This document shows, piece by piece, positions 1 through 64,000 of a DNA stretch of 64,000 bases (positions within the stretch are counted from its first letter, which is position 1; each line of letters begins with the position of its first letter). A program made the position numbers and the translations under genes. The notes beneath the pieces are model-generated. The model ran no database searches and was not told the DNA's origin. It saw only the letters and a list, made by a program, of their open reading frames with translations. Origin of the DNA: a virus; IMG/VR virus record IMGVR_UViG_3300025870_000008, positions 16,843 through 80,842 of that record, one strand, 5' to 3'.

Positions 1-2
1 AC

Positions 3-242
3 GTTTGCATTAAGCCAAGCGCTATTTATGTTGACGAGACAGCCCCTCAAGTGGACGGACTTGACGCGGGAACTTCAGTTTATACTAGCAAAGAGAAAGC
101 CGAGCAAGACGGACATTTTGTTTGCCCCGCAACTTATGTAAAGGGCGAGGACGGCAAGATTCTTGCAACTTGTCAAGCCCATAATTGCAATCTTTGTTTC
201 ATTAAGGGTTGCAAGAAAGGTATTGCATATTTAGCTCATTAA
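3..242 (+). CDS. 5'-truncated phage protein with Cys-rich C-terminus (Gp88-like)
   Basis: Frame is open from the window edge. Ends in CPAT...TCQAHNCNLC...IAYLAH, a Cys cluster pattern I recall from phage Gp88-like proteins. Confidence 0.5.
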   Translation, partial: VCIKPSAIYVDETAPQVDGLDAGTSVYTSKEKAEQDGHFVCPATYVKGEDGKILATCQAHNCNLCFIKGCKKGIAYLAH

Positions 243-257
243 ACTATACTTAAAACC

Positions 258-467
258 ATGAAGACAGAAAATTACCAACTATTATTCGAGAGCGGGGATA
301 CTTATTACGATTCAGCCTATGGAGTTGATATTGACCAAGACCGAGCAATTCAGGAGTTGAAAGCTCACGGGGTTGATTTAGAAAAAGAATTGCAAAATTT
401 TTATGATGATTTAGGCGACAAAGAAGGGTACGCAGCGCAAGACGTCTTAGAGTGGTTAGGGTACTGA
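258..467 (+). CDS. small acidic hypothetical phage protein
   Basis: 69-aa ATG ORF; the stop lies 2 bp before repeat element 1. Confidence 0.7.
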   Translation: MKTENYQLLFESGDTYYDSAYGVDIDQDRAIQELKAHGVDLEKELQNFYDDLGDKEGYAAQDVLEWLGY

Positions 468-469
468 CA

Positions 470-542
470 TAAGTACCTAACCACCAAGCACTTAGAGAGC
501 GCGGCGGCGGCGGTGCCTAACTGCTTGATATTCAACGATTTA
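470..542. repeat. double-palindrome element 1
   Basis: TAAGTACCTAACCACCAAGCACTTA (470-494) + 23-bp GC-rich spacer + TAACTGCTTGATATTCAACGATTTA (518-542). Confidence 0.9.
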
Positions 543-569
543 AAGAATTAAAATTAATTCACTTTTTTC

Positions 570-604
570 TTGTGTTTATTTGGTGTCGGGGTTATGTTGT
601 TAGT
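570..604 (+). promoter_or_regulatory. sigma70-type leaderless promoter
   Basis: TTGTGT-17bp-TATGTT-6bp-ATG(605). Confidence 0.55.
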
Positions 605-811
605 ATGAATCATTCAGAAAGCGGAACACGAAAAGTATTAAAACAACTGCGCAAATGCGCAGAAATTACCGAGATCAAACAAACCGCCAAAGGGCACATG
701 GTTCTCGCTGATAACGGAGCGCAAATTCTTGTTCATTTAAGCGCTCGTGCTTTTCACCCATTACGTCGTTGGCTCAAAGCTAACACTTCACTAAAATCAT
801 TAAAATTCTAA
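605..811 (+). CDS. small basic protein, possibly HicA-like
   Basis: Start moved to ATG 605 from promoter geometry. Size and the KQL...TAKGHMVL..NG..ILVH...LRRWL pattern recall the HicA dsRBD-like fold. Confidence 0.5.
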   Translation: MNHSESGTRKVLKQLRKCAEITEIKQTAKGHMVLADNGAQILVHLSARAFHPLRRWLKANTSLKSLKF

Positions 812-813
812 TT

Positions 814-996
814 ATGACAGCAAAAGAACTAATCGAACTTATCAATTCAACCCAGGACGGAGAGATTTGGCTCTACAGTAGTAAACTTAGAGACCATCTT
901 GCCACAGTCGAGCAAGCATTGGAGGAGGATTTAATCCACTTCATCCGCGCTGACGTAGGGAACAGCACCACAGAATTCATTCGTGTTTCTATTTGA
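814..996 (+). CDS. hypothetical protein
   Basis: 60-aa ATG ORF starting 2 bp after the previous stop. Confidence 0.65.
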   Translation: MTAKELIELINSTQDGEIWLYSSKLRDHLATVEQALEEDLIHFIRADVGNSTTEFIRVSI

Positions 997-1027
997 CACA
1001 GAGCAAAAATTAAACTACTTTATACTT
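993..1027 (+). promoter_or_regulatory. sigma70-type leaderless promoter
   Basis: TTGACA-17bp-TACTTT-6bp-ATG(1028). Confidence 0.7.
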
Positions 1028-1267
1028 ATGACAATTAAAGACAACGGAAAAGAATTCTACTTCGAGCGCTTACCTAATGGCTTGCTCAGAACTTATGACT
1101 ATGAATCAAAGTGGGATATTACATTCCAACGAGTTGACGGAGTATGGGAAGGACACCATCGAGGCGACTATATCGGCTACAAAGGCTTACTCAACAAACT
1201 CAACTTATTACAACAACAAGTAGATGCAGAAAGAGCATTAGCAAAAGATTTAGCCGAAGTAGCTTGA
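1028..1267 (+). CDS. hypothetical protein
   Basis: Start moved to ATG 1028 (MTIKDNG...) from promoter geometry. Confidence 0.7.
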   Translation: MTIKDNGKEFYFERLPNGLLRTYDYESKWDITFQRVDGVWEGHHRGDYIGYKGLLNKLNLLQQQVDAERALAKDLAEVA

Positions 1268-1300
1268 CAAACAAAACAAACTAATTTAGTTTATTATTAT
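1264..1300 (+). promoter_or_regulatory. sigma70-type promoter
   Basis: TTGACA-17bp-TAGTTT-8bp-ATG(1301). Confidence 0.7.
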
Positions 1301-1687
1301 ATGAAAACATTCGATGATTTAAAATTCACACACCATAAAGATATTCAAAGATGGACTGCATCGCTTGAGCTTGACAACGGATATTTATTTTCTGTTATTG
1401 CGGGCGACAAAGAAGACGATTGGTCTTTACCTTATGGTACTTATCAGAATGAAACTTTTGAAGTTGCAGTATTTGGTACTCAATTTGACGACAACGGAGA
1501 CAGAAAGAAAGTTCCTCTTTCTTTACATGATGATGTGCTAGGATGGCAAAAGCCTATTGACATTTCTAAACTCATGAGGCAATTTCAACTTGACGGAAAA
1601 GCTCACGAAGATTTGCTTATAGCAATTCGAGTAGACTTCAATGAAAAACTTGTTTCGCATCACGATGACAAACCTTTAGTCATTTAA
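1301..1687 (+). CDS. conserved hypothetical phage protein
   Basis: 128 aa; the NGY..SVI...G....FEVAV...DV.GW pattern is common in small phage proteins. Confidence 0.75.
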   Translation: MKTFDDLKFTHHKDIQRWTASLELDNGYLFSVIAGDKEDDWSLPYGTYQNETFEVAVFGTQFDDNGDRKKVPLSLHDDVLGWQKPIDISKLMRQFQLDGKAHEDLLIAIRVDFNEKLVSHHDDKPLVI

Positions 1688-1688
1688 T

Positions 1689-1723
1689 TTGACAAACCTT
1701 AAAAACTACATTACCTTATTATT
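1689..1723 (+). promoter_or_regulatory. sigma70-type leaderless promoter
   Basis: TTGACA-17bp-TACCTT-6bp-ATG(1724). Confidence 0.7.
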
Positions 1724-1990
1724 ATGACATTAACACAAGAACAAAGAATATCGGTTATCAAACACGCGCACGAAAATTCTCGTAAAGTTTCTCCGACTCA
1801 ATCAGTCGAGGATTTTATTGCAGACATCAAGTCAGAGCAAGTTTTGGGCGAGCATGGTTTAGTAGATGCTCAAGTCCACGACGTGGAGGATGAGATGTCT
1901 TTATTCGCTTATAATCCTTGCGCTGAAGATATTGACGAGGAAGAAGATGGCTTTGGAATTAGCGATGAAATGAAAGGGCTTTACTCATGA
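1724..1990 (+). CDS. acidic hypothetical protein
   Basis: 88-aa ORF with its own promoter and an acidic C-terminus. Confidence 0.7.
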   Translation: MTLTQEQRISVIKHAHENSRKVSPTQSVEDFIADIKSEQVLGEHGLVDAQVHDVEDEMSLFAYNPCAEDIDEEEDGFGISDEMKGLYS

Positions 1991-2046
1991 GTTTATTTGC
2001 AATCGCTATACTTGCATTAGTTTTATACTTGACAATTCAAGATTAA
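1987..2046 (+). CDS. putative 19-aa hydrophobic peptide (MSLFAIAILALVLYLTIQD)
   Basis: ATGA overlap with the upstream stop; forms a single TM-like helix. Confidence 0.4.
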   Translation: MSLFAIAILALVLYLTIQD

Positions 2047-2129
2047 AACTATAAACAGCGAAATACCAAATACCCAAATATTTTGTTTGTCGAAGGTGTG
2101 ATATGCAGTAGTTACTAAAACCCCCGCCC

Positions 2130-2201
2130 TAAGTCTTTGATTATCAAGCACTTAGGCGGGCGGCTGCCGAAGCACCTAAGTGCTTCAGTATCAACGACTT
2201 A
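2130..2201. repeat. double-palindrome element 2
   Basis: TAAGTCTTTGATTATCAAGCACTTA (2130-2154) + 22-bp GC-rich spacer + TAAGTGCTTCAGTATCAACGACTTA (2177-2201). Confidence 0.95.
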
Positions 2202-2441
2202 TTAAAAGTCGTATTGGTCGTGATAGCCGTAGTCGATGTCCTCGTAATGGTCTTCCCATACGGGGGAATCTTCAGCCTCGTACATTTCAGCGAGAAGAGG
2301 TTGCTCCTCAAGGTAGCGCTCTTCCGCAAGGGCTTGGTTTGCTCGAGCAATATCTCTATTGATCTCCTGCATTTGGTGGGCTTGCTGGTTTGCAAGGGCG
2401 GCGTGATCGTTGCGGTCGAAGTGTGAGTATTTACTAATCAT
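2202..2441 (-). CDS. acidic hypothetical protein (single-gene inverted cassette)
   Basis: MISKYSHF... preceded by TTGCTA-17bp-TATGTT-8bp-ATG; the stop abuts element 2. Confidence 0.7.
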   Translation of the reverse strand: MISKYSHFDRNDHAALANQQAHQMQEINRDIARANQALAEERYLEEQPLLAEMYEAEDSPVWEDHYEDIDYGYHDQYDF

Positions 2442-2505
2442 ATATAAACAACATAAAGGGAGTGGCAACGGATAGCAAGAAAAAAAGCGATTTATTTTTA
2501 TTTTT

Positions 2506-2578
2506 TAAATCCTTGGTTATCAAGCACTTAGAGCTCGCGGCGGCGGGCCGATATAACTCTTTGATTATCAACATTTTA
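2506..2578. repeat. double-palindrome element 3
   Basis: TAAATCCTTGGTTATCAAGCACTTA (2506-2530) + 23-bp GC-rich spacer + TAACTCTTTGATTATCAACATTTTA (2554-2578). Confidence 0.95.
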
Positions 2579-2640
2579 CACAAGATAAAAAAACTAAAGA
2601 TTTTTCTTGCTTTATTATACAGAACATGGCATATTAAAGT

Positions 2641-2745
2641 ATGAAAAGAAAAAAACTAAAAATTATTAAAATTAAACACGCTAAATCGTATAACAAATTT
2701 ATGATTGTTAAAATGCCTAAATTCTCACTTCTTAAATCTGCTTAA
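2641..2745 (+). CDS. 34-aa Lys-rich peptide
   Basis: MKRKKLKIIKIKHAKSYNKFMIVKMPKFSLLKSA, preceded by TTGCTT-17bp-CATATT-5bp-ATG. Confidence 0.5.
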   Translation: MKRKKLKIIKIKHAKSYNKFMIVKMPKFSLLKSA

Positions 2746-2747
2746 TT

Positions 2748-2972
2748 ATGAATTGCAAAAGAGTACCATACCCAGAACTAGACTGCTCCCTTAAAATGAG
2801 TAAAGTGGAGGGGCTGCTTCAATTCCTTAAAGGTCAGACTATGATGGGTTGGAGAGGAAGCGAGACAGAAAAAGAAGCAATTTGCGAAGCTCTTGACAAC
2901 TTACGAGAAGCTCAAGATGAATATCAAAAAGTCTTGACATTACTTAGAAAAACCAACAAAATAGAATTATGA
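2748..2972 (+). CDS. hypothetical protein
   Basis: 74-aa ATG ORF packed tightly between its neighbours. Confidence 0.6.
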   Translation: MNCKRVPYPELDCSLKMSKVEGLLQFLKGQTMMGWRGSETEKEAICEALDNLREAQDEYQKVLTLLRKTNKIEL

Positions 2973-3199
2973 CGGATACAACATATAATGGATGGAAAAA
3001 CTGGGCAACCTGGAACGTAGCGCTATGGCTAGGTAATGATGAGGGTCTTTATAAGATAGCTCGAAGATGTGTGAGGTATGCTGACCTCGTGGATAGGTTA
3101 GAAGAAGCTGAAGCATTCAGGACTCCTGACGGGGCGAGCTACAATGACCCCGACCTTGATACCTACGCACTTGATGAGTTGTTAATGGACGAATTCTGA
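2969..3199 (+). CDS. conserved small phage protein (YNGWxNxxTWNVALW family)
   Basis: Carries the YNGWKNWATWNVALWLGNDEGLY motif widespread in phages; promoter TTGACA-17bp-CAAAAT-6bp-ATG. Confidence 0.8.
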   Translation: MTDTTYNGWKNWATWNVALWLGNDEGLYKIARRCVRYADLVDRLEEAEAFRTPDGASYNDPDLDTYALDELLMDEF

Positions 3200-3204
3200 T
3201 AACC

Positions 3205-3276
3205 TAACCCGCTGACTATCAAGCACTTACGAAGCGGGCTGCCGAGCCCTCTAAGTGCTTGATTATTAGTGACTTA
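3205..3276. repeat. double-palindrome element 4
   Basis: TAACCCGCTGACTATCAAGCACTTA (3205-3229) + 22-bp GC-rich spacer + TAAGTGCTTGATTATTAGTGACTTA (3252-3276); lies between convergent genes. Confidence 0.95.
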
Positions 3277-3284
3277 GGAGGTTG

Positions 3285-3437
3285 TTATTTATTTTTGAAT
3301 TCGTTAATGATTTGGTTAAAAGTCCAAACGTTGTTTCCAACGTCCAAGAATAGTTCTGCGCCTTCGAGTGGTTCAAAGCCTAGGCGGTCAATGATGCCTA
3401 GCTCTTCCGTCATGAATTTTTCGAGTTCTTCTGTCAT
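3285..3437 (-). CDS. 50-aa hypothetical protein
   Basis: MTEELEKFMTEELGIIDRLGFEPLEGAELFLDVGNNVWTFNQIINEFKNK, with an AGGAG SD upstream; below the ORF-track size cutoff. Confidence 0.6.
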   Translation of the reverse strand: MTEELEKFMTEELGIIDRLGFEPLEGAELFLDVGNNVWTFNQIINEFKNK

Positions 3438-3468
3438 GTTTTTATTCTCCTAAATTAAAGGGTTTATG

Positions 3469-3813
3469 TCAAATTAAATCGTAATATTTTGGTGAACAAT
3501 TTACTGAATGAGAAACTGAATCAATTCCCTCATCCATGTTTTTTTTCAAATATGCTTTGATTTTGTTTGCAATTTCGAGGTCAATTTTTTCAAGCTTTTT
3601 TCCGTCTTCGTCAAATATGTCCATATTTTCCAAAGTGTCGAAATATGCTATCAGGTGAGTCTCTGAGACTTGGTCGCCATAGAGCGAGTCGATTTCGTCT
3701 GTCCATGTCGTGCCTTCAATTTCACAAGTTAAATTTTCAATTTCCACATAGGCAGAAAAAGTTTCTTCGTTAATTTCGTCAAAGTTTAATTCTAGTTTTT
3801 TATTTTCTGTCAT
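3469..3813 (-). CDS. highly acidic hypothetical protein
   Basis: 114 aa, D/E-rich, with its own leaderless promoter. Confidence 0.75.
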   Translation of the reverse strand: MTENKKLELNFDEINEETFSAYVEIENLTCEIEGTTWTDEIDSLYGDQVSETHLIAYFDTLENMDIFDEDGKKLEKIDLEIANKIKAYLKKNMDEGIDSVSHSVNCSPKYYDLI

Positions 3814-3847
3814 ACCTTACTATCTTCTATTTTTTAACTAAAGTCAA
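3814..3847 (-). promoter_or_regulatory. leaderless promoter, GATAGT class
   Basis: TTGACT-17bp-GATAGT-5bp-ATG(3813). Confidence 0.75.
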
Positions 3848-3927
3848 ACATATAGCCGATTATTTTACATAAAGTTATTCACAATTATCTTGGCTAGAGT
3901 TGGCACGATTCCTGTACAAGGCTTTCA

Positions 3928-3998
3928 TAAGTCGTTGATTATCAAGCTGTTACGAGAGCCGCAGCGCGTTCCCTAAGTGCTTGACTATAAGGAACTTA
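3928..3998. repeat. double-palindrome element 5
   Basis: TAAGTCGTTGATTATCAAGCTGTTA (3928-3952) + 21-bp GC-rich spacer + TAAGTGCTTGACTATAAGGAACTTA (3974-3998). Confidence 0.95.
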
Positions 3999-4003
3999 CA
4001 ACG

Positions 4004-4174
4004 CTATCTTTGAGTCATAGCCTCTAGCTCTCGGATCTTAAAGTCAAGCTGAATTTGCATGGCTTGCAAGCGATTGACTGATTCGGTTTTATTTAGACGT
4101 TTTGCTTTTATCCTTTGGATATTGATATCCATGATTTGCTTATTTAAGAATTTGATTTGTTCTACTATATTCAT
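4004..4174 (-). CDS. 56-aa coiled-coil-like hypothetical protein
   Basis: MNIVEQIKFLNKQIMDINIQRIKAKR...; the stop lies 5 bp from element 5. Confidence 0.6.
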   Translation of the reverse strand: MNIVEQIKFLNKQIMDINIQRIKAKRLNKTESVNRLQAMQIQLDFKIRELEAMTQR

Positions 4175-4287
4175 TTTCTTGACACGTCTTGGAAAAGGTC
4201 GATTTGATCGCTAGTCATATCTCTATACATAAGATAGAAAACAACTAACCAATTTGAGAACATAAGTATTTCAAGTATTGTATTCAT
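4171..4287 (-). CDS. 38-aa hydrophobic peptide
   Basis: MNTILEILMFSNWLVVFYLMYRDM...; promoter TTGTCT-17bp-TAATCT-6bp-ATG. Confidence 0.55.
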   Translation of the reverse strand: MNTILEILMFSNWLVVFYLMYRDMTSDQIDLFQDVSRK

Positions 4288-4341
4288 GATTATAGATTAA
4301 GGAAGTAGTAAACAAAAGACAAGCATATTATTGTAAGCATA

Positions 4342-4509
4342 TTATTTTTCTTTTATTTGGTTTACGATTTGCAAGTGTGGATTCTCGCGTTTGATTGCCC
4401 TTGCTTTTTCTAAGGCTTTTGCTATATTCTTTTGATTGTCTACTAGCTCGCCCCAAAGACGAATATCTAACCAATTTGAGAAGTTTACGTTTTTTGTGAT
4501 TGTTATCAT
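4342..4509 (-). CDS. 55-aa hypothetical protein
   Basis: MITITKNVNFSNWLDIRLWGELVDNQ..., with an AGGAGG SD upstream. Confidence 0.6.
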   Translation of the reverse strand: MITITKNVNFSNWLDIRLWGELVDNQKNIAKALEKARAIKRENPHLQIVNQIKEK

Positions 4510-4519
4510 TATTGCCTCC

Positions 4520-4714
4520 TTATCTTGTGAAGTATTCTTTTACTTGTCCATTGTTAGCTTTAACCAAGTCAGAGAGGTAAACCTCTTCTGATTCGTTGTG
4601 ATGCTTTACTAAAGCTAAGCGCATTCTGTTGCTCAGTTCAGTTACTCTTACGACTTTGCCTAATGACTTCGAGAAGTACAGGCTTCCGACTTTGTATCCT
4701 TTTTCAATCTTCAT
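4520..4714 (-). CDS. small SH3/KOW-like beta protein
   Basis: 64 aa with a YKVGSLY...GKVVRVTE pattern and its own promoter. Confidence 0.7.
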   Translation of the reverse strand: MKIEKGYKVGSLYFSKSLGKVVRVTELSNRMRLALVKHHNESEEVYLSDLVKANNGQVKEYFTR

Positions 4715-4749
4715 ACTATTACTATCGTATATTTTAGCCTCTACGTCAA
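4715..4749 (-). promoter_or_regulatory. leaderless promoter, GATAGT class
   Basis: TTGACG-17bp-GATAGT-AATAGT-ATG(4714). Confidence 0.75.
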
Positions 4750-4786
4750 ACTTTTTAACGATTTATTTTAGCTGTTTTTGCTTTCT

Positions 4787-4857
4787 TAAGTCGTTGATTA
4801 TTAGGCACTTATGACGCGGGCGGCGCGACCCCTAAGTGCTTGAATATCAGGTGTTTA
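4787..4857. repeat. double-palindrome element 6
   Basis: TAAGTCGTTGATTATTAGGCACTTA (4787-4811) + 21-bp GC-rich spacer + TAAGTGCTTGAATATCAGGTGTTTA (4833-4857). The last 3 bp are the stop codon of ORF 4855-5079. Confidence 0.95.
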
Positions 4858-5079
4858 GGAATGCCGAGCTTCTAACTTATCAAGGAACTTTTCAAACCTT
4901 TTGTGCTTGACTTTTAGTTCGGCAAGTCTCTTTTCTGCTCTCCTTAGCTCGGGCATGGCAAGCATTTCGATTGCCATTTCATCTGCCTTTGGATTTGTCG
5001 AGTTCTTACGGGTGTTATCTATTACGGATTTGATTTGCTTGATCCGTGCTTCGGTGTGGATTATATCTAATTCTGTCAT
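4855..5079 (-). CDS. helical hypothetical protein
   Basis: 74 aa; promoter TTGCAA-17bp-GATAGT-AATAGC-ATG. Confidence 0.7.
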   Translation of the reverse strand: MTELDIIHTEARIKQIKSVIDNTRKNSTNPKADEMAIEMLAMPELRRAEKRLAELKVKHKRFEKFLDKLEARHS

Positions 5080-5117
5080 GCTATTACTATCGTTTATTTT
5101 TTAATTAATTGCAAACT

Positions 5118-5279
5118 TTATTTGATAAAGTTTACCCAAGATTCAACTCTTTGATTCCAAGTTAGTTGGGCTTTCGCTTCTGCATCCCATATATCTATTA
5201 GAGCGTCGAGTATCCAAACTTGACGCTTTTGCAAGCGCGCTTTTCTCATCACCTTTGTTATTCTTTCTAGTCTTGTCAT
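5118..5279 (-). CDS. 53-aa hypothetical protein
   Basis: MTRLERITKVMRKARLQKRQVWILDALIDIWDAEAKAQLTWNQRVESWVNFIK, starting 1 bp after the upstream stop. Confidence 0.55.
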   Translation of the reverse strand: MTRLERITKVMRKARLQKRQVWILDALIDIWDAEAKAQLTWNQRVESWVNFIK

Positions 5280-5280
5280 A

Positions 5281-5601
5281 TTAGCTAAGTGCTTTGATTA
5301 ATTCGTTTTCGTTTGTGTTACTAACAAGCGAGCGGTTAAGTACATTGTACAGAAAGCTTTCGATTATGTTTTCCAATTCTTCAACATCATAAGTTAAGGA
5401 GATTTCCTTTTCGTCTTCATCTTCGATAGATTCGACCTCGATGGAATCGACAAGCACGTTGCCATCTTCTGTCTCTAAAGTAGCGTTTACACTCATGCCA
5501 CCCTCAAAGTAGTTTTTACCTGTGTTAAAGTTTAGGTATACGTTTACAACGTTGTCGTCGATGCAGTCGATGGTGTCTAGTTCTAGTTCTTTAATGTTCA
5601 T
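5281..5601 (-). CDS. highly acidic hypothetical protein
   Basis: 106 aa, D/E-rich; promoter TTGACT-17bp-GATAGT-AATAGT-ATG at 5602-5636. Confidence 0.75.
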   Translation of the reverse strand: MNIKELELDTIDCIDDNVVNVYLNFNTGKNYFEGGMSVNATLETEDGNVLVDSIEVESIEDEDEKEISLTYDVEELENIIESFLYNVLNRSLVSNTNENELIKALS

Positions 5602-5826
5602 ACTATTACTATCGTCTATTTACAGGTTGAAGTCAAATTTATTTACGATTATTATTCAACTAAGTTTTTGCACGATCCCGCCCCCATTTTTTGAATTTTT
5701 TTTACAGGGTATGGTTCATTTTTAGCGGGGGGGTGGTTTTTCTCAAAAAGTCAAGACGAATTTCTCTGTGCAATTACATATGTGAAAAAAAAACCGACAA
5801 ACCTTTTTTTTACTGTACTCATATGT

Positions 5827-8790
5827 ATGTCCCTAATAGATTCACTGGAAGAATTCCGCGAGCAATATTTCCCGAAAATTTCGCCGCAAGCAGAATACAA
5901 GATTATTAAAAAAAACGACTCTCCTCAAAATAATGGTATATTTAATGATGCGAGATTGCTCTCTCTAAAGGAGTCTACCCGCACTCGCACGGGAAAAGAG
6001 AAAACTTCTTTGTTCGATAAATACAACCCAAATCCTGACCAAAGCATAAGTTTAGAAGATTATGCGTTAGCGAAAGAATCGATGGGAGAGGAGCCGTTTG
6101 CGCAACTTTACAGACAGCACGTCTTAGAAATACTTAACCCTACTTCTTATGAGTCGCAAGCTAGTTTTAGATATAAGGCTACAGCTAGTGACGATACATC
6201 CTCATGTGATAGCATGAAACCACAGCAGGTTTCAAATGACACATGGGACTTCGTTAAGTCGATCTATGATGATATTTGCGACGATGGTGGTGGCTGTGAC
6301 GAGGGAGTCGTAACAGATTGCGAAGGAACTTGCGGGGGCGGAAAAACCTTCGATTGTCTTGGTGTTTGCGGCGGAACCGCCGCAACTGATTCTGTAGGAC
6401 AATGTTGTGAGCCTTCAGAAATGGGATGCGATGGCAAGTGCGCAGGTGAACTTGGGATATCTTTTCAGAGAACGGATGCGAAAGGTGCTAGCGAATGCTG
6501 TGAAACCACTAATGTAGAATGTGTAAAGTGTACCAGAGAATCTGGAGAATCCTATACGATGTGTCCAGAACATGAATCACCTGGAGGTAATGACGGTGGT
6601 GGTAGCGGTGGTGGTAGTAGCAACAACGCTTCTACGAAGATATGCGAATCGATGTATTTGCCACCCTCTAACATTTTCGAAAAAGAAGGAAAAGCTGTAA
6701 AAATAAATTTTGAGTCTGTGCCAGAATTAAGCGGGGTATATATTCCTAAAAGCAATCTAGCAGACTCTTGGATTCTAAATAGTAACGGGATTAATATAGC
6801 CAAAATTGAAACTTTGAAAAGTTTCGAAGGAACTTGTTTGATTCATTGGGAACTTTCTTTTAAAACTCAAAACGGAGAATTGGTAGATGTCGACAGCTCA
6901 GAAGAGGAGTGGGACCGCAAAATTTCAGTTTTATCAAAAAAATTCAGTGTATCTTACCCTAATAAGATTTTACAAAAATTTGTTTCTACAGCGGAATCTT
7001 TAATAAAAACCAACCCATCAGAGGTAGAAATACGCGCGGCTGTCAACGAATTAAGAGAATACTTTGATTTTTGGCCTGACAAAAAAAATATTTTAGATTT
7101 CACTACTTCAAATATAAGTGCACGTGATTCGCTTGCCAACGCTTTAGATTTTGTTACTAATACATTAAGTGGTGCATATGAAACCCAAGCATCAAAAATC
7201 CGAGCAGAGGTCATTGACTACGACTATAATGTGCCTAGTGATGATACAAGTTCAGAATTTTGTGCAACTTCTTTATCTGGAGGGAAAACGGCTTTCCACT
7301 GGAAAGCTCCATTAAGAACCAACCAAACTGGATGGAGAATTGCCATCAAGATTGTTGATGGCATTGTTGATATTAATCATGATGTAAGTGCAGACAGATG
7401 TGGTCACACAGTAACCAGAAATGATTCGTGGGAGCAAATTGAGCTCATGAGGCGTTATAGTAATGGCAATACTGATACTGCAAAAACTTTACTGGTGAAT
7501 CAAATGGATTCTTGCTTAGAGTCTACTATATGCCCTTCATCGGACACTAAGTTAATTCAGAAAAAACTATCTTTTCGATGGGGCTGTAATTCAGTTTTCA
7601 GTTCTGAAGTTGTTACGGTTGATTTCTCAATAGAAAAAGATGCTATAGAAAATTATATAGATGTAAAAGTTTTAAGCTCATCAACTGAGTATTGCGACGG
7701 AGCAGATAATATTTATTTTGATAATGTAAAAATATTAGACGATAATTCAAATATTGAGGTTGACTATACTAGTCAAGTAGAAAAATATAAATATATTAAA
7801 AATGACGAACAATCTTCTACTTTTGAAGTATGGCTACGTATCAAGCATCCAACTATCACAAATGGAGCATTTGAGGATTTCATAGTTATTCAGCCAGCTC
7901 CAACCCCAACCGAAACTCAAACTCAAACTCAAACTCAAACTAACTTTCAATCTTCCTCCTTAGGTAATTTTAAGTTTTACGCAATGAAAGAAGACTTGGG
8001 GTATTTAGAAACTTGTTCGGCTGGATATTTTGTTTTATCTCTGAAGAAGTATAATGAAAATAATTTCGTACAACAAGGAACAAATAAAGTTTTTTCCAGC
8101 GGCTCTTCGGGGTCAAATATGTACAATGTTCCATTTTTAACTCTTGGAGACGAAGGTTCAGAGATTGCAATTGACGCTGGAGACACTATTAAATTAAGGT
8201 ATAGAGCTATGCCTCTGTCAGGCAGTCCTTACCTGGGTACAGGATGTTATTCTTTTTATCAAAAACCCAATAAGATTTCTATTGAACATGGAAATGTTGA
8301 AGATACTGGTGCTACGTCCAATCCAGTTATTACTGGATGGTTAAAAAATGCTGAATTAGCTAATTCTAGCAGTGAGGCATTTACTGATTTTGAATATACA
8401 TTCTCGGAATCCGACGGGGACAAATTGACCTGGTGTGCAGTAATGAAAAGTGCCCCAATTACTGACTTTAAGGTTTCTGGAGGGGGCCTCGGGTCACCTT
8501 TCTATAATTTTATATTCCAGCATCCATATGGTAATGAAATTACCACATCTAGCTTACGGCTAGTCCCTGGGCTTACCTATACTTTCACTGCAGATGGAAT
8601 AAGTGCATCTCACCCGTTCTCGATTGGGCCTAGCTATGGTAATACTTCTCTAGGGTGGGTCAGCGGCTCTGCTTTAACAGGTAGTTCGGGGACTATAACG
8701 GTTGATGTTCCTTCTGATTACAGTGGTGATCTTTATTATTTTTGCAAACATCACACTAGCATGATGTCTGAAATACAAATTTTAAATTAA
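5827..8790 (+). CDS. large Cys-rich repeat protein with C-terminal cupredoxin-like domain (probable virion/surface protein)
   Basis: DCxGxCGG repeats, Gly/Ser and TQ linkers, and C-terminal HPF...LYYFCKHHTSM. ATG 5827 preferred over GTG 5782. Confidence 0.7.
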   Translation: MSLIDSLEEFREQYFPKISPQAEYKIIKKNDSPQNNGIFNDARLLSLKESTRTRTGKEKTSLFDKYNPNPDQSISLEDYALAKESMGEEPFAQLYRQHVLEILNPTSYESQASFRYKATASDDTSSCDSMKPQQVSNDTWDFVKSIYDDICDDGGGCDEGVVTDCEGTCGGGKTFDCLGVCGGTAATDSVGQCCEPSEMGCDGKCAGELGISFQRTDAKGASECCETTNVECVKCTRESGESYTMCPEHESPGGNDGGGSGGGSSNNASTKICESMYLPPSNIFEKEGKAVKINFESVPELSGVYIPKSNLADSWILNSNGINIAKIETLKSFEGTCLIHWELSFKTQNGELVDVDSSEEEWDRKISVLSKKFSVSYPNKILQKFVSTAESLIKTNPSEVEIRAAVNELREYFDFWPDKKNILDFTTSNISARDSLANALDFVTNTLSGAYETQASKIRAEVIDYDYNVPSDDTSSEFCATSLSGGKTAFHWKAPLRTNQTGWRIAIKIVDGIVDINHDVSADRCGHTVTRNDSWEQIELMRRYSNGNTDTAKTLLVNQMDSCLESTICPSSDTKLIQKKLSFRWGCNSVFSSEVVTVDFSIEKDAIENYIDVKVLSSSTEYCDGADNIYFDNVKILDDNSNIEVDYTSQVEKYKYIKNDEQSSTFEVWLRIKHPTITNGAFEDFIVIQPAPTPTETQTQTQTQTNFQSSSLGNFKFYAMKEDLGYLETCSAGYFVLSLKKYNENNFVQQGTNKVFSSGSSGSNMYNVPFLTLGDEGSEIAIDAGDTIKLRYRAMPLSGSPYLGTGCYSFYQKPNKISIEHGNVEDTGATSNPVITGWLKNAELANSSSEAFTDFEYTFSESDGDKLTWCAVMKSAPITDFKVSGGGLGSPFYNFIFQHPYGNEITTSSLRLVPGLTYTFTADGISASHPFSIGPSYGNTSLGWVSGSALTGSSGTITVDVPSDYSGDLYYFCKHHTSMMSEIQILN
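7915..7938 (+). repeat. (ACTCAA)4 tandem repeat encoding a TQ linker
   Basis: Read directly from the sequence. Confidence 0.85.
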
Positions 8791-8844
8791 TAAAAATCAT
8801 TTGTATTGAAAAATAGTGTAAATAGAATTATACTATAATTAAAT

Positions 8845-9573
8845 ATGCCAAGAAAGAAAAAACCTGAAATTGATAATGATCAGGATATAGATAGAATAGT
8901 TGGTTCAATCAGAAAAACAAAAATTAAAACACATAAATTTGAGTTTTCTGAAAAGCAAAGCGAGCTATTAAAAATTATTTTTGACAAAGATACAAAAGTA
9001 GTATTTATATCTGGCCCAGCGGGAACAAGTAAAACGTTTATGACGATTTATGCAGCGATTCACTTGTTTAACATGAACAATGATTACTCCATCGGATACG
9101 TGAGATCAATCATTGAGAGTGCTGACAGAGGAATGGGAGCACTTCCTGGAACTGTAGATGAAAAGTTTTGTCCATTCATGATGCCTTTAAACGATAAGCT
9201 GCATGAGCTCACAAGCTCTTCTGAAGCTAAAACGATGGTAGACAAAGGTATTGTATCCGCAATGCCAATAAACTACCTCAGGGGGGCTAGTTTTAAAGAT
9301 CAGATAATTATCGCCGACGAATCTCAAAACTTCACATCGAAAGAACTCATAACTCTATTAACAAGAATTGGAGAAAACACAAAAATGTTAATTTGCGGTG
9401 ATCCAATGCAAAGTGATATCAATGGAAAAAGCGGTTACCAGCCCATTATGAATATTTTTGATGATGAGCATAGTAAAAAACTAGGTATACATAATTTTCA
9501 TTTTGACCATAGAGATATTAAGCGTAGTGAAATATTAAAATTTATTGTTAAAAAGTTAGAAAAACTAAAATAA
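8845..9573 (+). CDS. phoH: PhoH-family ATPase
   Basis: GPAGTSKT Walker A, YLRGASF, DESQN, GDPMQSD and DIKRS motifs. Confidence 0.93.
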   Translation: MPRKKKPEIDNDQDIDRIVGSIRKTKIKTHKFEFSEKQSELLKIIFDKDTKVVFISGPAGTSKTFMTIYAAIHLFNMNNDYSIGYVRSIIESADRGMGALPGTVDEKFCPFMMPLNDKLHELTSSSEAKTMVDKGIVSAMPINYLRGASFKDQIIIADESQNFTSKELITLLTRIGENTKMLICGDPMQSDINGKSGYQPIMNIFDDEHSKKLGIHNFHFDHRDIKRSEILKFIVKKLEKLK

Positions 9574-9714
9574 AGTTGTAATTTAATAATAAATTAACTT
9601 CTTTAAAAGGGTATTTTTATTGAAATAGAGGGTTTTAAGCTTCTGTGTGGACTATATTTTTTTACACAATGAAGGTTTATTTTTTGGTCTAAAAGTGTAT
9701 AATTTAATACTGGC

Positions 9715-10896
9715 ATGATTGACCAAATGCAAATTATAAAACATATAAAAACTAACTTACCTATAGTTTGTTTAGATCAAATAATAAAATACGAGGATAG
9801 CCAAATAGTGGACTGGGGCTTAGTACAAAATAAAATTCCAGAAACCTGGAAGGTTACAAAGGGCGAGGGCGTAAAAGTTATGGTGATTGATACTGGCCAC
9901 CCAGTCCACTCAGATATAGGCGGCAATGTGATTATAGGAGATAACTTTGTAGAAGATGAGCCTCATGAAGATCTTAATGGGCATCAAACTCATTGCACTG
10001 GAATTATATGCGCTAAAAACAATAAATTTGGCATGGTTGGGGTTGCTCCAGAGGTTCAATGTATATCAGTTAAAGCATTAAATAAAAACGGCTCTGGTAG
10101 CTTTAATGGTTTAGCTAAAGCTTTAGACTATGCGGTAAAAATAAAACCAGATATAGTTTCCATGAGTTTAGGGTCTCCAACTTACAGTGCATTAATCCAT
10201 AAAAAAATAAAAACTTTATATAATTTAAATATTCCTGTAGTATGTGCAGCGGGAAACTCTGGTAATGGCGGTGTTAATTATCCAGCGGCGTTTGAGGAAA
10301 CGATAGCGGTAGCTTCCTACAATAAGCGGGGTGGAATATCTTTTTTTTCATCAAAGGGCGAAGAGGTTGATTGGGCAGCTCCAGGGGAAAAAATATATAG
10401 TACATATTTAGGCAATAAGTATTCTGTGCTAAGCGGAACTTCTATGGCTTGCCCATTTTTGGTTGGAATTATAGCTTTAATGTTGTCGAAACACAGGTTG
10501 GAAGAGTCTCAGACTGGATACAATGACTGTAAAACAATTTCCCAAATCAAAGAGCATTTATTGAAGTATACACAAGATAAGGGGGCTAAGGGAAAAGATA
10601 ATCAATGGGGATATGGAGTAATAAATACAAAGGAAATGATCCTAGATAAAAATCCCGATGATGAATTTCCCGAGCCCCCTTTGGCACCCAAACCCAAGCC
10701 TGAACCTAAGCCTGAACCCGCCCCAAGCTTCTTAAAAAAGCATTTAGCATGGGTTGTACTCGGATTTTTCTTGTTAACAGTTGTGGCGTTTTATATTGCA
10801 TCGACTATTCAAGATGATAGCAATATAGATATTCCATACATTGATGAACAAGGAAATGTAGACTGGGACAAAAAATTTAAACTAGAAACACAATGA
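9715..10896 (+). CDS. subtilisin-like S8 serine protease with Pro-rich linker and C-terminal TM anchor
   Basis: Catalytic motifs IDTG, GHQTHCTG, AAGN and GTSMACP; PKPEP linker followed by a hydrophobic helix. Confidence 0.92.
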   Translation: MIDQMQIIKHIKTNLPIVCLDQIIKYEDSQIVDWGLVQNKIPETWKVTKGEGVKVMVIDTGHPVHSDIGGNVIIGDNFVEDEPHEDLNGHQTHCTGIICAKNNKFGMVGVAPEVQCISVKALNKNGSGSFNGLAKALDYAVKIKPDIVSMSLGSPTYSALIHKKIKTLYNLNIPVVCAAGNSGNGGVNYPAAFEETIAVASYNKRGGISFFSSKGEEVDWAAPGEKIYSTYLGNKYSVLSGTSMACPFLVGIIALMLSKHRLEESQTGYNDCKTISQIKEHLLKYTQDKGAKGKDNQWGYGVINTKEMILDKNPDDEFPEPPLAPKPKPEPKPEPAPSFLKKHLAWVVLGFFLLTVVAFYIASTIQDDSNIDIPYIDEQGNVDWDKKFKLETQ

Positions 10897-11084
10897 AAGA
10901 AGGTAAAACAATTCATTTTCATTATAATAACGAGGTTAAAACAGGGTTGATTTTAAAAATTTATACCCAAATAGGTGGGGAAAACCATCGGGAAGTAATG
11001 GTGGTAATTAGAATAAATGAGGAAAGCGGTCTTTTCGAGCAGGGTACGATAAATATAAAACATTCCGACTTACACTTAATTTAA
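10893..11084 (+). CDS. hypothetical protein
   Basis: 63 aa with ATGA overlap. Confidence 0.6.
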   Translation: MKEGKTIHFHYNNEVKTGLILKIYTQIGGENHREVMVVIRINEESGLFEQGTINIKHSDLHLI

Positions 11085-11126
11085 TTAAAATAGAAAAAAA
11101 CCAAAATTATCCGTATAATATGTTAT

Positions 11127-11369
11127 ATGGACATGGTAATATCTTCTTTAGTTGGCGCTGTTTCAGCTATTATTGTGGCATTTATACATTTAAAAAATGC
11201 TAAGAAACAAAAAGACAAAACTTGCGAAAAAATAATCAATAGTTTAAATGTTGATCGGGGTAATATAATTATTATTGATTCTGATAGCCGAAAGGGTTTT
11301 GATTTTAAAGGTAAAATCAAACATTTCTCAAAAGGGAGTGAAAGTAAGGTGTACATTCTAATAAGATGA
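11127..11369 (+). CDS. small membrane-anchored protein
   Basis: N-terminal hydrophobic helix. Confidence 0.6.
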   Translation: MDMVISSLVGAVSAIIVAFIHLKNAKKQKDKTCEKIINSLNVDRGNIIIIDSDSRKGFDFKGKIKHFSKGSESKVYILIR

Positions 11370-11659
11370 GTGTTAAATATTGCCCCCACTGCGGAGAAAA
11401 AAATACTTTCGTTGGGAAAGCTCCTAATTTTTGTAACTATTGCGGTTCCAGCTTTAGCTCTAAAAGTATTAGTTTAAATAATCGATCTAACTCCACAACC
11501 AATACTGAACAAATTGAAACTTTTGATGCTGATTATACGGATGCAAATTACGTGCCTAATATAACTAAATTAAGTTATGAAACAGAAGGTTTTCAAAAGA
11601 AAACTTTTAAATTTGACGAGTTAATCAGTGAAGAACAACGAAAAACCCAAGAAACCTAG
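11366..11659 (+). CDS. zinc-ribbon protein
   Basis: YCPHCG...FCNYCG motif. Confidence 0.8.
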   Translation: MSVKYCPHCGEKNTFVGKAPNFCNYCGSSFSSKSISLNNRSNSTTNTEQIETFDADYTDANYVPNITKLSYETEGFQKKTFKFDELISEEQRKTQET

Positions 11660-12368
11660 AGGCAGGCCTAGGAAAAAAACTTTTGAGGATAATCAAGATT
11701 TTATATTTGAAAAAATAAATCTTAGAAAAAACTCTTGGTTTTTAAGTTCCGTAAGTTGGATATCGTGGGAGGATGTCAGCCAGATTGTTGCTCAACACAT
11801 TTATACAAAATGGCACCTTTGGGACCAAAAGAGACCTTTAACACCTTGGGTAAACAGAATTATAACCAATCAAATCAAAAATTTATTAAGAAATTACTAT
11901 GGTAATTTTTTAAGACCCTGTTCTCAGTGCCCTTTCAATAACACGGGGTCTATAGACTACTTAAACGAAAAAGAAAATGGGTGCTCTTGGACTAAATCTG
12001 GTAAGCAAGACTGCACATGCCCTTTGTTTAAAAAATGGAATAATACAAAAAAACATTCTTTTCATATAAATACTGCTAGTAGTATAGAAAGTTTAACCAC
12101 GGAGCAATCCTCTAGGGATAAAAATTTCAATATTGATCGTTCAACTGAAAAACTGCACGTTTATATGAAATCCCATTTAAACCCAAAGCAATACAAAATA
12201 TACAAAATGCTTTACATAGAACATAAAAGCCCTCAGGAGACAGCTCAATCTTTAGGCTACAAGAGTAGTGAAAAGGGTAGGCATGCTGGATATAAACAAA
12301 TTAAAAATTTTGAAAAACAGTTTAAAGAACAAGCTAAAAAAATAATTAAAAAATATGACATTATCTAA
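11628..12368 (+). CDS. ECF-like RNA polymerase sigma factor with Cys-rich insertion
   Basis: Region-2-like EDVSQ...WD..RPLTPWVNRIITNQIKNLLR and region-4-like LNPKQYKIYKMLYIE..SPQETAQSLG. Confidence 0.7.
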   Translation: MKNNEKPKKPRGRPRKKTFEDNQDFIFEKINLRKNSWFLSSVSWISWEDVSQIVAQHIYTKWHLWDQKRPLTPWVNRIITNQIKNLLRNYYGNFLRPCSQCPFNNTGSIDYLNEKENGCSWTKSGKQDCTCPLFKKWNNTKKHSFHINTASSIESLTTEQSSRDKNFNIDRSTEKLHVYMKSHLNPKQYKIYKMLYIEHKSPQETAQSLGYKSSEKGRHAGYKQIKNFEKQFKEQAKKIIKKYDII

Positions 12369-13404
12369 GGAGCAAAAACAATTTATTATTGATAATTTTA
12401 ATAAAACACCCGATTTGATTGAACTTACTAGGCAAGTATTTGATAACGAAGAGTTGGACGGTAGGACAAAAGAAGGTCGAGCGGTTCGTAAGTTTTTGGT
12501 TGAAAGAGGTTTGAAATTCAATACAACACAAAAACAAAAGAAAGAGGAGATTGAGTTCTCTCAGGAACAAAAAGAATTTATGATTCAGTATGCCAAAGAA
12601 GGTATGACGGCATATGAAATTTCAAAAATATTATTTCCTGAAGTTAATGTTACAAACTTAAGCAAGGAAGTTACAGAAGTTGCTAAGTTTATAGAAGATG
12701 TTGATTTTAGGCTTATGCATCCATCTGAAAACGCATTAAATGCTCAATATTTCCCTCCAAAATCAAATTCTAGAGTCATTAAAAAGATTAACGAATACTG
12801 CCAAGAAGAAATCGATGAAAAGCAGGTGAGTCGCGGGGAAATGGACAATATAGAGAGCACGATGAAGTTTTTGGCGGCACCTCGGTTTATTCAGGTTATT
12901 AACACTTATACATCTGTAGATGATAGAAAACTCTTTGAAGCTGAATATACAAGATCTGTATGGGATAAACCAGACTTAACAAGTGATGAATTAAATTTAT
13001 ATATCAATGTTTGTATGGATTATATACATTTAAAAAATATAAGTAAAGCTATTAATAAATTAAATAGAATGTTTGAAGATTGTGAAGATCAACAAGATAT
13101 GACTGTTAGATTAGCAGAACTATTAAAAACAAAGAGTGAAGAATATAATCAATGTGAAAAGAGACAAGAAACATTGATAGCTAGATTAAATGGAGATAGA
13201 AAAGAAAGAATAAAGAATAAACATAAAGATAATGCATCTATATTATCGTTAGTAAGATTGTTTCAAAATGAAGCTGATAGAAACAGGATGATAGACATGG
13301 CTGAGAAGCAAAAAATGCTAATCGCCCAAGAAGTTGATAATATAGAGAGGATGGATGTCTGGAAGGCTAGAGTACTCGGAATCGCTAAAGATGATGTTTT
13401 ATAG
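12355..13404 (+). CDS. conserved helical phage protein (possible terminase small subunit or DNA-binding protein)
   Basis: Two related LS/FSxEQK helical repeats and a coiled-coil C-terminus; lies upstream of TerL. Confidence 0.55.
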   Translation: MTLSKEQKQFIIDNFNKTPDLIELTRQVFDNEELDGRTKEGRAVRKFLVERGLKFNTTQKQKKEEIEFSQEQKEFMIQYAKEGMTAYEISKILFPEVNVTNLSKEVTEVAKFIEDVDFRLMHPSENALNAQYFPPKSNSRVIKKINEYCQEEIDEKQVSRGEMDNIESTMKFLAAPRFIQVINTYTSVDDRKLFEAEYTRSVWDKPDLTSDELNLYINVCMDYIHLKNISKAINKLNRMFEDCEDQQDMTVRLAELLKTKSEEYNQCEKRQETLIARLNGDRKERIKNKHKDNASILSLVRLFQNEADRNRMIDMAEKQKMLIAQEVDNIERMDVWKARVLGIAKDDVL

Positions 13405-13489
13405 CCTAGACGGGGGTTTTCGCGGTACTTCTATCTCTTGTTGCCATTTAAGGCAATTGGAGAGAAAGGAACAATTTCTTTTTTAAAAA

Positions 13490-14419
13490 ATGAGCATACA
13501 ATGTAAAATATGTGATTCTACTTTTAAATCAGAAAGATCTTTGCATACCCATATCAAAGCTCATGGAATTTATTTATCAGATTATTATATAACATACTAT
13601 CCTAGATATAATTTATATACAAATGAATTAATTCCTTTTAAAAATAAAGGGCAATATTTTAATACGTTTTTTTCAAATAATGTTGAATTGGAAAAGTGGT
13701 TGGCGACAGCCGACTACGAACATGCACAACAAATTTTATTATTAATGCTTAAAAATAGAATAATTAGTAAAAATTTACAATATGCTCCTAATCATTTAGA
13801 ATTAAAACTGCTTGACTTACCAGAAATAAAAATATATAAAGAATTTTTTGGGTCATATAATGAAGCCTGTCGAAGGCTTCAGGTTGAGCCTTTATTCAAC
13901 CAAAGCATAAAAAGTAAATTTTTAGAAAAAAATAAAAATTTAAAAATTTTAGAGATATTAATTGATACTAGAGAGCAGCAACCTTTAAAATTCGAAAAAA
14001 GTCGTTCTATGAAATTAGATTTCGGGGACTATACTGTTGCAGGTCAAGATTACACAGCTACATACATAGACAGAAAATCAGAAACAGATTTTAAATCAAC
14101 AATGACTGTAGGATTCGAAAGATTCAATAGGGAAATGCAAAGATGTATGGATATTAATGCTTTTATGTATATAGTAATAGAAAGCTCTATAGATAAAATA
14201 AAAAGAAATAACAATTCTGGGATCCATAAATCAAATTTAAAATTTATATGGCACCAAATGAGAGTTATGTCTCATAATTATGCCAGGAGATGCCAATTTG
14301 TTTTTTCTGGAGGGAGAAAAAGATCTCAAAACTTAATTGAACTTCTCTTAAGAGGCGGGGAAGACTTATGGAATGTTGACTTGCAATACTATATCGACAA
14401 TAGAATATTAAAATTATGA
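13490..14419 (+). CDS. C2H2 zinc finger + ERCC4/XPF-family nuclease
   Basis: CKIC..F.....LHTHIKAH followed by IDTREQ.P...DFGDY...IDRKS..DF. Confidence 0.8.
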   Translation: MSIQCKICDSTFKSERSLHTHIKAHGIYLSDYYITYYPRYNLYTNELIPFKNKGQYFNTFFSNNVELEKWLATADYEHAQQILLLMLKNRIISKNLQYAPNHLELKLLDLPEIKIYKEFFGSYNEACRRLQVEPLFNQSIKSKFLEKNKNLKILEILIDTREQQPLKFEKSRSMKLDFGDYTVAGQDYTATYIDRKSETDFKSTMTVGFERFNREMQRCMDINAFMYIVIESSIDKIKRNNNSGIHKSNLKFIWHQMRVMSHNYARRCQFVFSGGRKRSQNLIELLLRGGEDLWNVDLQYYIDNRILKL

Positions 14420-16275
14420 GCTGGGAAAAAGGCAATCAAAAAAGAAACGAAAAAATCGACATTAATTCTTTAATTAGGTCGAAAGAAGGGTTTTTACCTG
14501 AGAAGGAGGCTAAACTTCTTTTGTATCAATTCTTGCGAGAAAATGTCACATTTACCACTAACCTTTTAGCTGGAGTGGATTTATTTCCTTTTCAGCACAT
14601 GGCGGTTAAATCGATGTTTGAATCTGATTATTTCTTGGGCATATGGTCTAGAGGTATGTCCAAGTCTTGGACAACGGGGATTTTTGCATTTATGGATGCT
14701 ATTATGAATCAAGGTGTTGACATAGGAATATTATCAAAATCCTTTAGGCAAGCCAAAATGATTTTTAAAAAAATTGAAGATATAGCTGCAAAACCTGAAG
14801 CTAAATATTTATCCAACTGCATTACAAGAGTATCAAAACAAAACGATGAGTGGGTAATGGAAATTGGTGAAAGTTCAATACGGGCACTGCCCTTGGGGGA
14901 CGGATCGAAATTAAGAGGTTTTAGGTTTCACAGGATTATCATTGACGAAATGCTATTGATGCCAGAAAGAGTTTATAATGAAGTTATCGTACCGTTTCTG
15001 TCTGTAGTGCAAAACCCAAAAGAAAGAGAGGATATGCACAATTTAGAAACAAAACTTATCTCAGAAGGAAAAATGAAAGAAGAAGATAGGTATAAATGGC
15101 CGAACAATAAACTAATAATGCTATCTTCTGCCAGTTACAAGTTTGAATACCTCTACAAACTATACGAAAATTTTGAAAATCTTATCGTTAAAGAGGGGCA
15201 AACTGGAGGAGCGTCTCGATCTATAATGCACTTTTCATACGATTGTGCTCCCAAGCAGTTATACGATCAAAATCTAGTTGAACAAGCTAGATCCACAATG
15301 AGTCAGAGTCAATATGATAGAGAATTTGGTGCGGTATTCACAGATGACAGTTCTGGATATTTCAAGATATCGACGATGGAGAGGTGCACGGTAAAAGAGG
15401 GCGATAGCCCTCATGTAGAAGTAAAGGGTAGCGAAAATGATTCGTATATAATTTCTTTCGATCCAAGTTGGGCGGAATCAGAAAGCTCTGATGATTTTGC
15501 TATACAAGTGTTTAAAATACATAAAAAATCGAACCAAGCTACTTTGGTTCATGTATATGCAATGGCTGGAGAAAATTTAAAAAATCATATTAATTATTTT
15601 CATTATTTACTAACTAGTTTTAATGTGGTTGCTATGGTGGGAGATTACAATGGCGGTGTCCAATTTATCAATGCTGTAAAAGAAAGCTCTTTATTTAAAT
15701 CTTCAAATATAAAATTAAATATAATCGAGACAGAGTTTGATGATCTAGAAAATTATCAAAAATCTTTAATGTCCGCTAAGAGGGAATTTTCCAAAGATGG
15801 CATTCCGTGTTGCCTTAGGAAACCTACTTCCGAATGGATTAGAAGGGCAAACGAATTACTACAAGCTAATTTTGATCATCGAAGAGTATGGTTTGCATCG
15901 CAAGCGGTCGATGATAGTTTTCAATCTCAAAGAAGAAAGAAAGTACCGATCAAAAATTTGCGATTCATGAATTTTACAGATGTTGACGAGAATCAATCTG
16001 AAGGAGCTAGAATGATTGACTTCATAGAGCATCAACAAGAAATGATAATATATACAAAATCTCAATGCGCTCTAATAGAAGTTAGATCCTCACCCCAAGG
16101 AACACAAACTTTTGATTTACCTTTAACACTGAAAAAAACCACTGGGCCTAGTAAGGTAAGAAAAGACTGCTACTCGGCTCTGATTCTAGGATCTTGGATG
16201 GTTAAAATTTACAACGATATTAATAATTCAAAAGAAGAAGCTTTTAATAGCTTTGTTCCAATGTTTATAAAGTAA
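14416..16275 (+). CDS. terL: terminase large subunit
   Basis: SRGMSKS Walker A, LRGFRF...IIIDE Walker B, REF.A.F, RNase H-like SFDPS and KDCYSAL; precedes the portal gene. Confidence 0.9.
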   Translation: MSWEKGNQKRNEKIDINSLIRSKEGFLPEKEAKLLLYQFLRENVTFTTNLLAGVDLFPFQHMAVKSMFESDYFLGIWSRGMSKSWTTGIFAFMDAIMNQGVDIGILSKSFRQAKMIFKKIEDIAAKPEAKYLSNCITRVSKQNDEWVMEIGESSIRALPLGDGSKLRGFRFHRIIIDEMLLMPERVYNEVIVPFLSVVQNPKEREDMHNLETKLISEGKMKEEDRYKWPNNKLIMLSSASYKFEYLYKLYENFENLIVKEGQTGGASRSIMHFSYDCAPKQLYDQNLVEQARSTMSQSQYDREFGAVFTDDSSGYFKISTMERCTVKEGDSPHVEVKGSENDSYIISFDPSWAESESSDDFAIQVFKIHKKSNQATLVHVYAMAGENLKNHINYFHYLLTSFNVVAMVGDYNGGVQFINAVKESSLFKSSNIKLNIIETEFDDLENYQKSLMSAKREFSKDGIPCCLRKPTSEWIRRANELLQANFDHRRVWFASQAVDDSFQSQRRKKVPIKNLRFMNFTDVDENQSEGARMIDFIEHQQEMIIYTKSQCALIEVRSSPQGTQTFDLPLTLKKTTGPSKVRKDCYSALILGSWMVKIYNDINNSKEEAFNSFVPMFIK

Positions 16276-16324
16276 CTTTAATTTTACTTTTTAACTTTTA
16301 TGTGTACTATTAATATACACAGCT

Positions 16325-18400
16325 ATGAGCGAAAAAACAAAACGAAAGTACATTAAGAAGTCCCAATACTGGAACAATATTAAAAAAGAAAACCCTCAAT
16401 CAGGCGGCGGGGGAAAACATATAGAGCCTGTTAGCTGCGGGGATAACTACTATATTAGTAATGCTAGTTATAGTAATAGTTTGAAGCCAGAATTTACTTC
16501 GACCACCTCCGCTAGCAATGTAGTCAGCGATGCTTTAAGAAATGTTGACTCTTCCACTACGAGAACTAGAGGCAGAGCTGGAATCAAGAATTTAGCTCAT
16601 AAATATAAAAATATTTCTGATGGAGTACTACCTTATAATGTAAGCTCTGACGGTGTAGATGTTCGGGAGAGTATTGAGTTATGCCAAAAAGCATATGCCA
16701 ATATACCTATATTTAGAAACGCTATAGATGTTATGTCTGAGTTTTCAAATTCTGAAATATATCTTGAAGGCGGCAGTGAAAGTGCTAGAAATTTTATATA
16801 CAAATGGTTTGAGAAAATAAACTTATGGAAATTAAAAGATCAGTATTTTAGAGAATATTATAGATCTGGAAATATATTTTTATATAGAATTGATGGGACT
16901 TTTAATAAAAATGATATTATTAATTTAAATAAAGTTTATGGAGCTGAATATAATAAATATCTAAACCCTGGTAAAATACCAGTAAGATATATACTACTCA
17001 ATCCTTACGATATATCTTCAAATAGAGCAACTTCGTTTGAATCAGGAGCGTATAAAAAAGTTTTATCAGAATACGAGTTAGAAAGGTTAAAAAACCCTAC
17101 AACTCAAGAAGACCAGGATATATTCGATTCGCTAGACGATAAAACAAAAAAATTGATAAAAAAAGGTGGGTTTCATAGAACTGGAGTGTTAATGCCTCTA
17201 GATCCAGAAAAGTTAATATACTCGTTTTACAAAAAACAAGATTACGAACCTTTTGCTGTACCATTTGGGTTTCCAGTTTTAGATGACTTGAATTGGAAAA
17301 TAGAGCTTAAAAAAATTGATCAAGCAATTAGCAGAACTATTGAAAATGTAGTACTATTAATTACTATGGGAGCTGAACCTGACAAAGGAGGGGTCAACCC
17401 GCATAGTTTAACTGCTATGCAATGTTTGTTTCAAAACGAAAGTGTTGGTAGGGTGTTAGTCAGCGACTATACAACAAAAGCAGACTTCGTAATGCCAGAT
17501 GTTAATAAAATTTTAGGCCCTCAAAAATACGAAATAGTCAATCAAGATATTCGAGAGGGCTTGCAAAATATTATAGTAGGTAAAGAAAATTATTCTAGCA
17601 CTCAAATAAAAGCTCAAATATTTTTAGAAAGATTAAAAGAAGCTAGAAATGCATTTATAAATGATTTCATCATGCCGCAGGTAAAAATATTATGCAAAAG
17701 CATGGGTTTTAGAAAATACCCAACGGTTAAATTTCAAGAAATAGATATCAAAGATGAAGTTCAATTCCAAAGAGTGATAACTAGATTGCTAGAGATTGGA
17801 ATTATTACACCTGAGCAGGGTATGAATGCAATTCGAACAGGGTTGTTTCCTCATGCAGACGATTTAGAACAAGCTCAAGAAAAATATATAGAAGATAGAG
17901 AAAAGGGGATGTATAATCCTTTAGTTGGCGGAGTACCTTTGGTTGAAGCTGCAGGGGCTGAAGAGGATCGGGGATTACAAAAACAACAAATAAAAGAATC
18001 AACCAAACAGCAGAAAATAAACCAAAACAAGCCAGAGCAACAAGCTGTGAAAAAAGAGCCTGGCAGACCTACGGGAGCTACAGCAAGTAAAAATTATTCA
18101 AGAAAAAATATTCAAAATATTATTTATGAAATAGAAAAATTACGATCATTAGCTTCTGATAAGATTAAAAAAACTCATAAAGTTAAAAGGCTAAACAAAG
18201 AACAAAATAAAATTATAGATACTCTTACGGAATCTATAGTTATATCAACTCAAAAAACAGAATGGGGTAAACAATTAGATAGTTGTATAAAAAAACCAGA
18301 AACCTTAGAAAAGCTAAACAGCTTAAGAGAGGTTGCAGAAGTTGGTAGCAAGCACGGCCTTCCCGAGTATCCAGCTGCAATATTATATCACAGCCAATAA
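16325..18400 (+). CDS. portal protein
   Basis: Follows TerL; 691 aa; AY..IPIFRNAID.MSEF and YYRSGN.F portal-type motifs. Confidence 0.8.
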   Translation: MSEKTKRKYIKKSQYWNNIKKENPQSGGGGKHIEPVSCGDNYYISNASYSNSLKPEFTSTTSASNVVSDALRNVDSSTTRTRGRAGIKNLAHKYKNISDGVLPYNVSSDGVDVRESIELCQKAYANIPIFRNAIDVMSEFSNSEIYLEGGSESARNFIYKWFEKINLWKLKDQYFREYYRSGNIFLYRIDGTFNKNDIINLNKVYGAEYNKYLNPGKIPVRYILLNPYDISSNRATSFESGAYKKVLSEYELERLKNPTTQEDQDIFDSLDDKTKKLIKKGGFHRTGVLMPLDPEKLIYSFYKKQDYEPFAVPFGFPVLDDLNWKIELKKIDQAISRTIENVVLLITMGAEPDKGGVNPHSLTAMQCLFQNESVGRVLVSDYTTKADFVMPDVNKILGPQKYEIVNQDIREGLQNIIVGKENYSSTQIKAQIFLERLKEARNAFINDFIMPQVKILCKSMGFRKYPTVKFQEIDIKDEVQFQRVITRLLEIGIITPEQGMNAIRTGLFPHADDLEQAQEKYIEDREKGMYNPLVGGVPLVEAAGAEEDRGLQKQQIKESTKQQKINQNKPEQQAVKKEPGRPTGATASKNYSRKNIQNIIYEIEKLRSLASDKIKKTHKVKRLNKEQNKIIDTLTESIVISTQKTEWGKQLDSCIKKPETLEKLNSLREVAEVGSKHGLPEYPAAILYHSQ

Positions 18401-18422
18401 TTTATTGTGTACAAGTTGAATA

Positions 18423-19007
18423 ATGAAGAATTTTATTACTATTGACTTATCAAACTTAATAAACGAAAAAGATTTATTCTGCAAAGACTGTGGAAACTCT
18501 GAAGAAATATCCATGGAGTCATGGGCAGAAGAAAAAAATAAAGGTAAAACATTAAACAAGCCCTTTAGAACCCCAAAGGGTCCAAAAAAGTTTTCAGTAT
18601 ATGTGAAAAACGAAAAGGGTAACATTGTTAAGGTTAACTTTGGAGATCCCAATATGTCAATAAAGCGAGATAGTCCAGAAAGAAGAAAGTCTTTCAGGGC
18701 TCGGCATAACTGCGCTAATCCTGGACCAAAAACAAAAGCTAGGTATTGGTCTTGCAGGCAGTGGAGAGCTGGCTCAAAAGTCGAAGGTTCGGATAAAAGT
18801 TTTTCAGAAGAAGATCTTGAGAAGCTATTATTAGAAGAGCTAGACGAGTCAGAAGCTAAAGACAGTAAACCAGGATTGTGGGAAAATATTAGAAAAAAGA
18901 AAAAAAGGGAGGGAAAAAATTACCAACCAGCAAAACCTGGAGATAAAGATAGGCCGTCAAAAGATGCTTACAAAAAAGCTCAAAAATCTAAAAAGGATAA
19001 AAAATAA
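18423..19007 (+). CDS. basic conserved viral protein
   Basis: VNFGDPNM...RRKSFRARHNC...ARYWSC.W and GLWENI motifs, widespread in large phages. Confidence 0.75.
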   Translation: MKNFITIDLSNLINEKDLFCKDCGNSEEISMESWAEEKNKGKTLNKPFRTPKGPKKFSVYVKNEKGNIVKVNFGDPNMSIKRDSPERRKSFRARHNCANPGPKTKARYWSCRQWRAGSKVEGSDKSFSEEDLEKLLLEELDESEAKDSKPGLWENIRKKKKREGKNYQPAKPGDKDRPSKDAYKKAQKSKKDKK

Positions 19008-20060
19008 ATGAGTGTTAAAAAAGTTTTCATAAGTGGAATTACTGGTCAAGATGGAAGTAATATGTGCGATTATTTATTGCAAAATCATGATTTAGAAATC
19101 TTTGGCGGTATACGAAGGATAAGTGTTAAAAACTATAAAAATATTAAACACTTAAAAGATAACCCCAAAATAGAACTTGTAAATTTTGATTTAAGTGATC
19201 CTTATAGTATTAGAAATGCTATAGAAAATATTAAACCAGATTACTTTATAAATTTTGCGGCTCAATCTTTCGTGCAGTCTAGTTGGGATTTCCCAATTCA
19301 AACTATGACTGATAATGCGGTCAGTATTACTCATATGTTAGAGTCGATAAGGTTGTTCGCTCCTAAGTGTAGATTTTATAATGCAGGATCTTCCGAAGAG
19401 TTTGGCGATGTAATTTCAGAGATGCAAGACGAAGAGCATCCATTAAGACCGCAATCTCCTTATGGAGCTTCTAAATGTGCCGCGAGGCATATTGTTAGAG
19501 TGTACAGAGAATCTTATGACCTTTATGCTATACAAGGTTGGCTATTCAACCACGAGGGAAGCCGAAGAGGAACAGAGTTTGTAACAAGAAAAATCAGTAA
19601 AAATATAGCTAAATTTGTTTTTGACTTAGAGAATGGAGAAGATCCCAAACACCTAGAACTAGGCAATCTTGACGCGTTAAGAGATTGGACTGATTCTATT
19701 GACTTCATGTCGGGAGTATGGTTAATGCTAAACCAGAAAGCAGACCCTAAGGAGTATGTCCTAGCAAGTGGAAAAACATATTCCATAAGAACTTTTCTAG
19801 AAGAAACTTTAAAACATGCAAAAATAAACTTTAAAACAGAAGGGGAAGGTTTAGAAGAAAAATATTACACTTCAGACGGAAAATTAATTGTATCTATTAA
19901 TCCAGTATTTTATAGACATGCTGAAGTTAAACTTTTATGCGGAAACCCTAAAAAGGCTGAAAAAGAATTGGGTTGGAGAAGAAAAATTAAATTTAAACAG
20001 TTAGTTCGAAAGATGTTTGATAGTGATTATAACTTTTTTAAAAATAGGTGTATATATTAA
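19008..20060 (+). CDS. gmd: GDP-mannose 4,6-dehydratase
   Basis: GITGQDGS, AAQSFV, SSEEFG, SPYGASK, FNHE..RR..EFVTRKI and LGNLDALRDW motifs. Confidence 0.95.
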   Translation: MSVKKVFISGITGQDGSNMCDYLLQNHDLEIFGGIRRISVKNYKNIKHLKDNPKIELVNFDLSDPYSIRNAIENIKPDYFINFAAQSFVQSSWDFPIQTMTDNAVSITHMLESIRLFAPKCRFYNAGSSEEFGDVISEMQDEEHPLRPQSPYGASKCAARHIVRVYRESYDLYAIQGWLFNHEGSRRGTEFVTRKISKNIAKFVFDLENGEDPKHLELGNLDALRDWTDSIDFMSGVWLMLNQKADPKEYVLASGKTYSIRTFLEETLKHAKINFKTEGEGLEEKYYTSDGKLIVSINPVFYRHAEVKLLCGNPKKAEKELGWRRKIKFKQLVRKMFDSDYNFFKNRCIY

Positions 20061-20063
20061 TAT

Positions 20064-21629
20064 ATGAATTTTAAATACAAAACATCATTTTCCGATCATT
20101 TAAAAATAAATAATTTTTTTTCGTCAAACTCTTCTTTTACAAGTCAAGCTTCTATTGATAATCTACAATCTTTGATTCCTGAAGAGATAGATTTTGAAAA
20201 AAATATAGATTTAATTGGAACTGCATTTAACGCTGCAGTTATAAATTCTTTTAATAAAAATGGAGATGGTATCAATACTTCCACAGCAAAACAAATAAAA
20301 GATTTTTTTATTCATAAGCCTACTAATATAGAACACAATAAAAGAAAAGTAGTTGGACATATTATTTCTAGTGGGTATTCAGAATATAACTCCGACAAGA
20401 TACTGGAAGATGTTCCAGATGATTTTTCTGAAAAATTTAACATTGCATTAGGAGCATTGGTTTATTCAAATTCTTTTCCTGAGTTCGCCGATCTTTTACT
20501 TAAATCTAATGATCAAGCTAATACATTATATCACAGTATTTCTGCGAGTTGGGAGCTTGGTTTTAATGAATATCATATTGCTGTTGGCAGTCAAGATTTA
20601 AAAGATGCAGAAATTGTAACCGATTCAAAACAGATTGAAGAGCTAAGTGAATACCTATCGTCTTTTGATGGCGATGGAACTTTAGAAGATGGAACCCCTG
20701 TATTTAGGTTAGTAGTTGGTGAGGTTTATCCTCTTGGAATTGGGTTTACTTCTAATCCCGCTGCAGATGTAAAAGGTTTAATTATTAAAAAAAATAACTC
20801 TGAAAATACAGAGGAGATAGAAGCTGAAAATGAAACTTATAAAAAAAAAGAAATAAAAAAAATTTCCCAAAACGAAAAAATTGATGTAAATAACAATATT
20901 AACCAAATTTCAAATATGCAAAATCAAGAACTCATTGAACAATTTAAGTCTCTCTTAGAGGAAAAAATGCCAGAGCATAATTTCTCTCAAGAGGCAGTTG
21001 CTAATATCGGACGCGTGATTGGAGATGCTATCAAATCCAAAAGCGAACAGTACGAAAAAGAACTTTCCGATATCAACTCCCAAAAAGAGGAGCTTGCTGC
21101 TGTTGAGGCAAAAATGAAAGAAGACATCGAGTCTTTAAAAAGTCAGCTGACAGCTTCCGAAGAAAAAGTGCAAGAGTTAGCCCAACAAATCGAAGCGAAA
21201 CAAAAAGAAGAAGCTTTTAATTCAAGAATGGAACTTATTGAATCAATATACGAATTATCTGCGGATGACAAAACAATGTTAGCTAAAGAAGTTCAAGGTC
21301 TTTCTACTGAAGGTTCTGGTTTTGACGAATATCAAGACAAATTAAAGGTCATGTGGGCTCATAAGAATAAAGAGCATATCACTGAACAAGAAAAACTTTT
21401 CAATGAAAAAGTTGAAGCTGAAATCGCAAAACGCGCTCAAGAAAAAACAAGCTCTAAGGAAGAGGTTGTTGAGAACACTTCGGTAGTTGAAGAAGCTCTT
21501 GCTAATACCGAAGAAGAGCAAAGCGAAGTTTCAACAAACAACAATTTAGAATCTGCAGTTGAAGAACTATCCTTTAGGGAAAAGTTTGCAAACGCATTTG
21601 CTAAAGAAACTGTAACAATTAAATTTTAA
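20064..21629 (+). CDS. prohead protease fused to scaffolding domain
   Basis: NKNGD...PTNIEH...VVGH...ISASWE...PAA protease motifs and an acidic coiled-coil C-terminal half; lies before the MCP. Confidence 0.8.
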   Translation: MNFKYKTSFSDHLKINNFFSSNSSFTSQASIDNLQSLIPEEIDFEKNIDLIGTAFNAAVINSFNKNGDGINTSTAKQIKDFFIHKPTNIEHNKRKVVGHIISSGYSEYNSDKILEDVPDDFSEKFNIALGALVYSNSFPEFADLLLKSNDQANTLYHSISASWELGFNEYHIAVGSQDLKDAEIVTDSKQIEELSEYLSSFDGDGTLEDGTPVFRLVVGEVYPLGIGFTSNPAADVKGLIIKKNNSENTEEIEAENETYKKKEIKKISQNEKIDVNNNINQISNMQNQELIEQFKSLLEEKMPEHNFSQEAVANIGRVIGDAIKSKSEQYEKELSDINSQKEELAAVEAKMKEDIESLKSQLTASEEKVQELAQQIEAKQKEEAFNSRMELIESIYELSADDKTMLAKEVQGLSTEGSGFDEYQDKLKVMWAHKNKEHITEQEKLFNEKVEAEIAKRAQEKTSSKEEVVENTSVVEEALANTEEEQSEVSTNNNLESAVEELSFREKFANAFAKETVTIKF

Positions 21630-21641
21630 CAAAAACGAAAA

Positions 21642-22316
21642 ATGCATAAACTATTACCATTTAGACAATATGATGAAAAAGATGTTATTAATCTTTTCTC
21701 CCTTGAGATTACTAGTGCCGAGAAAGCACTTAAGTATATAAACCTAGTTCCTGGCGGGGAAACCTATTCAACTGGAGCTAACTGGTCTGGTACTGCTGTA
21801 TCAGTTAGATCAACCGACATTGGAAAATTCGGAGGTGACCAACCAGGTAGAGTAAACGATCCTTATTTAGGAGCCATTGGTTCAGGAAACCAAGGCGATT
21901 ATGCATTACAGCAAGGAAGTTTTTACCCAGAAACCCAAGGTAAAATAGCTCTAGCAGCTGACAACGCAGCAGCTCTAGGTATCACTATCAGGCCAACTCT
22001 CGCATGGGACGAAAATGCAACCAAGTTGTTGGATTACCCAGTAAAGAAAGACGAGCTTCAATGTGTGCTTCCTGGAGAAGCAGTGCCTGTAGCCACTAAA
22101 GGATTCTTTACACTTACAGTGGGAACAGCAGCAACTGATTCTGTTGGTATTTGGCATGGTTCAGGAATTGCAGCTGGAGGAATTGTTCCAGGCTCTAAAT
22201 TAAAAGTCTCAAGCAATGGAAAGCTTACTTTGGATGATAGCAAGGTTGTTGTAGCAACAGTTGTTGCCACAGGAAAAAATGCTGGCAAAGATGTTGCCTT
22301 AGTACAAATTGGATAA
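21642..22316 (+). CDS. capsid decoration/cement protein
   Basis: Gly/Ala-rich beta protein (PGEAVPVATKG) between scaffold and MCP. Confidence 0.65.
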   Translation: MHKLLPFRQYDEKDVINLFSLEITSAEKALKYINLVPGGETYSTGANWSGTAVSVRSTDIGKFGGDQPGRVNDPYLGAIGSGNQGDYALQQGSFYPETQGKIALAADNAAALGITIRPTLAWDENATKLLDYPVKKDELQCVLPGEAVPVATKGFFTLTVGTAATDSVGIWHGSGIAAGGIVPGSKLKVSSNGKLTLDDSKVVVATVVATGKNAGKDVALVQIG

Positions 22317-22333
22317 GAAAGGAATTTAAAATT

Positions 22334-23533
22334 ATGAACATTACCTTAAAACGAACACAAGAACAAGTCGAGCTCATTAAGGCTATGGCTTCGAAGAATC
22401 GCAATGTTGCGCATGAAGCCCAAGCTGCCGCCGCAGAGTTTATTGCTCCAGTACTCGCTGAAGTAATAAATAATGCTCCCACGCTGAGCAATATGTTCAC
22501 AAGCTTTACTTTTAATGAAGATGATAACCCTTCTATTCCATTAGATCTTTATCATGATATCACTGATGAAGACTACTTGAATGTATATGTGCAAAATGTA
22601 GCAGGAGGTCTTCCTTCCAACACTGTGATTCCAACGCATAGTGAACTTAAGTTTACTACTTACCGACTGGAAACAGCTCTGGATTTTGATCGTCGATATG
22701 CTGCTCGCTCACGACTTGATGTTGTGAGTAAAACATTCTCCAGGTTAGCTCAAGAGCTCATGCTTAAACAAGAGACAACTTCTGCTAATCTTTTACTCGG
22801 AGTACTTGCAGCTGCACAGACTAATGGTAAGGACCATGTTATTAAATCTGGTGTTGAGAATCGATTTCTTATTGATGATGTTAATCGCTTGATTACACAT
22901 GCTAAGCGTATTAATACAGCTTGGAACAGAGGAACTCCTGTTACCGCTAACCGTGGTGTGACCGACCTCTTGATCTCTCCTGAAATCATGGGTGAAATTC
23001 GCGCAATGGCTTACAACCCAATCAATACTCGTGGTATCGCTGGAAACAATCTTACTGGTACGATTGACGGAACTAGTGCAGCGGCAGGTGATGCAACTAA
23101 AGGCGATCCTGTTACTGTAAGTAACGATTCTGCTGGAGGTGTTATCCCCGCAACCGAGCAAATGCGTAATGCATTGTATCAAAACGCAGGAGCCTCCGAG
23201 CTTTATGGAATCAATTTCACTGAGATTCATGAACTTGGTAAGGGTCAGAGATTCAATGATGTATTCGAATCTTACGATAGCTCAAGTAAGTTTGGACACA
23301 ACGGAAAGTTTAGTAACCATGAGACTACTGGAGACGAGATCATTATTGGTATCGACAGGTCCAGAGAGTCTCTAATGAGAGCTGTATCGACAGACTCAGA
23401 GACAGGAGCAGAATTAAGATTGGCGGCTGATGATCAATATACAGTTCGTCAACAAAAGATTGGTTATTATGGCTCGATTGAAGAAGGAAGAATGGTTCTT
23501 GATTCGCGTGCTATCACTGGTATTGTGGTGTAA
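22334..23533 (+). CDS. major capsid protein
   Basis: 399 aa; synteny; HK97-like C-terminus (IGYYGSIEEG..VLD..AI); followed by a terminator. Confidence 0.85.
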   Translation: MNITLKRTQEQVELIKAMASKNRNVAHEAQAAAAEFIAPVLAEVINNAPTLSNMFTSFTFNEDDNPSIPLDLYHDITDEDYLNVYVQNVAGGLPSNTVIPTHSELKFTTYRLETALDFDRRYAARSRLDVVSKTFSRLAQELMLKQETTSANLLLGVLAAAQTNGKDHVIKSGVENRFLIDDVNRLITHAKRINTAWNRGTPVTANRGVTDLLISPEIMGEIRAMAYNPINTRGIAGNNLTGTIDGTSAAAGDATKGDPVTVSNDSAGGVIPATEQMRNALYQNAGASELYGINFTEIHELGKGQRFNDVFESYDSSSKFGHNGKFSNHETTGDEIIIGIDRSRESLMRAVSTDSETGAELRLAADDQYTVRQQKIGYYGSIEEGRMVLDSRAITGIVV

Positions 23534-23563
23534 TAATTTTACAAAACAAACCGTAACCAAATT

Positions 23564-23593
23564 AAAAAATCCACCTACTCGGTGGATTTTTTT
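23564..23593 (+). terminator. rho-independent terminator after MCP
   Basis: AAAAAATCCACC-TACTC-GGTGGATTTTTTT. Confidence 0.85.
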
Positions 23594-23635
23594 GTTCCCA
23601 GAATTAATATAAAAGTGTAACCATACAATATATCT

Positions 23636-24019
23636 ATGAGCCCAAAAACAAAAAAGAAAACAACAAAAAAAATTGAAAATTTCGCAGATGGTAAAATTCA
23701 AGAAAGAAATCATATCGAAAAAGTAAGAGACCTAGAAGATCTTATGAGGGGATCTTTACATAGTCCATTTAAAATCAAAACCCAGGAAGAATTTGAAAGA
23801 ACAATGGCTTCCATGAATCTTATAGACATGCAAGGCATGGCGGTGGCCGCAGGCATCTTCCCCTCTGGAAACAAAACTACATTAAGAAAAAAATTAAAAA
23901 AAGAATTTGAAAGATACCAAAAGGGTGGTAAGGGTCGAGTGTTTTCGACTACCCAACCAATTGTTGATTACGATAGTTTAAGCGAAGATCAAAAAAAACT
24001 TTTTAATATAAACGGTTAA
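23636..24019 (+). CDS. hypothetical head-region protein
   Basis: 127-aa ORF with a GTGTA motif upstream. Confidence 0.7.
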   Translation: MSPKTKKKTTKKIENFADGKIQERNHIEKVRDLEDLMRGSLHSPFKIKTQEEFERTMASMNLIDMQGMAVAAGIFPSGNKTTLRKKLKKEFERYQKGGKGRVFSTTQPIVDYDSLSEDQKKLFNING

Positions 24020-24045
24020 ATCTGACTATACCATGCGGATAAGAT

Positions 24046-25932
24046 ATGTCAGGGTGCAATAATAGTCAAATACCCGTAATTGCAAAAAAAATATTTGATT
24101 CTGAATTTTACGATCAATTTGACGAAACAGATAGCAATTACGAAAAATCCGTAGCCAATTTTCTGTTAAGAATTGAAGCTTGGTTAGAAACGAATATTGG
24201 ACAGCTTAATATACTTATTCATTCTGGATATAGAGTAACTCATAGCGAGCATATTTGCCCACAGATAAACCCAGAAGAGATAGCTATTTTCATACAGCTA
24301 TACTTAAAGGAGTACTATAAGAGACAAGCCCACAATTCTTTAAAGAATGTGAGCTCAAGTTCTACGAAAACTACATCTGGAGAATCTACTGTCTTTATGA
24401 CGGATTGGGTGGAATTACGCGAAGGAGATTCTTCAATAAAAAGACAATCTTTAATATCTACGCCGCAGCAAAAAATACAAGCTGCTCAAGCATTTAAAGG
24501 TATTTCTCAAGATGCTAACATAAAGCTTCAGGAGATGGTTCAGTATTATAATTTGCATAAAGCTTTACCCAGGCAAGTTGTTGCTAGGTATACAGGAGAT
24601 TCTGATTGTAGTCAAAAACCAAACGGTTGTGATGAGCAAATAAACTCGTGCCCCCCAGAGGTAACCCCGACGATAACTTATACAATCATATCAACGCCTA
24701 CAACAACTAAAACCGCTACAGTTACCGAAACGGCTACAATCACACCAACTGATACAGTCACAAAAACGGCTACGATCACTAAAACTGCTACAATTACCCC
24801 AACAACTACAGCTACCGAAACGGCTACAGTTACCGAAACAGCTACGGCTACCGAAACAGCTACGGCTACCGAAACAGCTACGGCTACCGAAACAGCTACG
24901 GCTACCGAAACAGCTACGGCTACCGAAACAGCTACAGCTACTGAAACCATTACAGCAACGGAGACAACTACGACTACCGAAACCATTACAGCAACGGAGA
25001 CAACTACGACTACCGAAACCATTACAGCAACGGAGACAACTACGACTACCGAAACAGCTACAGCGACCGAAACGGCTACGATCACACCAACTGCTACAGT
25101 CACGCCGACACTTACAATAACTAAAACAACAACCCATACTTCAACTTTTGATGAATGCTGTGGTGAGGTAAACAATTTAATAGACATCGTTAACACTAGT
25201 GATATAGTAGAAAGCGATAGAAGAACTGGAGAAGAAATATTAATTCAAGATATATCAAATCTAATGCGAGATTCCTCTGTTTGTATTGGTAGAGTATCAG
25301 AATCAGTAGACCTTAAAACGGTAAATATTAAAGTAGGAAATGTAGATCCAACAAAAGAATTTTCCTTGGCTACAGTAAAATTCGAAGGAGATCTTAATAA
25401 TCAAACAATTTTTATTAAAAAGAGGTATGGAGATGTAAACTCTGGCGTAGACCCAGTAGATCAATTTTTTAGTACAGAGTCCACCCCTACAGAAACCAAT
25501 AATCCATGTGGCTATGGATATTGTGTAGAGTATACCCCTTGTCAAGAAGGAGATGTTGACCCGTCAAAATGTATTGACAGATTAGTTTGTAGTAGAGCTC
25601 TAGACATTGCAAATGTGCATATTGCTTTCAGACCTGGGCAAATCCCTCCTGAAGTTTTCGTAGATGTGGGAAGATGTTATCGCAAAGTAGGAGAGTCTCA
25701 AGCTAAAGATTGTAGTTTCTTTATTGATGACAATACAGACTGCGGAGGAACTGGAGATAAATTTTTAAATGAAACAGAATTTAATAAAAATTTTGTTAAA
25801 AAACTAAATGATACCGTAGCTATCGCAGATGATTGCAATCAATGTTGTGCGTGCTCTCAGGATACGACATGTTTTAGTTGCGATATACAGTGGTCTGGAA
25901 ACTCTGGAGATTGTGACGTCTCGAACTCTTGA
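24046..25932 (+). CDS. putative head-tail adaptor with mucin-like Thr repeats and Cys-rich tail
   Basis: Position after MCP; helical N-terminal domain, about 160-aa Thr-rich repeat and Cys-rich C-terminus. Confidence 0.65.
   Translation: MSGCNNSQIPVIAKKIFDSEFYDQFDETDSNYEKSVANFLLRIEAWLETNIGQLNILIHSGYRVTHSEHICPQINPEEIAIFIQLYLKEYYKRQAHNSLKNVSSSSTKTTSGESTVFMTDWVELREGDSSIKRQSLISTPQQKIQAAQAFKGISQDANIKLQEMVQYYNLHKALPRQVVARYTGDSDCSQKPNGCDEQINSCPPEVTPTITYTIISTPTTTKTATVTETATITPTDTVTKTATITKTATITPTTTATETATVTETATATETATATETATATETATATETATATETATATETITATETTTTTETITATETTTTTETITATETTTTTETATATETATITPTATVTPTLTITKTTTHTSTFDECCGEVNNLIDIVNTSDIVESDRRTGEEILIQDISNLMRDSSVCIGRVSESVDLKTVNIKVGNVDPTKEFSLATVKFEGDLNNQTIFIKKRYGDVNSGVDPVDQFFSTESTPTETNNPCGYGYCVEYTPCQEGDVDPSKCIDRLVCSRALDIANVHIAFRPGQIPPEVFVDVGRCYRKVGESQAKDCSFFIDDNTDCGGTGDKFLNETEFNKNFVKKLNDTVAIADDCNQCCACSQDTTCFSCDIQWSGNSGDCDVSNS
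24661..25140 (+). repeat. Thr-rich coding tandem repeats
   Basis: 18-bp units (ACAGCTACGGCTACCGAA = TATATE) and three 36-bp units at 24946-25053. Confidence 0.9.
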
Positions 25933-25938
25933 TAGAAA

Positions 25939-26385
25939 ATGTCAGATTTAATACCCAGCAATGATAAAATTAAATATGATAAAATATTTGATGATATCCA
26001 TGATACTTTTGCTAGAGAGATAACCATTTTCAAAAAAGAGAAAAAAATTTTTATAGCAACTGACTCTACATATAACGCCTTATACTCAAGGATAAAAAAT
26101 CAGGCGGGGTCAGATAAAGTAGTAGAAGTAATCAAGATGAAAGCTAGAGTAGCATATGCAGGAAATTTCGAATTCTTGAGGCAAAATACAGAAAATGAAA
26201 TATTAGGAATAGATATACCTTCAGATCATATAAGGATAAAATTAAACGAAGAGGGATATAATATTATTAGGCAAGCTAGTGATATAGAAGTTGATGGAGA
26301 ATTATTTAATGTTAATTCCGATGCTGCTAAATCTGGAATGTTTAGTGTGAAATACTATAATTTATTACTAAAAAGAAGAGGGTAA
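25939..26385 (+). CDS. putative head-closure protein
   Basis: Synteny, 148 aa, beta-rich. Confidence 0.55.
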   Translation: MSDLIPSNDKIKYDKIFDDIHDTFAREITIFKKEKKIFIATDSTYNALYSRIKNQAGSDKVVEVIKMKARVAYAGNFEFLRQNTENEILGIDIPSDHIRIKLNEEGYNIIRQASDIEVDGELFNVNSDAAKSGMFSVKYYNLLLKRRG

Positions 26386-26386
26386 A

Positions 26387-26983
26387 ATGAATGTAAAAAT
26401 TAACAATAACGCTTTGAATAAGATTACTAATCAACAAGTCGGACCTATAGTTGGAAAAAAAATTGAGAAATCTTTAATTCAAAATGTTCAAAAAGCCCAA
26501 AGAGAAATGATACAGGAGCTTGAAAGCCATCCTGTGACCAAAGAAATAGAATCAGGGCCAAATGGAACAAACCAAAGTGGAACATTGGGTGGTTATGGTA
26601 ATTTGTTTTCTTTTATAGGTTTTGAACGTGGAATGAGCCCAATCAACCCAATTAGAAAAATAATTAAAAAAACCCTAGCGATTAGATCTGTACCAGCAAG
26701 CCAGAAATCTTTAACGCTAAAGTTTGAAGTTGAGGTCCCAGATAAAGAGGAGTTGTTTCAAAATTCTCCCATGCCATGGCAAGAAGGTCGAAGCTGGGCA
26801 GAAGGAATTGAAAGAGGTATTTCTGGTTTAGGTAATTATATAAACAAATCAAGCTCTAGCAGTAGATCTTCACAAGGCGTGCAAGTTAAAAATCGAATAA
26901 GAGGTGGGCAATTTAGAAATACAAAGTATTTATCATCAATAATAAACAACTTTAAGAAAAATGTTTTAAATTTTATAAAATGA
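26387..26983 (+). CDS. putative neck/tail-completion protein
   Basis: Synteny; basic 198-aa protein. Confidence 0.55.
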   Translation: MNVKINNNALNKITNQQVGPIVGKKIEKSLIQNVQKAQREMIQELESHPVTKEIESGPNGTNQSGTLGGYGNLFSFIGFERGMSPINPIRKIIKKTLAIRSVPASQKSLTLKFEVEVPDKEELFQNSPMPWQEGRSWAEGIERGISGLGNYINKSSSSSRSSQGVQVKNRIRGGQFRNTKYLSSIINNFKKNVLNFIK

Positions 26984-27861
26984 AAACTTCTTTTGATCAT
27001 GAATTATTGTCTAGTTTTTATCTTTGGTGTGAAGATAGATTGGTTTATTTTGCAGAAGCTTATGAACCTGCCGTAAATCATACATTTGAATATATAGACT
27101 CACTAGATGTCCCTGCTGATTACAATGGTTATTACAGTCCTTATAGACAATTTGTTTCTTCTTCCGATAAGTTTAATGTCAATGATTTTATTAATGTGGA
27201 AGGAACGAATATCAACGATAAAGATGGGATATATATTGACTATAACAGCGGTAGGGTTCTGGTAGACACCAACGATGTAAGGTTCGGAACTAGTACTGCA
27301 TTGAATATTACAGGTGAATTTGCATATAAAACAGTAAATTTATATATAACAGACGAAACTGAAGAAAGCGTGATTTTAAATAGCGATTTTATTATCAGCC
27401 CTACAAATCAAACATATCTACAAACGAACGGAGGTTTTTCTGAAAAGATTTATACCGTACCAGCTATGTTTATAACATTAGAGAATTCAGAAAATGTACC
27501 TTTTGCTATGGGAGGCATGGATTGTACGAAATTTTACATGAGGGCGGTTGTTGTGGCTGATTCAAATTATACGTTAGATGGTGTACTCTCTATATTTAGA
27601 GACTCTGCGAGAACTAGTTTTCCTTTAATTGATTATGAAGATTTTCCTTATGGAGAGTTTTCTCATATAAAACTTCACCCCTATAAATATATGGATTTGG
27701 CAAGCGCTAGCTCAAAGTCTATATTTATAGATGATTCGAAGTCTTCAAAGTTAACAGATAGATCTAGGGAGAAAATCACCTCGTCAAAAGACTATAAAAT
27801 CGGGTTTTTAGACTTTACATTATCAATACCAAGAATTCCAAGGGCTATTTTCAGTAGGTAA
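26980..27861 (+). CDS. putative tail terminator protein
   Basis: Lies directly before the tail tube gene. Confidence 0.5.
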   Translation: MKTSFDHELLSSFYLWCEDRLVYFAEAYEPAVNHTFEYIDSLDVPADYNGYYSPYRQFVSSSDKFNVNDFINVEGTNINDKDGIYIDYNSGRVLVDTNDVRFGTSTALNITGEFAYKTVNLYITDETEESVILNSDFIISPTNQTYLQTNGGFSEKIYTVPAMFITLENSENVPFAMGGMDCTKFYMRAVVVADSNYTLDGVLSIFRDSARTSFPLIDYEDFPYGEFSHIKLHPYKYMDLASASSKSIFIDDSKSSKLTDRSREKITSSKDYKIGFLDFTLSIPRIPRAIFSR

Positions 27862-27923
27862 AAATAATTTCACATTCATTGGTTTTTACTGTATATAGGT
27901 TTATAACTTAAATTTTATAAATT

Positions 27924-29201
27924 ATGGCAACAGACAGAGTATTATATCAAAGTGAATCGTTATACGTCAGTAAACTAGAAGGAACAGGCCCTGTTAGCGG
28001 GAATGGCAAACTTATTGACTCAGACGACATAGAAGAAATTAACAGAGTGCAAGATATGAGTTACAATTTAGAAGTAACTCGTACCGATGTAAATGAATTT
28101 GGACAGCTAGCTGCATTATCTAGAGAAGTTACAGAGCCGCCCACGGTTTCTTTAGATTTTTCTTACTATTTAACAGATGGCACTCAAGAGGGGCAGTTAG
28201 GTTTTAACCGTAACGAGGCTGGGCAATTTACTCTGTCCAACGCCACACCAATGACTAAAGACTTATTGACTGGGGACGATAACAAGGACGAATTAAATTA
28301 CTACATTGTTACCGTGCCAGAAGGAGAAGATGTACATGGACAAAAATCAGCGTTACCTGGTGGGGGAGAAACAGTAGCAAAATCAACTAATGGGGTAATT
28401 GCAGTTGGCAATGGTTTTATGACGAGTTATGGAATTTCAGCCGCTGTTGGAGAATTAGCTACAGCAAGTGTCTCTGTAGAGGCATCTAACATTGTTTTCA
28501 AGAATGACCTCAGTGGCAAGTTTACAAACCCCTCCATTGACGTAGAGTCAGCTACAGGAGGTAGGCTAGACAATCAAGTTGATTTTGCAAGTGTGGGTTC
28601 TTCAGATGGAGATATTAAGGTTGACGGAAACGAAGTTTTTGCTATCAGGCCTGGAGATATTTCTATAGATTTTGACGCTAAAGGATATTTAGACTCCACC
28701 GAAGCAGGAAAACTACAGACTGGAGGAGCCATACTTCCAGGTGTGAATGACACAAGCTTAAAAACCTCTATTCACGTACAAAATATTTCCTTGGATATAC
28801 CAGTGTCTCGAAGCCCATTAAATAGACTTGGTAGTTTGTATCCATTTTCGAGAAAGGTTGATTTTCCTTTGAATATGACCTTGAGTGTTTCCGCATTGAT
28901 GACCGAGTTTTCAGACGGAAGTTTGGATGAATTGTTATGTGGTGAAGAAAAAGGTAGAGATATTGCAATCGTACTCAACACAAGATGTGGAGCAGCTAAC
29001 GCAATGGTATTCATTATGAGAAATGCTATTCTTGACACCCAGGCTTTTTCAGCATCTATTGGGGACAATAAAACTGTAGATCTTACTTTCTCCTCTCAAG
29101 TTGGAGGAGCTAACGATAGTGACAACGGAATTTTCTTAATTACAGAAGCTAAGAATAAAGTTGGCTCTAACGACGGAGCTCCTACAACTCCAACCCCTTA
29201 A
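27924..29201 (+). CDS. major tail tube protein
   Basis: Beta-rich 425 aa with two related halves (RTDVNEFG / RSPLNRLG); followed by a terminator; precedes chaperones and TMP. Confidence 0.75.
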   Translation: MATDRVLYQSESLYVSKLEGTGPVSGNGKLIDSDDIEEINRVQDMSYNLEVTRTDVNEFGQLAALSREVTEPPTVSLDFSYYLTDGTQEGQLGFNRNEAGQFTLSNATPMTKDLLTGDDNKDELNYYIVTVPEGEDVHGQKSALPGGGETVAKSTNGVIAVGNGFMTSYGISAAVGELATASVSVEASNIVFKNDLSGKFTNPSIDVESATGGRLDNQVDFASVGSSDGDIKVDGNEVFAIRPGDISIDFDAKGYLDSTEAGKLQTGGAILPGVNDTSLKTSIHVQNISLDIPVSRSPLNRLGSLYPFSRKVDFPLNMTLSVSALMTEFSDGSLDELLCGEEKGRDIAIVLNTRCGAANAMVFIMRNAILDTQAFSASIGDNKTVDLTFSSQVGGANDSDNGIFLITEAKNKVGSNDGAPTTPTP

Positions 29202-29221
29202 TATAAAAATTATATTAAAAC

Positions 29222-29254
29222 AAAAACCTCAGGTTTCACACCTGGGGTTTTTTT
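29222..29254 (+). terminator. rho-independent terminator
   Basis: AAAAACCTCAGGT-TTCAC-ACCTGGGGTTTTTTT. Confidence 0.85.
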
Positions 29255-29289
29255 GTGTAAATACACGAAAAGGTAAAAGGTAAATACAC

Positions 29290-29574
29290 ATGAATAAAGA
29301 TAAAGAACTCTTAGAGTTTCAAGTGGTCAGATCAATAACGATGGTTTATAAGAATTGTTTAAATCTTATAGAGGGTTTACAACAAGAACATGACATACAA
29401 TTCGGCAAACTTAAAAAGTCTATGCCAGAAAAAAAAGAACTATTAAGTCAAGCAGAATACTTAGATCGCGCTCAATTTAACTTCTTGAGAAAAAAGATAT
29501 TAGATTCTGGTAACGATGTAAAAAGAGAGTTAATTTCCTATATGGAAAATTTTGATATAAAAACGAAAGAATAA
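29290..29574 (+). CDS. hypothetical protein
   Basis: 94-aa ATG ORF. Confidence 0.7.
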   Translation: MNKDKELLEFQVVRSITMVYKNCLNLIEGLQQEHDIQFGKLKKSMPEKKELLSQAEYLDRAQFNFLRKKILDSGNDVKRELISYMENFDIKTKE

Positions 29575-29589
29575 CTTTATAATAAAGTT

Positions 29590-30312
29590 ATGGCTAAAAT
29601 TTGTTTTAAAAGTAAATCAATTTTTTTTCATGTTCCTAAAAATGCGGGAACATCACTGACTGTATTTTTCGGTCGGTGTGGGTGGAATACATTTCGGTAT
29701 TCTCCGATAGATGGACCTTCTGACACAATAAGTCCTGATTATAAATACTCGAAAGGTTGCTGTATTAGAGTTCGGGAAAACATGAAACAAATTGCAGCTC
29801 ATAATGATTTAGAGAGAGAGCAGGGTAAAACTATCCCATACTTTGTAAAAAATATGAATTCATCAGAACTTCAAATGGTAAAAAAAATCGACCATAATAC
29901 TTGGGGTGATTTTTATAAATTTGCTTTTGTAAGAAACCCTTGGGATAGATTAATTTCGGCTTGGAAAAATAGAGTAACAAGCATACCCACTTTTGAAAAG
30001 TTTCTTGACTGTTTACCATTTGATAAAAGATTAACAGATATTTATTGGCATACTATGCCCCAGTATGATCATTTGTACGACGAACAAGGAAAACGATTGG
30101 TGCAAGATATATTTAAGTATGAAGAACTTGATGTGTATATGGACCACATTAAGTTAAAATTAGCATTGCCAGATTTTTCTATTGATAAAAAATGGAATTC
30201 AAGCGGAGCAAGAAAGCGTTACTCAGAATATTATACTAAAACTGAACAAATTGAAAAAGTAGCAAAAATTTACGAAAAGGATATAAATCAATTTAATTAT
30301 AAATACAGGTAA
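29590..30312 (+). CDS. sulfotransferase (Sulfotransfer_2-like)
   Basis: 5'-PSB motif FFHVPKNAGTS, 3'-PB motif FVRNPWDRLISAW, H..PQ and C-terminal YEKD...F.Y. Confidence 0.88.
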   Translation: MAKICFKSKSIFFHVPKNAGTSLTVFFGRCGWNTFRYSPIDGPSDTISPDYKYSKGCCIRVRENMKQIAAHNDLEREQGKTIPYFVKNMNSSELQMVKKIDHNTWGDFYKFAFVRNPWDRLISAWKNRVTSIPTFEKFLDCLPFDKRLTDIYWHTMPQYDHLYDEQGKRLVQDIFKYEELDVYMDHIKLKLALPDFSIDKKWNSSGARKRYSEYYTKTEQIEKVAKIYEKDINQFNYKYR

Positions 30313-30318
30313 AAGGTT

Positions 30319-31179
30319 ATGAAAATAAATGAAAAAAATATACTCTACTCGTTCTCTTTAAACTTAAATAAAGAAGTTGAAGAAGAAGTAGAAAAGAAAA
30401 CTAAACGAAAAAATAAAGAAACTGGAAAAATGGAAGTGGTAACTTCTATCGAGAAGGTTAAAGTGGATAAGGAAATTCCTTATAGAATGGTAATCAAGAA
30501 GCCAAATAGAACGGAACTTGAAGAAGGGGATATGTTTTATAGTTTGGAGCTGAATAAGTTTATTAAAATGGGATTGCTTACGAAAGCGATGCTAGCTAAA
30601 CAATACGGAAATCAAGGAGGAATATGGTCTGAAAAGGAGCAAAAGATATATGCTGAATTATTATACAAAATGCATCAAAAGCAGTTAGAAGTTCAACAGT
30701 TTTCCATACTTGGAGAAAATAATAGTTTATCTAATAGACAAAAAGAAAAATTAAACGAGTCAATAAGAGATTTATCTTTCTTGAAAAGAGAGTTAACTGA
30801 ATACGAAATGCTTCAAAACTCTTTGTTTGATCATACTGCGGATGTAAAAGCCAGAAACCGAGCTATAATGTGGTATGTTTTAAATTTAAGTTACTTCCAA
30901 GAAGGCGAAGGCAAGGATAGGCCTTTTGAAAAAATGTTTGATGGGGATAATTTTGAATCAAAATATGAATCCTATCAAGACAAGGAAGACTCAGAAAACG
31001 AATTGTACCAAAAGAGTATTGATAAAATTTCATCTATAGTTACAATATGGTATGTTAGTGGAAACCAAGATGCTGAAAGTATAGAGGCGATATTTGAAGA
31101 AATGAAAAACAACCTCAAGGAAGACGAATCTTCAGAGGAAAATTTAGAAGAGAATTTGGAAGAAGAAGCAAGTGGATAA
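30319..31179 (+). CDS. putative tail assembly chaperone
   Basis: Helical acidic protein between tail tube and TMP. Confidence 0.55.
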   Translation: MKINEKNILYSFSLNLNKEVEEEVEKKTKRKNKETGKMEVVTSIEKVKVDKEIPYRMVIKKPNRTELEEGDMFYSLELNKFIKMGLLTKAMLAKQYGNQGGIWSEKEQKIYAELLYKMHQKQLEVQQFSILGENNSLSNRQKEKLNESIRDLSFLKRELTEYEMLQNSLFDHTADVKARNRAIMWYVLNLSYFQEGEGKDRPFEKMFDGDNFESKYESYQDKEDSENELYQKSIDKISSIVTIWYVSGNQDAESIEAIFEEMKNNLKEDESSEENLEENLEEEASG

Positions 31180-32161
31180 TAGAGAAGCATCTTTGTTGTT
31201 TCAAGAAATATGCGAAGGCTTCTCTGTTTCAAAAATAAATTCGAAAAAAATTTATGTAAAACATTTAACATTAAAAGAATTTAATATTGTTAACAGTATT
31301 TATGAAGATTATTATTCTAATGCTATAAAAAAAAACATTCCTAATAGTAAAGATTTGTTTGAAAGCTTAAAGGAAACAGGTCAATGGACAGAAAAAGACG
31401 AAGAGAATTTATCTAACCAAGAGTTGGAGATAAAAAATCTAAAGCAGACTTTAAAAAAAGTATTCAGAGGGTTTGAAAAAGAGTCTATATCAAAAAGATT
31501 AAAAGAACTTGAACCTGAATTTAAAGAATCTTTAAAGTTAAAGAAATCTTTTTTACGCGTTACGGCTGAACACTACGCTGAAAAAAAAAGCAACGAAGAG
31601 GTGTTAAGACTGTGCACATTTAAAGATGCAAAATTAGAAGAAAAATTATGGACAGAAGAAGAGTTTCAAGATTTAGATTATTTTGAATTAAATAGTTTTT
31701 TTAATTTGTACTCGCAAGCTATAGAAAAGTTTTCGGACAAAAATATAATGCAAACTTCTCTTTTTAGTTCTTTTAAAAATTTAACATCCATTTTTGATAA
31801 AGATTTGTCTAGTTTTTTTAATAAACCAGTATTGCAACTAAGTTTTTACCAAACTAATTTACTGAATTACTCTAAAATGTTTCAGGCTATTTTTGAGAAT
31901 AGAGAAATCCCTAAAGATATACAAGGAGATGCGGAAAAAATCATTAATTTCATAGAGGAAGCGGATGCCAAAAAAGATAAAGCCGAAAAGATAATTAAAA
32001 AATCTCAAGAATCAGATGGGTTTTCATTTGCAAAATTGTCAAACGAAGAGATGAAGGAACTTGGTGTTGAAAAACCTAAAGGTAAAGATATTCACAAGTT
32101 AGCCCAAGAAAAAGGGGGGGAGTTAACCATGGAGGACTTCATGAAAATGCATAAAAAATAG
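31172..32161 (+). CDS. putative tail assembly chaperone 2
   Basis: Immediately upstream of TMP; GTG start overlapping the previous gene. Confidence 0.55.
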   Translation: MDNREASLLFQEICEGFSVSKINSKKIYVKHLTLKEFNIVNSIYEDYYSNAIKKNIPNSKDLFESLKETGQWTEKDEENLSNQELEIKNLKQTLKKVFRGFEKESISKRLKELEPEFKESLKLKKSFLRVTAEHYAEKKSNEEVLRLCTFKDAKLEEKLWTEEEFQDLDYFELNSFFNLYSQAIEKFSDKNIMQTSLFSSFKNLTSIFDKDLSSFFNKPVLQLSFYQTNLLNYSKMFQAIFENREIPKDIQGDAEKIINFIEEADAKKDKAEKIIKKSQESDGFSFAKLSNEEMKELGVEKPKGKDIHKLAQEKGGELTMEDFMKMHKK

Positions 32162-32188
32162 TGTACTTAAAGTTAAGGTAAAAGGAAA

Positions 32189-35100
32189 ATGAGCGTCATA
32201 CAAATACCAACCAGTTCGACTGGGTTTAAAGAAAGCATTGTTAGAGATGCTAGAGCGGCTCAAGCTGCTGTAAATAGGATGCAAATGACACCTCAGTTGA
32301 ACCCTAAAGGAATGGTTCAACCATTAGGTAAAATAACAAATGCTGCAAGCGAGTTTCAGAAATCAATGGATGCATCTGCAGCTCGTGTTTTTGCTTTCGG
32401 AGCGGCTGTTGGAGTAATTAATGGAATATCTGATGCTTTCAAGGGTATGGTGTTGGCTACCGCTCAAGTTGAAAAATCCCTAAAGGATATTCAAGTTGTA
32501 ATGGAAGTTTCTGACCAAGCAATGAGAAAGTTTGGAGACGGATTGTTTGATGTAGCTAGAAACACAGCAACATCTTTAAAAGATGTTGCGGAGTCGGCCA
32601 CAGAATTAGCTAGGCAAGGTTTAAGTGCTGAAGAAACTTTAGCAAGGGTAAACTCAGCGTTAGTGTTAAGTAGGTTGTCGGGATTAGACGCCGTAAAGTC
32701 AACAGAAACTTTAACAGCAGCAATAAACTCGTTTAACAAAGAGGGTATCACTCACGAGCAAATTGTTAATAGAATGGCAAATGTTGATGCTGCTTTTGCT
32801 GTGTCATCAGCTGATTTAGCTGAGGCAATATCTAGAGCAGGAGCCGTTGCTCAGTCATCTGGGGTTTCATTTAATGAATTGTCAGCGGTAATAACCGCTG
32901 TTCAACAAAGAACAGCTAGAGGAGGATCCGTAATAGGAAATGGATTCAAGAGTATATTTACTAGGATTAAAAGGAGCGGTGTTAGAGAATCTTTAGAAGA
33001 AATTGGGGTAGCAACAAAAAATTTAGACGGGTCTTTTCGTAGTGGAATGGATGTAATATTAGATTATGCAGATGTATACAAGACTTTGTCAGATAGTCAG
33101 AAAGCTTATACATCTGAGCAATTAGCGGGAGTTTACCAAATTCAAAATCTACAAGCATTGTTGCAAGATTTAAACAGTGGGTTCTCTATATATAATAAAG
33201 CTCTTGGAGTTGCGAATAATACAACAAATGAGGCCGTGCAAAGAAACGAACAATTAAATACAACTTTAGACGCTTTATTTAAACAAACGACTTTAAGCTC
33301 TCAAGAGCTAGCAGCCTCAATTGGGGACTTAGCCCTATCTGGAAACTTTAAAGAAATTCTAAAATTCCTAGACAGTTTAGCTCAAAAACTAAATTCTCTT
33401 TTTTCAGACGAAGGAGGGTCTGATATAGCTAAAAATCTCATCAGGGGCATTGGTAGCTTTTTAACTGGGCCAGGAATGGTTATTTTAGGAGCTGCTTTTA
33501 TAAAAATATTCGGGCTAGTAACAAAGTTCGCAAAAGAAGCCTTTGCGGATATACTAGGGTTAAATTCGGAAACTAAAAGACAACAATCTTTACAAGCCGC
33601 AATTGGGCAAATATTAAGTTCAAACGCTGGGATCTATCAAAAAATACTTGCGGCGGGAAGTAATACAGCGAAACAAGAGCAGATAATTTTAAACATTATA
33701 AAACAAGAAACAGCGGAACGTTTAAAACAAGAAGCTTTAATTAAGAGAATTTCGGCTGGATCAAGGCTAGCGGGGATTGGAGCTTCTGATGCTGGTTTTG
33801 TGCCTATGGGAAAAAGACCCTCTAGGAATCAAGGGAAGCGAGCACTAGGAATGGCTAGCGGTTTCTTGCCAGCTTTCGCTAGAGAATCCAGAGATATATA
33901 CAAGGGAGTAGGGGGAGCTAGGAAAACCGACTCGCCAGTTTCAACAAAAATAAAAACGACCCCTGGGAAGACCGAAGATGTTGTGGTAAATACTGGAGAA
34001 TGGATAGTTAGAAACTATGAAGGGTCGGGGGCTGATGCTGTTTTTAATCGAAATATGGCAAAAGCATATGGGTTGCCAAATGGCTCTCAAAAAGTAAATG
34101 CAGCCTCTGGAATAATACCAAACTTTTCAAAAGGGGGATTTGGGTCTGGTAAAACAATTAGCTATACCGCCAGACAACTTGGGGGGAGTGGCAATATGGG
34201 TGCAATATCAAAAATAAGTAAATACGCAGACTTAAGCGATAAGTTTACTGGAAAAGTAAAAATAGAAAGAATGCCGCAAAATAATTCGTATTTTGAAAAA
34301 AAGGCGGCCTTACTAAAAGATAAATTAATTCAGAGAGACTCAGGTCAAAAAGATGGAAGAGTAAAATATGCGGTCAATCAAGATTATAAAAAATTTTTAG
34401 AGCGAAGGTATAAAGGTTTGATAGACAACGGGGTTTACCGAGGAATTTTTACAAGTGCGGAAAATATAGCTAAACAGCCAGCGTATTCTGGTAAGCAGCC
34501 AGCGAAAACGAGGAACCTGTTTGCAAGTTTAGTGGCTAAATCAAAAGGGCTAGTCGGAGAAAGTAAGGGTAGGTTCTATTTAGCTGGTAAACCTGGTAGT
34601 CAGAAAGCGTCATACATAAAAGGAAACGATCCTTTTGATATAACTGTTGAGTCTATGACATCAAAGGGTCAAAGAAGATTTAAAAAATACGAGCAAAAAA
34701 CTAAAAACGAACAAAATATTACCGCAGTCCTTAAAAAGGGAGCTTCGTCGTTTTTAGATAATTTAATAAATCGTCAACAAAAGTCTGGACGTCAAGCGAT
34801 TGGGATAAAAGATGGTAATTTTCAGAATATTAACTTAACCCAAGGTTCGGCAGCTATGTTTAGAGGTGGGCTAAACATGCTAGTACCAAAAGATACAAAA
34901 ATTAAGAATTCTCCATTAAAAAAAGACAAAGGATACACCATTCAAAAAAATCAAGACCCTGGGCAAGGGCAATTTGGTTTCTTGAATGCTTCGAGTGGTT
35001 ATGTTCCTAATTTTGTTGACCGCAGAAATAAATATCAAAAAATAAAAGATGTTTTAGCTGACCCAGCTAATAAAAATATTAAATTTAATTCGCCAACTTT

Positions 35101-38100
35101 TAAAAAATTAAGCATTGAAACGGTTAAAAAAGGCATGGGTGGAGAATTTCAGAAGATGTGGTTGGAAAACTATTTCAAAAAAGGTCTATCGGGGGATTAT
35201 AAAATGCTAATGAGAATGGGTTATGATCAAGACCAGCTTTTAAAACTAAGGAAGCATTACACAAGAGGTGGAAAAATAAATATAAAAACTTTGTCCAAAG
35301 GTTTTATTCCAAACTTTGGTAAGACATTGGCAACAAGTCGTGGTGCTATAACCGCCCAGCAAATAAATAGATTAAAAGAGGGAAAGCTTATTAATAATAA
35401 AAAAACTGGAGAAAAACTTTATTTAAATCAATTTACTCCAGATGAGCAAACCGCAATTAAAACGTTTAAAGCTGCTAATAGTAAAGAAGCAATAGCTCAA
35501 AAAGAACAACGAGCAAAAAAGGCAAAAAATCAATTGAAAACGATTGACGCTTCAAGGCAAGCAACAATGCTTGTTGCTACAAAAAATTTCAGACAAAAAG
35601 TAGATACAACAACTCAGTCTGGAGAAAATAAAGTCCGACTAAAATATAGAGTAGAAGGAATCAAGGGTCAGAAAATAGGCGATCAAGAAACTGCATTAAG
35701 GAATAAAGCTGAAAAGTTTATGTTGAACCAAGCTCATTTAACCGCAATGAAAATGGCTGGAACTGGACAATTTGCGGCAAACACACCTATGCCTACTAAG
35801 GTTGCGAATGCTGGCAGTATAGGCTCTGCAGCTGGATCAATTTTTGAAACAGCTGTGCAATCAATTGGTAAGAACTCACTGTTTACTAAAAATAATGCAA
35901 CATTTGACATTCAGGGATTTCCAGATAATTCATTAAAGAATTTATTTGGATATTATAGTCCTTTTGCGGACGCAAAAATCGGACTAACCCCAGGAACTAA
36001 AGCTGATTTTAATAAAAAACTGCTAAGTTTACCAGAGATTAAACAGAAAATCACAGGAAAACAAAGGAGAGAGCAGGGAGGAGTGGCTTTAAAATCTAGG
36101 AAGAATTTATCGAAAGGGTACATACCTAACTTTTCAAAATTTGCAGACTTCAGAGGTACGAGCGGACTAGTGGGAGGTACGGCTTTAGCTGGTTTGTTTG
36201 CCGCAAACACCTATGAAGGAATGGGGGACGACCCTGGAACAGCAGCGTTAATGTCCTCGCTTATGTTTGGGGCGGGATCTTTTGGAGGTATTAAATCTGG
36301 AGATAAATTAAAAAGCATGTACGAAAATGATTATAAAAGATACAGCTCAACAATAGGCAATGTAACATATGATTTTTATAAAAAAGATCATTTAGAATAC
36401 AATAAATTATCAAAAGATGTTAATCAGAGAATTAGAGCGGCAAACGAAAACTTGATATCTGTTTTATCTGGAAGAACAGAAGGGGGAAATCTAGATGTAT
36501 CAAATATAGAAAAAGAAATACAAGAGCTTAAAAAAGAAAAACAGGCTATAGATAAGAAATATATTAAAAAAAGCGCTGGAGTTAAATCCGCTAGATTTAA
36601 CCCAAGAATGATGTCGTTAATGAAAAAAAATGGAAGTAGGGGAAGACGTGGAAATATGTCTAAGGGTTATTTGCCAAACTATTCAAGTAAACCTTGGATG
36701 AGCAGCAAGCAGTTTGCGAGATTCAGCGGAAGTGTCGGTGGTTTTAACAAGCATGTAGTTCAATCAAAAGTGGGGTCTATAACAAGCTCACCATTGAGAT
36801 CTCCTGGTAGAGATAAATTGTTTTCATTTTCTAGAAGAAGACAAAAAGAATCACTAGGAAATATAAAACAATATATAAACTCAGATTTTTTTAGATCTTT
36901 AGACCCAGATATACAATCAAGAGTTGTGAAGTTTTACAACAAAAGAATGTCTAGTTTTAAGACAAATCAGCAGCCTGAATACTTAAAGGACAATGCTAGA
37001 TCTAATGCTAGAACAATGAACTTTGGAAGGGGGTATGTACCAAATTATGCAAACCCTTTAATGGATGCTCTATCTAGGGAAAAAGGAGCTTTAAGCGCTA
37101 GAGGTATTTCTTCTAGTGCTATTAGGGTAGAGCAGAGCTCTAAACTAAAAAGCTCGATGAATCCAGAAGGTTTGGCTGTCACAAATAAAATAGATGAACC
37201 CTTGGGTGTTGACCAAGGCATATCAAGAGCGAAGAGAATAGGGGTAGACCCTAAAACTCATGGGGTGACACCAAATTTCGCCGTTTTCCCCGCGCTTATC
37301 CCGCTTTTAAAGCCGTTGGTAAGCGGTTTAAGTACTGCAGTTATGCTTGGAGTTGGGCCGCTACTAAAAGCTCTTAAAGGTACAGGTAAATTTGTTAAAA
37401 ACCAAGGATCAAAAACTATAGGGGGGATGGGCGAAATGGGTGCAATGGAAATGGGTTTAATGTTTGGGGGTCCGATGATGGCGGAAATGTTGAAGAATGG
37501 TAGGGGTGAAGGACAATTGCCTGGATCTACAGGTGTAGCAACAGATACTCTAGAATATGCATCAATGGGAGCCTTACTGGGCAAACGAGGAATGATTGCG
37601 GGTGCTGCTGGTGGTGCATTAGCAGGACTATCAAGAATGTCAGAAAGAGATCTTCAAGTAGAAGCATTTGAAAAAATAATAAAACAAAAAGAAAAATTAG
37701 ATAAATCATTGCAAAATTCTCAAGCTATTCAAAATTATGCAACTGGAGTAGTTGGGTTAAACGAAGCTTTGAAAAAAGGAGATTTCGAGGGAGTTGCCAA
37801 GGCTCAAAATATGATTTATGAGGCTATGAGTAATGCAAGTGATCCAGAATTAATAAAGAAGTTTGGGGATTTACAAAATTCGTCAAAAACTGCTGAAGAA
37901 AAATTACAAGCTCTAAGTAAAGAAATGGATAATCTAGGAAAAAGAGCGAACAACTTAAAGGGTCTAATCGGAATTACTGAAGATTTGCCAACACAAAAAA
38001 GTTCTGGAGATGATTTAAGCCTAGGGGATAGAGCTCAGGAAGTCGCAACTCAGGTTGGAGCTAGGCTTTGGTCCGCGACTAAAGATGTAGTTGATTTAGA

Positions 38101-40585
38101 ATTTGGTGGTATATTTGATAGAGCAAATAAAGCGGGAAATGAGGTCGCGGCGAGTAATACCGATAGGGACGCTTTCGTCGGAGAGGGTGGGGAAGAGAAG
38201 CGCACAAGTATTACAAATAAATTATTAGATTCCTTAAAAAATAGAATTAAAACAGAAGAAGGAGAAAGAACCGCATCTAGATTGAGTGGAAAGAATACCA
38301 CCAGTAAATTAACAAGCGATTTAGGCACTACAGAAAAGCTTAGAAATTTGCTACTCAAAAGAGTTGAAAATGAGTCGAAAGGAGTTAGCGACCCAGATTC
38401 CTTAAAGAGAGAAATAAGGAACATGCAAGATTCAGATTTTGAATTTGGTGCTATTGGGGATAAAATTAAAGATATCGCAGATTGGGATATAGATGTTACT
38501 GATAAAGTAAATTTATTAAACCAAGAAATTAAACATTTAAGTGACACGATAAAGGTTACAAGCGGATTAATTGGAAAGTCTCAAAAAGAGATTAAAGATG
38601 GGATGAGCACGGACATGGCAGTTAAAGCAGCTTCAGAAGTTGTAAAAAACTTAAATATAGCCGAAGAGACCAGAAAAGAGATTGAACATCTAACAAGTGG
38701 AAAAATTTCAGATCCGACAGCAGAATTTAAAAACCAAGAAGATGTAAGATCGATTCAAAGATCTAAGACTATAAAAGAGTTAGGTAAAGAAGACAAAAAA
38801 AGTGCGAACAATTTAATGAACGAACTAGCTAACTCAAAAACATTACGAGCGCTCTTCAAAAAACGAGGTGGAGAAGAATCTGATAGAGCTAATACGCTTG
38901 CTCAAACTTCACTTTCATCTGTAGGTCAACAATCAGAGCTTGAAAAAAAATCTAATAATGCATACGAAAAAGTAAAGTCTCAATTTGAACAAATGAAGAG
39001 TTCTCAAAGGCTTTTCGATGAAATGCAAGCTAACTATAAACAAGGGTCTTCGTTAAGAGATTTTGAAAACGATACAAGAAATCAAGCGAAAGTAAGCGCG
39101 AACGATTTTATGACTTCAAGAGGTTATCTTTCTGAGCGTAAATATGTAGATAGATCAAGTAAAATTCAAAAAGATTCAGTACTTCAAAACCAATCGAACA
39201 AACTAAACGATCAGCTATTAAATTTGGCATCTTCATTTACAAATATGTCATCATTGTTTGACCCCTCAAACTCACAAAGAACAGAGTTAGGGCTAGGGAA
39301 GGAACCTGGTAGAAAAGGTCTTGGTAAATTTGAAGACGAAGAGCAAAAAAGACTCAAAGGTGAAAGCCAGGAAATAGCAGTAATTATGCGGCAATTTGCT
39401 CAAGATAATCAAGATGGGAATATAACTTTATCAGAAACCAAAGGGGTAATTGAAAAATTAAAAATGATCGGAGAAAAAGGAAACTTGATAGCTCAAACAT
39501 CCTATAATCTAGAAAAAGCAAATGGAAGAGAAACGATAGCTCAATTAAATAGAATTGCGTTGGAATCTTTAGTGGCTCAGGCTAGAGCAGCTAGCAGTAG
39601 ATTAGAACGTCAAGGCGGCGAAATACTTGGACCACAAGCTCGAAAAGCGAACACTGAATTCAGTATGAAAGGAACTAAGAATATGCCAGAGATGGAAGCG
39701 ACTGCTAGGTCTATAACATGGGATGTAAGAAATAATCAACGTCCATCTATGAATAATGATGTATTTGATAATAAAGACCCTGGTGCAGAAACTACAGGGT
39801 CGATGGGGGCAGAGGCTATTAATGCATTTAGAAAATTAGCGGCTACACTTGGCGTGAACGAAACAATGTTCACAGGGATGAATGAAGATATGGCTAATTA
39901 TATAATATCCTTAGAAAATGCAAATAATTGGTTTAGTGACTTGCAGAAATTTGACCCAGAGTCAGCTGAAAAATTAAGACCAATATTTGAAAAACTAAAA
40001 CAAAATTTAGATGAAGATTTGAAAACCACACAAAATTTTGCTGCAAATTTAAAAGAAATAGCTGATAAAACAGGTAATATAAACCCTGAAGACTTGAAAG
40101 ACCCAATGGACAAATTAGGTCAAACGATATCAAATAAATTAGACGCTGGTATTAATATAGTGAATATGGAGGCCAATATAACAACCCCTTTGACCTCAAT
40201 AAAAGAAGCGATAATAACTCAAACAGAAGAGATTATTAAACTGCAAGAAGGAAAGAGTAAAGGTGATGAAGGTGGTGAAGGTGGTGAAGGTGGTGAAGGG
40301 GTAGATTTTAAAGCGCTAGCCGCATCAGTAACTACTTTTTCTGAATCCATAAATCAATTATCGGATTTCCCAAAAACATTAGTGGACACATTAAGTGGGT
40401 TGGCAATCAAACACGAGGTGACTGGTGGTATAAAATTTGATTTTAATTCTGATGTGGTAAGAGGGCAGTTAACTCCAGTAATGATGGAAACATTAAAAAA
40501 TCTACTTCAAGATGGAGTAATTTTAGATTACTTGGCAAACGCCTTAGCCCCAAGAATACAATTAAGAACTCAAGTCGAACCTTAA
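32189..40585 (+). CDS. tail tape measure protein with inserted domains
   Basis: 2798 aa; N-terminal TP901-type TMP core (ELARQG...LAEAISRAG..A...G..GNGFKSIFTR); central part segmented by GxxPNF motifs. Confidence 0.9.
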   Translation: MSVIQIPTSSTGFKESIVRDARAAQAAVNRMQMTPQLNPKGMVQPLGKITNAASEFQKSMDASAARVFAFGAAVGVINGISDAFKGMVLATAQVEKSLKDIQVVMEVSDQAMRKFGDGLFDVARNTATSLKDVAESATELARQGLSAEETLARVNSALVLSRLSGLDAVKSTETLTAAINSFNKEGITHEQIVNRMANVDAAFAVSSADLAEAISRAGAVAQSSGVSFNELSAVITAVQQRTARGGSVIGNGFKSIFTRIKRSGVRESLEEIGVATKNLDGSFRSGMDVILDYADVYKTLSDSQKAYTSEQLAGVYQIQNLQALLQDLNSGFSIYNKALGVANNTTNEAVQRNEQLNTTLDALFKQTTLSSQELAASIGDLALSGNFKEILKFLDSLAQKLNSLFSDEGGSDIAKNLIRGIGSFLTGPGMVILGAAFIKIFGLVTKFAKEAFADILGLNSETKRQQSLQAAIGQILSSNAGIYQKILAAGSNTAKQEQIILNIIKQETAERLKQEALIKRISAGSRLAGIGASDAGFVPMGKRPSRNQGKRALGMASGFLPAFARESRDIYKGVGGARKTDSPVSTKIKTTPGKTEDVVVNTGEWIVRNYEGSGADAVFNRNMAKAYGLPNGSQKVNAASGIIPNFSKGGFGSGKTISYTARQLGGSGNMGAISKISKYADLSDKFTGKVKIERMPQNNSYFEKKAALLKDKLIQRDSGQKDGRVKYAVNQDYKKFLERRYKGLIDNGVYRGIFTSAENIAKQPAYSGKQPAKTRNLFASLVAKSKGLVGESKGRFYLAGKPGSQKASYIKGNDPFDITVESMTSKGQRRFKKYEQKTKNEQNITAVLKKGASSFLDNLINRQQKSGRQAIGIKDGNFQNINLTQGSAAMFRGGLNMLVPKDTKIKNSPLKKDKGYTIQKNQDPGQGQFGFLNASSGYVPNFVDRRNKYQKIKDVLADPANKNIKFNSPTFKKLSIETVKKGMGGEFQKMWLENYFKKGLSGDYKMLMRMGYDQDQLLKLRKHYTRGGKINIKTLSKGFIPNFGKTLATSRGAITAQQINRLKEGKLINNKKTGEKLYLNQFTPDEQTAIKTFKAANSKEAIAQKEQRAKKAKNQLKTIDASRQATMLVATKNFRQKVDTTTQSGENKVRLKYRVEGIKGQKIGDQETALRNKAEKFMLNQAHLTAMKMAGTGQFAANTPMPTKVANAGSIGSAAGSIFETAVQSIGKNSLFTKNNATFDIQGFPDNSLKNLFGYYSPFADAKIGLTPGTKADFNKKLLSLPEIKQKITGKQRREQGGVALKSRKNLSKGYIPNFSKFADFRGTSGLVGGTALAGLFAANTYEGMGDDPGTAALMSSLMFGAGSFGGIKSGDKLKSMYENDYKRYSSTIGNVTYDFYKKDHLEYNKLSKDVNQRIRAANENLISVLSGRTEGGNLDVSNIEKEIQELKKEKQAIDKKYIKKSAGVKSARFNPRMMSLMKKNGSRGRRGNMSKGYLPNYSSKPWMSSKQFARFSGSVGGFNKHVVQSKVGSITSSPLRSPGRDKLFSFSRRRQKESLGNIKQYINSDFFRSLDPDIQSRVVKFYNKRMSSFKTNQQPEYLKDNARSNARTMNFGRGYVPNYANPLMDALSREKGALSARGISSSAIRVEQSSKLKSSMNPEGLAVTNKIDEPLGVDQGISRAKRIGVDPKTHGVTPNFAVFPALIPLLKPLVSGLSTAVMLGVGPLLKALKGTGKFVKNQGSKTIGGMGEMGAMEMGLMFGGPMMAEMLKNGRGEGQLPGSTGVATDTLEYASMGALLGKRGMIAGAAGGALAGLSRMSERDLQVEAFEKIIKQKEKLDKSLQNSQAIQNYATGVVGLNEALKKGDFEGVAKAQNMIYEAMSNASDPELIKKFGDLQNSSKTAEEKLQALSKEMDNLGKRANNLKGLIGITEDLPTQKSSGDDLSLGDRAQEVATQVGARLWSATKDVVDLEFGGIFDRANKAGNEVAASNTDRDAFVGEGGEEKRTSITNKLLDSLKNRIKTEEGERTASRLSGKNTTSKLTSDLGTTEKLRNLLLKRVENESKGVSDPDSLKREIRNMQDSDFEFGAIGDKIKDIADWDIDVTDKVNLLNQEIKHLSDTIKVTSGLIGKSQKEIKDGMSTDMAVKAASEVVKNLNIAEETRKEIEHLTSGKISDPTAEFKNQEDVRSIQRSKTIKELGKEDKKSANNLMNELANSKTLRALFKKRGGEESDRANTLAQTSLSSVGQQSELEKKSNNAYEKVKSQFEQMKSSQRLFDEMQANYKQGSSLRDFENDTRNQAKVSANDFMTSRGYLSERKYVDRSSKIQKDSVLQNQSNKLNDQLLNLASSFTNMSSLFDPSNSQRTELGLGKEPGRKGLGKFEDEEQKRLKGESQEIAVIMRQFAQDNQDGNITLSETKGVIEKLKMIGEKGNLIAQTSYNLEKANGRETIAQLNRIALESLVAQARAASSRLERQGGEILGPQARKANTEFSMKGTKNMPEMEATARSITWDVRNNQRPSMNNDVFDNKDPGAETTGSMGAEAINAFRKLAATLGVNETMFTGMNEDMANYIISLENANNWFSDLQKFDPESAEKLRPIFEKLKQNLDEDLKTTQNFAANLKEIADKTGNINPEDLKDPMDKLGQTISNKLDAGINIVNMEANITTPLTSIKEAIITQTEEIIKLQEGKSKGDEGGEGGEGGEGVDFKALAASVTTFSESINQLSDFPKTLVDTLSGLAIKHEVTGGIKFDFNSDVVRGQLTPVMMETLKNLLQDGVILDYLANALAPRIQLRTQVEP

Positions 40586-40597
40586 TAATAAATTCAT

Positions 40598-43500
40598 ATG
40601 AATTTTAATAATGTAAATATACTAGGAATATCATATCAAAAAATTGATTTCGATTCTAATTATGTATTTCAAAAAAAGAAAGCTATTACTTTAAGTGGAA
40701 ATTTTTTAGATTTAGGAAACGATAGTGGAGTAAAAAATATTATTGAAGCTTATAGCGATTTAATCGAAATTGAAAACGCCTTAAATTTAACAGACTCATC
40801 CATAACCCATAACCTTCAGGAAATTTTTATTAATAGTGTTTCTTATGGAGAAGGTACTGTAGAAAGCATTGCTATATCTGGGGAACACATACAAACAGCG
40901 GAGTTTCAAGCAAGTTTGATTTTTGTTGAAGAGGGAGATTTAAGTAAAATATTAATATCTAAAAATTCTTCTAGTAGTGAAAGTTTTAACTCGTCAGGTT
41001 TAACAAACGAGGATTTGAAATATTTAGATTCTTTTGATGAAAATTTTAGTTTTGGAATTTCTGGATCTCAACGATCCGTAGGTCATGAAATAAGCTGCTC
41101 GTTTAAAAAAAGAAAATCTTTAATACCTTATAGAAAAAACGTATGGAGCAACTCTTCAATACAAAACTCTAAGTTAAAAAATTTAAATAATAAAGGCAAG
41201 GGTTCCATTAAGGTTTTAAACGGAGAAACCGCTAGTCATCAAATTTTTCTGGAATCTGGGGATTACATATTGGAGCTAGAATACCTTGGGCAGGATTCAG
41301 ACGTATGGGGCCAAGCAAGTGTGCAATGCGAAAGTAAGACAGAAAATTTACCAGATATATACTCTCATAGAGAAATACAATTTAATGTAGATGTAGACAA
41401 GAATGTAAATATAAATTTAATCGCGAATACTACTAGCGATACTTTTTTTGATAATATTAAACTATTCAAAAAAAGCGAAATGCCTTTAGAAAAGGCGAGG
41501 CAATTTGTAAATTTTATTTTCTCAGAATCTCCAGAATACCCAATAATAAGTGATCAATTTGGAGAAAACTATTCAGATGTAAGTTTATACGAAAGGTTAA
41601 ATTCAGAGGAGTCGTTTGATAGTATAAATAACTCGTACTCTGTTGCTAAAAGCCTGCAGTATAACGAAACAGACTCTACAAAACAATACTCAAGGAGACT
41701 TTCTTCTTCTATTAATTTTGAAGGCAATGGTGTTGCTACTATTAAGGAATCTATAGAAATTAAAATCTTAAAAGAGAAAACCGACACAAAATTAAAAAAT
41801 TTTTTACAGCTAGAATTATCTGGTTCCAGGGCAAGAGGTCAAGCTTTACTCGATGAATACGGGCAGTTAAATGTGGTAACATGCCCAACTCCAACAATCA
41901 CTGAGTTAATAGAAGGTCTGTTTGGTTTTTCGGAATCTTTGAGCGTACAATACGATTTTGATTCAGGTTTAGCAAGTGCAGAAATTTCTTATTCTAATAA
42001 TCAAGAAAATGAAATCTACTCAGGCTCAGCATTTAAGGTTACACAATCTAGGATGATTGAGTTTAATGGAGGGTTTGAGATTGTTAGGTTGTCTGGTAAT
42101 ATTGTTGGTAAAGGCGACGATATTATAACTAGAAATAACCACGCTAAGAAAGGATTACAGTTTATTGTAGAGGGCACCAACTCGACACTGAGAGAGATAG
42201 AAGGTAGATATAAATTAGACTATTATTCAACCCCAACGAAAACTTCCACGGAAATACAAACCAAGTTGTTGGAGACAAATAAAACTCTATCATTTGATGA
42301 CGTAAGTGGGGTCATATCTTATTCTTACTCTTTTAGTAATGAGAGGGGTGTTGTTGATTTACCTGAAGACCAAAAAGACAGAGTAAAAAAATATGAAATT
42401 AAAATAAGTCATCAAAATAGAATTAATTTATTTAACGAGTTTTCAATAAATTGCTTGAGGATAGCTCAGGTTATGGGAGACTTGTTTTCTCCAAAAGTTA
42501 CAACGGTAGAAATATTAGTAAATGGTAGGGCTGGCACCACGTTACAAATGCTAAAACAAAGCGCTGTAAGTATATTGGGGCACAAGAATTTGTTGTTTGG
42601 AGAAATATCAAAAGGCGTAAAAGATGATGTTATAAATAGTAATGAAAATAAATTTTTAGTAGACGAAAGTTATTCTTATGACCCGACAGAAAATAGATTA
42701 AGTTACAGCAGATCGATATTAGATGTATCAGATTGCCCAACTTCAAACATAGGTGATGGATACCCGTGGACATACGAAGCAGATTTCGAAGAACCGACGG
42801 AGCCAACCAGAACCAGCTTTGAATATCAGCCTATAGAATATAATTTTAAAGAAACTCCGAGTGAAAGCGGGTTTGTGTTAGATCCAGATGACTACGAAAT
42901 AGAATATCCAGAACCAACTTTGACGGATTTCTACTCTGAAGAAGTGCCACCGCCTACATTTTTAACATCTCCAGCTGTTACTCGAACTAGTTTCCCTGAA
43001 ACCACGCAAACACCAACAATCAGCGAAAGTCCAGAAGCTAACGATTCAGAAGATAGGTTGGTTGAAGTTTTTGTGCCAGAAGATTGGAATAAGACTATTA
43101 GTGAACTAGTTCCAGGGGGCACAATAATATCAGGAAGAAGATGTTTTGACGAAAGCGGAGGGCCGAATAATTTAATTCAAAATATTATTTCCACCTCTTA
43201 TGCTTTTTCAACGGTAGTTAGAGATTGCATAAGAGGTGGAAGTGGTCAACCTTGGTACAGTTTTACATTTTCTATACCAAGAGATCAAGGTTTCACTCCG
43301 CCGTACAGTGATAACTGTCAGTTTTTTAATGTGACAGTTCCAGATTTTTATGATGAAAATTTAAACTGTTTATTAAAGGAGAATGGTGTTTGTATAGGAG
43401 ATAGTAGTAACTTAATTGGATATCACATCGCTCCTGGAACTTTTATATATAGTGATTTATATACTAGTGAAACATTTATTATAGCCGCTCAAACATATAA

Positions 43501-44227
43501 TAATAACCACCCTTATTTTAATAAAGGGGAGGTTGTTAATGGAGAGGTAAGTTTTCAAATATGTAAAGATGATAAAAGTGGAATAGTTAAAACCGAACAG
43601 GTTATACAAACAGTTTCGATACCATTTAACTCTGGTAAGACAGTAGTTCAAGAAATTATAGATGGAGTACAGGGTTGGCAGGCGGGTAAGTGTTACGAAA
43701 TGATAGGTTTAAAAGATTGCAGTTCAGGAGTGAGATTTAATTTAAACGACAGAAGGTACTATAAGGGAGATGTTTTAGATAGATGCGGAGAGTTATCTTT
43801 TAATGATTTAGTTACAGATGTTTATGTTAGAGAATTTTCATGCTCTTCAACAGTGTTAGATGAAAGTGTAATATATGATTACGAATCTCCAGTTACACCA
43901 ACGAGCACAGTCACTGAAACAGCTACGGTTACACCAACAGTCACTATAACTACAACAGCAACCCCAACAGTTACAATAACCACAACGATTACAGAAACAG
44001 AAACAATAGATTGTAGTGGTTGCTTTGCTTATTATGATTCTGATTGGGAAGATTATAGTAATACCAATTGCTTTGATGGAGTTCCAACTTGTTCAGACCC
44101 ATGTGCGTGTTCAGTTGTGTTAAATGATAATGGTAACCCAGACGGATTTTTTGGGGGTGGAACAGGGCCTACTTTATCATGTTGTGACGACGAGGTGAGA
44201 GGAGATAATGATTGCAACACATGTTAG
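40598..44227 (+). CDS. tail-tip/baseplate-region protein with Thr-rich and Cys-rich C-terminus
   Basis: Follows TMP; beta-rich; Thr repeat at about 43885-44005. Confidence 0.65.
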   Translation: MNFNNVNILGISYQKIDFDSNYVFQKKKAITLSGNFLDLGNDSGVKNIIEAYSDLIEIENALNLTDSSITHNLQEIFINSVSYGEGTVESIAISGEHIQTAEFQASLIFVEEGDLSKILISKNSSSSESFNSSGLTNEDLKYLDSFDENFSFGISGSQRSVGHEISCSFKKRKSLIPYRKNVWSNSSIQNSKLKNLNNKGKGSIKVLNGETASHQIFLESGDYILELEYLGQDSDVWGQASVQCESKTENLPDIYSHREIQFNVDVDKNVNINLIANTTSDTFFDNIKLFKKSEMPLEKARQFVNFIFSESPEYPIISDQFGENYSDVSLYERLNSEESFDSINNSYSVAKSLQYNETDSTKQYSRRLSSSINFEGNGVATIKESIEIKILKEKTDTKLKNFLQLELSGSRARGQALLDEYGQLNVVTCPTPTITELIEGLFGFSESLSVQYDFDSGLASAEISYSNNQENEIYSGSAFKVTQSRMIEFNGGFEIVRLSGNIVGKGDDIITRNNHAKKGLQFIVEGTNSTLREIEGRYKLDYYSTPTKTSTEIQTKLLETNKTLSFDDVSGVISYSYSFSNERGVVDLPEDQKDRVKKYEIKISHQNRINLFNEFSINCLRIAQVMGDLFSPKVTTVEILVNGRAGTTLQMLKQSAVSILGHKNLLFGEISKGVKDDVINSNENKFLVDESYSYDPTENRLSYSRSILDVSDCPTSNIGDGYPWTYEADFEEPTEPTRTSFEYQPIEYNFKETPSESGFVLDPDDYEIEYPEPTLTDFYSEEVPPPTFLTSPAVTRTSFPETTQTPTISESPEANDSEDRLVEVFVPEDWNKTISELVPGGTIISGRRCFDESGGPNNLIQNIISTSYAFSTVVRDCIRGGSGQPWYSFTFSIPRDQGFTPPYSDNCQFFNVTVPDFYDENLNCLLKENGVCIGDSSNLIGYHIAPGTFIYSDLYTSETFIIAAQTYNNNHPYFNKGEVVNGEVSFQICKDDKSGIVKTEQVIQTVSIPFNSGKTVVQEIIDGVQGWQAGKCYEMIGLKDCSSGVRFNLNDRRYYKGDVLDRCGELSFNDLVTDVYVREFSCSSTVLDESVIYDYESPVTPTSTVTETATVTPTVTITTTATPTVTITTTITETETIDCSGCFAYYDSDWEDYSNTNCFDGVPTCSDPCACSVVLNDNGNPDGFFGGGTGPTLSCCDDEVRGDNDCNTC

Positions 44228-44236
44228 AATAAAAAA

Positions 44237-45898
44237 ATGAGTGCCGTTAAAATAGAATATAATAATACTGATGTATTTACCCAGCAAAACATTGGCTCCC
44301 CTAATGTTTCTAGAAGTACCCAACCTATTATAATGGGAGATATCAAGGGTGTAAAGGAGGTTGTTGACCTAGAAGGTATTATACATGTAGAGGGGGATAT
44401 TGCTGGTTGTGATTATTTGGGAGTTTTAAAAGATAAGCAACAGGCAATAATTAATGGGTTCTCCGAGGATTACAAAAAACTAACAATAAAAGAAGATGGT
44501 TTAGATATATTAGAAAGAGATTTTTGCAAAGTATTAAACATTGATTTTCCAGATCAGAATTATAATAAAATTTTATATTATAAAATAACTTTAGAGTGCT
44601 ACGACGAGCTACTTCATAATGAATTTTACGGAATATCATCCCCTGTATACAATACAACTATTGTAAAAAACGAAGATGAGACATATTCTATAACTAGAAG
44701 TATATCAGCTAAGGGAGAGAACACACAAGACGGAAACGCTGAGGGGAAAAACTCTAACTCGTTAAGTAATTCGTTGGATAATGCCATTAGCTTTGTTAAT
44801 TCAATAAAAATTAAAAATGTAATTATACCAGAAGGTCTAGATGATTCAAATTTAATATTGATAGAAAGTTCTGAACAAATTGATAGGTTTAAAAATAATT
44901 TTTCAATAAATGAAACGTATATAATAGATTCAAAAAATAGAGCAAATCAAGATGCGATATATAGGTATACAATGTCTAGAAATAAAAGTTTTGGAGGGAT
45001 ATCTAGGGTAGATTTTTCAGGAACAATAAAGTATGGAAAAAATTCGAACATAACAAATGTAAGAAATATAATAAATAAACAAGAGGCTTTCGAGAAAATA
45101 AAAGAAGCATTTGGCGAGTCAAATTATAATAGCCACCCGAAGGCAATGGTTATAAATGAAGACCAAAATGAAAGGGCGATTTCTTTTACATTTAATTTTG
45201 ATAACGATGATTCTTATGACGAATGTGGGGTGGGGGAAATAATAAAAACATCTATAGAGGAGGGTGAGAATAGTATAGTTACAGTTTCTGTAGAAGGGAC
45301 AATAACTAAACTTGGACACTCGACTCAAAAATGGGAAGATGTTGAAAGCTATTTCTTGAATAAAGATTATGATAATTCAAGTTATAGTAGCTGGATACAA
45401 GAAATTGCACAAGAAAAAGTTAATAATATTTTTATTGGAATAACATTAGCATCAGAACCAGACACAAAAAATATAACAGAAAATAAAAAAGAGGGGGAGA
45501 TTTCTTTTAACTATGTTTTTACAAATAAAGAAAAAGAAGATTTTAAAAATTTAAAGAAAAATGTTTCAATAAAAGATAGAGCTCCAAAATATGAAATTGG
45601 AATGAATTATGGAGGAACAATGGATGGGTATATAGTTACCAGGTCTGGGTTCCAAAAGGGGGTTGTTTCAGTGTCATTAGAGGGGGAGTATGTAAAATCG
45701 TCAAACAATGAAGAGTTGGATAGGTCTAACGCTCTTAACGCGCTAGGAAGCGAAGCTGATTCAATTTTCACAGAGGTAGAGGGTCTGTTTTTTGGGGGAC
45801 TAAGCGTTATAACAACCGAAAATTCAGAAAGATATAATATACATAATAATGTTACATCTATATCAATCACCAGAGAATATTTTGATGATATTGTGTAA
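44237..45898 (+). CDS. tail-tip protein, paralogous in style to the upstream gene
   Basis: Repeated V.V.G.I...G and ISF.Y.F.N modules shared with 40598-44227. Confidence 0.6.
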   Translation: MSAVKIEYNNTDVFTQQNIGSPNVSRSTQPIIMGDIKGVKEVVDLEGIIHVEGDIAGCDYLGVLKDKQQAIINGFSEDYKKLTIKEDGLDILERDFCKVLNIDFPDQNYNKILYYKITLECYDELLHNEFYGISSPVYNTTIVKNEDETYSITRSISAKGENTQDGNAEGKNSNSLSNSLDNAISFVNSIKIKNVIIPEGLDDSNLILIESSEQIDRFKNNFSINETYIIDSKNRANQDAIYRYTMSRNKSFGGISRVDFSGTIKYGKNSNITNVRNIINKQEAFEKIKEAFGESNYNSHPKAMVINEDQNERAISFTFNFDNDDSYDECGVGEIIKTSIEEGENSIVTVSVEGTITKLGHSTQKWEDVESYFLNKDYDNSSYSSWIQEIAQEKVNNIFIGITLASEPDTKNITENKKEGEISFNYVFTNKEKEDFKNLKKNVSIKDRAPKYEIGMNYGGTMDGYIVTRSGFQKGVVSVSLEGEYVKSSNNEELDRSNALNALGSEADSIFTEVEGLFFGGLSVITTENSERYNIHNNVTSISITREYFDDIV

Positions 45899-45916
45899 TA
45901 TTGTATAATATAAAGT

Positions 45917-48268
45917 ATGAGCTGCACTTCAAAATACATAGAACGTTTCTGCACAAAATATCTAGGTTTAGGTTTAGATTTTTCTGGTGGATCATCTCCA
46001 ACTATAGAGGTTACCTTAATAGGTCATCAGAATCCAACAGCAGCACAAATTGCGTATGATCTGAAAAAAATACATCTTCCAATTACTAGGGTTACAGATT
46101 GGGATATAGCTTCAATTGAGCATAGTAAGTCTTCATCAGGAGCTATAACCAAAGTTAAATTAATTGATGCTATTTGGGTTGGTTATAATTCTATTTATGT
46201 TTCAGCTGGACAATTTAATGGATATGGAGACCACGGTTATATTTTAGGTAAAGAATTTTTCAATGTAACTGGGATTGCAATAGGAAAATATGATAACACA
46301 CAAAGGAGTGTGATGATGGCTGCAAATGATTTAAGAAAACATTATCATAATCTAAACAGCGGAACATGGTATATTAATGCAGATGGACATATAGTGAAAA
46401 GACCAGCAAATATGTCTGTTGATGATTTTATTACAAATCATGCTCCAGGACTACCAAACCCTTTTGTTGAATTTGGAGAGTGGAATTATTATAGCAATGA
46501 GCTTTTCGGGTTATTCCCAGTGAAAAACAGCTATGGAATAACTGGAATTCATAATGATAGCGGAACCGCTTTTGATGTTCTTTCTTCTATAGGGTCTAAA
46601 TTTGGTAAAATTTTTCATGCTAATAGTATATGGGGAGTTGGTTATGAAGATAATTTTAGTGACTATGGCAAACTTAGTGTTTTATCATCGGCTGGTATTG
46701 CTGTGCCAGATATAGCTGTTCAGTCATCTACAGCTAAAGACTATGCGGCTGGTTATTCAGCATCATTTATGAATGTAACGAAAGCTCCAGGGAGATATGT
46801 TAGAGACCTTAATAAAGCTGATACAACCATCGTTAATAATAATATTAATAATAATTACTCAGCTGAGCCTAAAGGTCAATATGAAAATGGCAAGGTAATG
46901 TTAGGGAACAAATTAAATCTATCAGGATTTTACGAAGAAGATGCTTTAGCGTGGACTTTAGTTAAAGATCATCCTATAATGGAAGCATACGGAACAGCAG
47001 AATTAATCGCAGCTAATGCAACAAAGATAAAGGGCGATATATCAGATTTATATGGAGGAATAGGCGCGGGAAGAGTTTGGTATCAAGGGGTGGAGGACGT
47101 CATAAGAACTGGAGATTCAATAGCAGCCGCGAAATCACAACTGGATATATCAGATAGTAATTATAGTTTTGACGATCAAGTGACAGCCTGGCAAAACGAT
47201 GGAAGGTTTTGGTACGCTACAAGAGCTACGGATGAAAATGGATCAACTAGGCAGGTTACTGCAAATGGAGAAAGTGCAGATACTTTATATGGAGGATCTT
47301 TTGGATTTGAGAATTTTGGAACAGCAGCAAGACCGCTAGGTTCGAAATCATGGAATTTAGAAACAGCTGGTTCAGTATTTTATGTCCCGAGCAATGCTCA
47401 ATCTGTAGAGTTTGGATTTCCAACTAGTCAAGAAAGCACTATAGGGTCAATAACTGGAGGAAATTGTATAATGATGGATTATGGATCTGTTTCATTTCCA
47501 GGGTCAGTTGGTTATGATACATCAACAGCTGGTCTTGAAAATTTTATAGATTTTACATCGAGTGTTTTAGATTCAAATAAGACTCAATTTGGAGGTGTAG
47601 CTGCGATTGATCTGGCGGGGTTGAAACAAGAATCTTTAAATTTACTAACATCCGTTAAAAATTCAATAAGAGCGCAGGGCGCTAGGAGAGGTAGTAAAGG
47701 AGCTTACGCTTATTGGTCTGGAATAAAAGACCCAGAACTTTGGTATACAGGTGGAAGAAAATCTATCGATGATGAAGGTAGATCAAAATCGTCTTCATCT
47801 TTAAGTTCGGAGGAAAAAAAAGAAACCATCAATCAAAATATAGCTGTTCATAGAAAATACGGTGGGAGTAGATGCTCTTTTGCTCCTAGCGGAGGCGCTG
47901 TAAGATTAAATAGGCATATTTTTCATAATGTATCATCAATGTCTTGGTACGGGGGAAGTTTAGCGTATGATGTTGATATAGACCATGTGAAGATAATAGA
48001 CGGGGGGAGAACATTTATGTATCCATATAAAGCTATCGAGGACTGCACTAGTAATATTTATGTACCTTACATCGAATCAATATCTTTCACTCTAGAAAAT
48101 GCTTTTTACCCTATATCTAGCTCCGCATATAAATATTTAGAAAGTTTAAATATTAGTGTAATAGATGGTAAGGTTACGAACCAATATAAATTTTCACAAA
48201 GATCATCCATACCAGACTTGAAAAATTTAAGGTCTGTAGGGTTAAACCTTAAAAAATTAATGAAATGA
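45917..48268 (+). CDS. putative tail/baseplate hub protein
   Basis: 783 aa, Gly/Ser/Asn-rich; synteny. Confidence 0.55.
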   Translation: MSCTSKYIERFCTKYLGLGLDFSGGSSPTIEVTLIGHQNPTAAQIAYDLKKIHLPITRVTDWDIASIEHSKSSSGAITKVKLIDAIWVGYNSIYVSAGQFNGYGDHGYILGKEFFNVTGIAIGKYDNTQRSVMMAANDLRKHYHNLNSGTWYINADGHIVKRPANMSVDDFITNHAPGLPNPFVEFGEWNYYSNELFGLFPVKNSYGITGIHNDSGTAFDVLSSIGSKFGKIFHANSIWGVGYEDNFSDYGKLSVLSSAGIAVPDIAVQSSTAKDYAAGYSASFMNVTKAPGRYVRDLNKADTTIVNNNINNNYSAEPKGQYENGKVMLGNKLNLSGFYEEDALAWTLVKDHPIMEAYGTAELIAANATKIKGDISDLYGGIGAGRVWYQGVEDVIRTGDSIAAAKSQLDISDSNYSFDDQVTAWQNDGRFWYATRATDENGSTRQVTANGESADTLYGGSFGFENFGTAARPLGSKSWNLETAGSVFYVPSNAQSVEFGFPTSQESTIGSITGGNCIMMDYGSVSFPGSVGYDTSTAGLENFIDFTSSVLDSNKTQFGGVAAIDLAGLKQESLNLLTSVKNSIRAQGARRGSKGAYAYWSGIKDPELWYTGGRKSIDDEGRSKSSSSLSSEEKKETINQNIAVHRKYGGSRCSFAPSGGAVRLNRHIFHNVSSMSWYGGSLAYDVDIDHVKIIDGGRTFMYPYKAIEDCTSNIYVPYIESISFTLENAFYPISSSAYKYLESLNISVIDGKVTNQYKFSQRSSIPDLKNLRSVGLNLKKLMK

Positions 48269-48522
48269 CAATAAATATATCTGCATCACCAGCAAAATTT
48301 TACAAAACAAGCGAAGGGGGAGTTGAAATAAATATGTCGTCTGCGGGCGCTGTAATAAATATGGAGCTTGATACTGCGGGTGTAGTAAGTCAGGAATTTA
48401 TTGATGCTCGACCCGAAAAACCAACATTAAAATTAAGAAGTGTAGAGTGGTGCGACCCTGAAGATGGAACATTATATCACGGTGTAATTCTAGCCACGGA
48501 GTTCTGGAAAGCAACTGGGTAA
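48265..48522 (+). CDS. small tail-associated protein
   Basis: 85 aa with ATGA overlap. Confidence 0.6.
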   Translation: MTINISASPAKFYKTSEGGVEINMSSAGAVINMELDTAGVVSQEFIDARPEKPTLKLRSVEWCDPEDGTLYHGVILATEFWKATG

Positions 48523-48548
48523 TCTTATTAATATTTAGTTAAATTTTA

Positions 48549-50093
48549 ATGTCTGGATGTTGTAAACAATCTTCATTATGCAAAAAGGTAGCTGGTAAAA
48601 ATATTAGCTATGTGGGTGCATCTGCTCTTTCTCAGCATCCAGAATATGCCACTAACGAATACTTGGCATCAAGGATGGAAACTGATATAGAACCTGGTGG
48701 TGGTAGCGCTGAAGGAGTACCTATAGTTTATGATGTAGCAGCTATTAATATTGAAGGATCTAGTGGGTTTCTTGCTGCATGCGGGCTAGGTGGAGTTGGA
48801 GGTAAATATAGTATAACTAGACTAAATTCCGACGGTTCGATAAAATACTCAAGTGCGGGGGGAGGCCCCTTGGGTGGAATACCAGCATCAAGAACCAAGG
48901 GCGGTGGTTTTGATAGTAGTTATAGATATGGATGGGATGGTTATACGGGAGCTTATGGAGTTTGTGTTTATAGAGACAAAGGGTACTTTACAGCTTGGGG
49001 ATTGGGAGCTTCTTGGACGAGTTTTAATGGGGGGAATGAAACGCCAATTGTATCAATTAGAGGAGAAATAGTTTTTAAAGTCGCTACGTTCAGCAATTAT
49101 TTAATGATTGGAACATGCGGGTATTTGCCTGCACCAGGGAATGTAGTTGAAGAGCTTTGGACTTATTCAGCGGCTAGGGGTAGAGCCGCACGTTATGCTG
49201 GAACAAGCGGGTCGGTTTATATTTATAATATAAACAGCCTGATAAATTCAGATGGGCGACCTGTAAATGGCAATCCGAGTCCGATTAAAGTAATAAATAA
49301 TGTTAATCATGTAACATGCATGGCAGGTGGAGAAAATTATGGATTTTATGGAACTAGATCTGGGGTAACAAAAGTTTCGGTTGAATACAACTCAGAGACT
49401 AAAAATTATACAGTAGATACCACTGGTGTTGCTGGGGGATTATGTACAGGAATAGATGCCTTAGGTGATGACGTATATAGTACTCATGCTAATGGGTCTA
49501 TTAATAAAAACGGAAGCGGTTTTCAATCAAACTCTGCATCTAACGCAAAAATATGTTACGATAGTTTTTTAACTGAAAATTGTTTCGACTTTTTTACTCA
49601 AACACAAGGTCAGGGGTATTATTCTTTTATACCATTCAGTTACTCTAATCCAACATCAAGTACTGAGCGTGATGTTTTTCCTGTTTGTACTTATTCTGAA
49701 GTTAATAATAACACAGCTGAACAAGTGGGGAGTTTCCCGAGTGGTATTGGGGTTGGTTCAGATGGAACAGTGATAGTTAGTTTTTTTCAGCAAGGTTTTA
49801 CTATTGATGGTAAGCATTATTCTGGGCTGATTGGTCAGCCGACAAACTGTTCTGGGTTTAATAGGTCGAAAGCTTCTGACCCGCCTAGAAACATTAATAG
49901 TGAGTATACTTTATCTTGTGGAGCAGTAGCTGTTGGATGTGGAGAAGCATATATTGCTGATTCTGTTCAATTTACTTTAGGTGGGTGTGGTCCAGGTTGG
50001 TATAATCCTGTTCAGGATATAACAAATAAAGATGAAATTATAAGATTAACTAAACTATGGGGTTACTCGGGTGGAGTATTAAAAATAAAATAA
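48549..50093 (+). CDS. Gly/Cys-rich putative tail fibre or receptor-binding protein
   Basis: 514 aa at the end of the tail module; beta-propeller-like strand pattern. Confidence 0.5.
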   Translation: MSGCCKQSSLCKKVAGKNISYVGASALSQHPEYATNEYLASRMETDIEPGGGSAEGVPIVYDVAAINIEGSSGFLAACGLGGVGGKYSITRLNSDGSIKYSSAGGGPLGGIPASRTKGGGFDSSYRYGWDGYTGAYGVCVYRDKGYFTAWGLGASWTSFNGGNETPIVSIRGEIVFKVATFSNYLMIGTCGYLPAPGNVVEELWTYSAARGRAARYAGTSGSVYIYNINSLINSDGRPVNGNPSPIKVINNVNHVTCMAGGENYGFYGTRSGVTKVSVEYNSETKNYTVDTTGVAGGLCTGIDALGDDVYSTHANGSINKNGSGFQSNSASNAKICYDSFLTENCFDFFTQTQGQGYYSFIPFSYSNPTSSTERDVFPVCTYSEVNNNTAEQVGSFPSGIGVGSDGTVIVSFFQQGFTIDGKHYSGLIGQPTNCSGFNRSKASDPPRNINSEYTLSCGAVAVGCGEAYIADSVQFTLGGCGPGWYNPVQDITNKDEIIRLTKLWGYSGGVLKIK

Positions 50094-50132
50094 TTTTTTG
50101 AAAAAAAATATTTATATATTATTATATATATA

Positions 50133-50483
50133 ATGACGTTGAAAATTTTAGAAATATATGTATTAGGATTTATGTGTGCATTAAATTGGATATTCATATG
50201 GCAGACAACAACATTAAAATGCAAATTTGCAAAACTATGGCTTTTCTTAAGAAGAAAAAAAGCTATGATGTACACCCCTACAGACTTTGAAGAATACGCT
50301 TATAAAAATTGGGGTTTATTGGGAGAGCTTTTAACATGCCCGATCTGTTACTCTCATTGGGTTAGTGGAATTTTTTCTTCAATTATATGTTTTTATCTTG
50401 GTGGTGATTTTGCTATAGTACTTTTTGCTTTTTTTACACAACCAGTTTTAATATATTTTATATTAAGAAAATATATAGGATAG
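50133..50483 (+). CDS. membrane protein, DUF1360-like
   Basis: GELLTCPICYSHWVS motif with TM helices. Confidence 0.65.
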   Translation: MTLKILEIYVLGFMCALNWIFIWQTTTLKCKFAKLWLFLRRKKAMMYTPTDFEEYAYKNWGLLGELLTCPICYSHWVSGIFSSIICFYLGGDFAIVLFAFFTQPVLIYFILRKYIG

Positions 50484-50485
50484 AA

Positions 50486-51253
50486 TCAATTATTCTTAAT
50501 AATATTCAAAAGTATCCTAGCTTCTTTTGATGGAATGTCGTCAAAGGAATTCCAGGAAGGAGCTTCAGGGTTAACATAAGAATTAGAATTTTTCAACATT
50601 AATAAATAGTCTTTGAAGCATTCAAAATTTTGGCAGTTTATATTTTCTCTGCAAAATTTCTCTAAGGTTGAATGTATAGAAAACGAGCTATTACTTACGT
50701 TATCTTGAGATTTGTTTTGATTGTCGGATGTGTCCATTTCGTCCATACCAACAATATGCACATTTAAAAAATTTCTTACACATCTAACAAAAGCCCTATT
50801 ACAAGCAATTGTTTCCAAAAACTTTTTAGCGAAACTACTGGTGTTATGAATAGTTGCGTTAGCCATGTCTTCAAACATAATAGGGTTGTTACCTGTTTCA
50901 TAATTAGCTATAAACTGGATAGAACAACTAACAGCCACATGATCGTGCTCGCATTTTACCGTTTCGTAAGAACAGCTTGAGAAGCCTCTAAGGCGCGCAA
51001 GCTCCTTAATTCCGCTAAGTTTAATTAGTAATTGGTGATCCTTTAAGCCTTCTATTGCCTTAGGTAAAGGCTTGTTGAATCTTTCAAACCAAAGTTTATT
51101 GGGGAATAAATGCTCTTCTTTAACCATAGCTCTCCAGTCAACAGAGCCGTCTTCATTAAATATATAATCAACATTAGAAAGTAATCCAAAATCATTTCTA
51201 GTATATATTTCAGGCCCTGAAGTTTTGGAGGAGGGTGTTTGTTTTTTTGTCAT
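50486..51253 (-). CDS. putative Rad52/Sak-like single-strand annealing protein
   Basis: Beta-hairpin followed by the helix ETIACNRAFVRCVRNFLNV, then a low-complexity linker; lies near ssb. Confidence 0.5.
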   Translation of the reverse strand: MTKKQTPSSKTSGPEIYTRNDFGLLSNVDYIFNEDGSVDWRAMVKEEHLFPNKLWFERFNKPLPKAIEGLKDHQLLIKLSGIKELARLRGFSSCSYETVKCEHDHVAVSCSIQFIANYETGNNPIMFEDMANATIHNTSSFAKKFLETIACNRAFVRCVRNFLNVHIVGMDEMDTSDNQNKSQDNVSNSSFSIHSTLEKFCRENINCQNFECFKDYLLMLKNSNSYVNPEAPSWNSFDDIPSKEARILLNIIKNN

Positions 51254-51286
51254 GAAAATGATATTAACATAAATCTAATAAAGATG

Positions 51287-51823
51287 TCAATCATTATTTT
51301 GAGATTTAATTTGTATGGATATCCTGTGAACTAAAATCTTTTCTATAATTTTACTTAAAAGATTTTTTACAACTTCTATTTCGCCAGGTTCAATTGGGAT
51401 TTTGAAGGTGTCCGAACCATTACGTGTTATGGAAATACCAAAAGCTGGTAAAACTTGCATTTTCTGCTCAAATTTTTTAGTGTTTTTGTTTAACTGGCTA
51501 ACTTTAATTTCCTTATCCCAGGGGGACAACTTTATTGTTGTTTTATTTTCTCCGTATGTGTGAAAAGTGTTGTATTCATATCTATTAGTAAAAGAGGATA
51601 GCATTGACCCACATTCAAATTCATTAAATTTTAATGTTATGTTTTTTTCTGGGTCGCTTCTATTTTGAGAAAAACTGCCAGTTTTTGATTCTCCGTTCCA
51701 GTTGTACTGTTTAATTGCGTTGATGAACAAGCAGGGTTCCTGATTTTTTTGTTGAACTCCGTACCTAAAGCTAAATGCACAGCCAGTATTTTTCGAATTT
51801 GGTTTATATATTGATATACTCAT
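51287..51823 (-). CDS. Whirly/PC4-like ssDNA-binding protein
   Basis: SIYK...QYNW...LKF...E.G...TFH...FKIPI..GE..V follows the motif order of Whirly domains. Confidence 0.5.
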   Translation of the reverse strand: MSISIYKPNSKNTGCAFSFRYGVQQKNQEPCLFINAIKQYNWNGESKTGSFSQNRSDPEKNITLKFNEFECGSMLSSFTNRYEYNTFHTYGENKTTIKLSPWDKEIKVSQLNKNTKKFEQKMQVLPAFGISITRNGSDTFKIPIEPGEIEVVKNLLSKIIEKILVHRISIQIKSQNND

Positions 51824-51825
51824 GA

Positions 51826-52212
51826 TTAAAAATCCACAGAGAATTTGTTATTTTGTTTTAATTTTTGTTTTATTTCTTCTGAATGCTTCGCTCCTTTTCT
51901 TTGTTTAGAATATTCTTTGAAATATTTTTGTTGCACTGGGTCTACCCCACCATTCATTGATTTTCTTTTATCAGAAAGCTCTTTTGAGTAGTCGAGCATA
52001 TCTCCATAGGAGCCTTTCATGCCGCCTGTTTTGTTGACAAAATGAGTGTTATCAAATGGATTTATGTTTGAATCTGTATTAAGTTGAGGGTTGCTCCATA
52101 CTCTTGCCCACTTTAATCCAGAATCATCGATATAAACATGTTCTTCATTCATGGACTGAACTAATTCTATGAATTCTTCTTTAGCGGGGTGTTTGTATAC
52201 ATAAACAGGCAT
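51826..52212 (-). CDS. FmdB-like protein lacking Zn cysteines
   Basis: MPVYVYKHP start; promoter TTGACT-17bp-TATTAT-8bp-ATG. Confidence 0.6.
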   Translation of the reverse strand: MPVYVYKHPAKEEFIELVQSMNEEHVYIDDSGLKWARVWSNPQLNTDSNINPFDNTHFVNKTGGMKGSYGDMLDYSKELSDKRKSMNGGVDPVQQKYFKEYSKQRKGAKHSEEIKQKLKQNNKFSVDF

Positions 52213-52270
52213 TACTGTATATAATATATTAAATACAACAAGAAGTCAAATAAAAAGTGTAAACATATAT

Positions 52271-53398
52271 ATGTTTTTATTTTTAATAACTTTTTTATCA
52301 GCTATTTCAATATCATTGATAGGGGGATATTTTAGTATTATAGGTTTGTCCACTATTTTTCCAGGCTCTAAAACGTCTGTAATTGTTATGGGAGCGGCTT
52401 TAGAAATCGCTAAAGTTATAGCTGTTTTGTGGCTACATGAAAATTGGGATAAACCTAAAATAATTATTAAATTATATTTAATATTTTCTATTTTAATACT
52501 AATGGGTATCACGAGCTTAGGAGTTTTTGGATACTTAAGTAAAGCGCATGTAGAGCATCAGAATTTAGCAAATGCGGAAATAATACAAATAGAAACTATA
52601 AACGAGAGAATAAAAAAAGAGGAATTATTTATTAAGCAGTATGAGGGAGCCGTTAATACTATAAAAAAAGAAGAAGGAGAACAAAGAAGAACCAACGAAG
52701 TTGAATTAGATAGATCCGAGAGATTAATTAATTCAATAAATCTAAAAATGGAAAAAAGTATTGAAATTGAAAATGGGTCCATTAAATCCTTGAATGACAG
52801 GATGAAAATTTTAAACTTAGAGGTTGATAATGTAGAGAAAAGAAACTCGGGTTTATTTAGTAATAAGAAAGAGGCTTTAAAAAAAATACAAGAACAGCAA
52901 AAGGAGGAAAGGGTATCAATACAGGAAGATATTAAATATCATAAAAATAACATAAAGATAATTAAAGAGAAACACGATAAAGAATACGAGGAAATAAAAT
53001 CTTTAATGAATTCTTTTAGGGTAAAAGAAAACATAGGTAGTAAAAATTTAGATGAAATTAATAATCTAAACAGTTTGATAAAAAAATCTTTATTGGAAAT
53101 TGAAGGTTTAAGGTTAGAGAAAAATAAACTAGGTTCTGTGGTGATGAATTTAGAATCTGAGATTGGACCTCTGAAATATTTCGTGGGACTGGTTAAAGAT
53201 TTAGGAATAGCCCAAATAGGTCCAGATCAAGCTGTTAGAATTATTATATTAATAATAGTTTGTGTTTTTGATCCTTTGGCTGTAGTACTGTTAATCGCAG
53301 CTCAACTTTCTTTTGGATCTACAACCTGTAAAGAAAGCCCCGCTTACAAAAAAATGAAGCATAGGGTTTTGTTTTCTCCTTTTAAAAGGAGAAATTAA
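52271..53398 (+). CDS. membrane-anchored coiled-coil phage protein
   Basis: Three N-terminal TMs (FSIIGL..IF, LEIAK, TSLGVFGYLSKAH), coiled coil, EIGPLKY and FDPLAV. Confidence 0.8.
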   Translation: MFLFLITFLSAISISLIGGYFSIIGLSTIFPGSKTSVIVMGAALEIAKVIAVLWLHENWDKPKIIIKLYLIFSILILMGITSLGVFGYLSKAHVEHQNLANAEIIQIETINERIKKEELFIKQYEGAVNTIKKEEGEQRRTNEVELDRSERLINSINLKMEKSIEIENGSIKSLNDRMKILNLEVDNVEKRNSGLFSNKKEALKKIQEQQKEERVSIQEDIKYHKNNIKIIKEKHDKEYEEIKSLMNSFRVKENIGSKNLDEINNLNSLIKKSLLEIEGLRLEKNKLGSVVMNLESEIGPLKYFVGLVKDLGIAQIGPDQAVRIIILIIVCVFDPLAVVLLIAAQLSFGSTTCKESPAYKKMKHRVLFSPFKRRN

Positions 53399-53847
53399 AA
53401 TTCAAACTCCTGTTCAAATTGATCCATAGCTTCATTAGAATCTATATCTTTATTTTCTTCTGGAGATGATTTTTTACTTTTCGAGAGTTTGGGTTTGCTT
53501 TTAGTTTCATTTTCTAGTTTTTGACCAAACTGAACTTTCCCAGAATAACCATCTACATTAACAGTGAAGGTCGTGCAGTTTATTTCTTCGCCGCTGCCAG
53601 TGTTCTTGGTGTATTGCTTCGGAATAATAGAAGCGTTTGTGATAAAAACCTGAGCTCCTTTTTTAAGCATCATGCATTTTTCTCCTTCTTTGCCCCATAC
53701 GTCTACATAAAAATATAACGCAGATTCGTTGTGAGGATTATTAACTGCAATTCTGAATTTTGCAACTTTAGTTTTTCCCGCCTGTTTGATTTCTGGATCA
53801 GCAACTAAATTGCCAATACAGTGAAATTGATTTAAGTAAAAAGCCAT
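53395..53847 (-). CDS. ssb: single-stranded DNA-binding protein
   Basis: IGNLVADPE...AKFRIAVN...VWGK...KKG.QV OB fold with an acidic C-terminus ending in F. Confidence 0.88.
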   Translation of the reverse strand: MAFYLNQFHCIGNLVADPEIKQAGKTKVAKFRIAVNNPHNESALYFYVDVWGKEGEKCMMLKKGAQVFITNASIIPKQYTKNTGSGEEINCTTFTVNVDGYSGKVQFGQKLENETKSKPKLSKSKKSSPEENKDIDSNEAMDQFEQEFEF

Positions 53848-54434
53848 TATATTTTTTCCTTTCTTATTTTTTCTATATATTTATTATGTACATTTATGCA
53901 GCCTTGAACGCTGAGATTTATTTTAGGGGATTGGGCTACAACACTCCAAGGCATCACAGTGTTGTTTTCGCCATCTAAATATCTAAGTTTAAATATCTCA
54001 TAAAGTCGCAAGTCTTTATTATTCTTTAATTTTTTTAAAAACTCTTCTAGGGCGTCTTTTTTTTCTAGAGAAATTATTGAAGTGTCAGAGTATTGGATAT
54101 TGTTTAGATCTTCTTGTTTTATAGCAACTTTCTTAGTGTTGGATTCTTTATTTTTGTTATAGAGATTCAAGCAGAACCACTTTATTCTACTAGCTAAATA
54201 AGTGCTGAATTTAGCTCCTTTATCAGGATCATAGTCTAATATACATTCATATATAAAACTTTCTCTATTTGGTAAGAAGTCGTTTTTATAAAAATCAAAA
54301 TTGCCATACATATATTTAGAGCACATTTTAAAAAAAATACCACTATGAGCTTCCAAGATTTCGCGAAAGTTTTTGGTTGTATTTTTTCCAGATTTGATCT
54401 CGTTTATTATTTCATTTTCGTTTAATTTTTTCAT
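53847..54434 (-). CDS. sigma70-family RNA polymerase sigma factor
   Basis: Region-2 motif YDPDKGAKFSTY...RIKW and region-4-like IFKLRY...W..VA...LSVQG. Confidence 0.8.
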   Translation of the reverse strand: MKKLNENEIINEIKSGKNTTKNFREILEAHSGIFFKMCSKYMYGNFDFYKNDFLPNRESFIYECILDYDPDKGAKFSTYLASRIKWFCLNLYNKNKESNTKKVAIKQEDLNNIQYSDTSIISLEKKDALEEFLKKLKNNKDLRLYEIFKLRYLDGENNTVMPWSVVAQSPKINLSVQGCINVHNKYIEKIRKEKI

Positions 54435-54969
54435 TTATAAATTCTTGTATGAATGGTAAGCCCTTGGAATGATCCCCTTCAAATGAACTCCAGTTTATTA
54501 CATAATCCGAATTTCTCTCTAGAGACGGAGTGTAGGCTTCTTCTTCTGAGTTTATAGGCTTGAATCCATGTCTACTTACATGAACACAACAAGAGTCTTT
54601 GAATTTATTTTTTAAAAATTCTTGTTCATTAGGGTACCTAGTATCTGTTATGACAGATATAATTCCTTTAGATTCATTTTTTTGAAGCTGAGGCTCTATA
54701 ACTTTAATCCAGAAATTCTTATCCATCTTTCTGCCGAGATCAGTTCCATATGCAACCAATAATGGTCTAACTAGTTCTTTCTCAATTGCTGTTGGATTAA
54801 GTATATCTATATTAAATTTACGTTTAACTAAGGGTCTTAAGTCTTTTTTTATTTGATCGGCAAAGGCTAGTCTTTTAATTTTTAATTGGTAATTCTTGGA
54901 TTGAGACTTCAATAAAGAGAAAAATGTGTCTTTACCTGAACGAGCTACTCCTGATACTGCTATAATCAT
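54412..54969 (-). CDS. deoxynucleoside monophosphate kinase
   Basis: SGVARSGKDT, LAFAD.IK, RPLL..YGT and ITDTRYPNE (T4 gp1-type motifs). Confidence 0.85.
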   Translation of the reverse strand: MIIAVSGVARSGKDTFFSLLKSQSKNYQLKIKRLAFADQIKKDLRPLVKRKFNIDILNPTAIEKELVRPLLVAYGTDLGRKMDKNFWIKVIEPQLQKNESKGIISVITDTRYPNEQEFLKNKFKDSCCVHVSRHGFKPINSEEEAYTPSLERNSDYVINWSSFEGDHSKGLPFIQEFINEKIKRK

Positions 54970-54970
54970 A

Positions 54971-55282
54971 TTAAGATGGGATTATTTTTTTGAATTTTTT
55001 TGATAGGTCATGTCTACCTATATTGGATAATATATAAGGTGTTGATAATATTTTGCTATGATCTTGATTAAAGTTTATACAAAACTTAGAGCAGTTTAAT
55101 GAAATTATTGCTGGACTTAGCTTTAAGTTGGCACCTTCATTATCTAGCATTAGCTCTAATGCCTTAGATGCAGCCTCTTCATGATTTGAGGCCACAACTG
55201 ACACTTCCCAGTTCGCTGATGTTATGAAATATAAATTTTCAAAATCATTGGTGATCAATCTTGATATATTTTCTTTAGGCAT
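54971..55282 (-). CDS. hypothetical protein
   Basis: 103-aa ATG ORF heading the leftward operon. Confidence 0.65.
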   Translation of the reverse strand: MPKENISRLITNDFENLYFITSANWEVSVVASNHEEAASKALELMLDNEGANLKLSPAIISLNCSKFCINFNQDHSKILSTPYILSNIGRHDLSKKFKKIIPS

Positions 55283-55514
55283 TGATATAAGATATCAGTT
55301 TTTAACAAAAAGTCAAGTTTTTTTACAAACTTGTATGTATTTATTTATAATATTAACTTTTGAGTCTTTATATATCCTAATATATATATTAATATATTAT
55401 ATATATCTTGTTTTGTTGATAACATCATAAAATATTTTACTTGTAAAAACTTTAAGTTTTTGATATATTAATTTTAGCTATCAAAAGTTTGTGTATGATA
55501 GTTGATTAATAAAT

Positions 55515-57923
55515 ATGAAAATTAAGAAACGAAACGGCAGGTTAGAAGATTTTAATGTAGAAAAGATAAATGCTAGTGCTGAAAGAGCTTGCGTTGGAAT
55601 AGAAGATGTATCAGCTAGCGAGATTGTGCTAGATGCTCAATTACAACTATTCGACAAGATAACGACTAGAGAAATAGATCAAGCTCTAATATTTTCTGCC
55701 CGCGAAAAGATTGAAAAAGAACCTAATTACTCCTTTGCTGCCGCACAGCTATTGCTCAACACTTTATACAAAGAAGTTTTTAAAGAGGGTGTGGACTCCG
55801 ATACGTTTAAACTCCAATATAGGAAAAGCTTCATTCAAAACACAAAAAAATTAGTTAAGGAAAATAGACTAGATGAGCGTTTACTGGACTTTGATCTCGC
55901 TTTCTTGTCTGAAAATATAAAAATCAGAAGAGATAAAAACTTAAAATATCTCGGAGTTCAAATTCTTTACGATAGATATTTTCTTAGAATAGACGATAAG
56001 ATTATGGAAACTCCGCAATCTTTTTTTATGCGTGTTGCTATGGGGCTTTCTATCGACGAGGATAATAAAAACGAAAGAGCTGTTGAATTTTATAATTTAA
56101 TTAGCCAGCAGCTTTATACCCCATCTACCCCAACTCTTTTTAACAGTGGAACCACTCATTCGCAGCTTAGCTCTTGCTACCTTAACACTTTTGATGATAG
56201 CATTGATGGTATCTTTGATGGTGCCTGGCAAGAAGCCAGAAAATCAAAATATGCTGGCGGTCTCGGTCTTGATGTTACTCCTTTTCGCTCCACGGGTTCT
56301 CATATTCAAGGAACTAACGGTATTTCTAGCGGGCTAGTTCCATGGCTTAAAATATACAATGATTTATTAGTTGCGGTAAATCAGGGCGGAAAACGTCCAG
56401 GTGCTGGCTGTGCTTATCTGGAACCCTGGCACTTAGATTATGAAGACTTTTTAAATCTTCGCAGAAACACTGGGGACGACAGGCTTCGATGTCACGACAT
56501 GAATACCGCCTCCTGGATTCCCGATGAGTTTATGCGTAGGGTTAAAAATGAAGAAATTTGGTATTTCTTTGACCCTAAATATGCAGACCTTCATGATCGA
56601 TTTGGAGAAGATTTCGATGTAAGATATAACGAATTATGCAATCAAGCTGATGAAGGCTTAATAAAAAACTACAGAACAACCCCAGCTAAAGAACTATGGA
56701 AAAAGATGCTTAAAGTACTATTTGAGACATCTCATCCCTGGAACACATTTAAAGATCCGTGTAACATTCGATACACCAATCAACATGCTGGAGCCGTACG
56801 TAGCTCTAATCTTTGCACGGAGATCACCCTTCACACAAAACCGTCTGAATACAAACGAGGCGAAAAAACTAAAATCGGAGAAACCGCTGTTTGTAATTTA
56901 GGTTCTATTAATGTACTGAATCACTTATTGGAAGACGGTGATATAGATTTTGATAAACTCAAACAATCTATTCACACTGCTGTTAGAATGCTGGATAACG
57001 TAATTGATATTAACTTCTACCCAACCAAAGAGTCCAGTAACTCTAATCTTAAAAATCGCCCAGTAGGATTAGGAGTCATGGGCATACACGATGTACTTCA
57101 TGTAAAAAATATACCTATCGATAGCGAAGAAGCTATACATTGGAATGATTATTTCTTTGAGTTTTATAGTAGGGAGGCTATTCTTGCTAGCTCAAACTTA
57201 GCAAAGGAAAGGGGTCCTTACGAAACTTTTGAAGGTTCTTTGTGGCACCAAAACATTCTACCAATAGATAGTTTTGGTATTTTAAATAAATATAGAAAAT
57301 CAAAATTTAATAAAAAAGAGTCTTTAAACTGGTCGGAAGTGCGAGATTCAATAAAATCCCACGGAATGCGCAATAGTAATGTTATGGCAATTGCCCCAAC
57401 GGCCACAATTGGCTACATCAATGGTGTGGAACAAAGCATTGAACCTAATTTTTCCGTTTTATTTGTTTACGAAAATAAAAGCGGTAATTTTTATATCACC
57501 AATCCTCATTTTGTTAAAGACATGAAAGACAGAGGTTTATGGAATTCAGAAATTTCAAATTTAGTAAAAAATTGCGATGGAGATTTGTCTCTAATAGATG
57601 ATTCTATACCAGATATCTTAAAAGAAAAATACAAAACGGCTTTCGATAGAGATATGTTCAAACTAATAGACTGCAACTCAGTTCGACAAAAATGGATAGA
57701 TCAGGCTGTTAGCTTCAACCTCTACAATAAAACAACTTCATTAAAATACTTAAACGATATATACTTTCATGCTTGGGAGAAATGCTTAAAAACAACTTAT
57801 TATTTAAGAAATCGTGCTGCTAGTAAAATCGAGAAGTCTTCTCAATCAGAAACCGAGCCAAAAAATAAGTCTTGCAGCCTAGAAGCTAAAGATCGTGGCG
57901 AAAGTTGCGAAAGTTGTCAATAA
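55515..57923 (+). CDS. nrdA: ribonucleotide reductase class I alpha subunit with ATP cone
   Basis: IKKRNG ATP cone, TPTLFN, SSC, QGGKR.G, SNLCTEI, CNLGS, APTAT, KTTYY and C-terminal CESCQ. Confidence 0.95.
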   Translation: MKIKKRNGRLEDFNVEKINASAERACVGIEDVSASEIVLDAQLQLFDKITTREIDQALIFSAREKIEKEPNYSFAAAQLLLNTLYKEVFKEGVDSDTFKLQYRKSFIQNTKKLVKENRLDERLLDFDLAFLSENIKIRRDKNLKYLGVQILYDRYFLRIDDKIMETPQSFFMRVAMGLSIDEDNKNERAVEFYNLISQQLYTPSTPTLFNSGTTHSQLSSCYLNTFDDSIDGIFDGAWQEARKSKYAGGLGLDVTPFRSTGSHIQGTNGISSGLVPWLKIYNDLLVAVNQGGKRPGAGCAYLEPWHLDYEDFLNLRRNTGDDRLRCHDMNTASWIPDEFMRRVKNEEIWYFFDPKYADLHDRFGEDFDVRYNELCNQADEGLIKNYRTTPAKELWKKMLKVLFETSHPWNTFKDPCNIRYTNQHAGAVRSSNLCTEITLHTKPSEYKRGEKTKIGETAVCNLGSINVLNHLLEDGDIDFDKLKQSIHTAVRMLDNVIDINFYPTKESSNSNLKNRPVGLGVMGIHDVLHVKNIPIDSEEAIHWNDYFFEFYSREAILASSNLAKERGPYETFEGSLWHQNILPIDSFGILNKYRKSKFNKKESLNWSEVRDSIKSHGMRNSNVMAIAPTATIGYINGVEQSIEPNFSVLFVYENKSGNFYITNPHFVKDMKDRGLWNSEISNLVKNCDGDLSLIDDSIPDILKEKYKTAFDRDMFKLIDCNSVRQKWIDQAVSFNLYNKTTSLKYLNDIYFHAWEKCLKTTYYLRNRAASKIEKSSQSETEPKNKSCSLEAKDRGESCESCQ

Positions 57924-57965
57924 TTATGTGTAATACATGTGTATTTGTGTGTACCTACATAAAGC

Positions 57966-59765
57966 ATGGCAAAATCTTTAAAAAAACAAAATAAAATATG
58001 CGTTTTCTACCCCTGCACTCAAAAAGAGTTAGAATCTGGCGGTTTATATCAATCTATTGTAAAAATAATCTCAAAAACACCGTCTGAAAAATATTCTTTT
58101 GATTTATTTTTAATATTTGATAATTTACCTGAATCCAATTCTAATTTAACTAAAATACTTGATTTAGGAAACACCTTTTATCTAAATAAGATTTACACCC
58201 ATAGTCTAAACCTTAGTGGCTCTGACAATTTATATATAAAGCATTGGGATAGTAGATCTAGTCTACCAGAAATTATACCCCCTCACGGCTTAAGCTCTGG
58301 TCCCAACAACTCTTTCTACCAAAGTTTATACTATCTTCTGTCTCACCCAAATCGCTACCAATACACCCTCTTACTAGAAACAGATATTCAGATTTTAAAA
58401 GCAAAATGGCTAGACTATATCTTAAATTTCTGTAACTCTAATGAGTTTTCTATAGCTGGCTCTAAGTATAAAGGTATTCAAAAATGGCACAGAGTATTAG
58501 ATTACAAAGATCATTTAAACGGAATAGCTATATATAATTTAAATCAAGATTTATATAAAATATTAAAATCCAGCGAAGAACATTTAATTAAATCGGTAAA
58601 AAGTGGTGTTCCATTTATTAATTTCGATATAGCTATAGATGAATGGCGAAGATCAGAAGAAGGATCTCGCTTTTTTAATAACTCGAATAAGCTTATAGAT
58701 ACAAAATTTATAACTAATGCTAGCGACCCAGAAGACGCAGGTCTAAGCATGTTTAAGGTTTTAACGCATTACCCAGATACAATAATTCTTCATCATAAAA
58801 CTAATTCTGACAACTTCTCTTTCACATCTAAAGCTAGCTTAGACACTATCGATTACTTAGATCCTAAAATAGAATTAATCAAAAAATACTCAAAACCCTC
58901 ACTCAGCAAGCTTAATATTCCTATATTTTTCCACATACCAAAAAACGCAGGTACCTTCATTGAAAGTTTAATTCTTAATTTGTTAAGACGCTATAATAGG
59001 CTTTACTTCCAGTCGGAATACCCACGCGAATTAAGAATTACCATCAAGGGGTTAGAATGTTTTAATGTATTTTTTATAGATTCAGAAAATATATTAGGTT
59101 TAGATAAAAATATTGAGCATGTAGAGTCAATTACTTATAAATGCGAAATTTCAGATGTTCCGATTGATTTATTTAATTTCATTTCGCCCTTCTCCATCAC
59201 AGTCAATAGTAATGGATTTAGGCATTTTAACACTCTTTTTAATTTCTTTGATTCGGAATTTTATTCTCTTAGACCTTTCTTGGCCTTAAGAGATCCTCTT
59301 GATAGAGCTCTATCTTTATATGAATATAACAATTCCTTTGCTTCTTCTCACGACGAAAAGCACGGCTCCATTTCTTACGACACCTTCATGGACTACACCG
59401 CCAGTATGCAGTTTGAAGATGCTTGGGTTATTAGGAACCTCCTGGATGTTAAAGACGAGCATGAAATATCCGAAGCTATTTATGAAAAATTTTTAAAATT
59501 TATATCTTATTTTAATATTGTTTTTACGGAGGACTCTGATTTTCCCAGTAAAATAGGGTCTATTTATGAAAATATATATGACGGTTTATCTCCGCACCTA
59601 ACTCCAGAATCTTGGTTTAAAGATACTCCGCTTACTAAAAACGAAAATAAAAATAAAAAATTCTCGAAAGAATCTCTACCTGAAGAGTATCTGGAAGTTT
59701 TTAATGAAAAAACTAAATTTGATTATAAATTGTATAATAGTTTAAAATCCAAGTTTTTAGATTAA
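57966..59765 (+). CDS. fusion of GT-A-like domain and sulfotransferase domain
   Basis: N-terminal GPN..F...LLETD...W...HLNG.A.Y; C-terminal FFHIPKNAGT and LRDPLDRALSLY PAPS motifs. Confidence 0.7.
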   Translation: MAKSLKKQNKICVFYPCTQKELESGGLYQSIVKIISKTPSEKYSFDLFLIFDNLPESNSNLTKILDLGNTFYLNKIYTHSLNLSGSDNLYIKHWDSRSSLPEIIPPHGLSSGPNNSFYQSLYYLLSHPNRYQYTLLLETDIQILKAKWLDYILNFCNSNEFSIAGSKYKGIQKWHRVLDYKDHLNGIAIYNLNQDLYKILKSSEEHLIKSVKSGVPFINFDIAIDEWRRSEEGSRFFNNSNKLIDTKFITNASDPEDAGLSMFKVLTHYPDTIILHHKTNSDNFSFTSKASLDTIDYLDPKIELIKKYSKPSLSKLNIPIFFHIPKNAGTFIESLILNLLRRYNRLYFQSEYPRELRITIKGLECFNVFFIDSENILGLDKNIEHVESITYKCEISDVPIDLFNFISPFSITVNSNGFRHFNTLFNFFDSEFYSLRPFLALRDPLDRALSLYEYNNSFASSHDEKHGSISYDTFMDYTASMQFEDAWVIRNLLDVKDEHEISEAIYEKFLKFISYFNIVFTEDSDFPSKIGSIYENIYDGLSPHLTPESWFKDTPLTKNENKNKKFSKESLPEEYLEVFNEKTKFDYKLYNSLKSKFLD

Positions 59766-59777
59766 TATAATTATATT

Positions 59778-60134
59778 GTGCTTCCAGATTTTTTTTCCAA
59801 CAAGAGCTTAATTTATATACACTGCCCCTCTTTAAAGTTTTCTGACTTTAACATCTTAATGTCTCAAATTGGCAAAGTTTCATTTGAGCTTAAAAATTGT
59901 GAGTTTTTCGTGTCTCCACTAGATAAAAAAATAACTAAAAAACTATCCGAAATAAATTTTACCTTCTACAAAACAGAAGACTACAATCTCCACGATTATA
60001 ACTTTGATTACTTTATCACAACACCTCGTGATTCCAAAAATCTAAACCATAAAAATCCTAAAAAATTTTTTTTTATAAATGAATCTTCTTTTTCTTTTAA
60101 AATTTCTCCCACCTTAATTAATAGTTTTTTATGA
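59778..60134 (+). CDS. hypothetical protein
   Basis: 118-aa GTG ORF inside the glycan cluster. Confidence 0.5.
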   Translation: MLPDFFSNKSLIYIHCPSLKFSDFNILMSQIGKVSFELKNCEFFVSPLDKKITKKLSEINFTFYKTEDYNLHDYNFDYFITTPRDSKNLNHKNPKKFFFINESSFSFKISPTLINSFL

Positions 60135-60964
60135 GTCAAAAAAGTTTAAGCATAATACTTTGCTCCAAGAACGACAATTATTGCGGCAAATCAATTAAAA
60201 AATTAGAATTAATACTTAAATACATCCGTAGGTTTTCTAAACTTCTAAACTCCAAAATTCTTTTCGACGTCATCCTGGTTGACTGGGGATCTTCATTACC
60301 CTTATGCAAAAGTCCTATTTTAAATAAAGCGGATTTTAATTTCGTTAAGTTTTTGCATTTTGGTAAAGATTATTGCGACCCATTAAACGGCGACTCTGAA
60401 TACTCTCAACCCCACGCTCTAAATGAAGCAATTAATCATAGCTCCAGTAACTTTTTTTTAAAAATCGACCATGACACAATTATAGGCCCTTCTTTTTTTC
60501 ATTGGTTTGATCAAAAATTAAATTTACCTAATTTAGCTTTTTCTTGCTCAAGAAATATTAATTACAATCAACTAGAATCCATTGATAAAATTCTACTCAG
60601 TGATAATTTTCAAGATTTTAACTTAACAGAAACCCAACATTGCTTTAATAAAAAATCCAACGAAAAGTTCTTTCCGTTTTTTGGTTGTCAACGTGGTGTT
60701 TTATTTTTTTCCAAAAATGCGGCTCATATCAATAATGGTTTTAATCAAGACTTAGTTTTTCAAAATTATCAATCTATAGATTTTATAAATAGATTATTAC
60801 ACAAGTACAACATTTATAATTTAGGCTTGAAATTAAACTTTGACTTTTACCATGTAGAACATCAACATAAAGATGGATTACATAGAATATCAAATTCTTT
60901 TCTATATAAAAATAATATTTTTTCACCTCAAAATAAAAATAGAAAATTAAAAAATAAATTATAA
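60131..60964 (+). CDS. GT2/GT-A family glycosyltransferase
   Basis: SIIL...ILVDWGS...ALN.AI...IDHD (DxD)...NGFNQD...YHVEH. Confidence 0.75.
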   Translation: MSQKSLSIILCSKNDNYCGKSIKKLELILKYIRRFSKLLNSKILFDVILVDWGSSLPLCKSPILNKADFNFVKFLHFGKDYCDPLNGDSEYSQPHALNEAINHSSSNFFLKIDHDTIIGPSFFHWFDQKLNLPNLAFSCSRNINYNQLESIDKILLSDNFQDFNLTETQHCFNKKSNEKFFPFFGCQRGVLFFSKNAAHINNGFNQDLVFQNYQSIDFINRLLHKYNIYNLGLKLNFDFYHVEHQHKDGLHRISNSFLYKNNIFSPQNKNRKLKNKL

Positions 60965-60976
60965 TATATATAATAT

Positions 60977-61909
60977 ATGAAAGTTTTAGTTACAGGTGGA
61001 GCTGGTTATGTAGGGTCTGTTTTAGTTGAAAAACTATTAAAAAAAGGTTTTAAAGTTTGTGTCGTTGACAATTTAATGTACGACAATGGGTTCACATTGA
61101 TCCCTCATTTTAATAATGCTAAATTTCAATTCATAAAAGGCGATGTTAGAGATAAATCTCTAATGAAAAATTTAGTTCATAATTTTGAATTTGTTATACA
61201 TCTTGCTGCTATTGTAGGTTTTCCAGCTTGCCGCAAAAACCCTCAATTAGCTAGAGAAGTAAATGTTCACTCCACCAAACATATCTCTTCTTTACTTTCC
61301 TCAGATCAGGGTGTTGTTTATGCTTCAACAGGCTCTAATTATGGAATTATAGAAAACCAAATCTGCACAGAAGAAACTCCCTTAAATCCAATTAGTTTAT
61401 ACGGCAAAACAAAGACGAAAGCTGAAGAAATTTTCCTCAACGAAAATGGAGCGGTTGCTTATCGTTTTGCTACCGCTTTTGGCCTTTCCCCTAGGATGCG
61501 TTTAGATTTATTAATTAACGACTTTGTTTACCAAGCCATCAATAACAAAACCCTTGTTATGTTTGAAAAATCATTTAAGAGAACTTTCATTCATGTTAAC
61601 GACATGGCAGATAGTATTATTTATGCTATAGAAAATTACGACAATATGAAGAACGACACTTATAACATTGGCGGGGATTTCAACAATTTCAATAAAGAAG
61701 AAATAGCATTAATGATTAAAGAAAGAGTGGATTATTACTTACACTTTGCTGAAATAGGAGAAGACGAAGATAAAAGAAATTACGAAGTTTCTTATGAAAA
61801 AATAAACAACAAAGGCTTTAAAATCAAAACATCTGTCAAGGATGGTATAAATGAATTAATTAAAGCTGTTCCAGCTTTAGATAGCAGAAGTAAATATAAA
61901 AATGTATAA
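60977..61909 (+). CDS. NAD-dependent sugar epimerase/dehydratase
   Basis: TGGAGYVGS, HLAAIVG and YGKTK (YxxxK) motifs. Confidence 0.9.
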   Translation: MKVLVTGGAGYVGSVLVEKLLKKGFKVCVVDNLMYDNGFTLIPHFNNAKFQFIKGDVRDKSLMKNLVHNFEFVIHLAAIVGFPACRKNPQLAREVNVHSTKHISSLLSSDQGVVYASTGSNYGIIENQICTEETPLNPISLYGKTKTKAEEIFLNENGAVAYRFATAFGLSPRMRLDLLINDFVYQAINNKTLVMFEKSFKRTFIHVNDMADSIIYAIENYDNMKNDTYNIGGDFNNFNKEEIALMIKERVDYYLHFAEIGEDEDKRNYEVSYEKINNKGFKIKTSVKDGINELIKAVPALDSRSKYKNV

Positions 61910-62834
61910 AAAAATATTAATAACAGGAGGCTCGGGATTCCTTGGTCGACAAATAGTTAACGAATGTAGTCAAGAATTCGAAGTTCTTGCTCCAAGAAGC
62001 TCTGAATTCAATCTTTATGATTATGAATCTACTTCTAATTTTATTAAAGAGCATAAACCAGAAGTGGTAGTTCACTCGGCTGCTTACTACGGGGGCTTAA
62101 ATATCAATATCGAAGAACCCGCTAATCTTTTTAGAAATAACACCATAATGACAGCAAACATTTACGAAGCCGCTGCTAAAAATGGTGTTAAAAAAGTTGT
62201 GGCTGTAGGTTCTGCATGTGCTTACCCAGGGGAAGTTATCGGAGACATGAAAGAAGAAGATTTCTGGAGTGGCCCTATGCACGATTCTGTTATTGGATAT
62301 GGTTCTTCTAAAAAAATCCAACTCATTGCTCAAAAATCTTACTTCCAGCAATACGGCTTACTCGGTAACCACCTTTCTCTAACCAATTTATACGGAGAGC
62401 ACGATGTTTTTCAAATTTACAGAGCTCATGTAGTCGCCGCCTTAATTAAAAGATTTTCCGACGAAATTAATAATTCTTCTATAACAAACTGGGGTGATGG
62501 AAGTCCAGTTAGAGAATTTTTATATGTAAAAGACGCTGCAAAAGCGATCAAAATTTCTATCAATGCGGAGTCTGACCTTGAACCTATCAATATAGGAACT
62601 GGAGTAGGAACATCAATTAAAGAGCTTGCTGATCTTACAGCTAAATATATGAATTACCAAGGAGAACTAAAATGGGACACTTCTAAGCCTAACGGAGTCA
62701 TGAGAAAAGTTCTCGATGTAACCAAAATGAAGTCTAAGTTTCCTGATTTTATGCCTATTTCTTTTGAAGAAGGTTTGCGGCAAACAATTTCCTGGTATTT
62801 AAAAAACAAACAATCCGCAGATTCTAGATCATAA
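61902..62834 (+). CDS. fcl: GDP-L-fucose synthase
   Basis: GGSGFLG, AA..GG...N...PA, GSACAYP, YGSSK, NLYG..D, HVV.ALI, WGDGSP.REFL.V.D and WDTSKPNG..RK motifs. Confidence 0.85.
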   Translation: MYKKILITGGSGFLGRQIVNECSQEFEVLAPRSSEFNLYDYESTSNFIKEHKPEVVVHSAAYYGGLNINIEEPANLFRNNTIMTANIYEAAAKNGVKKVVAVGSACAYPGEVIGDMKEEDFWSGPMHDSVIGYGSSKKIQLIAQKSYFQQYGLLGNHLSLTNLYGEHDVFQIYRAHVVAALIKRFSDEINNSSITNWGDGSPVREFLYVKDAAKAIKISINAESDLEPINIGTGVGTSIKELADLTAKYMNYQGELKWDTSKPNGVMRKVLDVTKMKSKFPDFMPISFEEGLRQTISWYLKNKQSADSRS

Positions 62835-62883
62835 AAAATTTCTTTTTCATGGAGGTTTTGTGTAAAAGTTTTTTACAGTCTCC

Positions 62884-64000
62884 ATGTCTAATATAAATAT
62901 ATTTTCTAGCGAACCCACAACTTTCTCTGGGAGTTTGTCTGGTTCATCTGGAACCTCTCAAACTTTAAGTTCTGAGGGGTTTTTTATTGGTAAAAACCTA
63001 ACACATTCATATACTTTTTTTGTAGAAAATTCTGGTATCTCAGATGCAGTAGTCAGAGTTTGCGTTTCTAACTTAAAAGATTTCTCTGTTTGGACTTGTA
63101 TTTACACCGAAAAAATCGACTCGGGATCCTCCAAGAGTTTTTACTTTAATGATGTTTTTAACTTTGAATACACAAAGATTGAATTTACATCCTCCTCTGG
63201 AGAATTAATTTTTAATTCGGTTCATAATCCTGTATATAAACCTAAATCGTCTGGAGATTTTCCTGTTAATTTTTATACTCCTACAGAAACTTTTAGTAGT
63301 ACCCCAACCCTTACCCCTAGCACTCCACCAACCACAACGGTTACGGAAACAACTACGATTACATCAACAGTAACCGAAACGGCTACGATCACACCAACAG
63401 TAACCGAAACGGCTACAGTTACTGAAACGGCTACAATCACACCAACAGCTACAGTTACTGAAACGGCTACAATCACACCAACAGTAACCGAAACGGCTAC
63501 GATCACACCAACAGTAACCGAAACGGCTACAGTTACTGAAACGGCTACGATCACACCAACAGCTACAGTTACTAAAACGGCTACAATCACACCAACAGTA
63601 ACCGAAACGACTACGATCACACCAACAGTAACCGAAACAGCTACTATCACACCAACTACAACGGTTACTGAAACTATTACAGCGACAGAAACTACTACAG
63701 CGACAGAAACTACTACAGCTACGGAAACTACCACGGTTACACCAACAGCTACAGTTACAGAAACAGCTACGATCACACCTACCACAACAGTTACGGTCAC
63801 CCCAACCATAACAGTTACCGAAACAGCTACGATCACACCAACAGCAACCGAAACGGCTACAGTTACTGAAACGGCTACGATCACACCAACAGCAACCGAA
63901 ACGGCTACAGTTACTGAAACGGCTACAATCACACCAACAGCAACCGAAACGGTTACGATCACACCAACAGCAACCGAAACGGCTACAGTTACTGAAACGG
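62884..64000 (+). CDS. 3'-truncated protein with long mucin-like Thr-rich repeat
   Basis: ATG 62884 (MSNINIFSSEPTT...) open to the window end; TETATITPTV repeats from about 63280. Absent from the ORF track because there is no stop. Confidence 0.85.
   Translation, partial: MSNINIFSSEPTTFSGSLSGSSGTSQTLSSEGFFIGKNLTHSYTFFVENSGISDAVVRVCVSNLKDFSVWTCIYTEKIDSGSSKSFYFNDVFNFEYTKIEFTSSSGELIFNSVHNPVYKPKSSGDFPVNFYTPTETFSSTPTLTPSTPPTTTVTETTTITSTVTETATITPTVTETATVTETATITPTATVTETATITPTVTETATITPTVTETATVTETATITPTATVTKTATITPTVTETTTITPTVTETATITPTTTVTETITATETTTATETTTATETTTVTPTATVTETATITPTTTVTVTPTITVTETATITPTATETATVTETATITPTATETATVTETATITPTATETVTITPTATETATVTET
63277..64000 (+). repeat. Thr-rich coding tandem repeats
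   Basis: Recurrent ACCGAAACGGCTAC(A/G)ATCACACCAACA and GTTACTGAAACGGCTAC units. Confidence 0.9.

Follow-up and report, generated by a model that had tools for sequence, protein, structure and literature searches.

Repeated regulatory modules that flank early genes have been described in T4-type phages as PeSLs, or promoter-early stem-loop cassettes (Arbiol et al. 2010, PMC2839356; Comeau et al. 2014, PMC4122927). PeSLs have been shown to have terminator activity and to give rise to mini-circles. In E. coli, BIME-1 or RIB is an IHF site placed between two inverted REPs, and REP/BIME elements are reported to serve as terminators, mRNA stabilizers, and topological insulators (PMC3333891). The IHF consensus itself is given as WATCAR-N4-TTR, with lambda H' and H1 as examples (bioRxiv 10.1101/382655).

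The window analyzed was a stretch of 64,000 nucleotides from a marine phage (IMG/VR record IMGVR_UViG_3300025870_000008, positions 16,843 to 80,842), in which an earlier note had described six double-palindrome elements and proposed an integron- or shufflon-like system. All six elements were present (Table 1), each a unit of 71 to 73 bp with two 25-mers that start 46 to 48 bp apart and a GC-rich spacer of 21 to 23 bp between them. The 25-mers follow the pattern YAA-N4-TTGAT-W-ATCAA-N4-TTR. The inner half-site word (≤1 mismatch) occurred 11 times in the window compared to 1.74 ± 1.20 times in shuffles, and none of 100 shuffles reached 11; 9 of the 11 matches fell within the elements. The note had called the 25-mers imperfect palindromes; they are quasi-palindromes only, because the outer half-sites differ consistently from the inner half-sites at two positions. 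The spacer sequence was variable and had no fixed polarity. A sequence model of the element found no match beyond the six in the window at E ≤ 1, in agreement with the note. The window cuts the array, since its six elements are the right-hand six of 11 copies that the PWM and the sequence model located in the record, all at positions 10491-21699 and nowhere else; the five upstream copies lie at record positions 10491, 11431, 12999, 14464, and 15999. Relatives G001 to G005 had 9 to 10 copies each, and G006 (205,857 bp, rated complete) had 9, all within 25,176-34,339. Copies in the record and its relatives were always found in a single stretch of about 10 kb.

Table 1. Elements, promoters, and gene cassettes of the array, in window coordinates
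Feature	Position	Strand	Description
Element, sixth of the record's 11 copies	470..542		Between two + strand genes; one exact IHF-consensus box
Early promoter module	543..607	+	27-nt A/T-rich linker; -35 TTGTGT 570-575; 17-nt spacer; -10 TATGTT 593-598; ATG 605; leaderless by geometry
Cassette of small ORFan genes	605..2046	+	68, 60, 79, 128, and 88 aa, plus a 19-aa ORF
Element	2130..2201		Convergent junction, no adjoining promoter; three exact IHF-consensus boxes
Single-gene cassette	2202..2441	-	79 aa; between two elements
Leftward early promoter module beside element 2506-2578	2439..2505	-	-35 2473-2478; -10 2450-2455; ATG 2441-2439
Element	2506..2578		Divergent junction, early promoters on both sides; three exact IHF-consensus boxes; lowest-scoring copy of the window
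Rightward early promoter module	2579..2643	+	28-nt linker; -35 TTGCTT 2607-2612; -10 CATATT 2630-2635; ATG 2641
Three-gene cassette	2641..3199	+	34, 74, and 76 aa; last is DUF7249
Element	3205..3276		Convergent junction, no adjoining promoter; two exact IHF-consensus boxes
Two-gene cassette	3285..3813	-	50 and 114 aa
Promoter TTGACT-17-GATAGT	3847-3819		80 nt left of element 3928-3998; ATG 3813
Element	3928..3998		Between two - strand genes
Small-gene cassette	4004..4714	-	56, 38, 55, and 64 aa
Promoter TTGACG-17-GATAGT	4749-4721		37 nt left of element 4787-4857; ATG 4714
Element	4787..4857		Between two - strand genes; final three bases form the stop codon of gene 4855-5079 (-)

As the note had observed, the elements delimit blocks of small ORFan genes that carry their own expression signals, and several genes of the first cassette have TTGACA-17-TAnnTT-6-ATG promoters of their own. 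One of 10 cassette genes scored above the curated Pfam cut-off, in a family without known function, and comparison of the cassette genes to PHROG gave no function-naming match except one borderline case (E = 0.009). Ten of the 11 copies in the record come after a gene 3' end. Stop codons lie 2 bp before 470, 5 bp before 3205, 8 bp after 3276, and 5 bp after 3998; the minus-strand stop at 2202-2204 directly abuts its element (0 bp after 2201), and the TAA at 4855-4857 overlaps the element's terminal bases, as noted earlier. The claimed distance of 0 to 8 bp did not hold for the plus-strand genes before element 2130, which end at least 84 bp away. The strand switches at 2130, 2506, and 3205 fall on elements, but the next one, a divergent junction at about 5601-5781, has none.

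Among 100 arms from 50 elements, positions A2, A3, T9, T23, and T24 were invariant and A17 was conserved in 99%. Degenerate positions stayed within their class in these arms (Y at position 1 in 100% and at position 8 in 99%, R at position 18 in 99% and at position 25 in 98%, and W at position 13 in 87%). The 25-mer corresponds to a mirrored pair of IHF (DNABII) consensus boxes whose overlap is the central W. The best-conserved arm positions are the nine that the consensus specifies, and the W, R, and Y classes are respected. Exact consensus matches numbered 30 in the window compared to 9.13 ± 3.14 in shuffled sequence, where none of 100 shuffles reached 30, and 12 of the 30 sit in the six elements. 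Half-sites of 52 distinct elements matched exactly in 62 of 208 cases and with one mismatch in 78 of 208, whereas the corresponding values for 13-mers genome-wide were 0.024% and 0.14%. This pattern fits protein-binding sites, as the note had suggested, and the palindromes are most likely bound by protein. We infer that each 25-mer is a putative protein site of two mirrored IHF-type boxes. The usual IHF site is asymmetric, with an A-tract on the other half, and the mirrored overlap of the boxes departs from that, as does the holding of two such 25-mers at a set distance. Within the inner boxes, the four N positions are conserved as well (G 78%, C 88%, A 91%, and C 83%), which sets them apart from IHF sites. 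Because the IHF consensus does not account for this conservation, the site may be read by a different protein or by an IHF that has additional preferences.

The elements could alternatively act at the RNA level, as two-way terminators or as 3'-end stabilizing hairpins like the stem-loop half of PeSLs, with a similarity that stems only from duplication and gene conversion. Their position after gene 3' ends, their presence at both convergent junctions of the window and absence from the divergent junction at 5601-5781, their symmetry, and their GC-rich center are all consistent with this explanation. Three of 12 predicted RNA folds had z values near -6.3, and PeSL stem-loops are reported to terminate transcription in reporter assays (PMC2839356). 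Moreover, all that the divergent lineage L010 has retained is the inner inverted repeat with its GC-rich (G-run/C-run) center and the T-rich sequence that follows, a remnant that resembles a terminator. However, mutual information between partner positions was not above that of shuffles for either fold. For the long hairpin (alignment A1), 80.5% of cells were paired compared to 82.4% in shuffles (500 of 500 shuffles as high), and the covariation score was 0.126 compared to 0.156 (499 of 500 as high); for the local hairpins, pairing was 75.3% compared to 76.3%. Positions 6-7 and 19-20 within the 25-mers were consistently mispaired (13% and 19% paired). The lack of covariation between partner positions indicates that the sequence is conserved rather than a hairpin, and the restriction of variation to purine and pyrimidine classes is as expected of a protein site. 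Predicted folds also varied between copies, none of the six window elements was flagged as terminator-like or followed by a T-run, canonical terminators directly precede some copies (including copy 14464), and one copy lies between two divergent promoters. We consider this explanation unlikely.

A host-type promoter with a leaderless ATG, its -35 starting 26 to 28 nt from the element end, accompanied 28 of 47 elements, compared to 0.7% of random positions with such a phased promoter. Spacings of 37 nt (4 elements) and 80 to 81 nt (2 elements) were also seen. Elements outside the group of 28 were located where genes end, and both convergent junctions of the window are among them. Part of the fixed spacing may stem from the shared ancestry of the duplicated modules. 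Fifteen elements without a phased (24 to 30 nt) promoter matched the consensus as well as 26 elements with one, so an activator role alone cannot account for the element family. The fixed distance to the -35, the dyad symmetry and fixed geometry of the 25-mer, and the inner N4 conservation that IHF leaves unexplained would also be compatible with operators of a phage-encoded dimeric regulator, not of the DNABII family, that switches early promoters; the likeness to IHF sites would then be coincidental. The match at nine of nine specified positions, three degenerate classes included, and the equal conservation of elements without a phased promoter make such operators rather improbable, as does a scan of 20 small early ORFs and of the larger early proteins, which found no recognizable DNA-binding domain.

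Relatives differed in which genes lie between elements, in what order, and in which orientation, and the breakpoints lay at elements or within them. The cassette order was A-B-C-D-E in G000, C-A-B-E with D inside B in G004 and G001, B-C-E-A in G002 and G003, and B'-C-A in G005. Alignment-block ends were within 45 bp of an element in 15 of 38 cases, compared to 14.3% expected (P = 1.2e-4). Variant contigs from marine metagenomes had an element and cassette deleted, the single-gene cassette replaced, or cassette E joined to the C promoter. The replacement concerned cassette 2202..2441, in whose place a variant contig had 573 nt of unrelated origin (joints 9527/9543 to 9895 on L192), and the deletion took away cassette 3285..3813 together with element 3205-3276 (joint 10534 to 11265 on L192). 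Elements were chimeric: the one between A and f14 in G002 equaled the element between A and B of G004 through the left arm and left spacer, and then equaled the element between E and f14 of G004. Other junctions fell at the spacer's right-hand end, within the linker or the right arm, and at the promoter/ATG. Crossovers are spread over the element and promoter and are not fixed at one site.

The permutation, inversion, gain, and loss of cassettes at the elements could also result from dedicated integron- or shufflon-like sites, cut in the GC-rich spacer by an unrecognized phage or host recombinase, for which the IHF-type boxes would provide accessory bending. IHF boxes flank many recombination sites. 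One well-resolved junction does lie in the conserved center of the spacer, and a helper recombinase was also left open by the PeSL authors (PMC2839356). As the note had stated, no recombinase was found in the window, and tyrosine recombinase (PF00589), serine recombinase (PF00239), and Y1 transposase (PF01797) genes were also missing from all ten phage records searched, namely this record, a 206-kb relative rated complete, and eight further related records (two of the ten rated complete). The elements share with integron attC/IntI systems imperfect palindromes that abut cassette stops and an array of small accessory genes. In contrast, integron cassettes lack promoters of their own, whereas the phage cassettes carry them and lie on both strands; no integrase was found in the phage records, and the elements conserve sequence rather than structure, unlike attC. 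Considering also the scattered junctions, the variable, non-polar spacer, and the placement of cassette D within B without flanking elements in G004, dedicated sites of this kind are very unlikely. The interpretation in the earlier note is partly supported, its integron or shufflon mechanism being the part that is not.

The architecture of two inverted imperfect palindromes with a short spacer is also like that of a REP doublet (PMC3333891), and the elements could be REPIN-like mobile doublets that originated in the host chromosome and were spread by a host RAYT transposase. This origin is hardly credible, given that no Y1 transposase was found in the phage records, that copies are restricted to a single region of 10 kb, where they are phased with promoters, and that a pattern scan gave no true element among the 120 bacterial loci listed. 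Compared to BIME-1/RIB as described, the elements are likewise repeated composite palindromes with an IHF-type site at transcription-unit 3' ends. They differ in having the inverted layout, with a GC-rich piece in the center and IHF-type boxes in the A/T-rich palindromes, and in residing on a phage, where they occupy one region, are phased with promoters, and have no Y1 transposase found with them.

Taken together, these data suggest, with a probability of roughly 55%, that cassettes of small early genes are separated by composite regulatory modules, of which the elements are the conserved part, both upstream and boundary, with putative IHF-type docking and homology-driven cassette shuffling. 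The full module consists of the 72-bp double palindrome, an A/T-rich linker of about 27 nt, a host-type -35 and -10, and an ATG 6 nt past the -10. The element would dock one or two pairs of a DNABII DNA-bending protein, most simply host IHF, around the stiff GC-rich spacer. The bent complex may then be an architectural element upstream of early promoters and at transcription-unit 3' ends, acting as an enhancer, an insulator, or both.

Such composite modules are best read as combining a promoter with a boundary, as PeSLs do in T4-type phages. The phage itself is not demonstrably T4-type. It has a tape-measure protein of 2798 aa, and its large terminase shares just 25-27% identity with the enzymes of Bacillus and Clostridium phages. 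In the features reported for PeSLs, both are repeated intergenic modules that combine an inverted repeat and its G/C-rich center with A/T-rich sequence and an early promoter of the host sigma70 type; both flank small ORFan genes in one hyperplastic region, and in both, relatives differ by cassette insertion, deletion, and replacement, with crossovers at variable points inside the module. Unlike PeSLs, the elements have an inverted repeat that is a rigid unit of four conserved boxes, kept in sequence and not in pairing, they also occur without a promoter at convergent junctions, and the start codons here lie 6 nt past the -10 with no Shine-Dalgarno sequence. Ordinary homology-driven shuffling is proposed because about 170 bp of element plus promoter recurs about every kilobase. 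Against it, a search of five phage records turned up no gene of the RecA family. Recombination and gene conversion between these copies would move, delete, replace, or flip cassettes of small early genes together with their own expression signals.

We located six double-palindrome elements of 71-73 bp in the window, at the positions proposed in the earlier note, each made of two 25-mers (arms) that start 46-48 bp apart around a spacer of 21-23 bp, GC-rich compared to the surrounding DNA (36-39% G+C). The inner half-site word, with at most 1 mismatch allowed, occurred 11 times in the 64-kb window compared to 1.74 ± 1.20 times in shuffled sequences, and 9 of the 11 were inside elements. A PWM derived from the twelve arms identified five extra elements upstream of the window (table). 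R1, a sequence-only model built on 34 elements, found exactly 11 elements on both strands of the whole record and none else at E <= 1, which bears out the earlier claim that the window has no other copies. The array first described was therefore real but incomplete, the six copies being the right-hand half of an array of 11 that spans 11.2 kb of the record. Some spacers (for example at record 12999 and window 2130-2201, and in the related phage records G001, G002 and G004) start or end with a short inverted copy of the neighboring inner half-site, giving an additional small palindrome centered on a TTAG/CTAA junction. Some element flanks also pair with the spacer.

Coordinates of the elements, promoters and other genes in the record
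Feature	Position	Strand or context	Remarks
Element	record 10491	upstream of window	
Element	record 11431	upstream of window	
Element	record 12999	upstream of window	
Element	record 14464	upstream of window	
Element	record 15999	upstream of window	
Element	window 470-542		
Element	window 2130-2201	between convergent genes	without promoter
Element	window 2506-2578		promoter modules on both sides, outward-pointing
Element	window 3205-3276	between convergent genes	without promoter
Element	window 3928-3998	minus-strand block	TTGAC(T/G)-17-GATAGT promoter 80 nt to its left
Element	window 4787-4857	minus-strand block	TTGAC(T/G)-17-GATAGT promoter 37 nt to its left
Intra-cassette promoters	window 993-1030, 1264-1303, 1689-1726, 2934-2971	plus strand	
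Intra-cassette promoters	window 3847-3811, 4749-4712, 5636-5599	minus strand	
PhoH	window 8845-9573	just past early region	
Subtilase-family protease	window 9715-10896	just past early region	
Protein with weak sigma-70 region-2 match	window 11628-12368	just past early region	
Tape-measure protein	window 32189-40585		2798 aa, PhageMin_Tail at residues 123-314; very long for an 81-kb record

A strongly conserved, predicted promoter module lies to the right of 7 of the 11 record copies. It begins with an A/T-rich linker of 27-28 nt, followed by a -35 (TTGTGT, TTGCTA or TTGCTT), a 17-nt spacer and a -10 of NANNNT. An ATG follows 5-6 nt after the -10 in 6 of the 7 modules, so leaderless mRNAs are predicted. 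At copy 14464, the seventh module, that ATG opens a five-codon ORF only, and the first long gene is approximately 100 nt downstream of the element. When five records were counted (G003 was excluded because it is nearly identical to G002), 28 of 47 elements had a promoter with an ATG whose -35 began 26-28 nt away from the end of the element, compared to 0.7% of random positions. Of the rest, four elements had a spacing to the -35 of 37 nt and two of 80-81 nt, which would be roughly one and five helical turns more than 27 nt; a promoter with an ATG was present at most 95 nt from the element in 34 of the 47. Many genes inside the cassettes have a promoter of their own of the form TTGAC(A/T/G)-17-(TAnnTT or GATAGT), with an ATG 5-8 nt past the -10; these promoters make up repeat families D2, D5 and D6. 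The genes that they precede have no Shine-Dalgarno sequence, so these mRNAs would be leaderless as well. A 19-codon hydrophobic ORF at window 1988-2046 overlaps the stop of gene 1724-1990 and is followed by approximately 84 nt of non-coding DNA up to element 2130. Contigs from two RNA-library runs (X15 and X16; a diverged strain, with DNA possibly present) spanned elements 12999, 14464 and 17312, covered cassette D poorly and left the last 1.4 kb of record stretch 9501-23500 uncovered.

The inverted repeat could be a hairpin selected for its pairing or a protein site selected for its sequence. Watson-Crick pairing in 52 distinct elements amounted to 69% when they were folded as one long hairpin (left versus right arm) and to 66% when folded as two local ones. 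Across 100 arms, partner positions shared no more mutual information than in shuffles, at any position in either fold; elements of L010, in which the outer boxes have decayed, do not enter these arm statistics but are counted among the 52 elements. For the long hairpin in alignment A1, 80.5% of cells were paired compared to 82.4% after shuffling (500 of 500 shuffles were as high), and the covariation score was 0.126 compared to 0.156; for the local hairpins, pairing was 75.3% compared to 76.3%. Positions 6-7 and 19-20 were consistently non-complementary within each 25-mer. Because the sequence is conserved while pairing and covariation are no better than in shuffles, the pairing appears to be a by-product of the sequence and not itself selected.

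RNA fold predictions for the six elements on both strands varied from copy to copy (z-scores of -1.3 to -6.3), and a common RNA fold was dropped since the predicted structures were unlike between copies. Rfam gave 0 matches at E <= 1 among 4227 covariance models for window 1-6000. None of the six elements was among the five terminator-like sites (G+C hairpin with T-run) of window 1-6000. A canonical terminator of this kind lies directly upstream of copy 14464, at record 14410-14460, and likewise before several elements of G002 and G004, which indicates that the phage has ordinary terminators as well. A second role of the element as an RNA-level terminator is possible.

The conserved sequence of the arm, Y-A-A-N4-T-T-G-A-T-W-A-T-C-A-A-N4-T-T-R, resembles a protein site. 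Its positions 13-25 give WATCAR-N4-TTR on the top strand, as do positions 13-1 on the bottom strand, with all nine specified positions matched; WATCAR-N4-TTR is the IHF consensus (bioRxiv 10.1101/382655). In the 100 arms, A2, A3, T9, T23 and T24 were invariant and A17 was present in 99%; as for the degenerate positions, position 1 was T or C only, position 8 was T/C in 99%, position 18 A/G in 99%, position 25 A/G in 98% and position 13 A/T in 87%. The window has 30 exact matches to the IHF consensus (9.13 ± 3.14 in shuffles), of which 12 fall inside the six elements. By half-site, 62 of 208 were exact and 78 of 208 had one mismatch. Compared to the usual IHF site, the boxes are mirrored and overlapping, an uncommon layout, and where an IHF site can have an A/T-rich tract in its non-consensus half, the other half here is the mirrored box. 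The inner N4 positions are themselves conserved, which, like the layout and the lack of a DNABII gene above the cut-off in the phage records, argues against a plain IHF site. The 26 elements with a phased promoter (24-30 nt) and the 15 lacking one matched the consensus equally well (G003 excluded, as for the spacing count); the unphased elements are therefore not decayed remnants, and a role as activator alone is insufficient.

No DNABII gene scored above the cut-off in the phage records. The first gene of cassette E (family f7, record 16134-16334) encodes a strongly acidic protein of 66 aa that is conserved in 6 of 6 records compared and weakly matches the N-terminal region of the HU/IHF (DNABII) family, below threshold at 14.9 bits. 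This protein was rejected as a DNA-binding candidate because of its acidity and the score below the cut-off; instead of binding DNA, it may act as a mimic or inhibitor.

Scanning IMG/VR by pattern gave 57 loci: 42 lacked a PWM pair and 15 were PWM-positive, 12 of which carried true elements. The other three (L015, L021 and L047) had a different-looking triple hairpin and were excluded from all counts. The triple repeat at L015:3936-4058, L021:4203-4325 and L047:1744-1866 is identical in all three, has a 49-nt period, contains the same 9-base word and is apparently a different element; the contigs are described as large, 131-182 kb and one of 6 kb. Records G001-G005 each have 9-10 elements within 10-12 kb, G007 has ten, and G006 (205,857 bp) has nine, all in 25,176-34,339.

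Clustering of ORFs into families defined five cassettes: A (f4, f24), B (f9, f20, f1, f1, f10, f11, f5), C (f6, f12, f2), D (f21, f33) and E (f7, f18, f22, f34). The cassettes keep their content and change place among relatives. The order is A-B-C-D-E in this record (G000), C-A-B-E in G004 and G001, where D is within B with no elements flanking it, B-C-E-A without D in G002 and G003, and B'-C-A in G005. Families f13 and f14-f15 form a single cassette in G000 and two cassettes in reversed order in G001-G004. When G000 was aligned with G002, G004 and G005 (blocks of at least 200 bp; the near-identical G003 excluded), 15 of 38 block ends overlapped an element or lay at most 45 bp from one, compared to 14.3% expected (P = 1.2e-4). 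A stretch at record 9236-9681 has approximately 400 nt without a long ORF and is 73-77% conserved in G001-G004.

Junctions were mapped between the closely related G002 and G004 lineages, with G003 and the pairs of G001 versus G004 (near-duplicates) excluded. The G002 element between A and f14 equals the G004 element between A and B through the left arm and left spacer to the conserved center, and from there equals the G004 element between E and f14. The switch was at the right end of the spacer in the G002 element between f40 and B, in the right arm or linker in that between B and C, and at the ATG for cassette C of G002, which has an A-type promoter. These varied switch points indicate crossovers spread over the element and the promoter.

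Contigs from four public runs were compared to record 9501-23500, and the joints are numbered within that stretch. Variant contigs skipped element 3205-3276 with its cassette (10534 to 11265), had 573 other nucleotides in place of the single-gene cassette between window 2201 and 2506 (9527/9543 to 9895), fused cassette E at its end to the cassette C promoter (7914 back to 3625), or lost a single gene lying between a promoter and the following ATG (7926 to 8155). These joints are strain variants in the assemblies and do not count as evidence of ongoing excision. Fourteen marine public runs each contained 50% or more of the words sampled from window 1-6000; the listing assigns each to a different study, and two carry a flag as possible sources of this DNA.

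The earlier note had likened the array to an integron or shufflon. IntI (Phage_integrase, PF00589) was absent at E <= 0.01 in ten records (G000-G002 and G004-G010) and found in 14 of 14 control genomes; Resolvase (PF00239) was absent in the same ten, with control genomes positive, so that neither a tyrosine nor a serine invertase (Rci, Hin) was present in them. Integron cassettes are promoterless, in one orientation and served by a common Pc promoter, whereas these have their own promoters and occupy both strands; attC sites conserve structure while sequence varies, and here the sequence is conserved and pairing and covariation are no better than in shuffles. Shufflon sites are short and inverted, lie within or next to a single variable gene and give rise to alternative protein ends or promoter orientations, whereas the elements here lie in intergenic DNA with complete, unrelated genes on either side. 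An integron or shufflon therefore fails the tests that define those systems. REPIN/RAYT systems have a Y1 (HUH) transposase and many copies scattered over a bacterial chromosome. Y1_Tnp (PF01797) was likewise absent from the ten phage records and detected in control genomes, and among at least 120 bacterial loci listed by the pattern scan none was a true element by PWM. RecA was absent in the five records searched. Apart from one DUF7249 protein, the genes of the cassettes are ORFans, and no DNA-binding domain was found in 20 small early ORFs.

The array has more in common with the promoter-early stem-loop (PeSL) cassettes of T4-type phages. Both combine a sigma70-type early promoter (here a predicted one, TTGNNN-17-NANNNT after an A/T-rich linker) with a repeated boundary, and both flank ORFans in a hyperplastic region where relatives differ by indels and replacements with junctions inside the module. 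A PeSL has an adjacent terminating stem-loop; this element has an inverted repeat that may play such a part, with no covariation and no T-run. PeSLs also yield excised mini-circles; the comparison with public runs here covered assembled contigs. PeSLs are carried by T4-type myoviruses, whereas the best TerL matches here were 25-27% identical and from Bacillus and Clostridium phages, and this phage has the 2798-aa PhageMin_Tail tape-measure protein. The rIIA protein was 27% identical to those of T4-like phages, and both TerL and rIIA are too distant to point to a host.

Several other comparisons were made. The T5 injection-stop repeat region is a different kind of repeat, and a Chi-like reading of the spacer was a loose resemblance only. 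The CIRCE/HrcA operator, which has a six-base core in common with the element, was dropped because the spacing here is approximately 22 nt rather than 9. An N4-type hairpin promoter was dropped because the phage is not N4-like, with a tape-measure protein present and no giant virion RNA polymerase seen. Against cultured phages, an 8-kb blastn query matched solely the DUF7249 gene in Synechococcus phages, and the element alone gave chance matches only (E = 0.7). The closest bacterial counterpart is BIME-1/RIB (PMC3333891), in which inverted REPs flank an IHF site and which sits where transcription units end (3'); for REP/BIME, that paper reports roles as terminator, mRNA stabilizer and topological insulator. 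No published description of IHF-site arrays in phage early regions was found in the open-access library searched.

The IMG/VR virus record is 80,842 bp, of which the window covers positions 16843-80842, and encodes rIIA, rIIB and the large terminase. CheckV rated it 100% complete at 80.8 kb, relatives of 57-84 kb 44-64% complete and the 205,857-bp relative 100%. Because of those ratings of the 57-84 kb relatives, because no replication genes were seen in the G000 record, and because relatives with the same early region reach 206 kb, this record may be a fragment.

Taken together, the best-supported reading is that the element and its promoter would form a composite module similar to the PeSL, as described in PMC2839356 and PMC4122927. 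The inverted repeat would be a rigid protein site of four IHF-type boxes and not a selected hairpin, and repetition of the module would drive cassette shuffling through homology-driven exchange. A bolder alternative is a nucleoprotein "cassette joint", in which in-phase DNABII U-turns on the inner boxes (protein dyads an estimated 42 bp or so, four helical turns, apart) would loop the GC-rich spacer, insulate the leaderless early units and expose the spacer as the preferred exchange point for an unrecognized phage or host enzyme. It would be a true cassette-exchange system for host-takeover and anti-defense genes, run by a large clade of uncultured phages and different from both integrons and ordinary homologous recombination; we regard it as unlikely.

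For the PeSL-like module, the IHF-type boxes predict that a host nucleoid protein binds and bends the element and that the early promoters or their insulation depend on that protein, and they hint at a bacterial host possessing IHF. At the sequence level the element is an easy marker of exact cassette limits and of the hyperplastic early region, where host-takeover and counter-defense genes are expected, and the strict leaderless promoter geometry helps to annotate these genomes. The PeSL principle is that repeated promoter and boundary modules turn accessory early genes into a freely shuffled tool-kit. If the PeSL-like reading is true, that principle would not be peculiar to T4-type phages: an uncultured, widespread marine phage lineage would follow it too, with an element that differs from the PeSL and is more elaborate.

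Follow-up and report, generated by a model that had tools for sequence, protein, structure and literature searches.

Why does a phage tape measure protein (TMP) carry the same short peptide eight times, and what lies between the copies? The question is raised by a gene in the window, a 64,000-nt stretch of viral DNA (positions 16,843 to 80,842 of IMG/VR record IMGVR_UViG_3300025870_000008), which the preliminary description had read as a TMP segmented by a GxxPNF motif into a swappable set of injected effectors, two of them nuclease-like.

The gene encodes a TP901-family tape measure protein

The product of 32189-40585 is a TP901-family TMP. Layout of gene and product:

32189-40585, + strand: TMP gene, 2,798 aa (ORF list and translation), about 10% of the 80,842-bp virus record
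32189-33859, + strand: region A, TP901-type TMP core, residues 1-557, with PF10145 at 32555-33130
33446-33535, + strand: hydrophobic TM-like stretch 1, residues 420-449, in region A
37265-37375, + strand: hydrophobic TM-like stretch 2, residues 1693-1729 (Kyte-Doolittle windows >1.4)
37280-40585, + strand: region D, residues 1698-2798, Gly/Met-rich and hydrophobic, then an acidic C-terminal part

Family membership is borne out both by the PF10145 (PhageMin_Tail) match (108.7 bits vs. a curated cut-off of 33.2; residues 123-314) and by gene length and position together with the hydrophobic stretches. The gene is the longest of the tail module and, by ORF order, lies downstream of genes in the tube and chaperone positions, the roles of these neighbours being assigned from position only; genes upstream of the TMP are kept in 73-79 of 80 related loci. 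Known TMP sequence is matched only near the N-terminus: PHROG TMP families match residues ~17-470 (best E = 5.7e-48), no Pfam family beyond PF10145 matches anywhere in the 2,798-aa TMP at E <= 1, and region A is the sole part that resembles GenBank phages (Bacillus phage Staley, SPbeta-type; <30% identity, residues 11-447). The GenBank phages in the collection yielded no cultured member of the family. Region D contains no motif copy in a motif scan of the TMP, and its residues 1831-2798 have a pI of 5.3 and a net charge of -16.

A junction peptide recurs eight times and is confined to the tape measure protein

The TMP contains eight copies of the motif, seven with the strict form G..PN[FY] and one degenerate, at the positions and with the spacings (83, 296, 101, 272, 183, 122 and 77 aa) given in the preliminary description:

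33860-33877, + strand: copy 1, degenerate, GFLPAF, residues 558-563, preceded by MAS
34109-34126, + strand: copy 2, GIIPNF, from residue 641, preceded by AAS
34997-35014, + strand: copy 3, GYVPNF, from residue 937, preceded by ASS
35300-35317, + strand: copy 4, GFIPNF, from residue 1038, preceded by LSK
36116-36133, + strand: copy 5, GYIPNF, from residue 1310, preceded by LSK
36665-36682, + strand: copy 6, GYLPNY, from residue 1493, preceded by MSK
37031-37048, + strand: copy 7, GYVPNY, from residue 1615, preceded by FGR
37262-37279, + strand: copy 8, GVTPNF, from residue 1692, preceded by KTH

In 2,000 shuffles of the TMP, strict copies occurred 0.02 times on average and at most once, as compared with the seven observed, and no G[FYIVLT][FYIVLT]PN[FY] turned up outside the TMP ORF when the entire window was scanned in six frames. 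Positions, spacings and the shuffle test thus confirm that a recurrent motif segments the protein. Each of the 52 relatives found has between 2 and 13 copies in its TMP, and 79 of 80 IMG/VR loci have a TMP ORF with 2-12 copies, the exception being a 631-aa fragment. The motif is restricted to the TMP in this set of 80 related loci: the non-TMP stop-to-stop ORFs, comprising ~597,000 aa, contain three chance-like matches. A literature search found no published description of the motif.

Ten motif positions are conserved across TMPs with only ~25% identity elsewhere, and a logo of 273 unique copies gives the full ten-residue motif as [AF][AS]xG[FY][IV]PN[FY][AS], with a core conserved from -3 to +6 and with basic, unconserved flanks. 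Spacing among relatives is irregular, from 17 to >1,000 aa. At single copies the Asn varies (SF 28 and AF 14 vs. NF 653), and copy 1 is conserved without it, as GFLP[AS]F; across 30 TMPs, G558 does not vary and P561 is conserved to at least 90%. A complete PN[FY] copy lies near residues 545-546 in some distant relatives. Codons differ among the seven strict copies, with 8-14 of 18 bases common per pair and with varying synonymous codons. We conclude that the repeat is kept as a peptide and not as a DNA repeat.

The peptide separates predicted, strongly basic modules

According to AlphaFold2 (AF2) models, the middle of the TMP consists of strongly basic modules that fold separately, strung one after another and each closed by a copy of the junction peptide:

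33878-34126, + strand: module L, residues 564-646, small beta-rich domain (pLDDT 84-95), ends in copy 2
34127-35014, + strand: module E, residues 647-942, alpha/beta domain (pLDDT ~90-97), ends in copy 3
35015-35317, + strand: module F, residues 943-1043, small and helical, ends in copy 4
35318-36133, + strand: module B, residues 1044-1315, family-core alpha/beta domain, ends in copy 5
36134-36682, + strand: module H, residues 1316-1498, ends in copy 6
36683-37048, + strand: module G, residues 1499-1620, helical, ends in copy 7
37049-37279, + strand: module C, residues 1621-1697, small alpha/beta domain (pLDDT 87-92), ends in copy 8

The seven modules of this one ORF span about 1,140 residues, have a net charge of about +110 and fall into at least five unrelated groups. 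Modules F and G are homologous (hhalign 98.1% over 80 columns), and module H, modelled as ~60 aa of Gly-rich disorder followed by a beta-hairpin and a long helical hairpin, shares homology with G in its C-terminal part (97.2% over 55 columns). The earlier characterization of the segments between copies as unrelated, mostly basic and unlike helical TMP repeats is borne out by hhalign, by charge and by the AF2 models, the modules being basic and non-coiled-coil. All eight copies have pLDDT <50, between blocks at 80-97, so that every copy lies in a low-confidence linker separating confidently folded modules; this low linker pLDDT may partly stem from a thin alignment there. In most cases 3-8 residues separate the motif from the secondary-structure element that opens the following module.

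This organization extends to relatives. Among 175 TMPs the motif region has a positive net charge (median +5 per 100 aa), a hydrophobic stretch lies no more than 260 aa upstream of the first motif in 170 of the 175, and 166 of the 175 lack Cys. Module L is present in 105 of 133 TMPs and module C, the final module ahead of hydrophobic stretch 2, in 121 of 133; module C occurs in 206 of 238 TMPs having at least two motifs vs. 0 of 16 having at most one. Modules align end to end between copies, with varying neighbours among relatives, and one TMP (P0005) equals another (P0001) plus one 75-aa module that includes its own motif copy. The proposal that modules are swapped at the motif thus stands in part: module sets and orders vary among relatives and the P0005 insertion is a whole module, but the second of two aligned indels between close relatives lies inside module G, away from the motif.

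Modules E and B carry nuclease-type and enzyme-like residues

Module E looks, in its predicted structure, like a DNA-cutting enzyme of the Hjc-like PD-(D/E)xK nuclease type. The string KGLVGE...DPFDI...YEQK, pointed out in the preliminary description, is present and contains the signature residues:

34559-34561, + strand: E791
34637-34639, + strand: D817
34691-34693, + strand: E835
34697-34699, + strand: K837

Residues D681, D684, G787, E791, D817, E835, K837 and K850 are invariant in 16 sequences with 26-81% identity. The predicted core is alpha-beta-beta-beta-alpha (helix 772-800; strands 804-809, 818-823 and 829-836; helix 844-865), with a further predicted strand at 841-843, and has the PD-(D/E)xK layout, with an acid in helix 1, a D at the start of strand 2 and (D/E)xK in strand 3. 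The best PDB profile match is the archaeal-type Holliday junction resolvase Hjc (1gef_A; E = 0.15), in catalytic register, with GE/FD/ExK on AE/VD/EVK; the catalytic signature of P. furiosus Hjc is given as E-VD-EVK (PMC8805305). Module E shares with Hjc the order and spacing of E, xD and ExK; at 296 aa it differs from Hjc by ~125 extra N-terminal and ~80 extra C-terminal residues and by being embedded in a TMP.

Foldseek with the large AF2 model gave HamA as best match (E = 0.089), and nucleases make up 14 of the 47 matches listed from the top 50, a count for the model as a whole that, with no model range given, is not assignable to a module. We take these 14 nucleases to have the restriction-endonuclease fold. 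In both VIA-align runs with the large model, module H took up the results with its helical hairpin. A Pfam search of module E returned nothing, and we found no free-standing relatives able to name modules E or B. The PD-(D/E)xK assignment of module E is supported by its invariant residues and canonical predicted topology, with nuclease matches below significance (Hjc, E = 0.15; Foldseek, E >= 0.089).

Module B appears to be a family-wide enzyme-like domain. The string GSIFE...TFDI...ADAK, also read earlier as PD-(D/E)xK-like, is present, and four residues are invariant:

35846-35848, + strand: E1220
35906-35908, + strand: D1240
35975-35977, + strand: K1263
36017-36019, + strand: K1277

An alignment of 22 sequences (18-99% identity) gives the invariant pattern G..FE, D, K, K; position 1261 is D or E, and the order E, D, (D/E)xK is kept. 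The pLDDT of module B is 80.5, with both flanking motifs <50, and its profile detects 344 cluster representatives; among the 150 best of these, 132 are at least 1,000 aa long. The residues that were pointed out are thus kept, but three fold searches found no match to a known fold for module B, and profile comparison of the modules detects no relatedness between E and B.

A proposed handling signal for a putative common partner

The explanation that we favour, and on balance consider probable, is that of a beads-on-a-string TMP whose junction peptide is a handling signal for a common partner, and whose cargo is of enzyme type. The protein would run from the TP901-type core through a membrane-type hydrophobic stretch, seven basic modules and a second hydrophobic stretch to the acidic C-terminus. 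The junction peptide would be a short linear motif, a protein-level signal recognized by one putative partner, and any module between two copies would be handled alike, which would account for the whole-module differences seen among relatives at the peptide. For the partner's role we tentatively choose docking or chaperoning without obligatory cutting, a choice that is plausible without being probable: the partner may hold or thread the modules in tail assembly and ejection. A TMP without strict copies likewise has the conserved upstream proteins of 286 aa and 329 aa and the tube candidate next to it, and their co-occurrence with the motif is therefore uninformative on its partner.

The cargo would comprise the Hjc-like PD-(D/E)xK nuclease-type domain E and the enzyme-like domain B. 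Because TMPs exit the tail before the DNA, infection would bring the modules to the inner membrane or cytoplasm of the host. Counting against this scheme, tube dimensions suggest that three folded 30-kDa domains abreast would not fit the lumen of a siphovirus tube.

Alternative readings of the peptide

Conservation of a peptide between units, as in a viral polyprotein with a cleavage-site code, raises the alternative, put forward in the preliminary description, that the motif is a proteolytic cleavage site. The TMP would then be a true polyprotein, with modules released as separate injected enzymes by a phage or host protease, or by Asn-dependent self-cleavage between N and F of PNF, after assembly or on ejection. 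The copies sit in predicted disordered linkers, a small residue directly follows the motif (A 49%, S 16%), and a cut at the last copy, within which hydrophobic stretch 2 begins, would expose that stretch at a new N-terminus. There is also precedent, in that the T5 and lambda TMPs, which fill the tube lumen, are cleaved (PMC10038345) and phage polyvalent proteins are believed to undergo processing into units (PMC5512222). However, a motif and residue scan of the TMP found no embedded protease (no HExxH, 0 Cys, 9 His), no His is among the invariant columns of modules E or B, and both the conserved, Asn-lacking copy 1 and the N-to-S and N-to-A variants count against cleavage. In addition, a tape measure ruler needs to stay in one piece while the tail polymerizes. 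The conserved copy 1 without Asn and the missing protease signature favour docking over cutting, and we consider cleavage rather unlikely.

A partnerless structural joint, in which a Gly/Pro/Asn turn and two aromatics would serve packing or register between consecutive modules, or between the three TMP chains within the tail, with module exchange as a by-product of shared sequence, would be in keeping with the turn-typical G, P and N, with the unconserved flanks and with the short distance to the next secondary-structure element. But neither AF2 model shows contact or order for any copy, ten conserved positions amid ~25% identity exceed the usual need of a hinge, and the spacing is irregular, so that we regard this reading as very improbable. 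A role of the repeat as DNA alone, in the form of a recombination hotspot at which modules are shuffled, would fit the module differences at the motif but is hardly credible, being contradicted by the few shared bases, the differing synonymous codons and a peptide near-invariant in 273 copies.

Relation to known systems and implications

The TP901-1 and SPbeta-type TMPs (PF10145), of which SPbeta YomI is annotated as transglycosylase-bearing, are homologous to the N-terminal 450 residues of this TMP, but modules L, E, B and C are absent from the GenBank phages in the collection at E <= 0.01. T5 pb2 is likewise a tube-filling TMP in which an enzymatic domain comes after a hydrophobic stretch; a cut after R1127 frees this domain, which remains in the tail (Linares et al. 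2023, PMC10038345). Whereas pb2 has one cut and one metallopeptidase cell-wall domain, the TMP here has eight junction-peptide copies and seven modules, its residues are of nuclease type and not of cell-wall type, and cutting is hypothetical. The mycobacteriophage TM4 TMP also contains a functional non-ruler element acting at infection, an embedded peptidoglycan-hydrolase motif (Piuri and Hatfull 2006, PMC1796659), but this is a small cell-wall motif, and the excerpted text of PMC1796659 does not mention a shared junction peptide or module exchange.

Polyvalent proteins combine many unrelated domains in one polypeptide, and the prediction is that they accompany the DNA into the host and come apart into units; most are packaged in the head or delivered by conjugation, and about 36% embed a zincin-like peptidase (Iyer et al. 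2017, PMC5512222). With seven modules the TMP falls within the range of two to 15 unrelated domains, but it lacks the published domain repertoire and peptidase (PF10145 only, no HExxH), carries a fixed junction peptide on the scaffold of a tape measure protein, and "tape measure" occurs 0 times in the excerpted text of PMC5512222. We therefore reject classification as a polyvalent protein; the likeness is operational. TMP-related proteins are effector carriers in contractile injection systems: Sle1-type effectors of Actinobacteria have a TMP-derived carrier with exchangeable domains, are loaded in a tail-like tube and are translocated to membranes, but belong to a contractile nanomachine, have a single functional domain, at the C-terminus, as well as a partner, Sle2, and are not reported in the excerpted text to have a repeated junction peptide (Nagakubo et al. 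2026, PMC13277306).

Since module E resembles a DNA-cutting enzyme, the tail may bring ready-made enzymes into the host. A bolder reading, which we hold distinctly unlikely, is that the peptide is the universal code of a tail injection platform, any enclosed domain being loaded, threaded ahead of the DNA and cut free at the peptide on the cytoplasmic side of the host membrane. If that were true, uncultured aquatic phages would deliver a changeable set of nucleases and enzymes, an Hjc-like one included, against host DNA or defences ahead of any phage gene expression.

The tape measure gene and its surroundings

The finding is contained in its entirety in a single gene for a tape measure protein (TMP), which stands among the following genes:

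19008-20060, gmd gene (PF16363, E = 3.4e-99)
27924-29201, tail-tube candidate, 425 aa, upstream of the TMP gene
29590-30312, sulfotransferase-like gene (PHROG 3347, E = 2.5e-14), between the tube candidate and the genes in chaperone position
30319-31179, 286-aa ORF, directly upstream of the TMP gene, kept in 76 of 80 related loci
31172-32161, 329-aa ORF, directly upstream of the TMP gene, kept in 79 of 80 related loci
32189-40585, + strand, TMP gene, a single ORF of 2,798 aa

The virus record that contains the window comprises 80,842 bp and is rated complete in IMG/VR, and the TMP gene therefore occupies approximately a tenth of the genome. The first 450 residues of the protein are a TP901-type TMP core (PF10145, 108.7 bits vs. 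a cut-off of 33.2), and PHROG TMP families match the protein with E-values down to 5.7e-48. Pfam and PHROGs, searched with the whole protein, give no match outside this N-terminal core, and similarity to GenBank phages is limited to residues 11-447, at less than 30% identity (best matches, Bacillus phages: Staley, SPbeta group).

The genes upstream of the TMP gene are kept in 73-79 of the 80 related loci; the genes in tail-tip position downstream of it (40598-50093) are poorly conserved, being present in 10, 8, 3, and 0 of the 80, which is the usual pattern of host-range genes. The sulfotransferase-like gene is present in only two of the 80 loci, which marks it as a recent insertion among the tail genes. 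The 286-aa and 329-aa ORFs, which lie in different frames, have an 8-base overlap, and their products have no match in Pfam or PHROGs; by position, they could be a tail assembly chaperone pair, much larger than usual and perhaps joined by frameshift. A related locus, L119, carries two tandem paralogues of the tail-tube candidate (L119:3235-5829; 32% and 31% identity).

A junction peptide confined to tape measure proteins

All eight copies of a G..PN[FY] motif that the preliminary description had placed in the TMP are present (33860, 34109, 34997, 35300, 36116, 36665, 37031, and 37262), as are the spacings of 83, 296, 101, 272, 183, 122, and 77 aa between them, which delimit modules L (residues 564-646), E (647-942), F (943-1043), B (1044-1315), H (1316-1498), G (1499-1620), and C (1621-1697). 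Seven copies fit the pattern strictly, vs. a mean of 0.02 and a maximum of 1 when the protein is shuffled 2,000 times. A scan of the whole window finds the motif in none of the other frames or genes. The seven strict copies use different synonymous codons, and any two of them have only 8-14 of 18 bases in common; the peptide is therefore the conserved level of the repeat, and a DNA-level repeat is rejected.

The same confinement holds across the family. Among the 80 related loci, the TMP ORF carries two to 12 copies in 79, the exception being a 631-aa fragment, and all other stop-to-stop ORFs in these loci (approximately 597,000 aa) yield three matches, all chance-like. The consensus from 273 unique copies is [AF][AS]xG[FY][IV]PN[FY][AS], with flanks that are unconserved and mostly basic. 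An N-glycosylation sequon, PN[FY][ST], was dropped as a reading because, two residues after Asn, A (49%) outnumbers S (16%). The Asn varies: the first, degenerate copy (GFLPAF, residue 558) is maintained without Asn, as GFLP[AS]F, in the near clade, and N-to-S and N-to-A variants occur in relatives. Thirteen long TMPs that bear module B lack the strict motif; since degenerate forms stand at the same places, these proteins are not true negatives, and 'motif-less' TMPs were dropped as negative controls.

Modules as discrete families that vary between relatives

A search with residues 540-1720 recovered 52 TMPs of 1,542-4,493 aa, all metagenomic and all with strict motif copies (two to 13 each). 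At least 600 stretches matched in a scan of IMG/VR, at least 562 of them encoding a relative, from which the 80 loci were retained; the family as a whole exceeds 562 IMG/VR loci and forms 344 clusters at 50% identity. MAG bins holding relatives include Flavobacteriales, Cellvibrionales, Neomarinimicrobiota, and others; binning of phage contigs does not prove host. No GenBank phage has L, E, B, or C at E <= 0.01, and the same holds for the cultured phages in that collection.

When 53 TMPs were cut at the motif and the pieces were clustered, discrete families emerged, each alignable over its full length from one motif copy to the next. In its minimal form, a TMP consists of region A (the N-terminal core region, about 635 aa), B (about 270 aa), and C (55-77 aa), followed by a long C-terminal part. 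Larger TMPs also contain E, F, H, and G, as well as other families (e.g. I, J, K, M, and N), and the combinations and neighbours of the added families vary between TMPs. Profile comparisons relate F, G, and the C-terminal part of H to one another (98% and 97%); the remaining pairs of modules match through the motif only. Module C is present in 206 of 238 TMPs with two or more motif copies vs. none of 16 with one or fewer, a count that is not independent evidence, because the TMPs are related to one another. The proposal that modules are gained and lost at the motif held for one of two aligned indels: the relative P0005 equals the window TMP plus one extra 75-aa module with its own motif copy, and a second relative, P0015, lacks approximately 100 aa inside module G, away from the motif. 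The junctions between modules are defined to the residue.

The module region is strongly basic (module pI 9.6-10.9; net charge about +110 across residues 558-1697) and is flanked by hydrophobic stretches at residues 420-449 and 1693-1729; acidic sequence makes up the last 970 residues. Among 175 family TMPs, the motif region carries a net positive charge (median +5 per 100 aa), 170 have a hydrophobic stretch no more than 260 aa ahead of the first motif, and, at the same threshold, 73 have one within 80 aa after module C. The first ~60 aa of module H (residues 1316-1377; 36134-36320) are Gly-rich, mildly hydrophobic, and predicted to be disordered, and may constitute a third membrane-active stretch within the cargo region. 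Beyond the second hydrophobic stretch come low-complexity tracts rich in Met and Gly (37500-37700; residues ~1770-1840); a distant relative, P0158, has a far longer M/G run at residues ~880-910. Close to the C-terminus there is a short acidic GDEGGEGGEGGEG repeat (residues ~2685-2697; ~40240-40280).

Predicted folds of the modules

A model of residues 540-1720, predicted from a 68-row alignment (mean pLDDT 73.4), comprises confident blocks corresponding to L (beta-rich), E (alpha/beta, ~90-97), F (helical), B, the second half of H (a hairpin and two long helices), G (helical), and C (small alpha/beta), and places every motif copy in a stretch with pLDDT below 50. Module B predicted with both flanking motifs gives the same picture: a globular alpha/beta domain (mean pLDDT 80.5) with both motifs below 50. 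The segments, which had been described as unlike helical TMP repeats, are therefore not extended ruler helices, an outcome that by the terms of the preliminary description would have counted against its interpretation.

Modules E and B had both been described as PD-(D/E)xK-like, and for each the residue order stands. In module E, D681, D684, G787, E791, D817, E835, K837, K850, and L856 are invariant across 16 sequences of 26-81% identity. The model places E791 within a helix (772-800), D817 just ahead of a strand (818-823), and E835 and K837 in a strand (829-836) that is followed by a short strand and a helix (844-865). This predicted alpha-beta-beta-beta-alpha order is that of Hjc-type nucleases, as described in PMC8805305, which also assigns P. 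furiosus Hjc the catalytic signature E-VD-EVK. The best match of the E profile among PDB sequences is P. furiosus Hjc itself (1gef_A), at an E-value of only 0.15, with GE, FD, and ExK of module E aligned over AE, VD, and EVK.

Foldseek with the large model (residues 540-1720) gives no match at E <= 0.001. HamA ranks first (E = 0.089), and 14 of the 47 rows listed from the top 50 are what we take to be restriction-endonuclease-fold enzymes (HamA, HinP1I, Card1 twice, EndoMS, SwaI, EcoO109I, VC1899, SPARDA, a Cas4-family protein, MspI, a splicing endonuclease, Dna2, and Cdn1); the rows carry no model range, and the nuclease rows are not provably drawn by E. The VIA-align wide and pdb_via runs with the same model are no real test of E or B, because the helical hairpin of H filled their lists. 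For five E and five B modules, Pfam at E <= 10 returned only chance-level rows; the Pfam HamA model has no match in the window's own genome; ESM Atlas scores for B and E reach at most 0.80, with no named family; and neither single-sequence nor profile searches recovered free-standing relatives of E (124-518 aa) at the sensitivity applied. Module E probably has a restriction-endonuclease fold.

Module B likewise retains its residue order, across 22 sequences of 18-99% identity (G1216, F1219, E1220, D1240, K1263, and K1277 invariant; D or E at 1261), and is enzyme-like. Its fold searches gave no match: Foldseek PDB, BFVD, and VIA-align wide return nothing for the B model, and the B profile finds only lectins (E > 1) among PDB sequences. 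By eye only, the order and spacing of its residues mimic those of E (G-x3-E, FD, (D/E)xK, and a K 13-14 residues on); hhalign does not relate B to E, leaving the two unsupported as paralogues. The B profile matched 344 cluster representatives among 1.84 billion, and, of the best 150, 132 are at least 1,000 aa long, seven are 700-999 aa, and 11 are below 700 aa; B is thus specific to TMPs.

Role of the junction peptide

The facts that bear on the role of the motif are that it is conserved at the level of the peptide, is confined to TMPs, lies in disordered basic linkers at irregular spacing, and can decay at single copies. We take the motif to be a probable handling signal, read by one partner. 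That partner may act by docking or chaperoning, without obligatory cutting, a mode that we favour tentatively and rank above cleavage. Cleavage at the motif, the main rival, is the less probable of the two and on balance unlikely; it has precedents in the TMPs of T5 and lambda, according to PMC10038345, and processing is proposed for polyvalent proteins in PMC5512222. A protease embedded in the TMP itself is rejected: the window TMP contains no HExxH, no Cys, and only nine His. Cysteine is also absent from 166 of 175 related TMPs.

The 286-aa and 329-aa proteins and the tube candidate also stand beside the TMP of L119, which has no strict motif copy. That the 286-aa and 329-aa genes accompany the motif is therefore uninformative, and, because the L119 TMP still bears degenerate forms of the motif, that locus does not discriminate as a control. 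The first interpretation, of an injected effector polyprotein fenced by the motif, is partly supported.

Relation to known systems

TMPs are usually regarded as passive rulers, some with a cell-wall enzyme. Embedded enzymes are already known from the TMPs of T5 (pb2; PMC10038345) and TM4 (PMC1796659), as are injected multidomain proteins, namely polyvalent proteins (PMC5512222) and Sle1-type effectors (PMC13277306). SPbeta YomI is, like T5 pb2 and TM4, a known TMP with an embedded enzyme. A survey of mosaicism in phage proteins suspected TMP mosaicism and confirmed no recent case (PMC10684548). We found no literature on the motif, on nuclease-bearing TMPs, or on polyprotein TMPs. What is new relative to known systems is a fixed junction peptide, together with the extent to which modules vary at it and the putative nuclease-type cargo.

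Across the family, a third or more of the TMP is given to folded, basic, enzyme-like modules. The junction peptide could become a tool with which foreign domains are loaded into phage tails. Should the modules be delivered, they would form a new class of cargo, the first of nuclease type for a TMP in the literature searched, and pre-made phage enzymes would have a route into the cell that is new.
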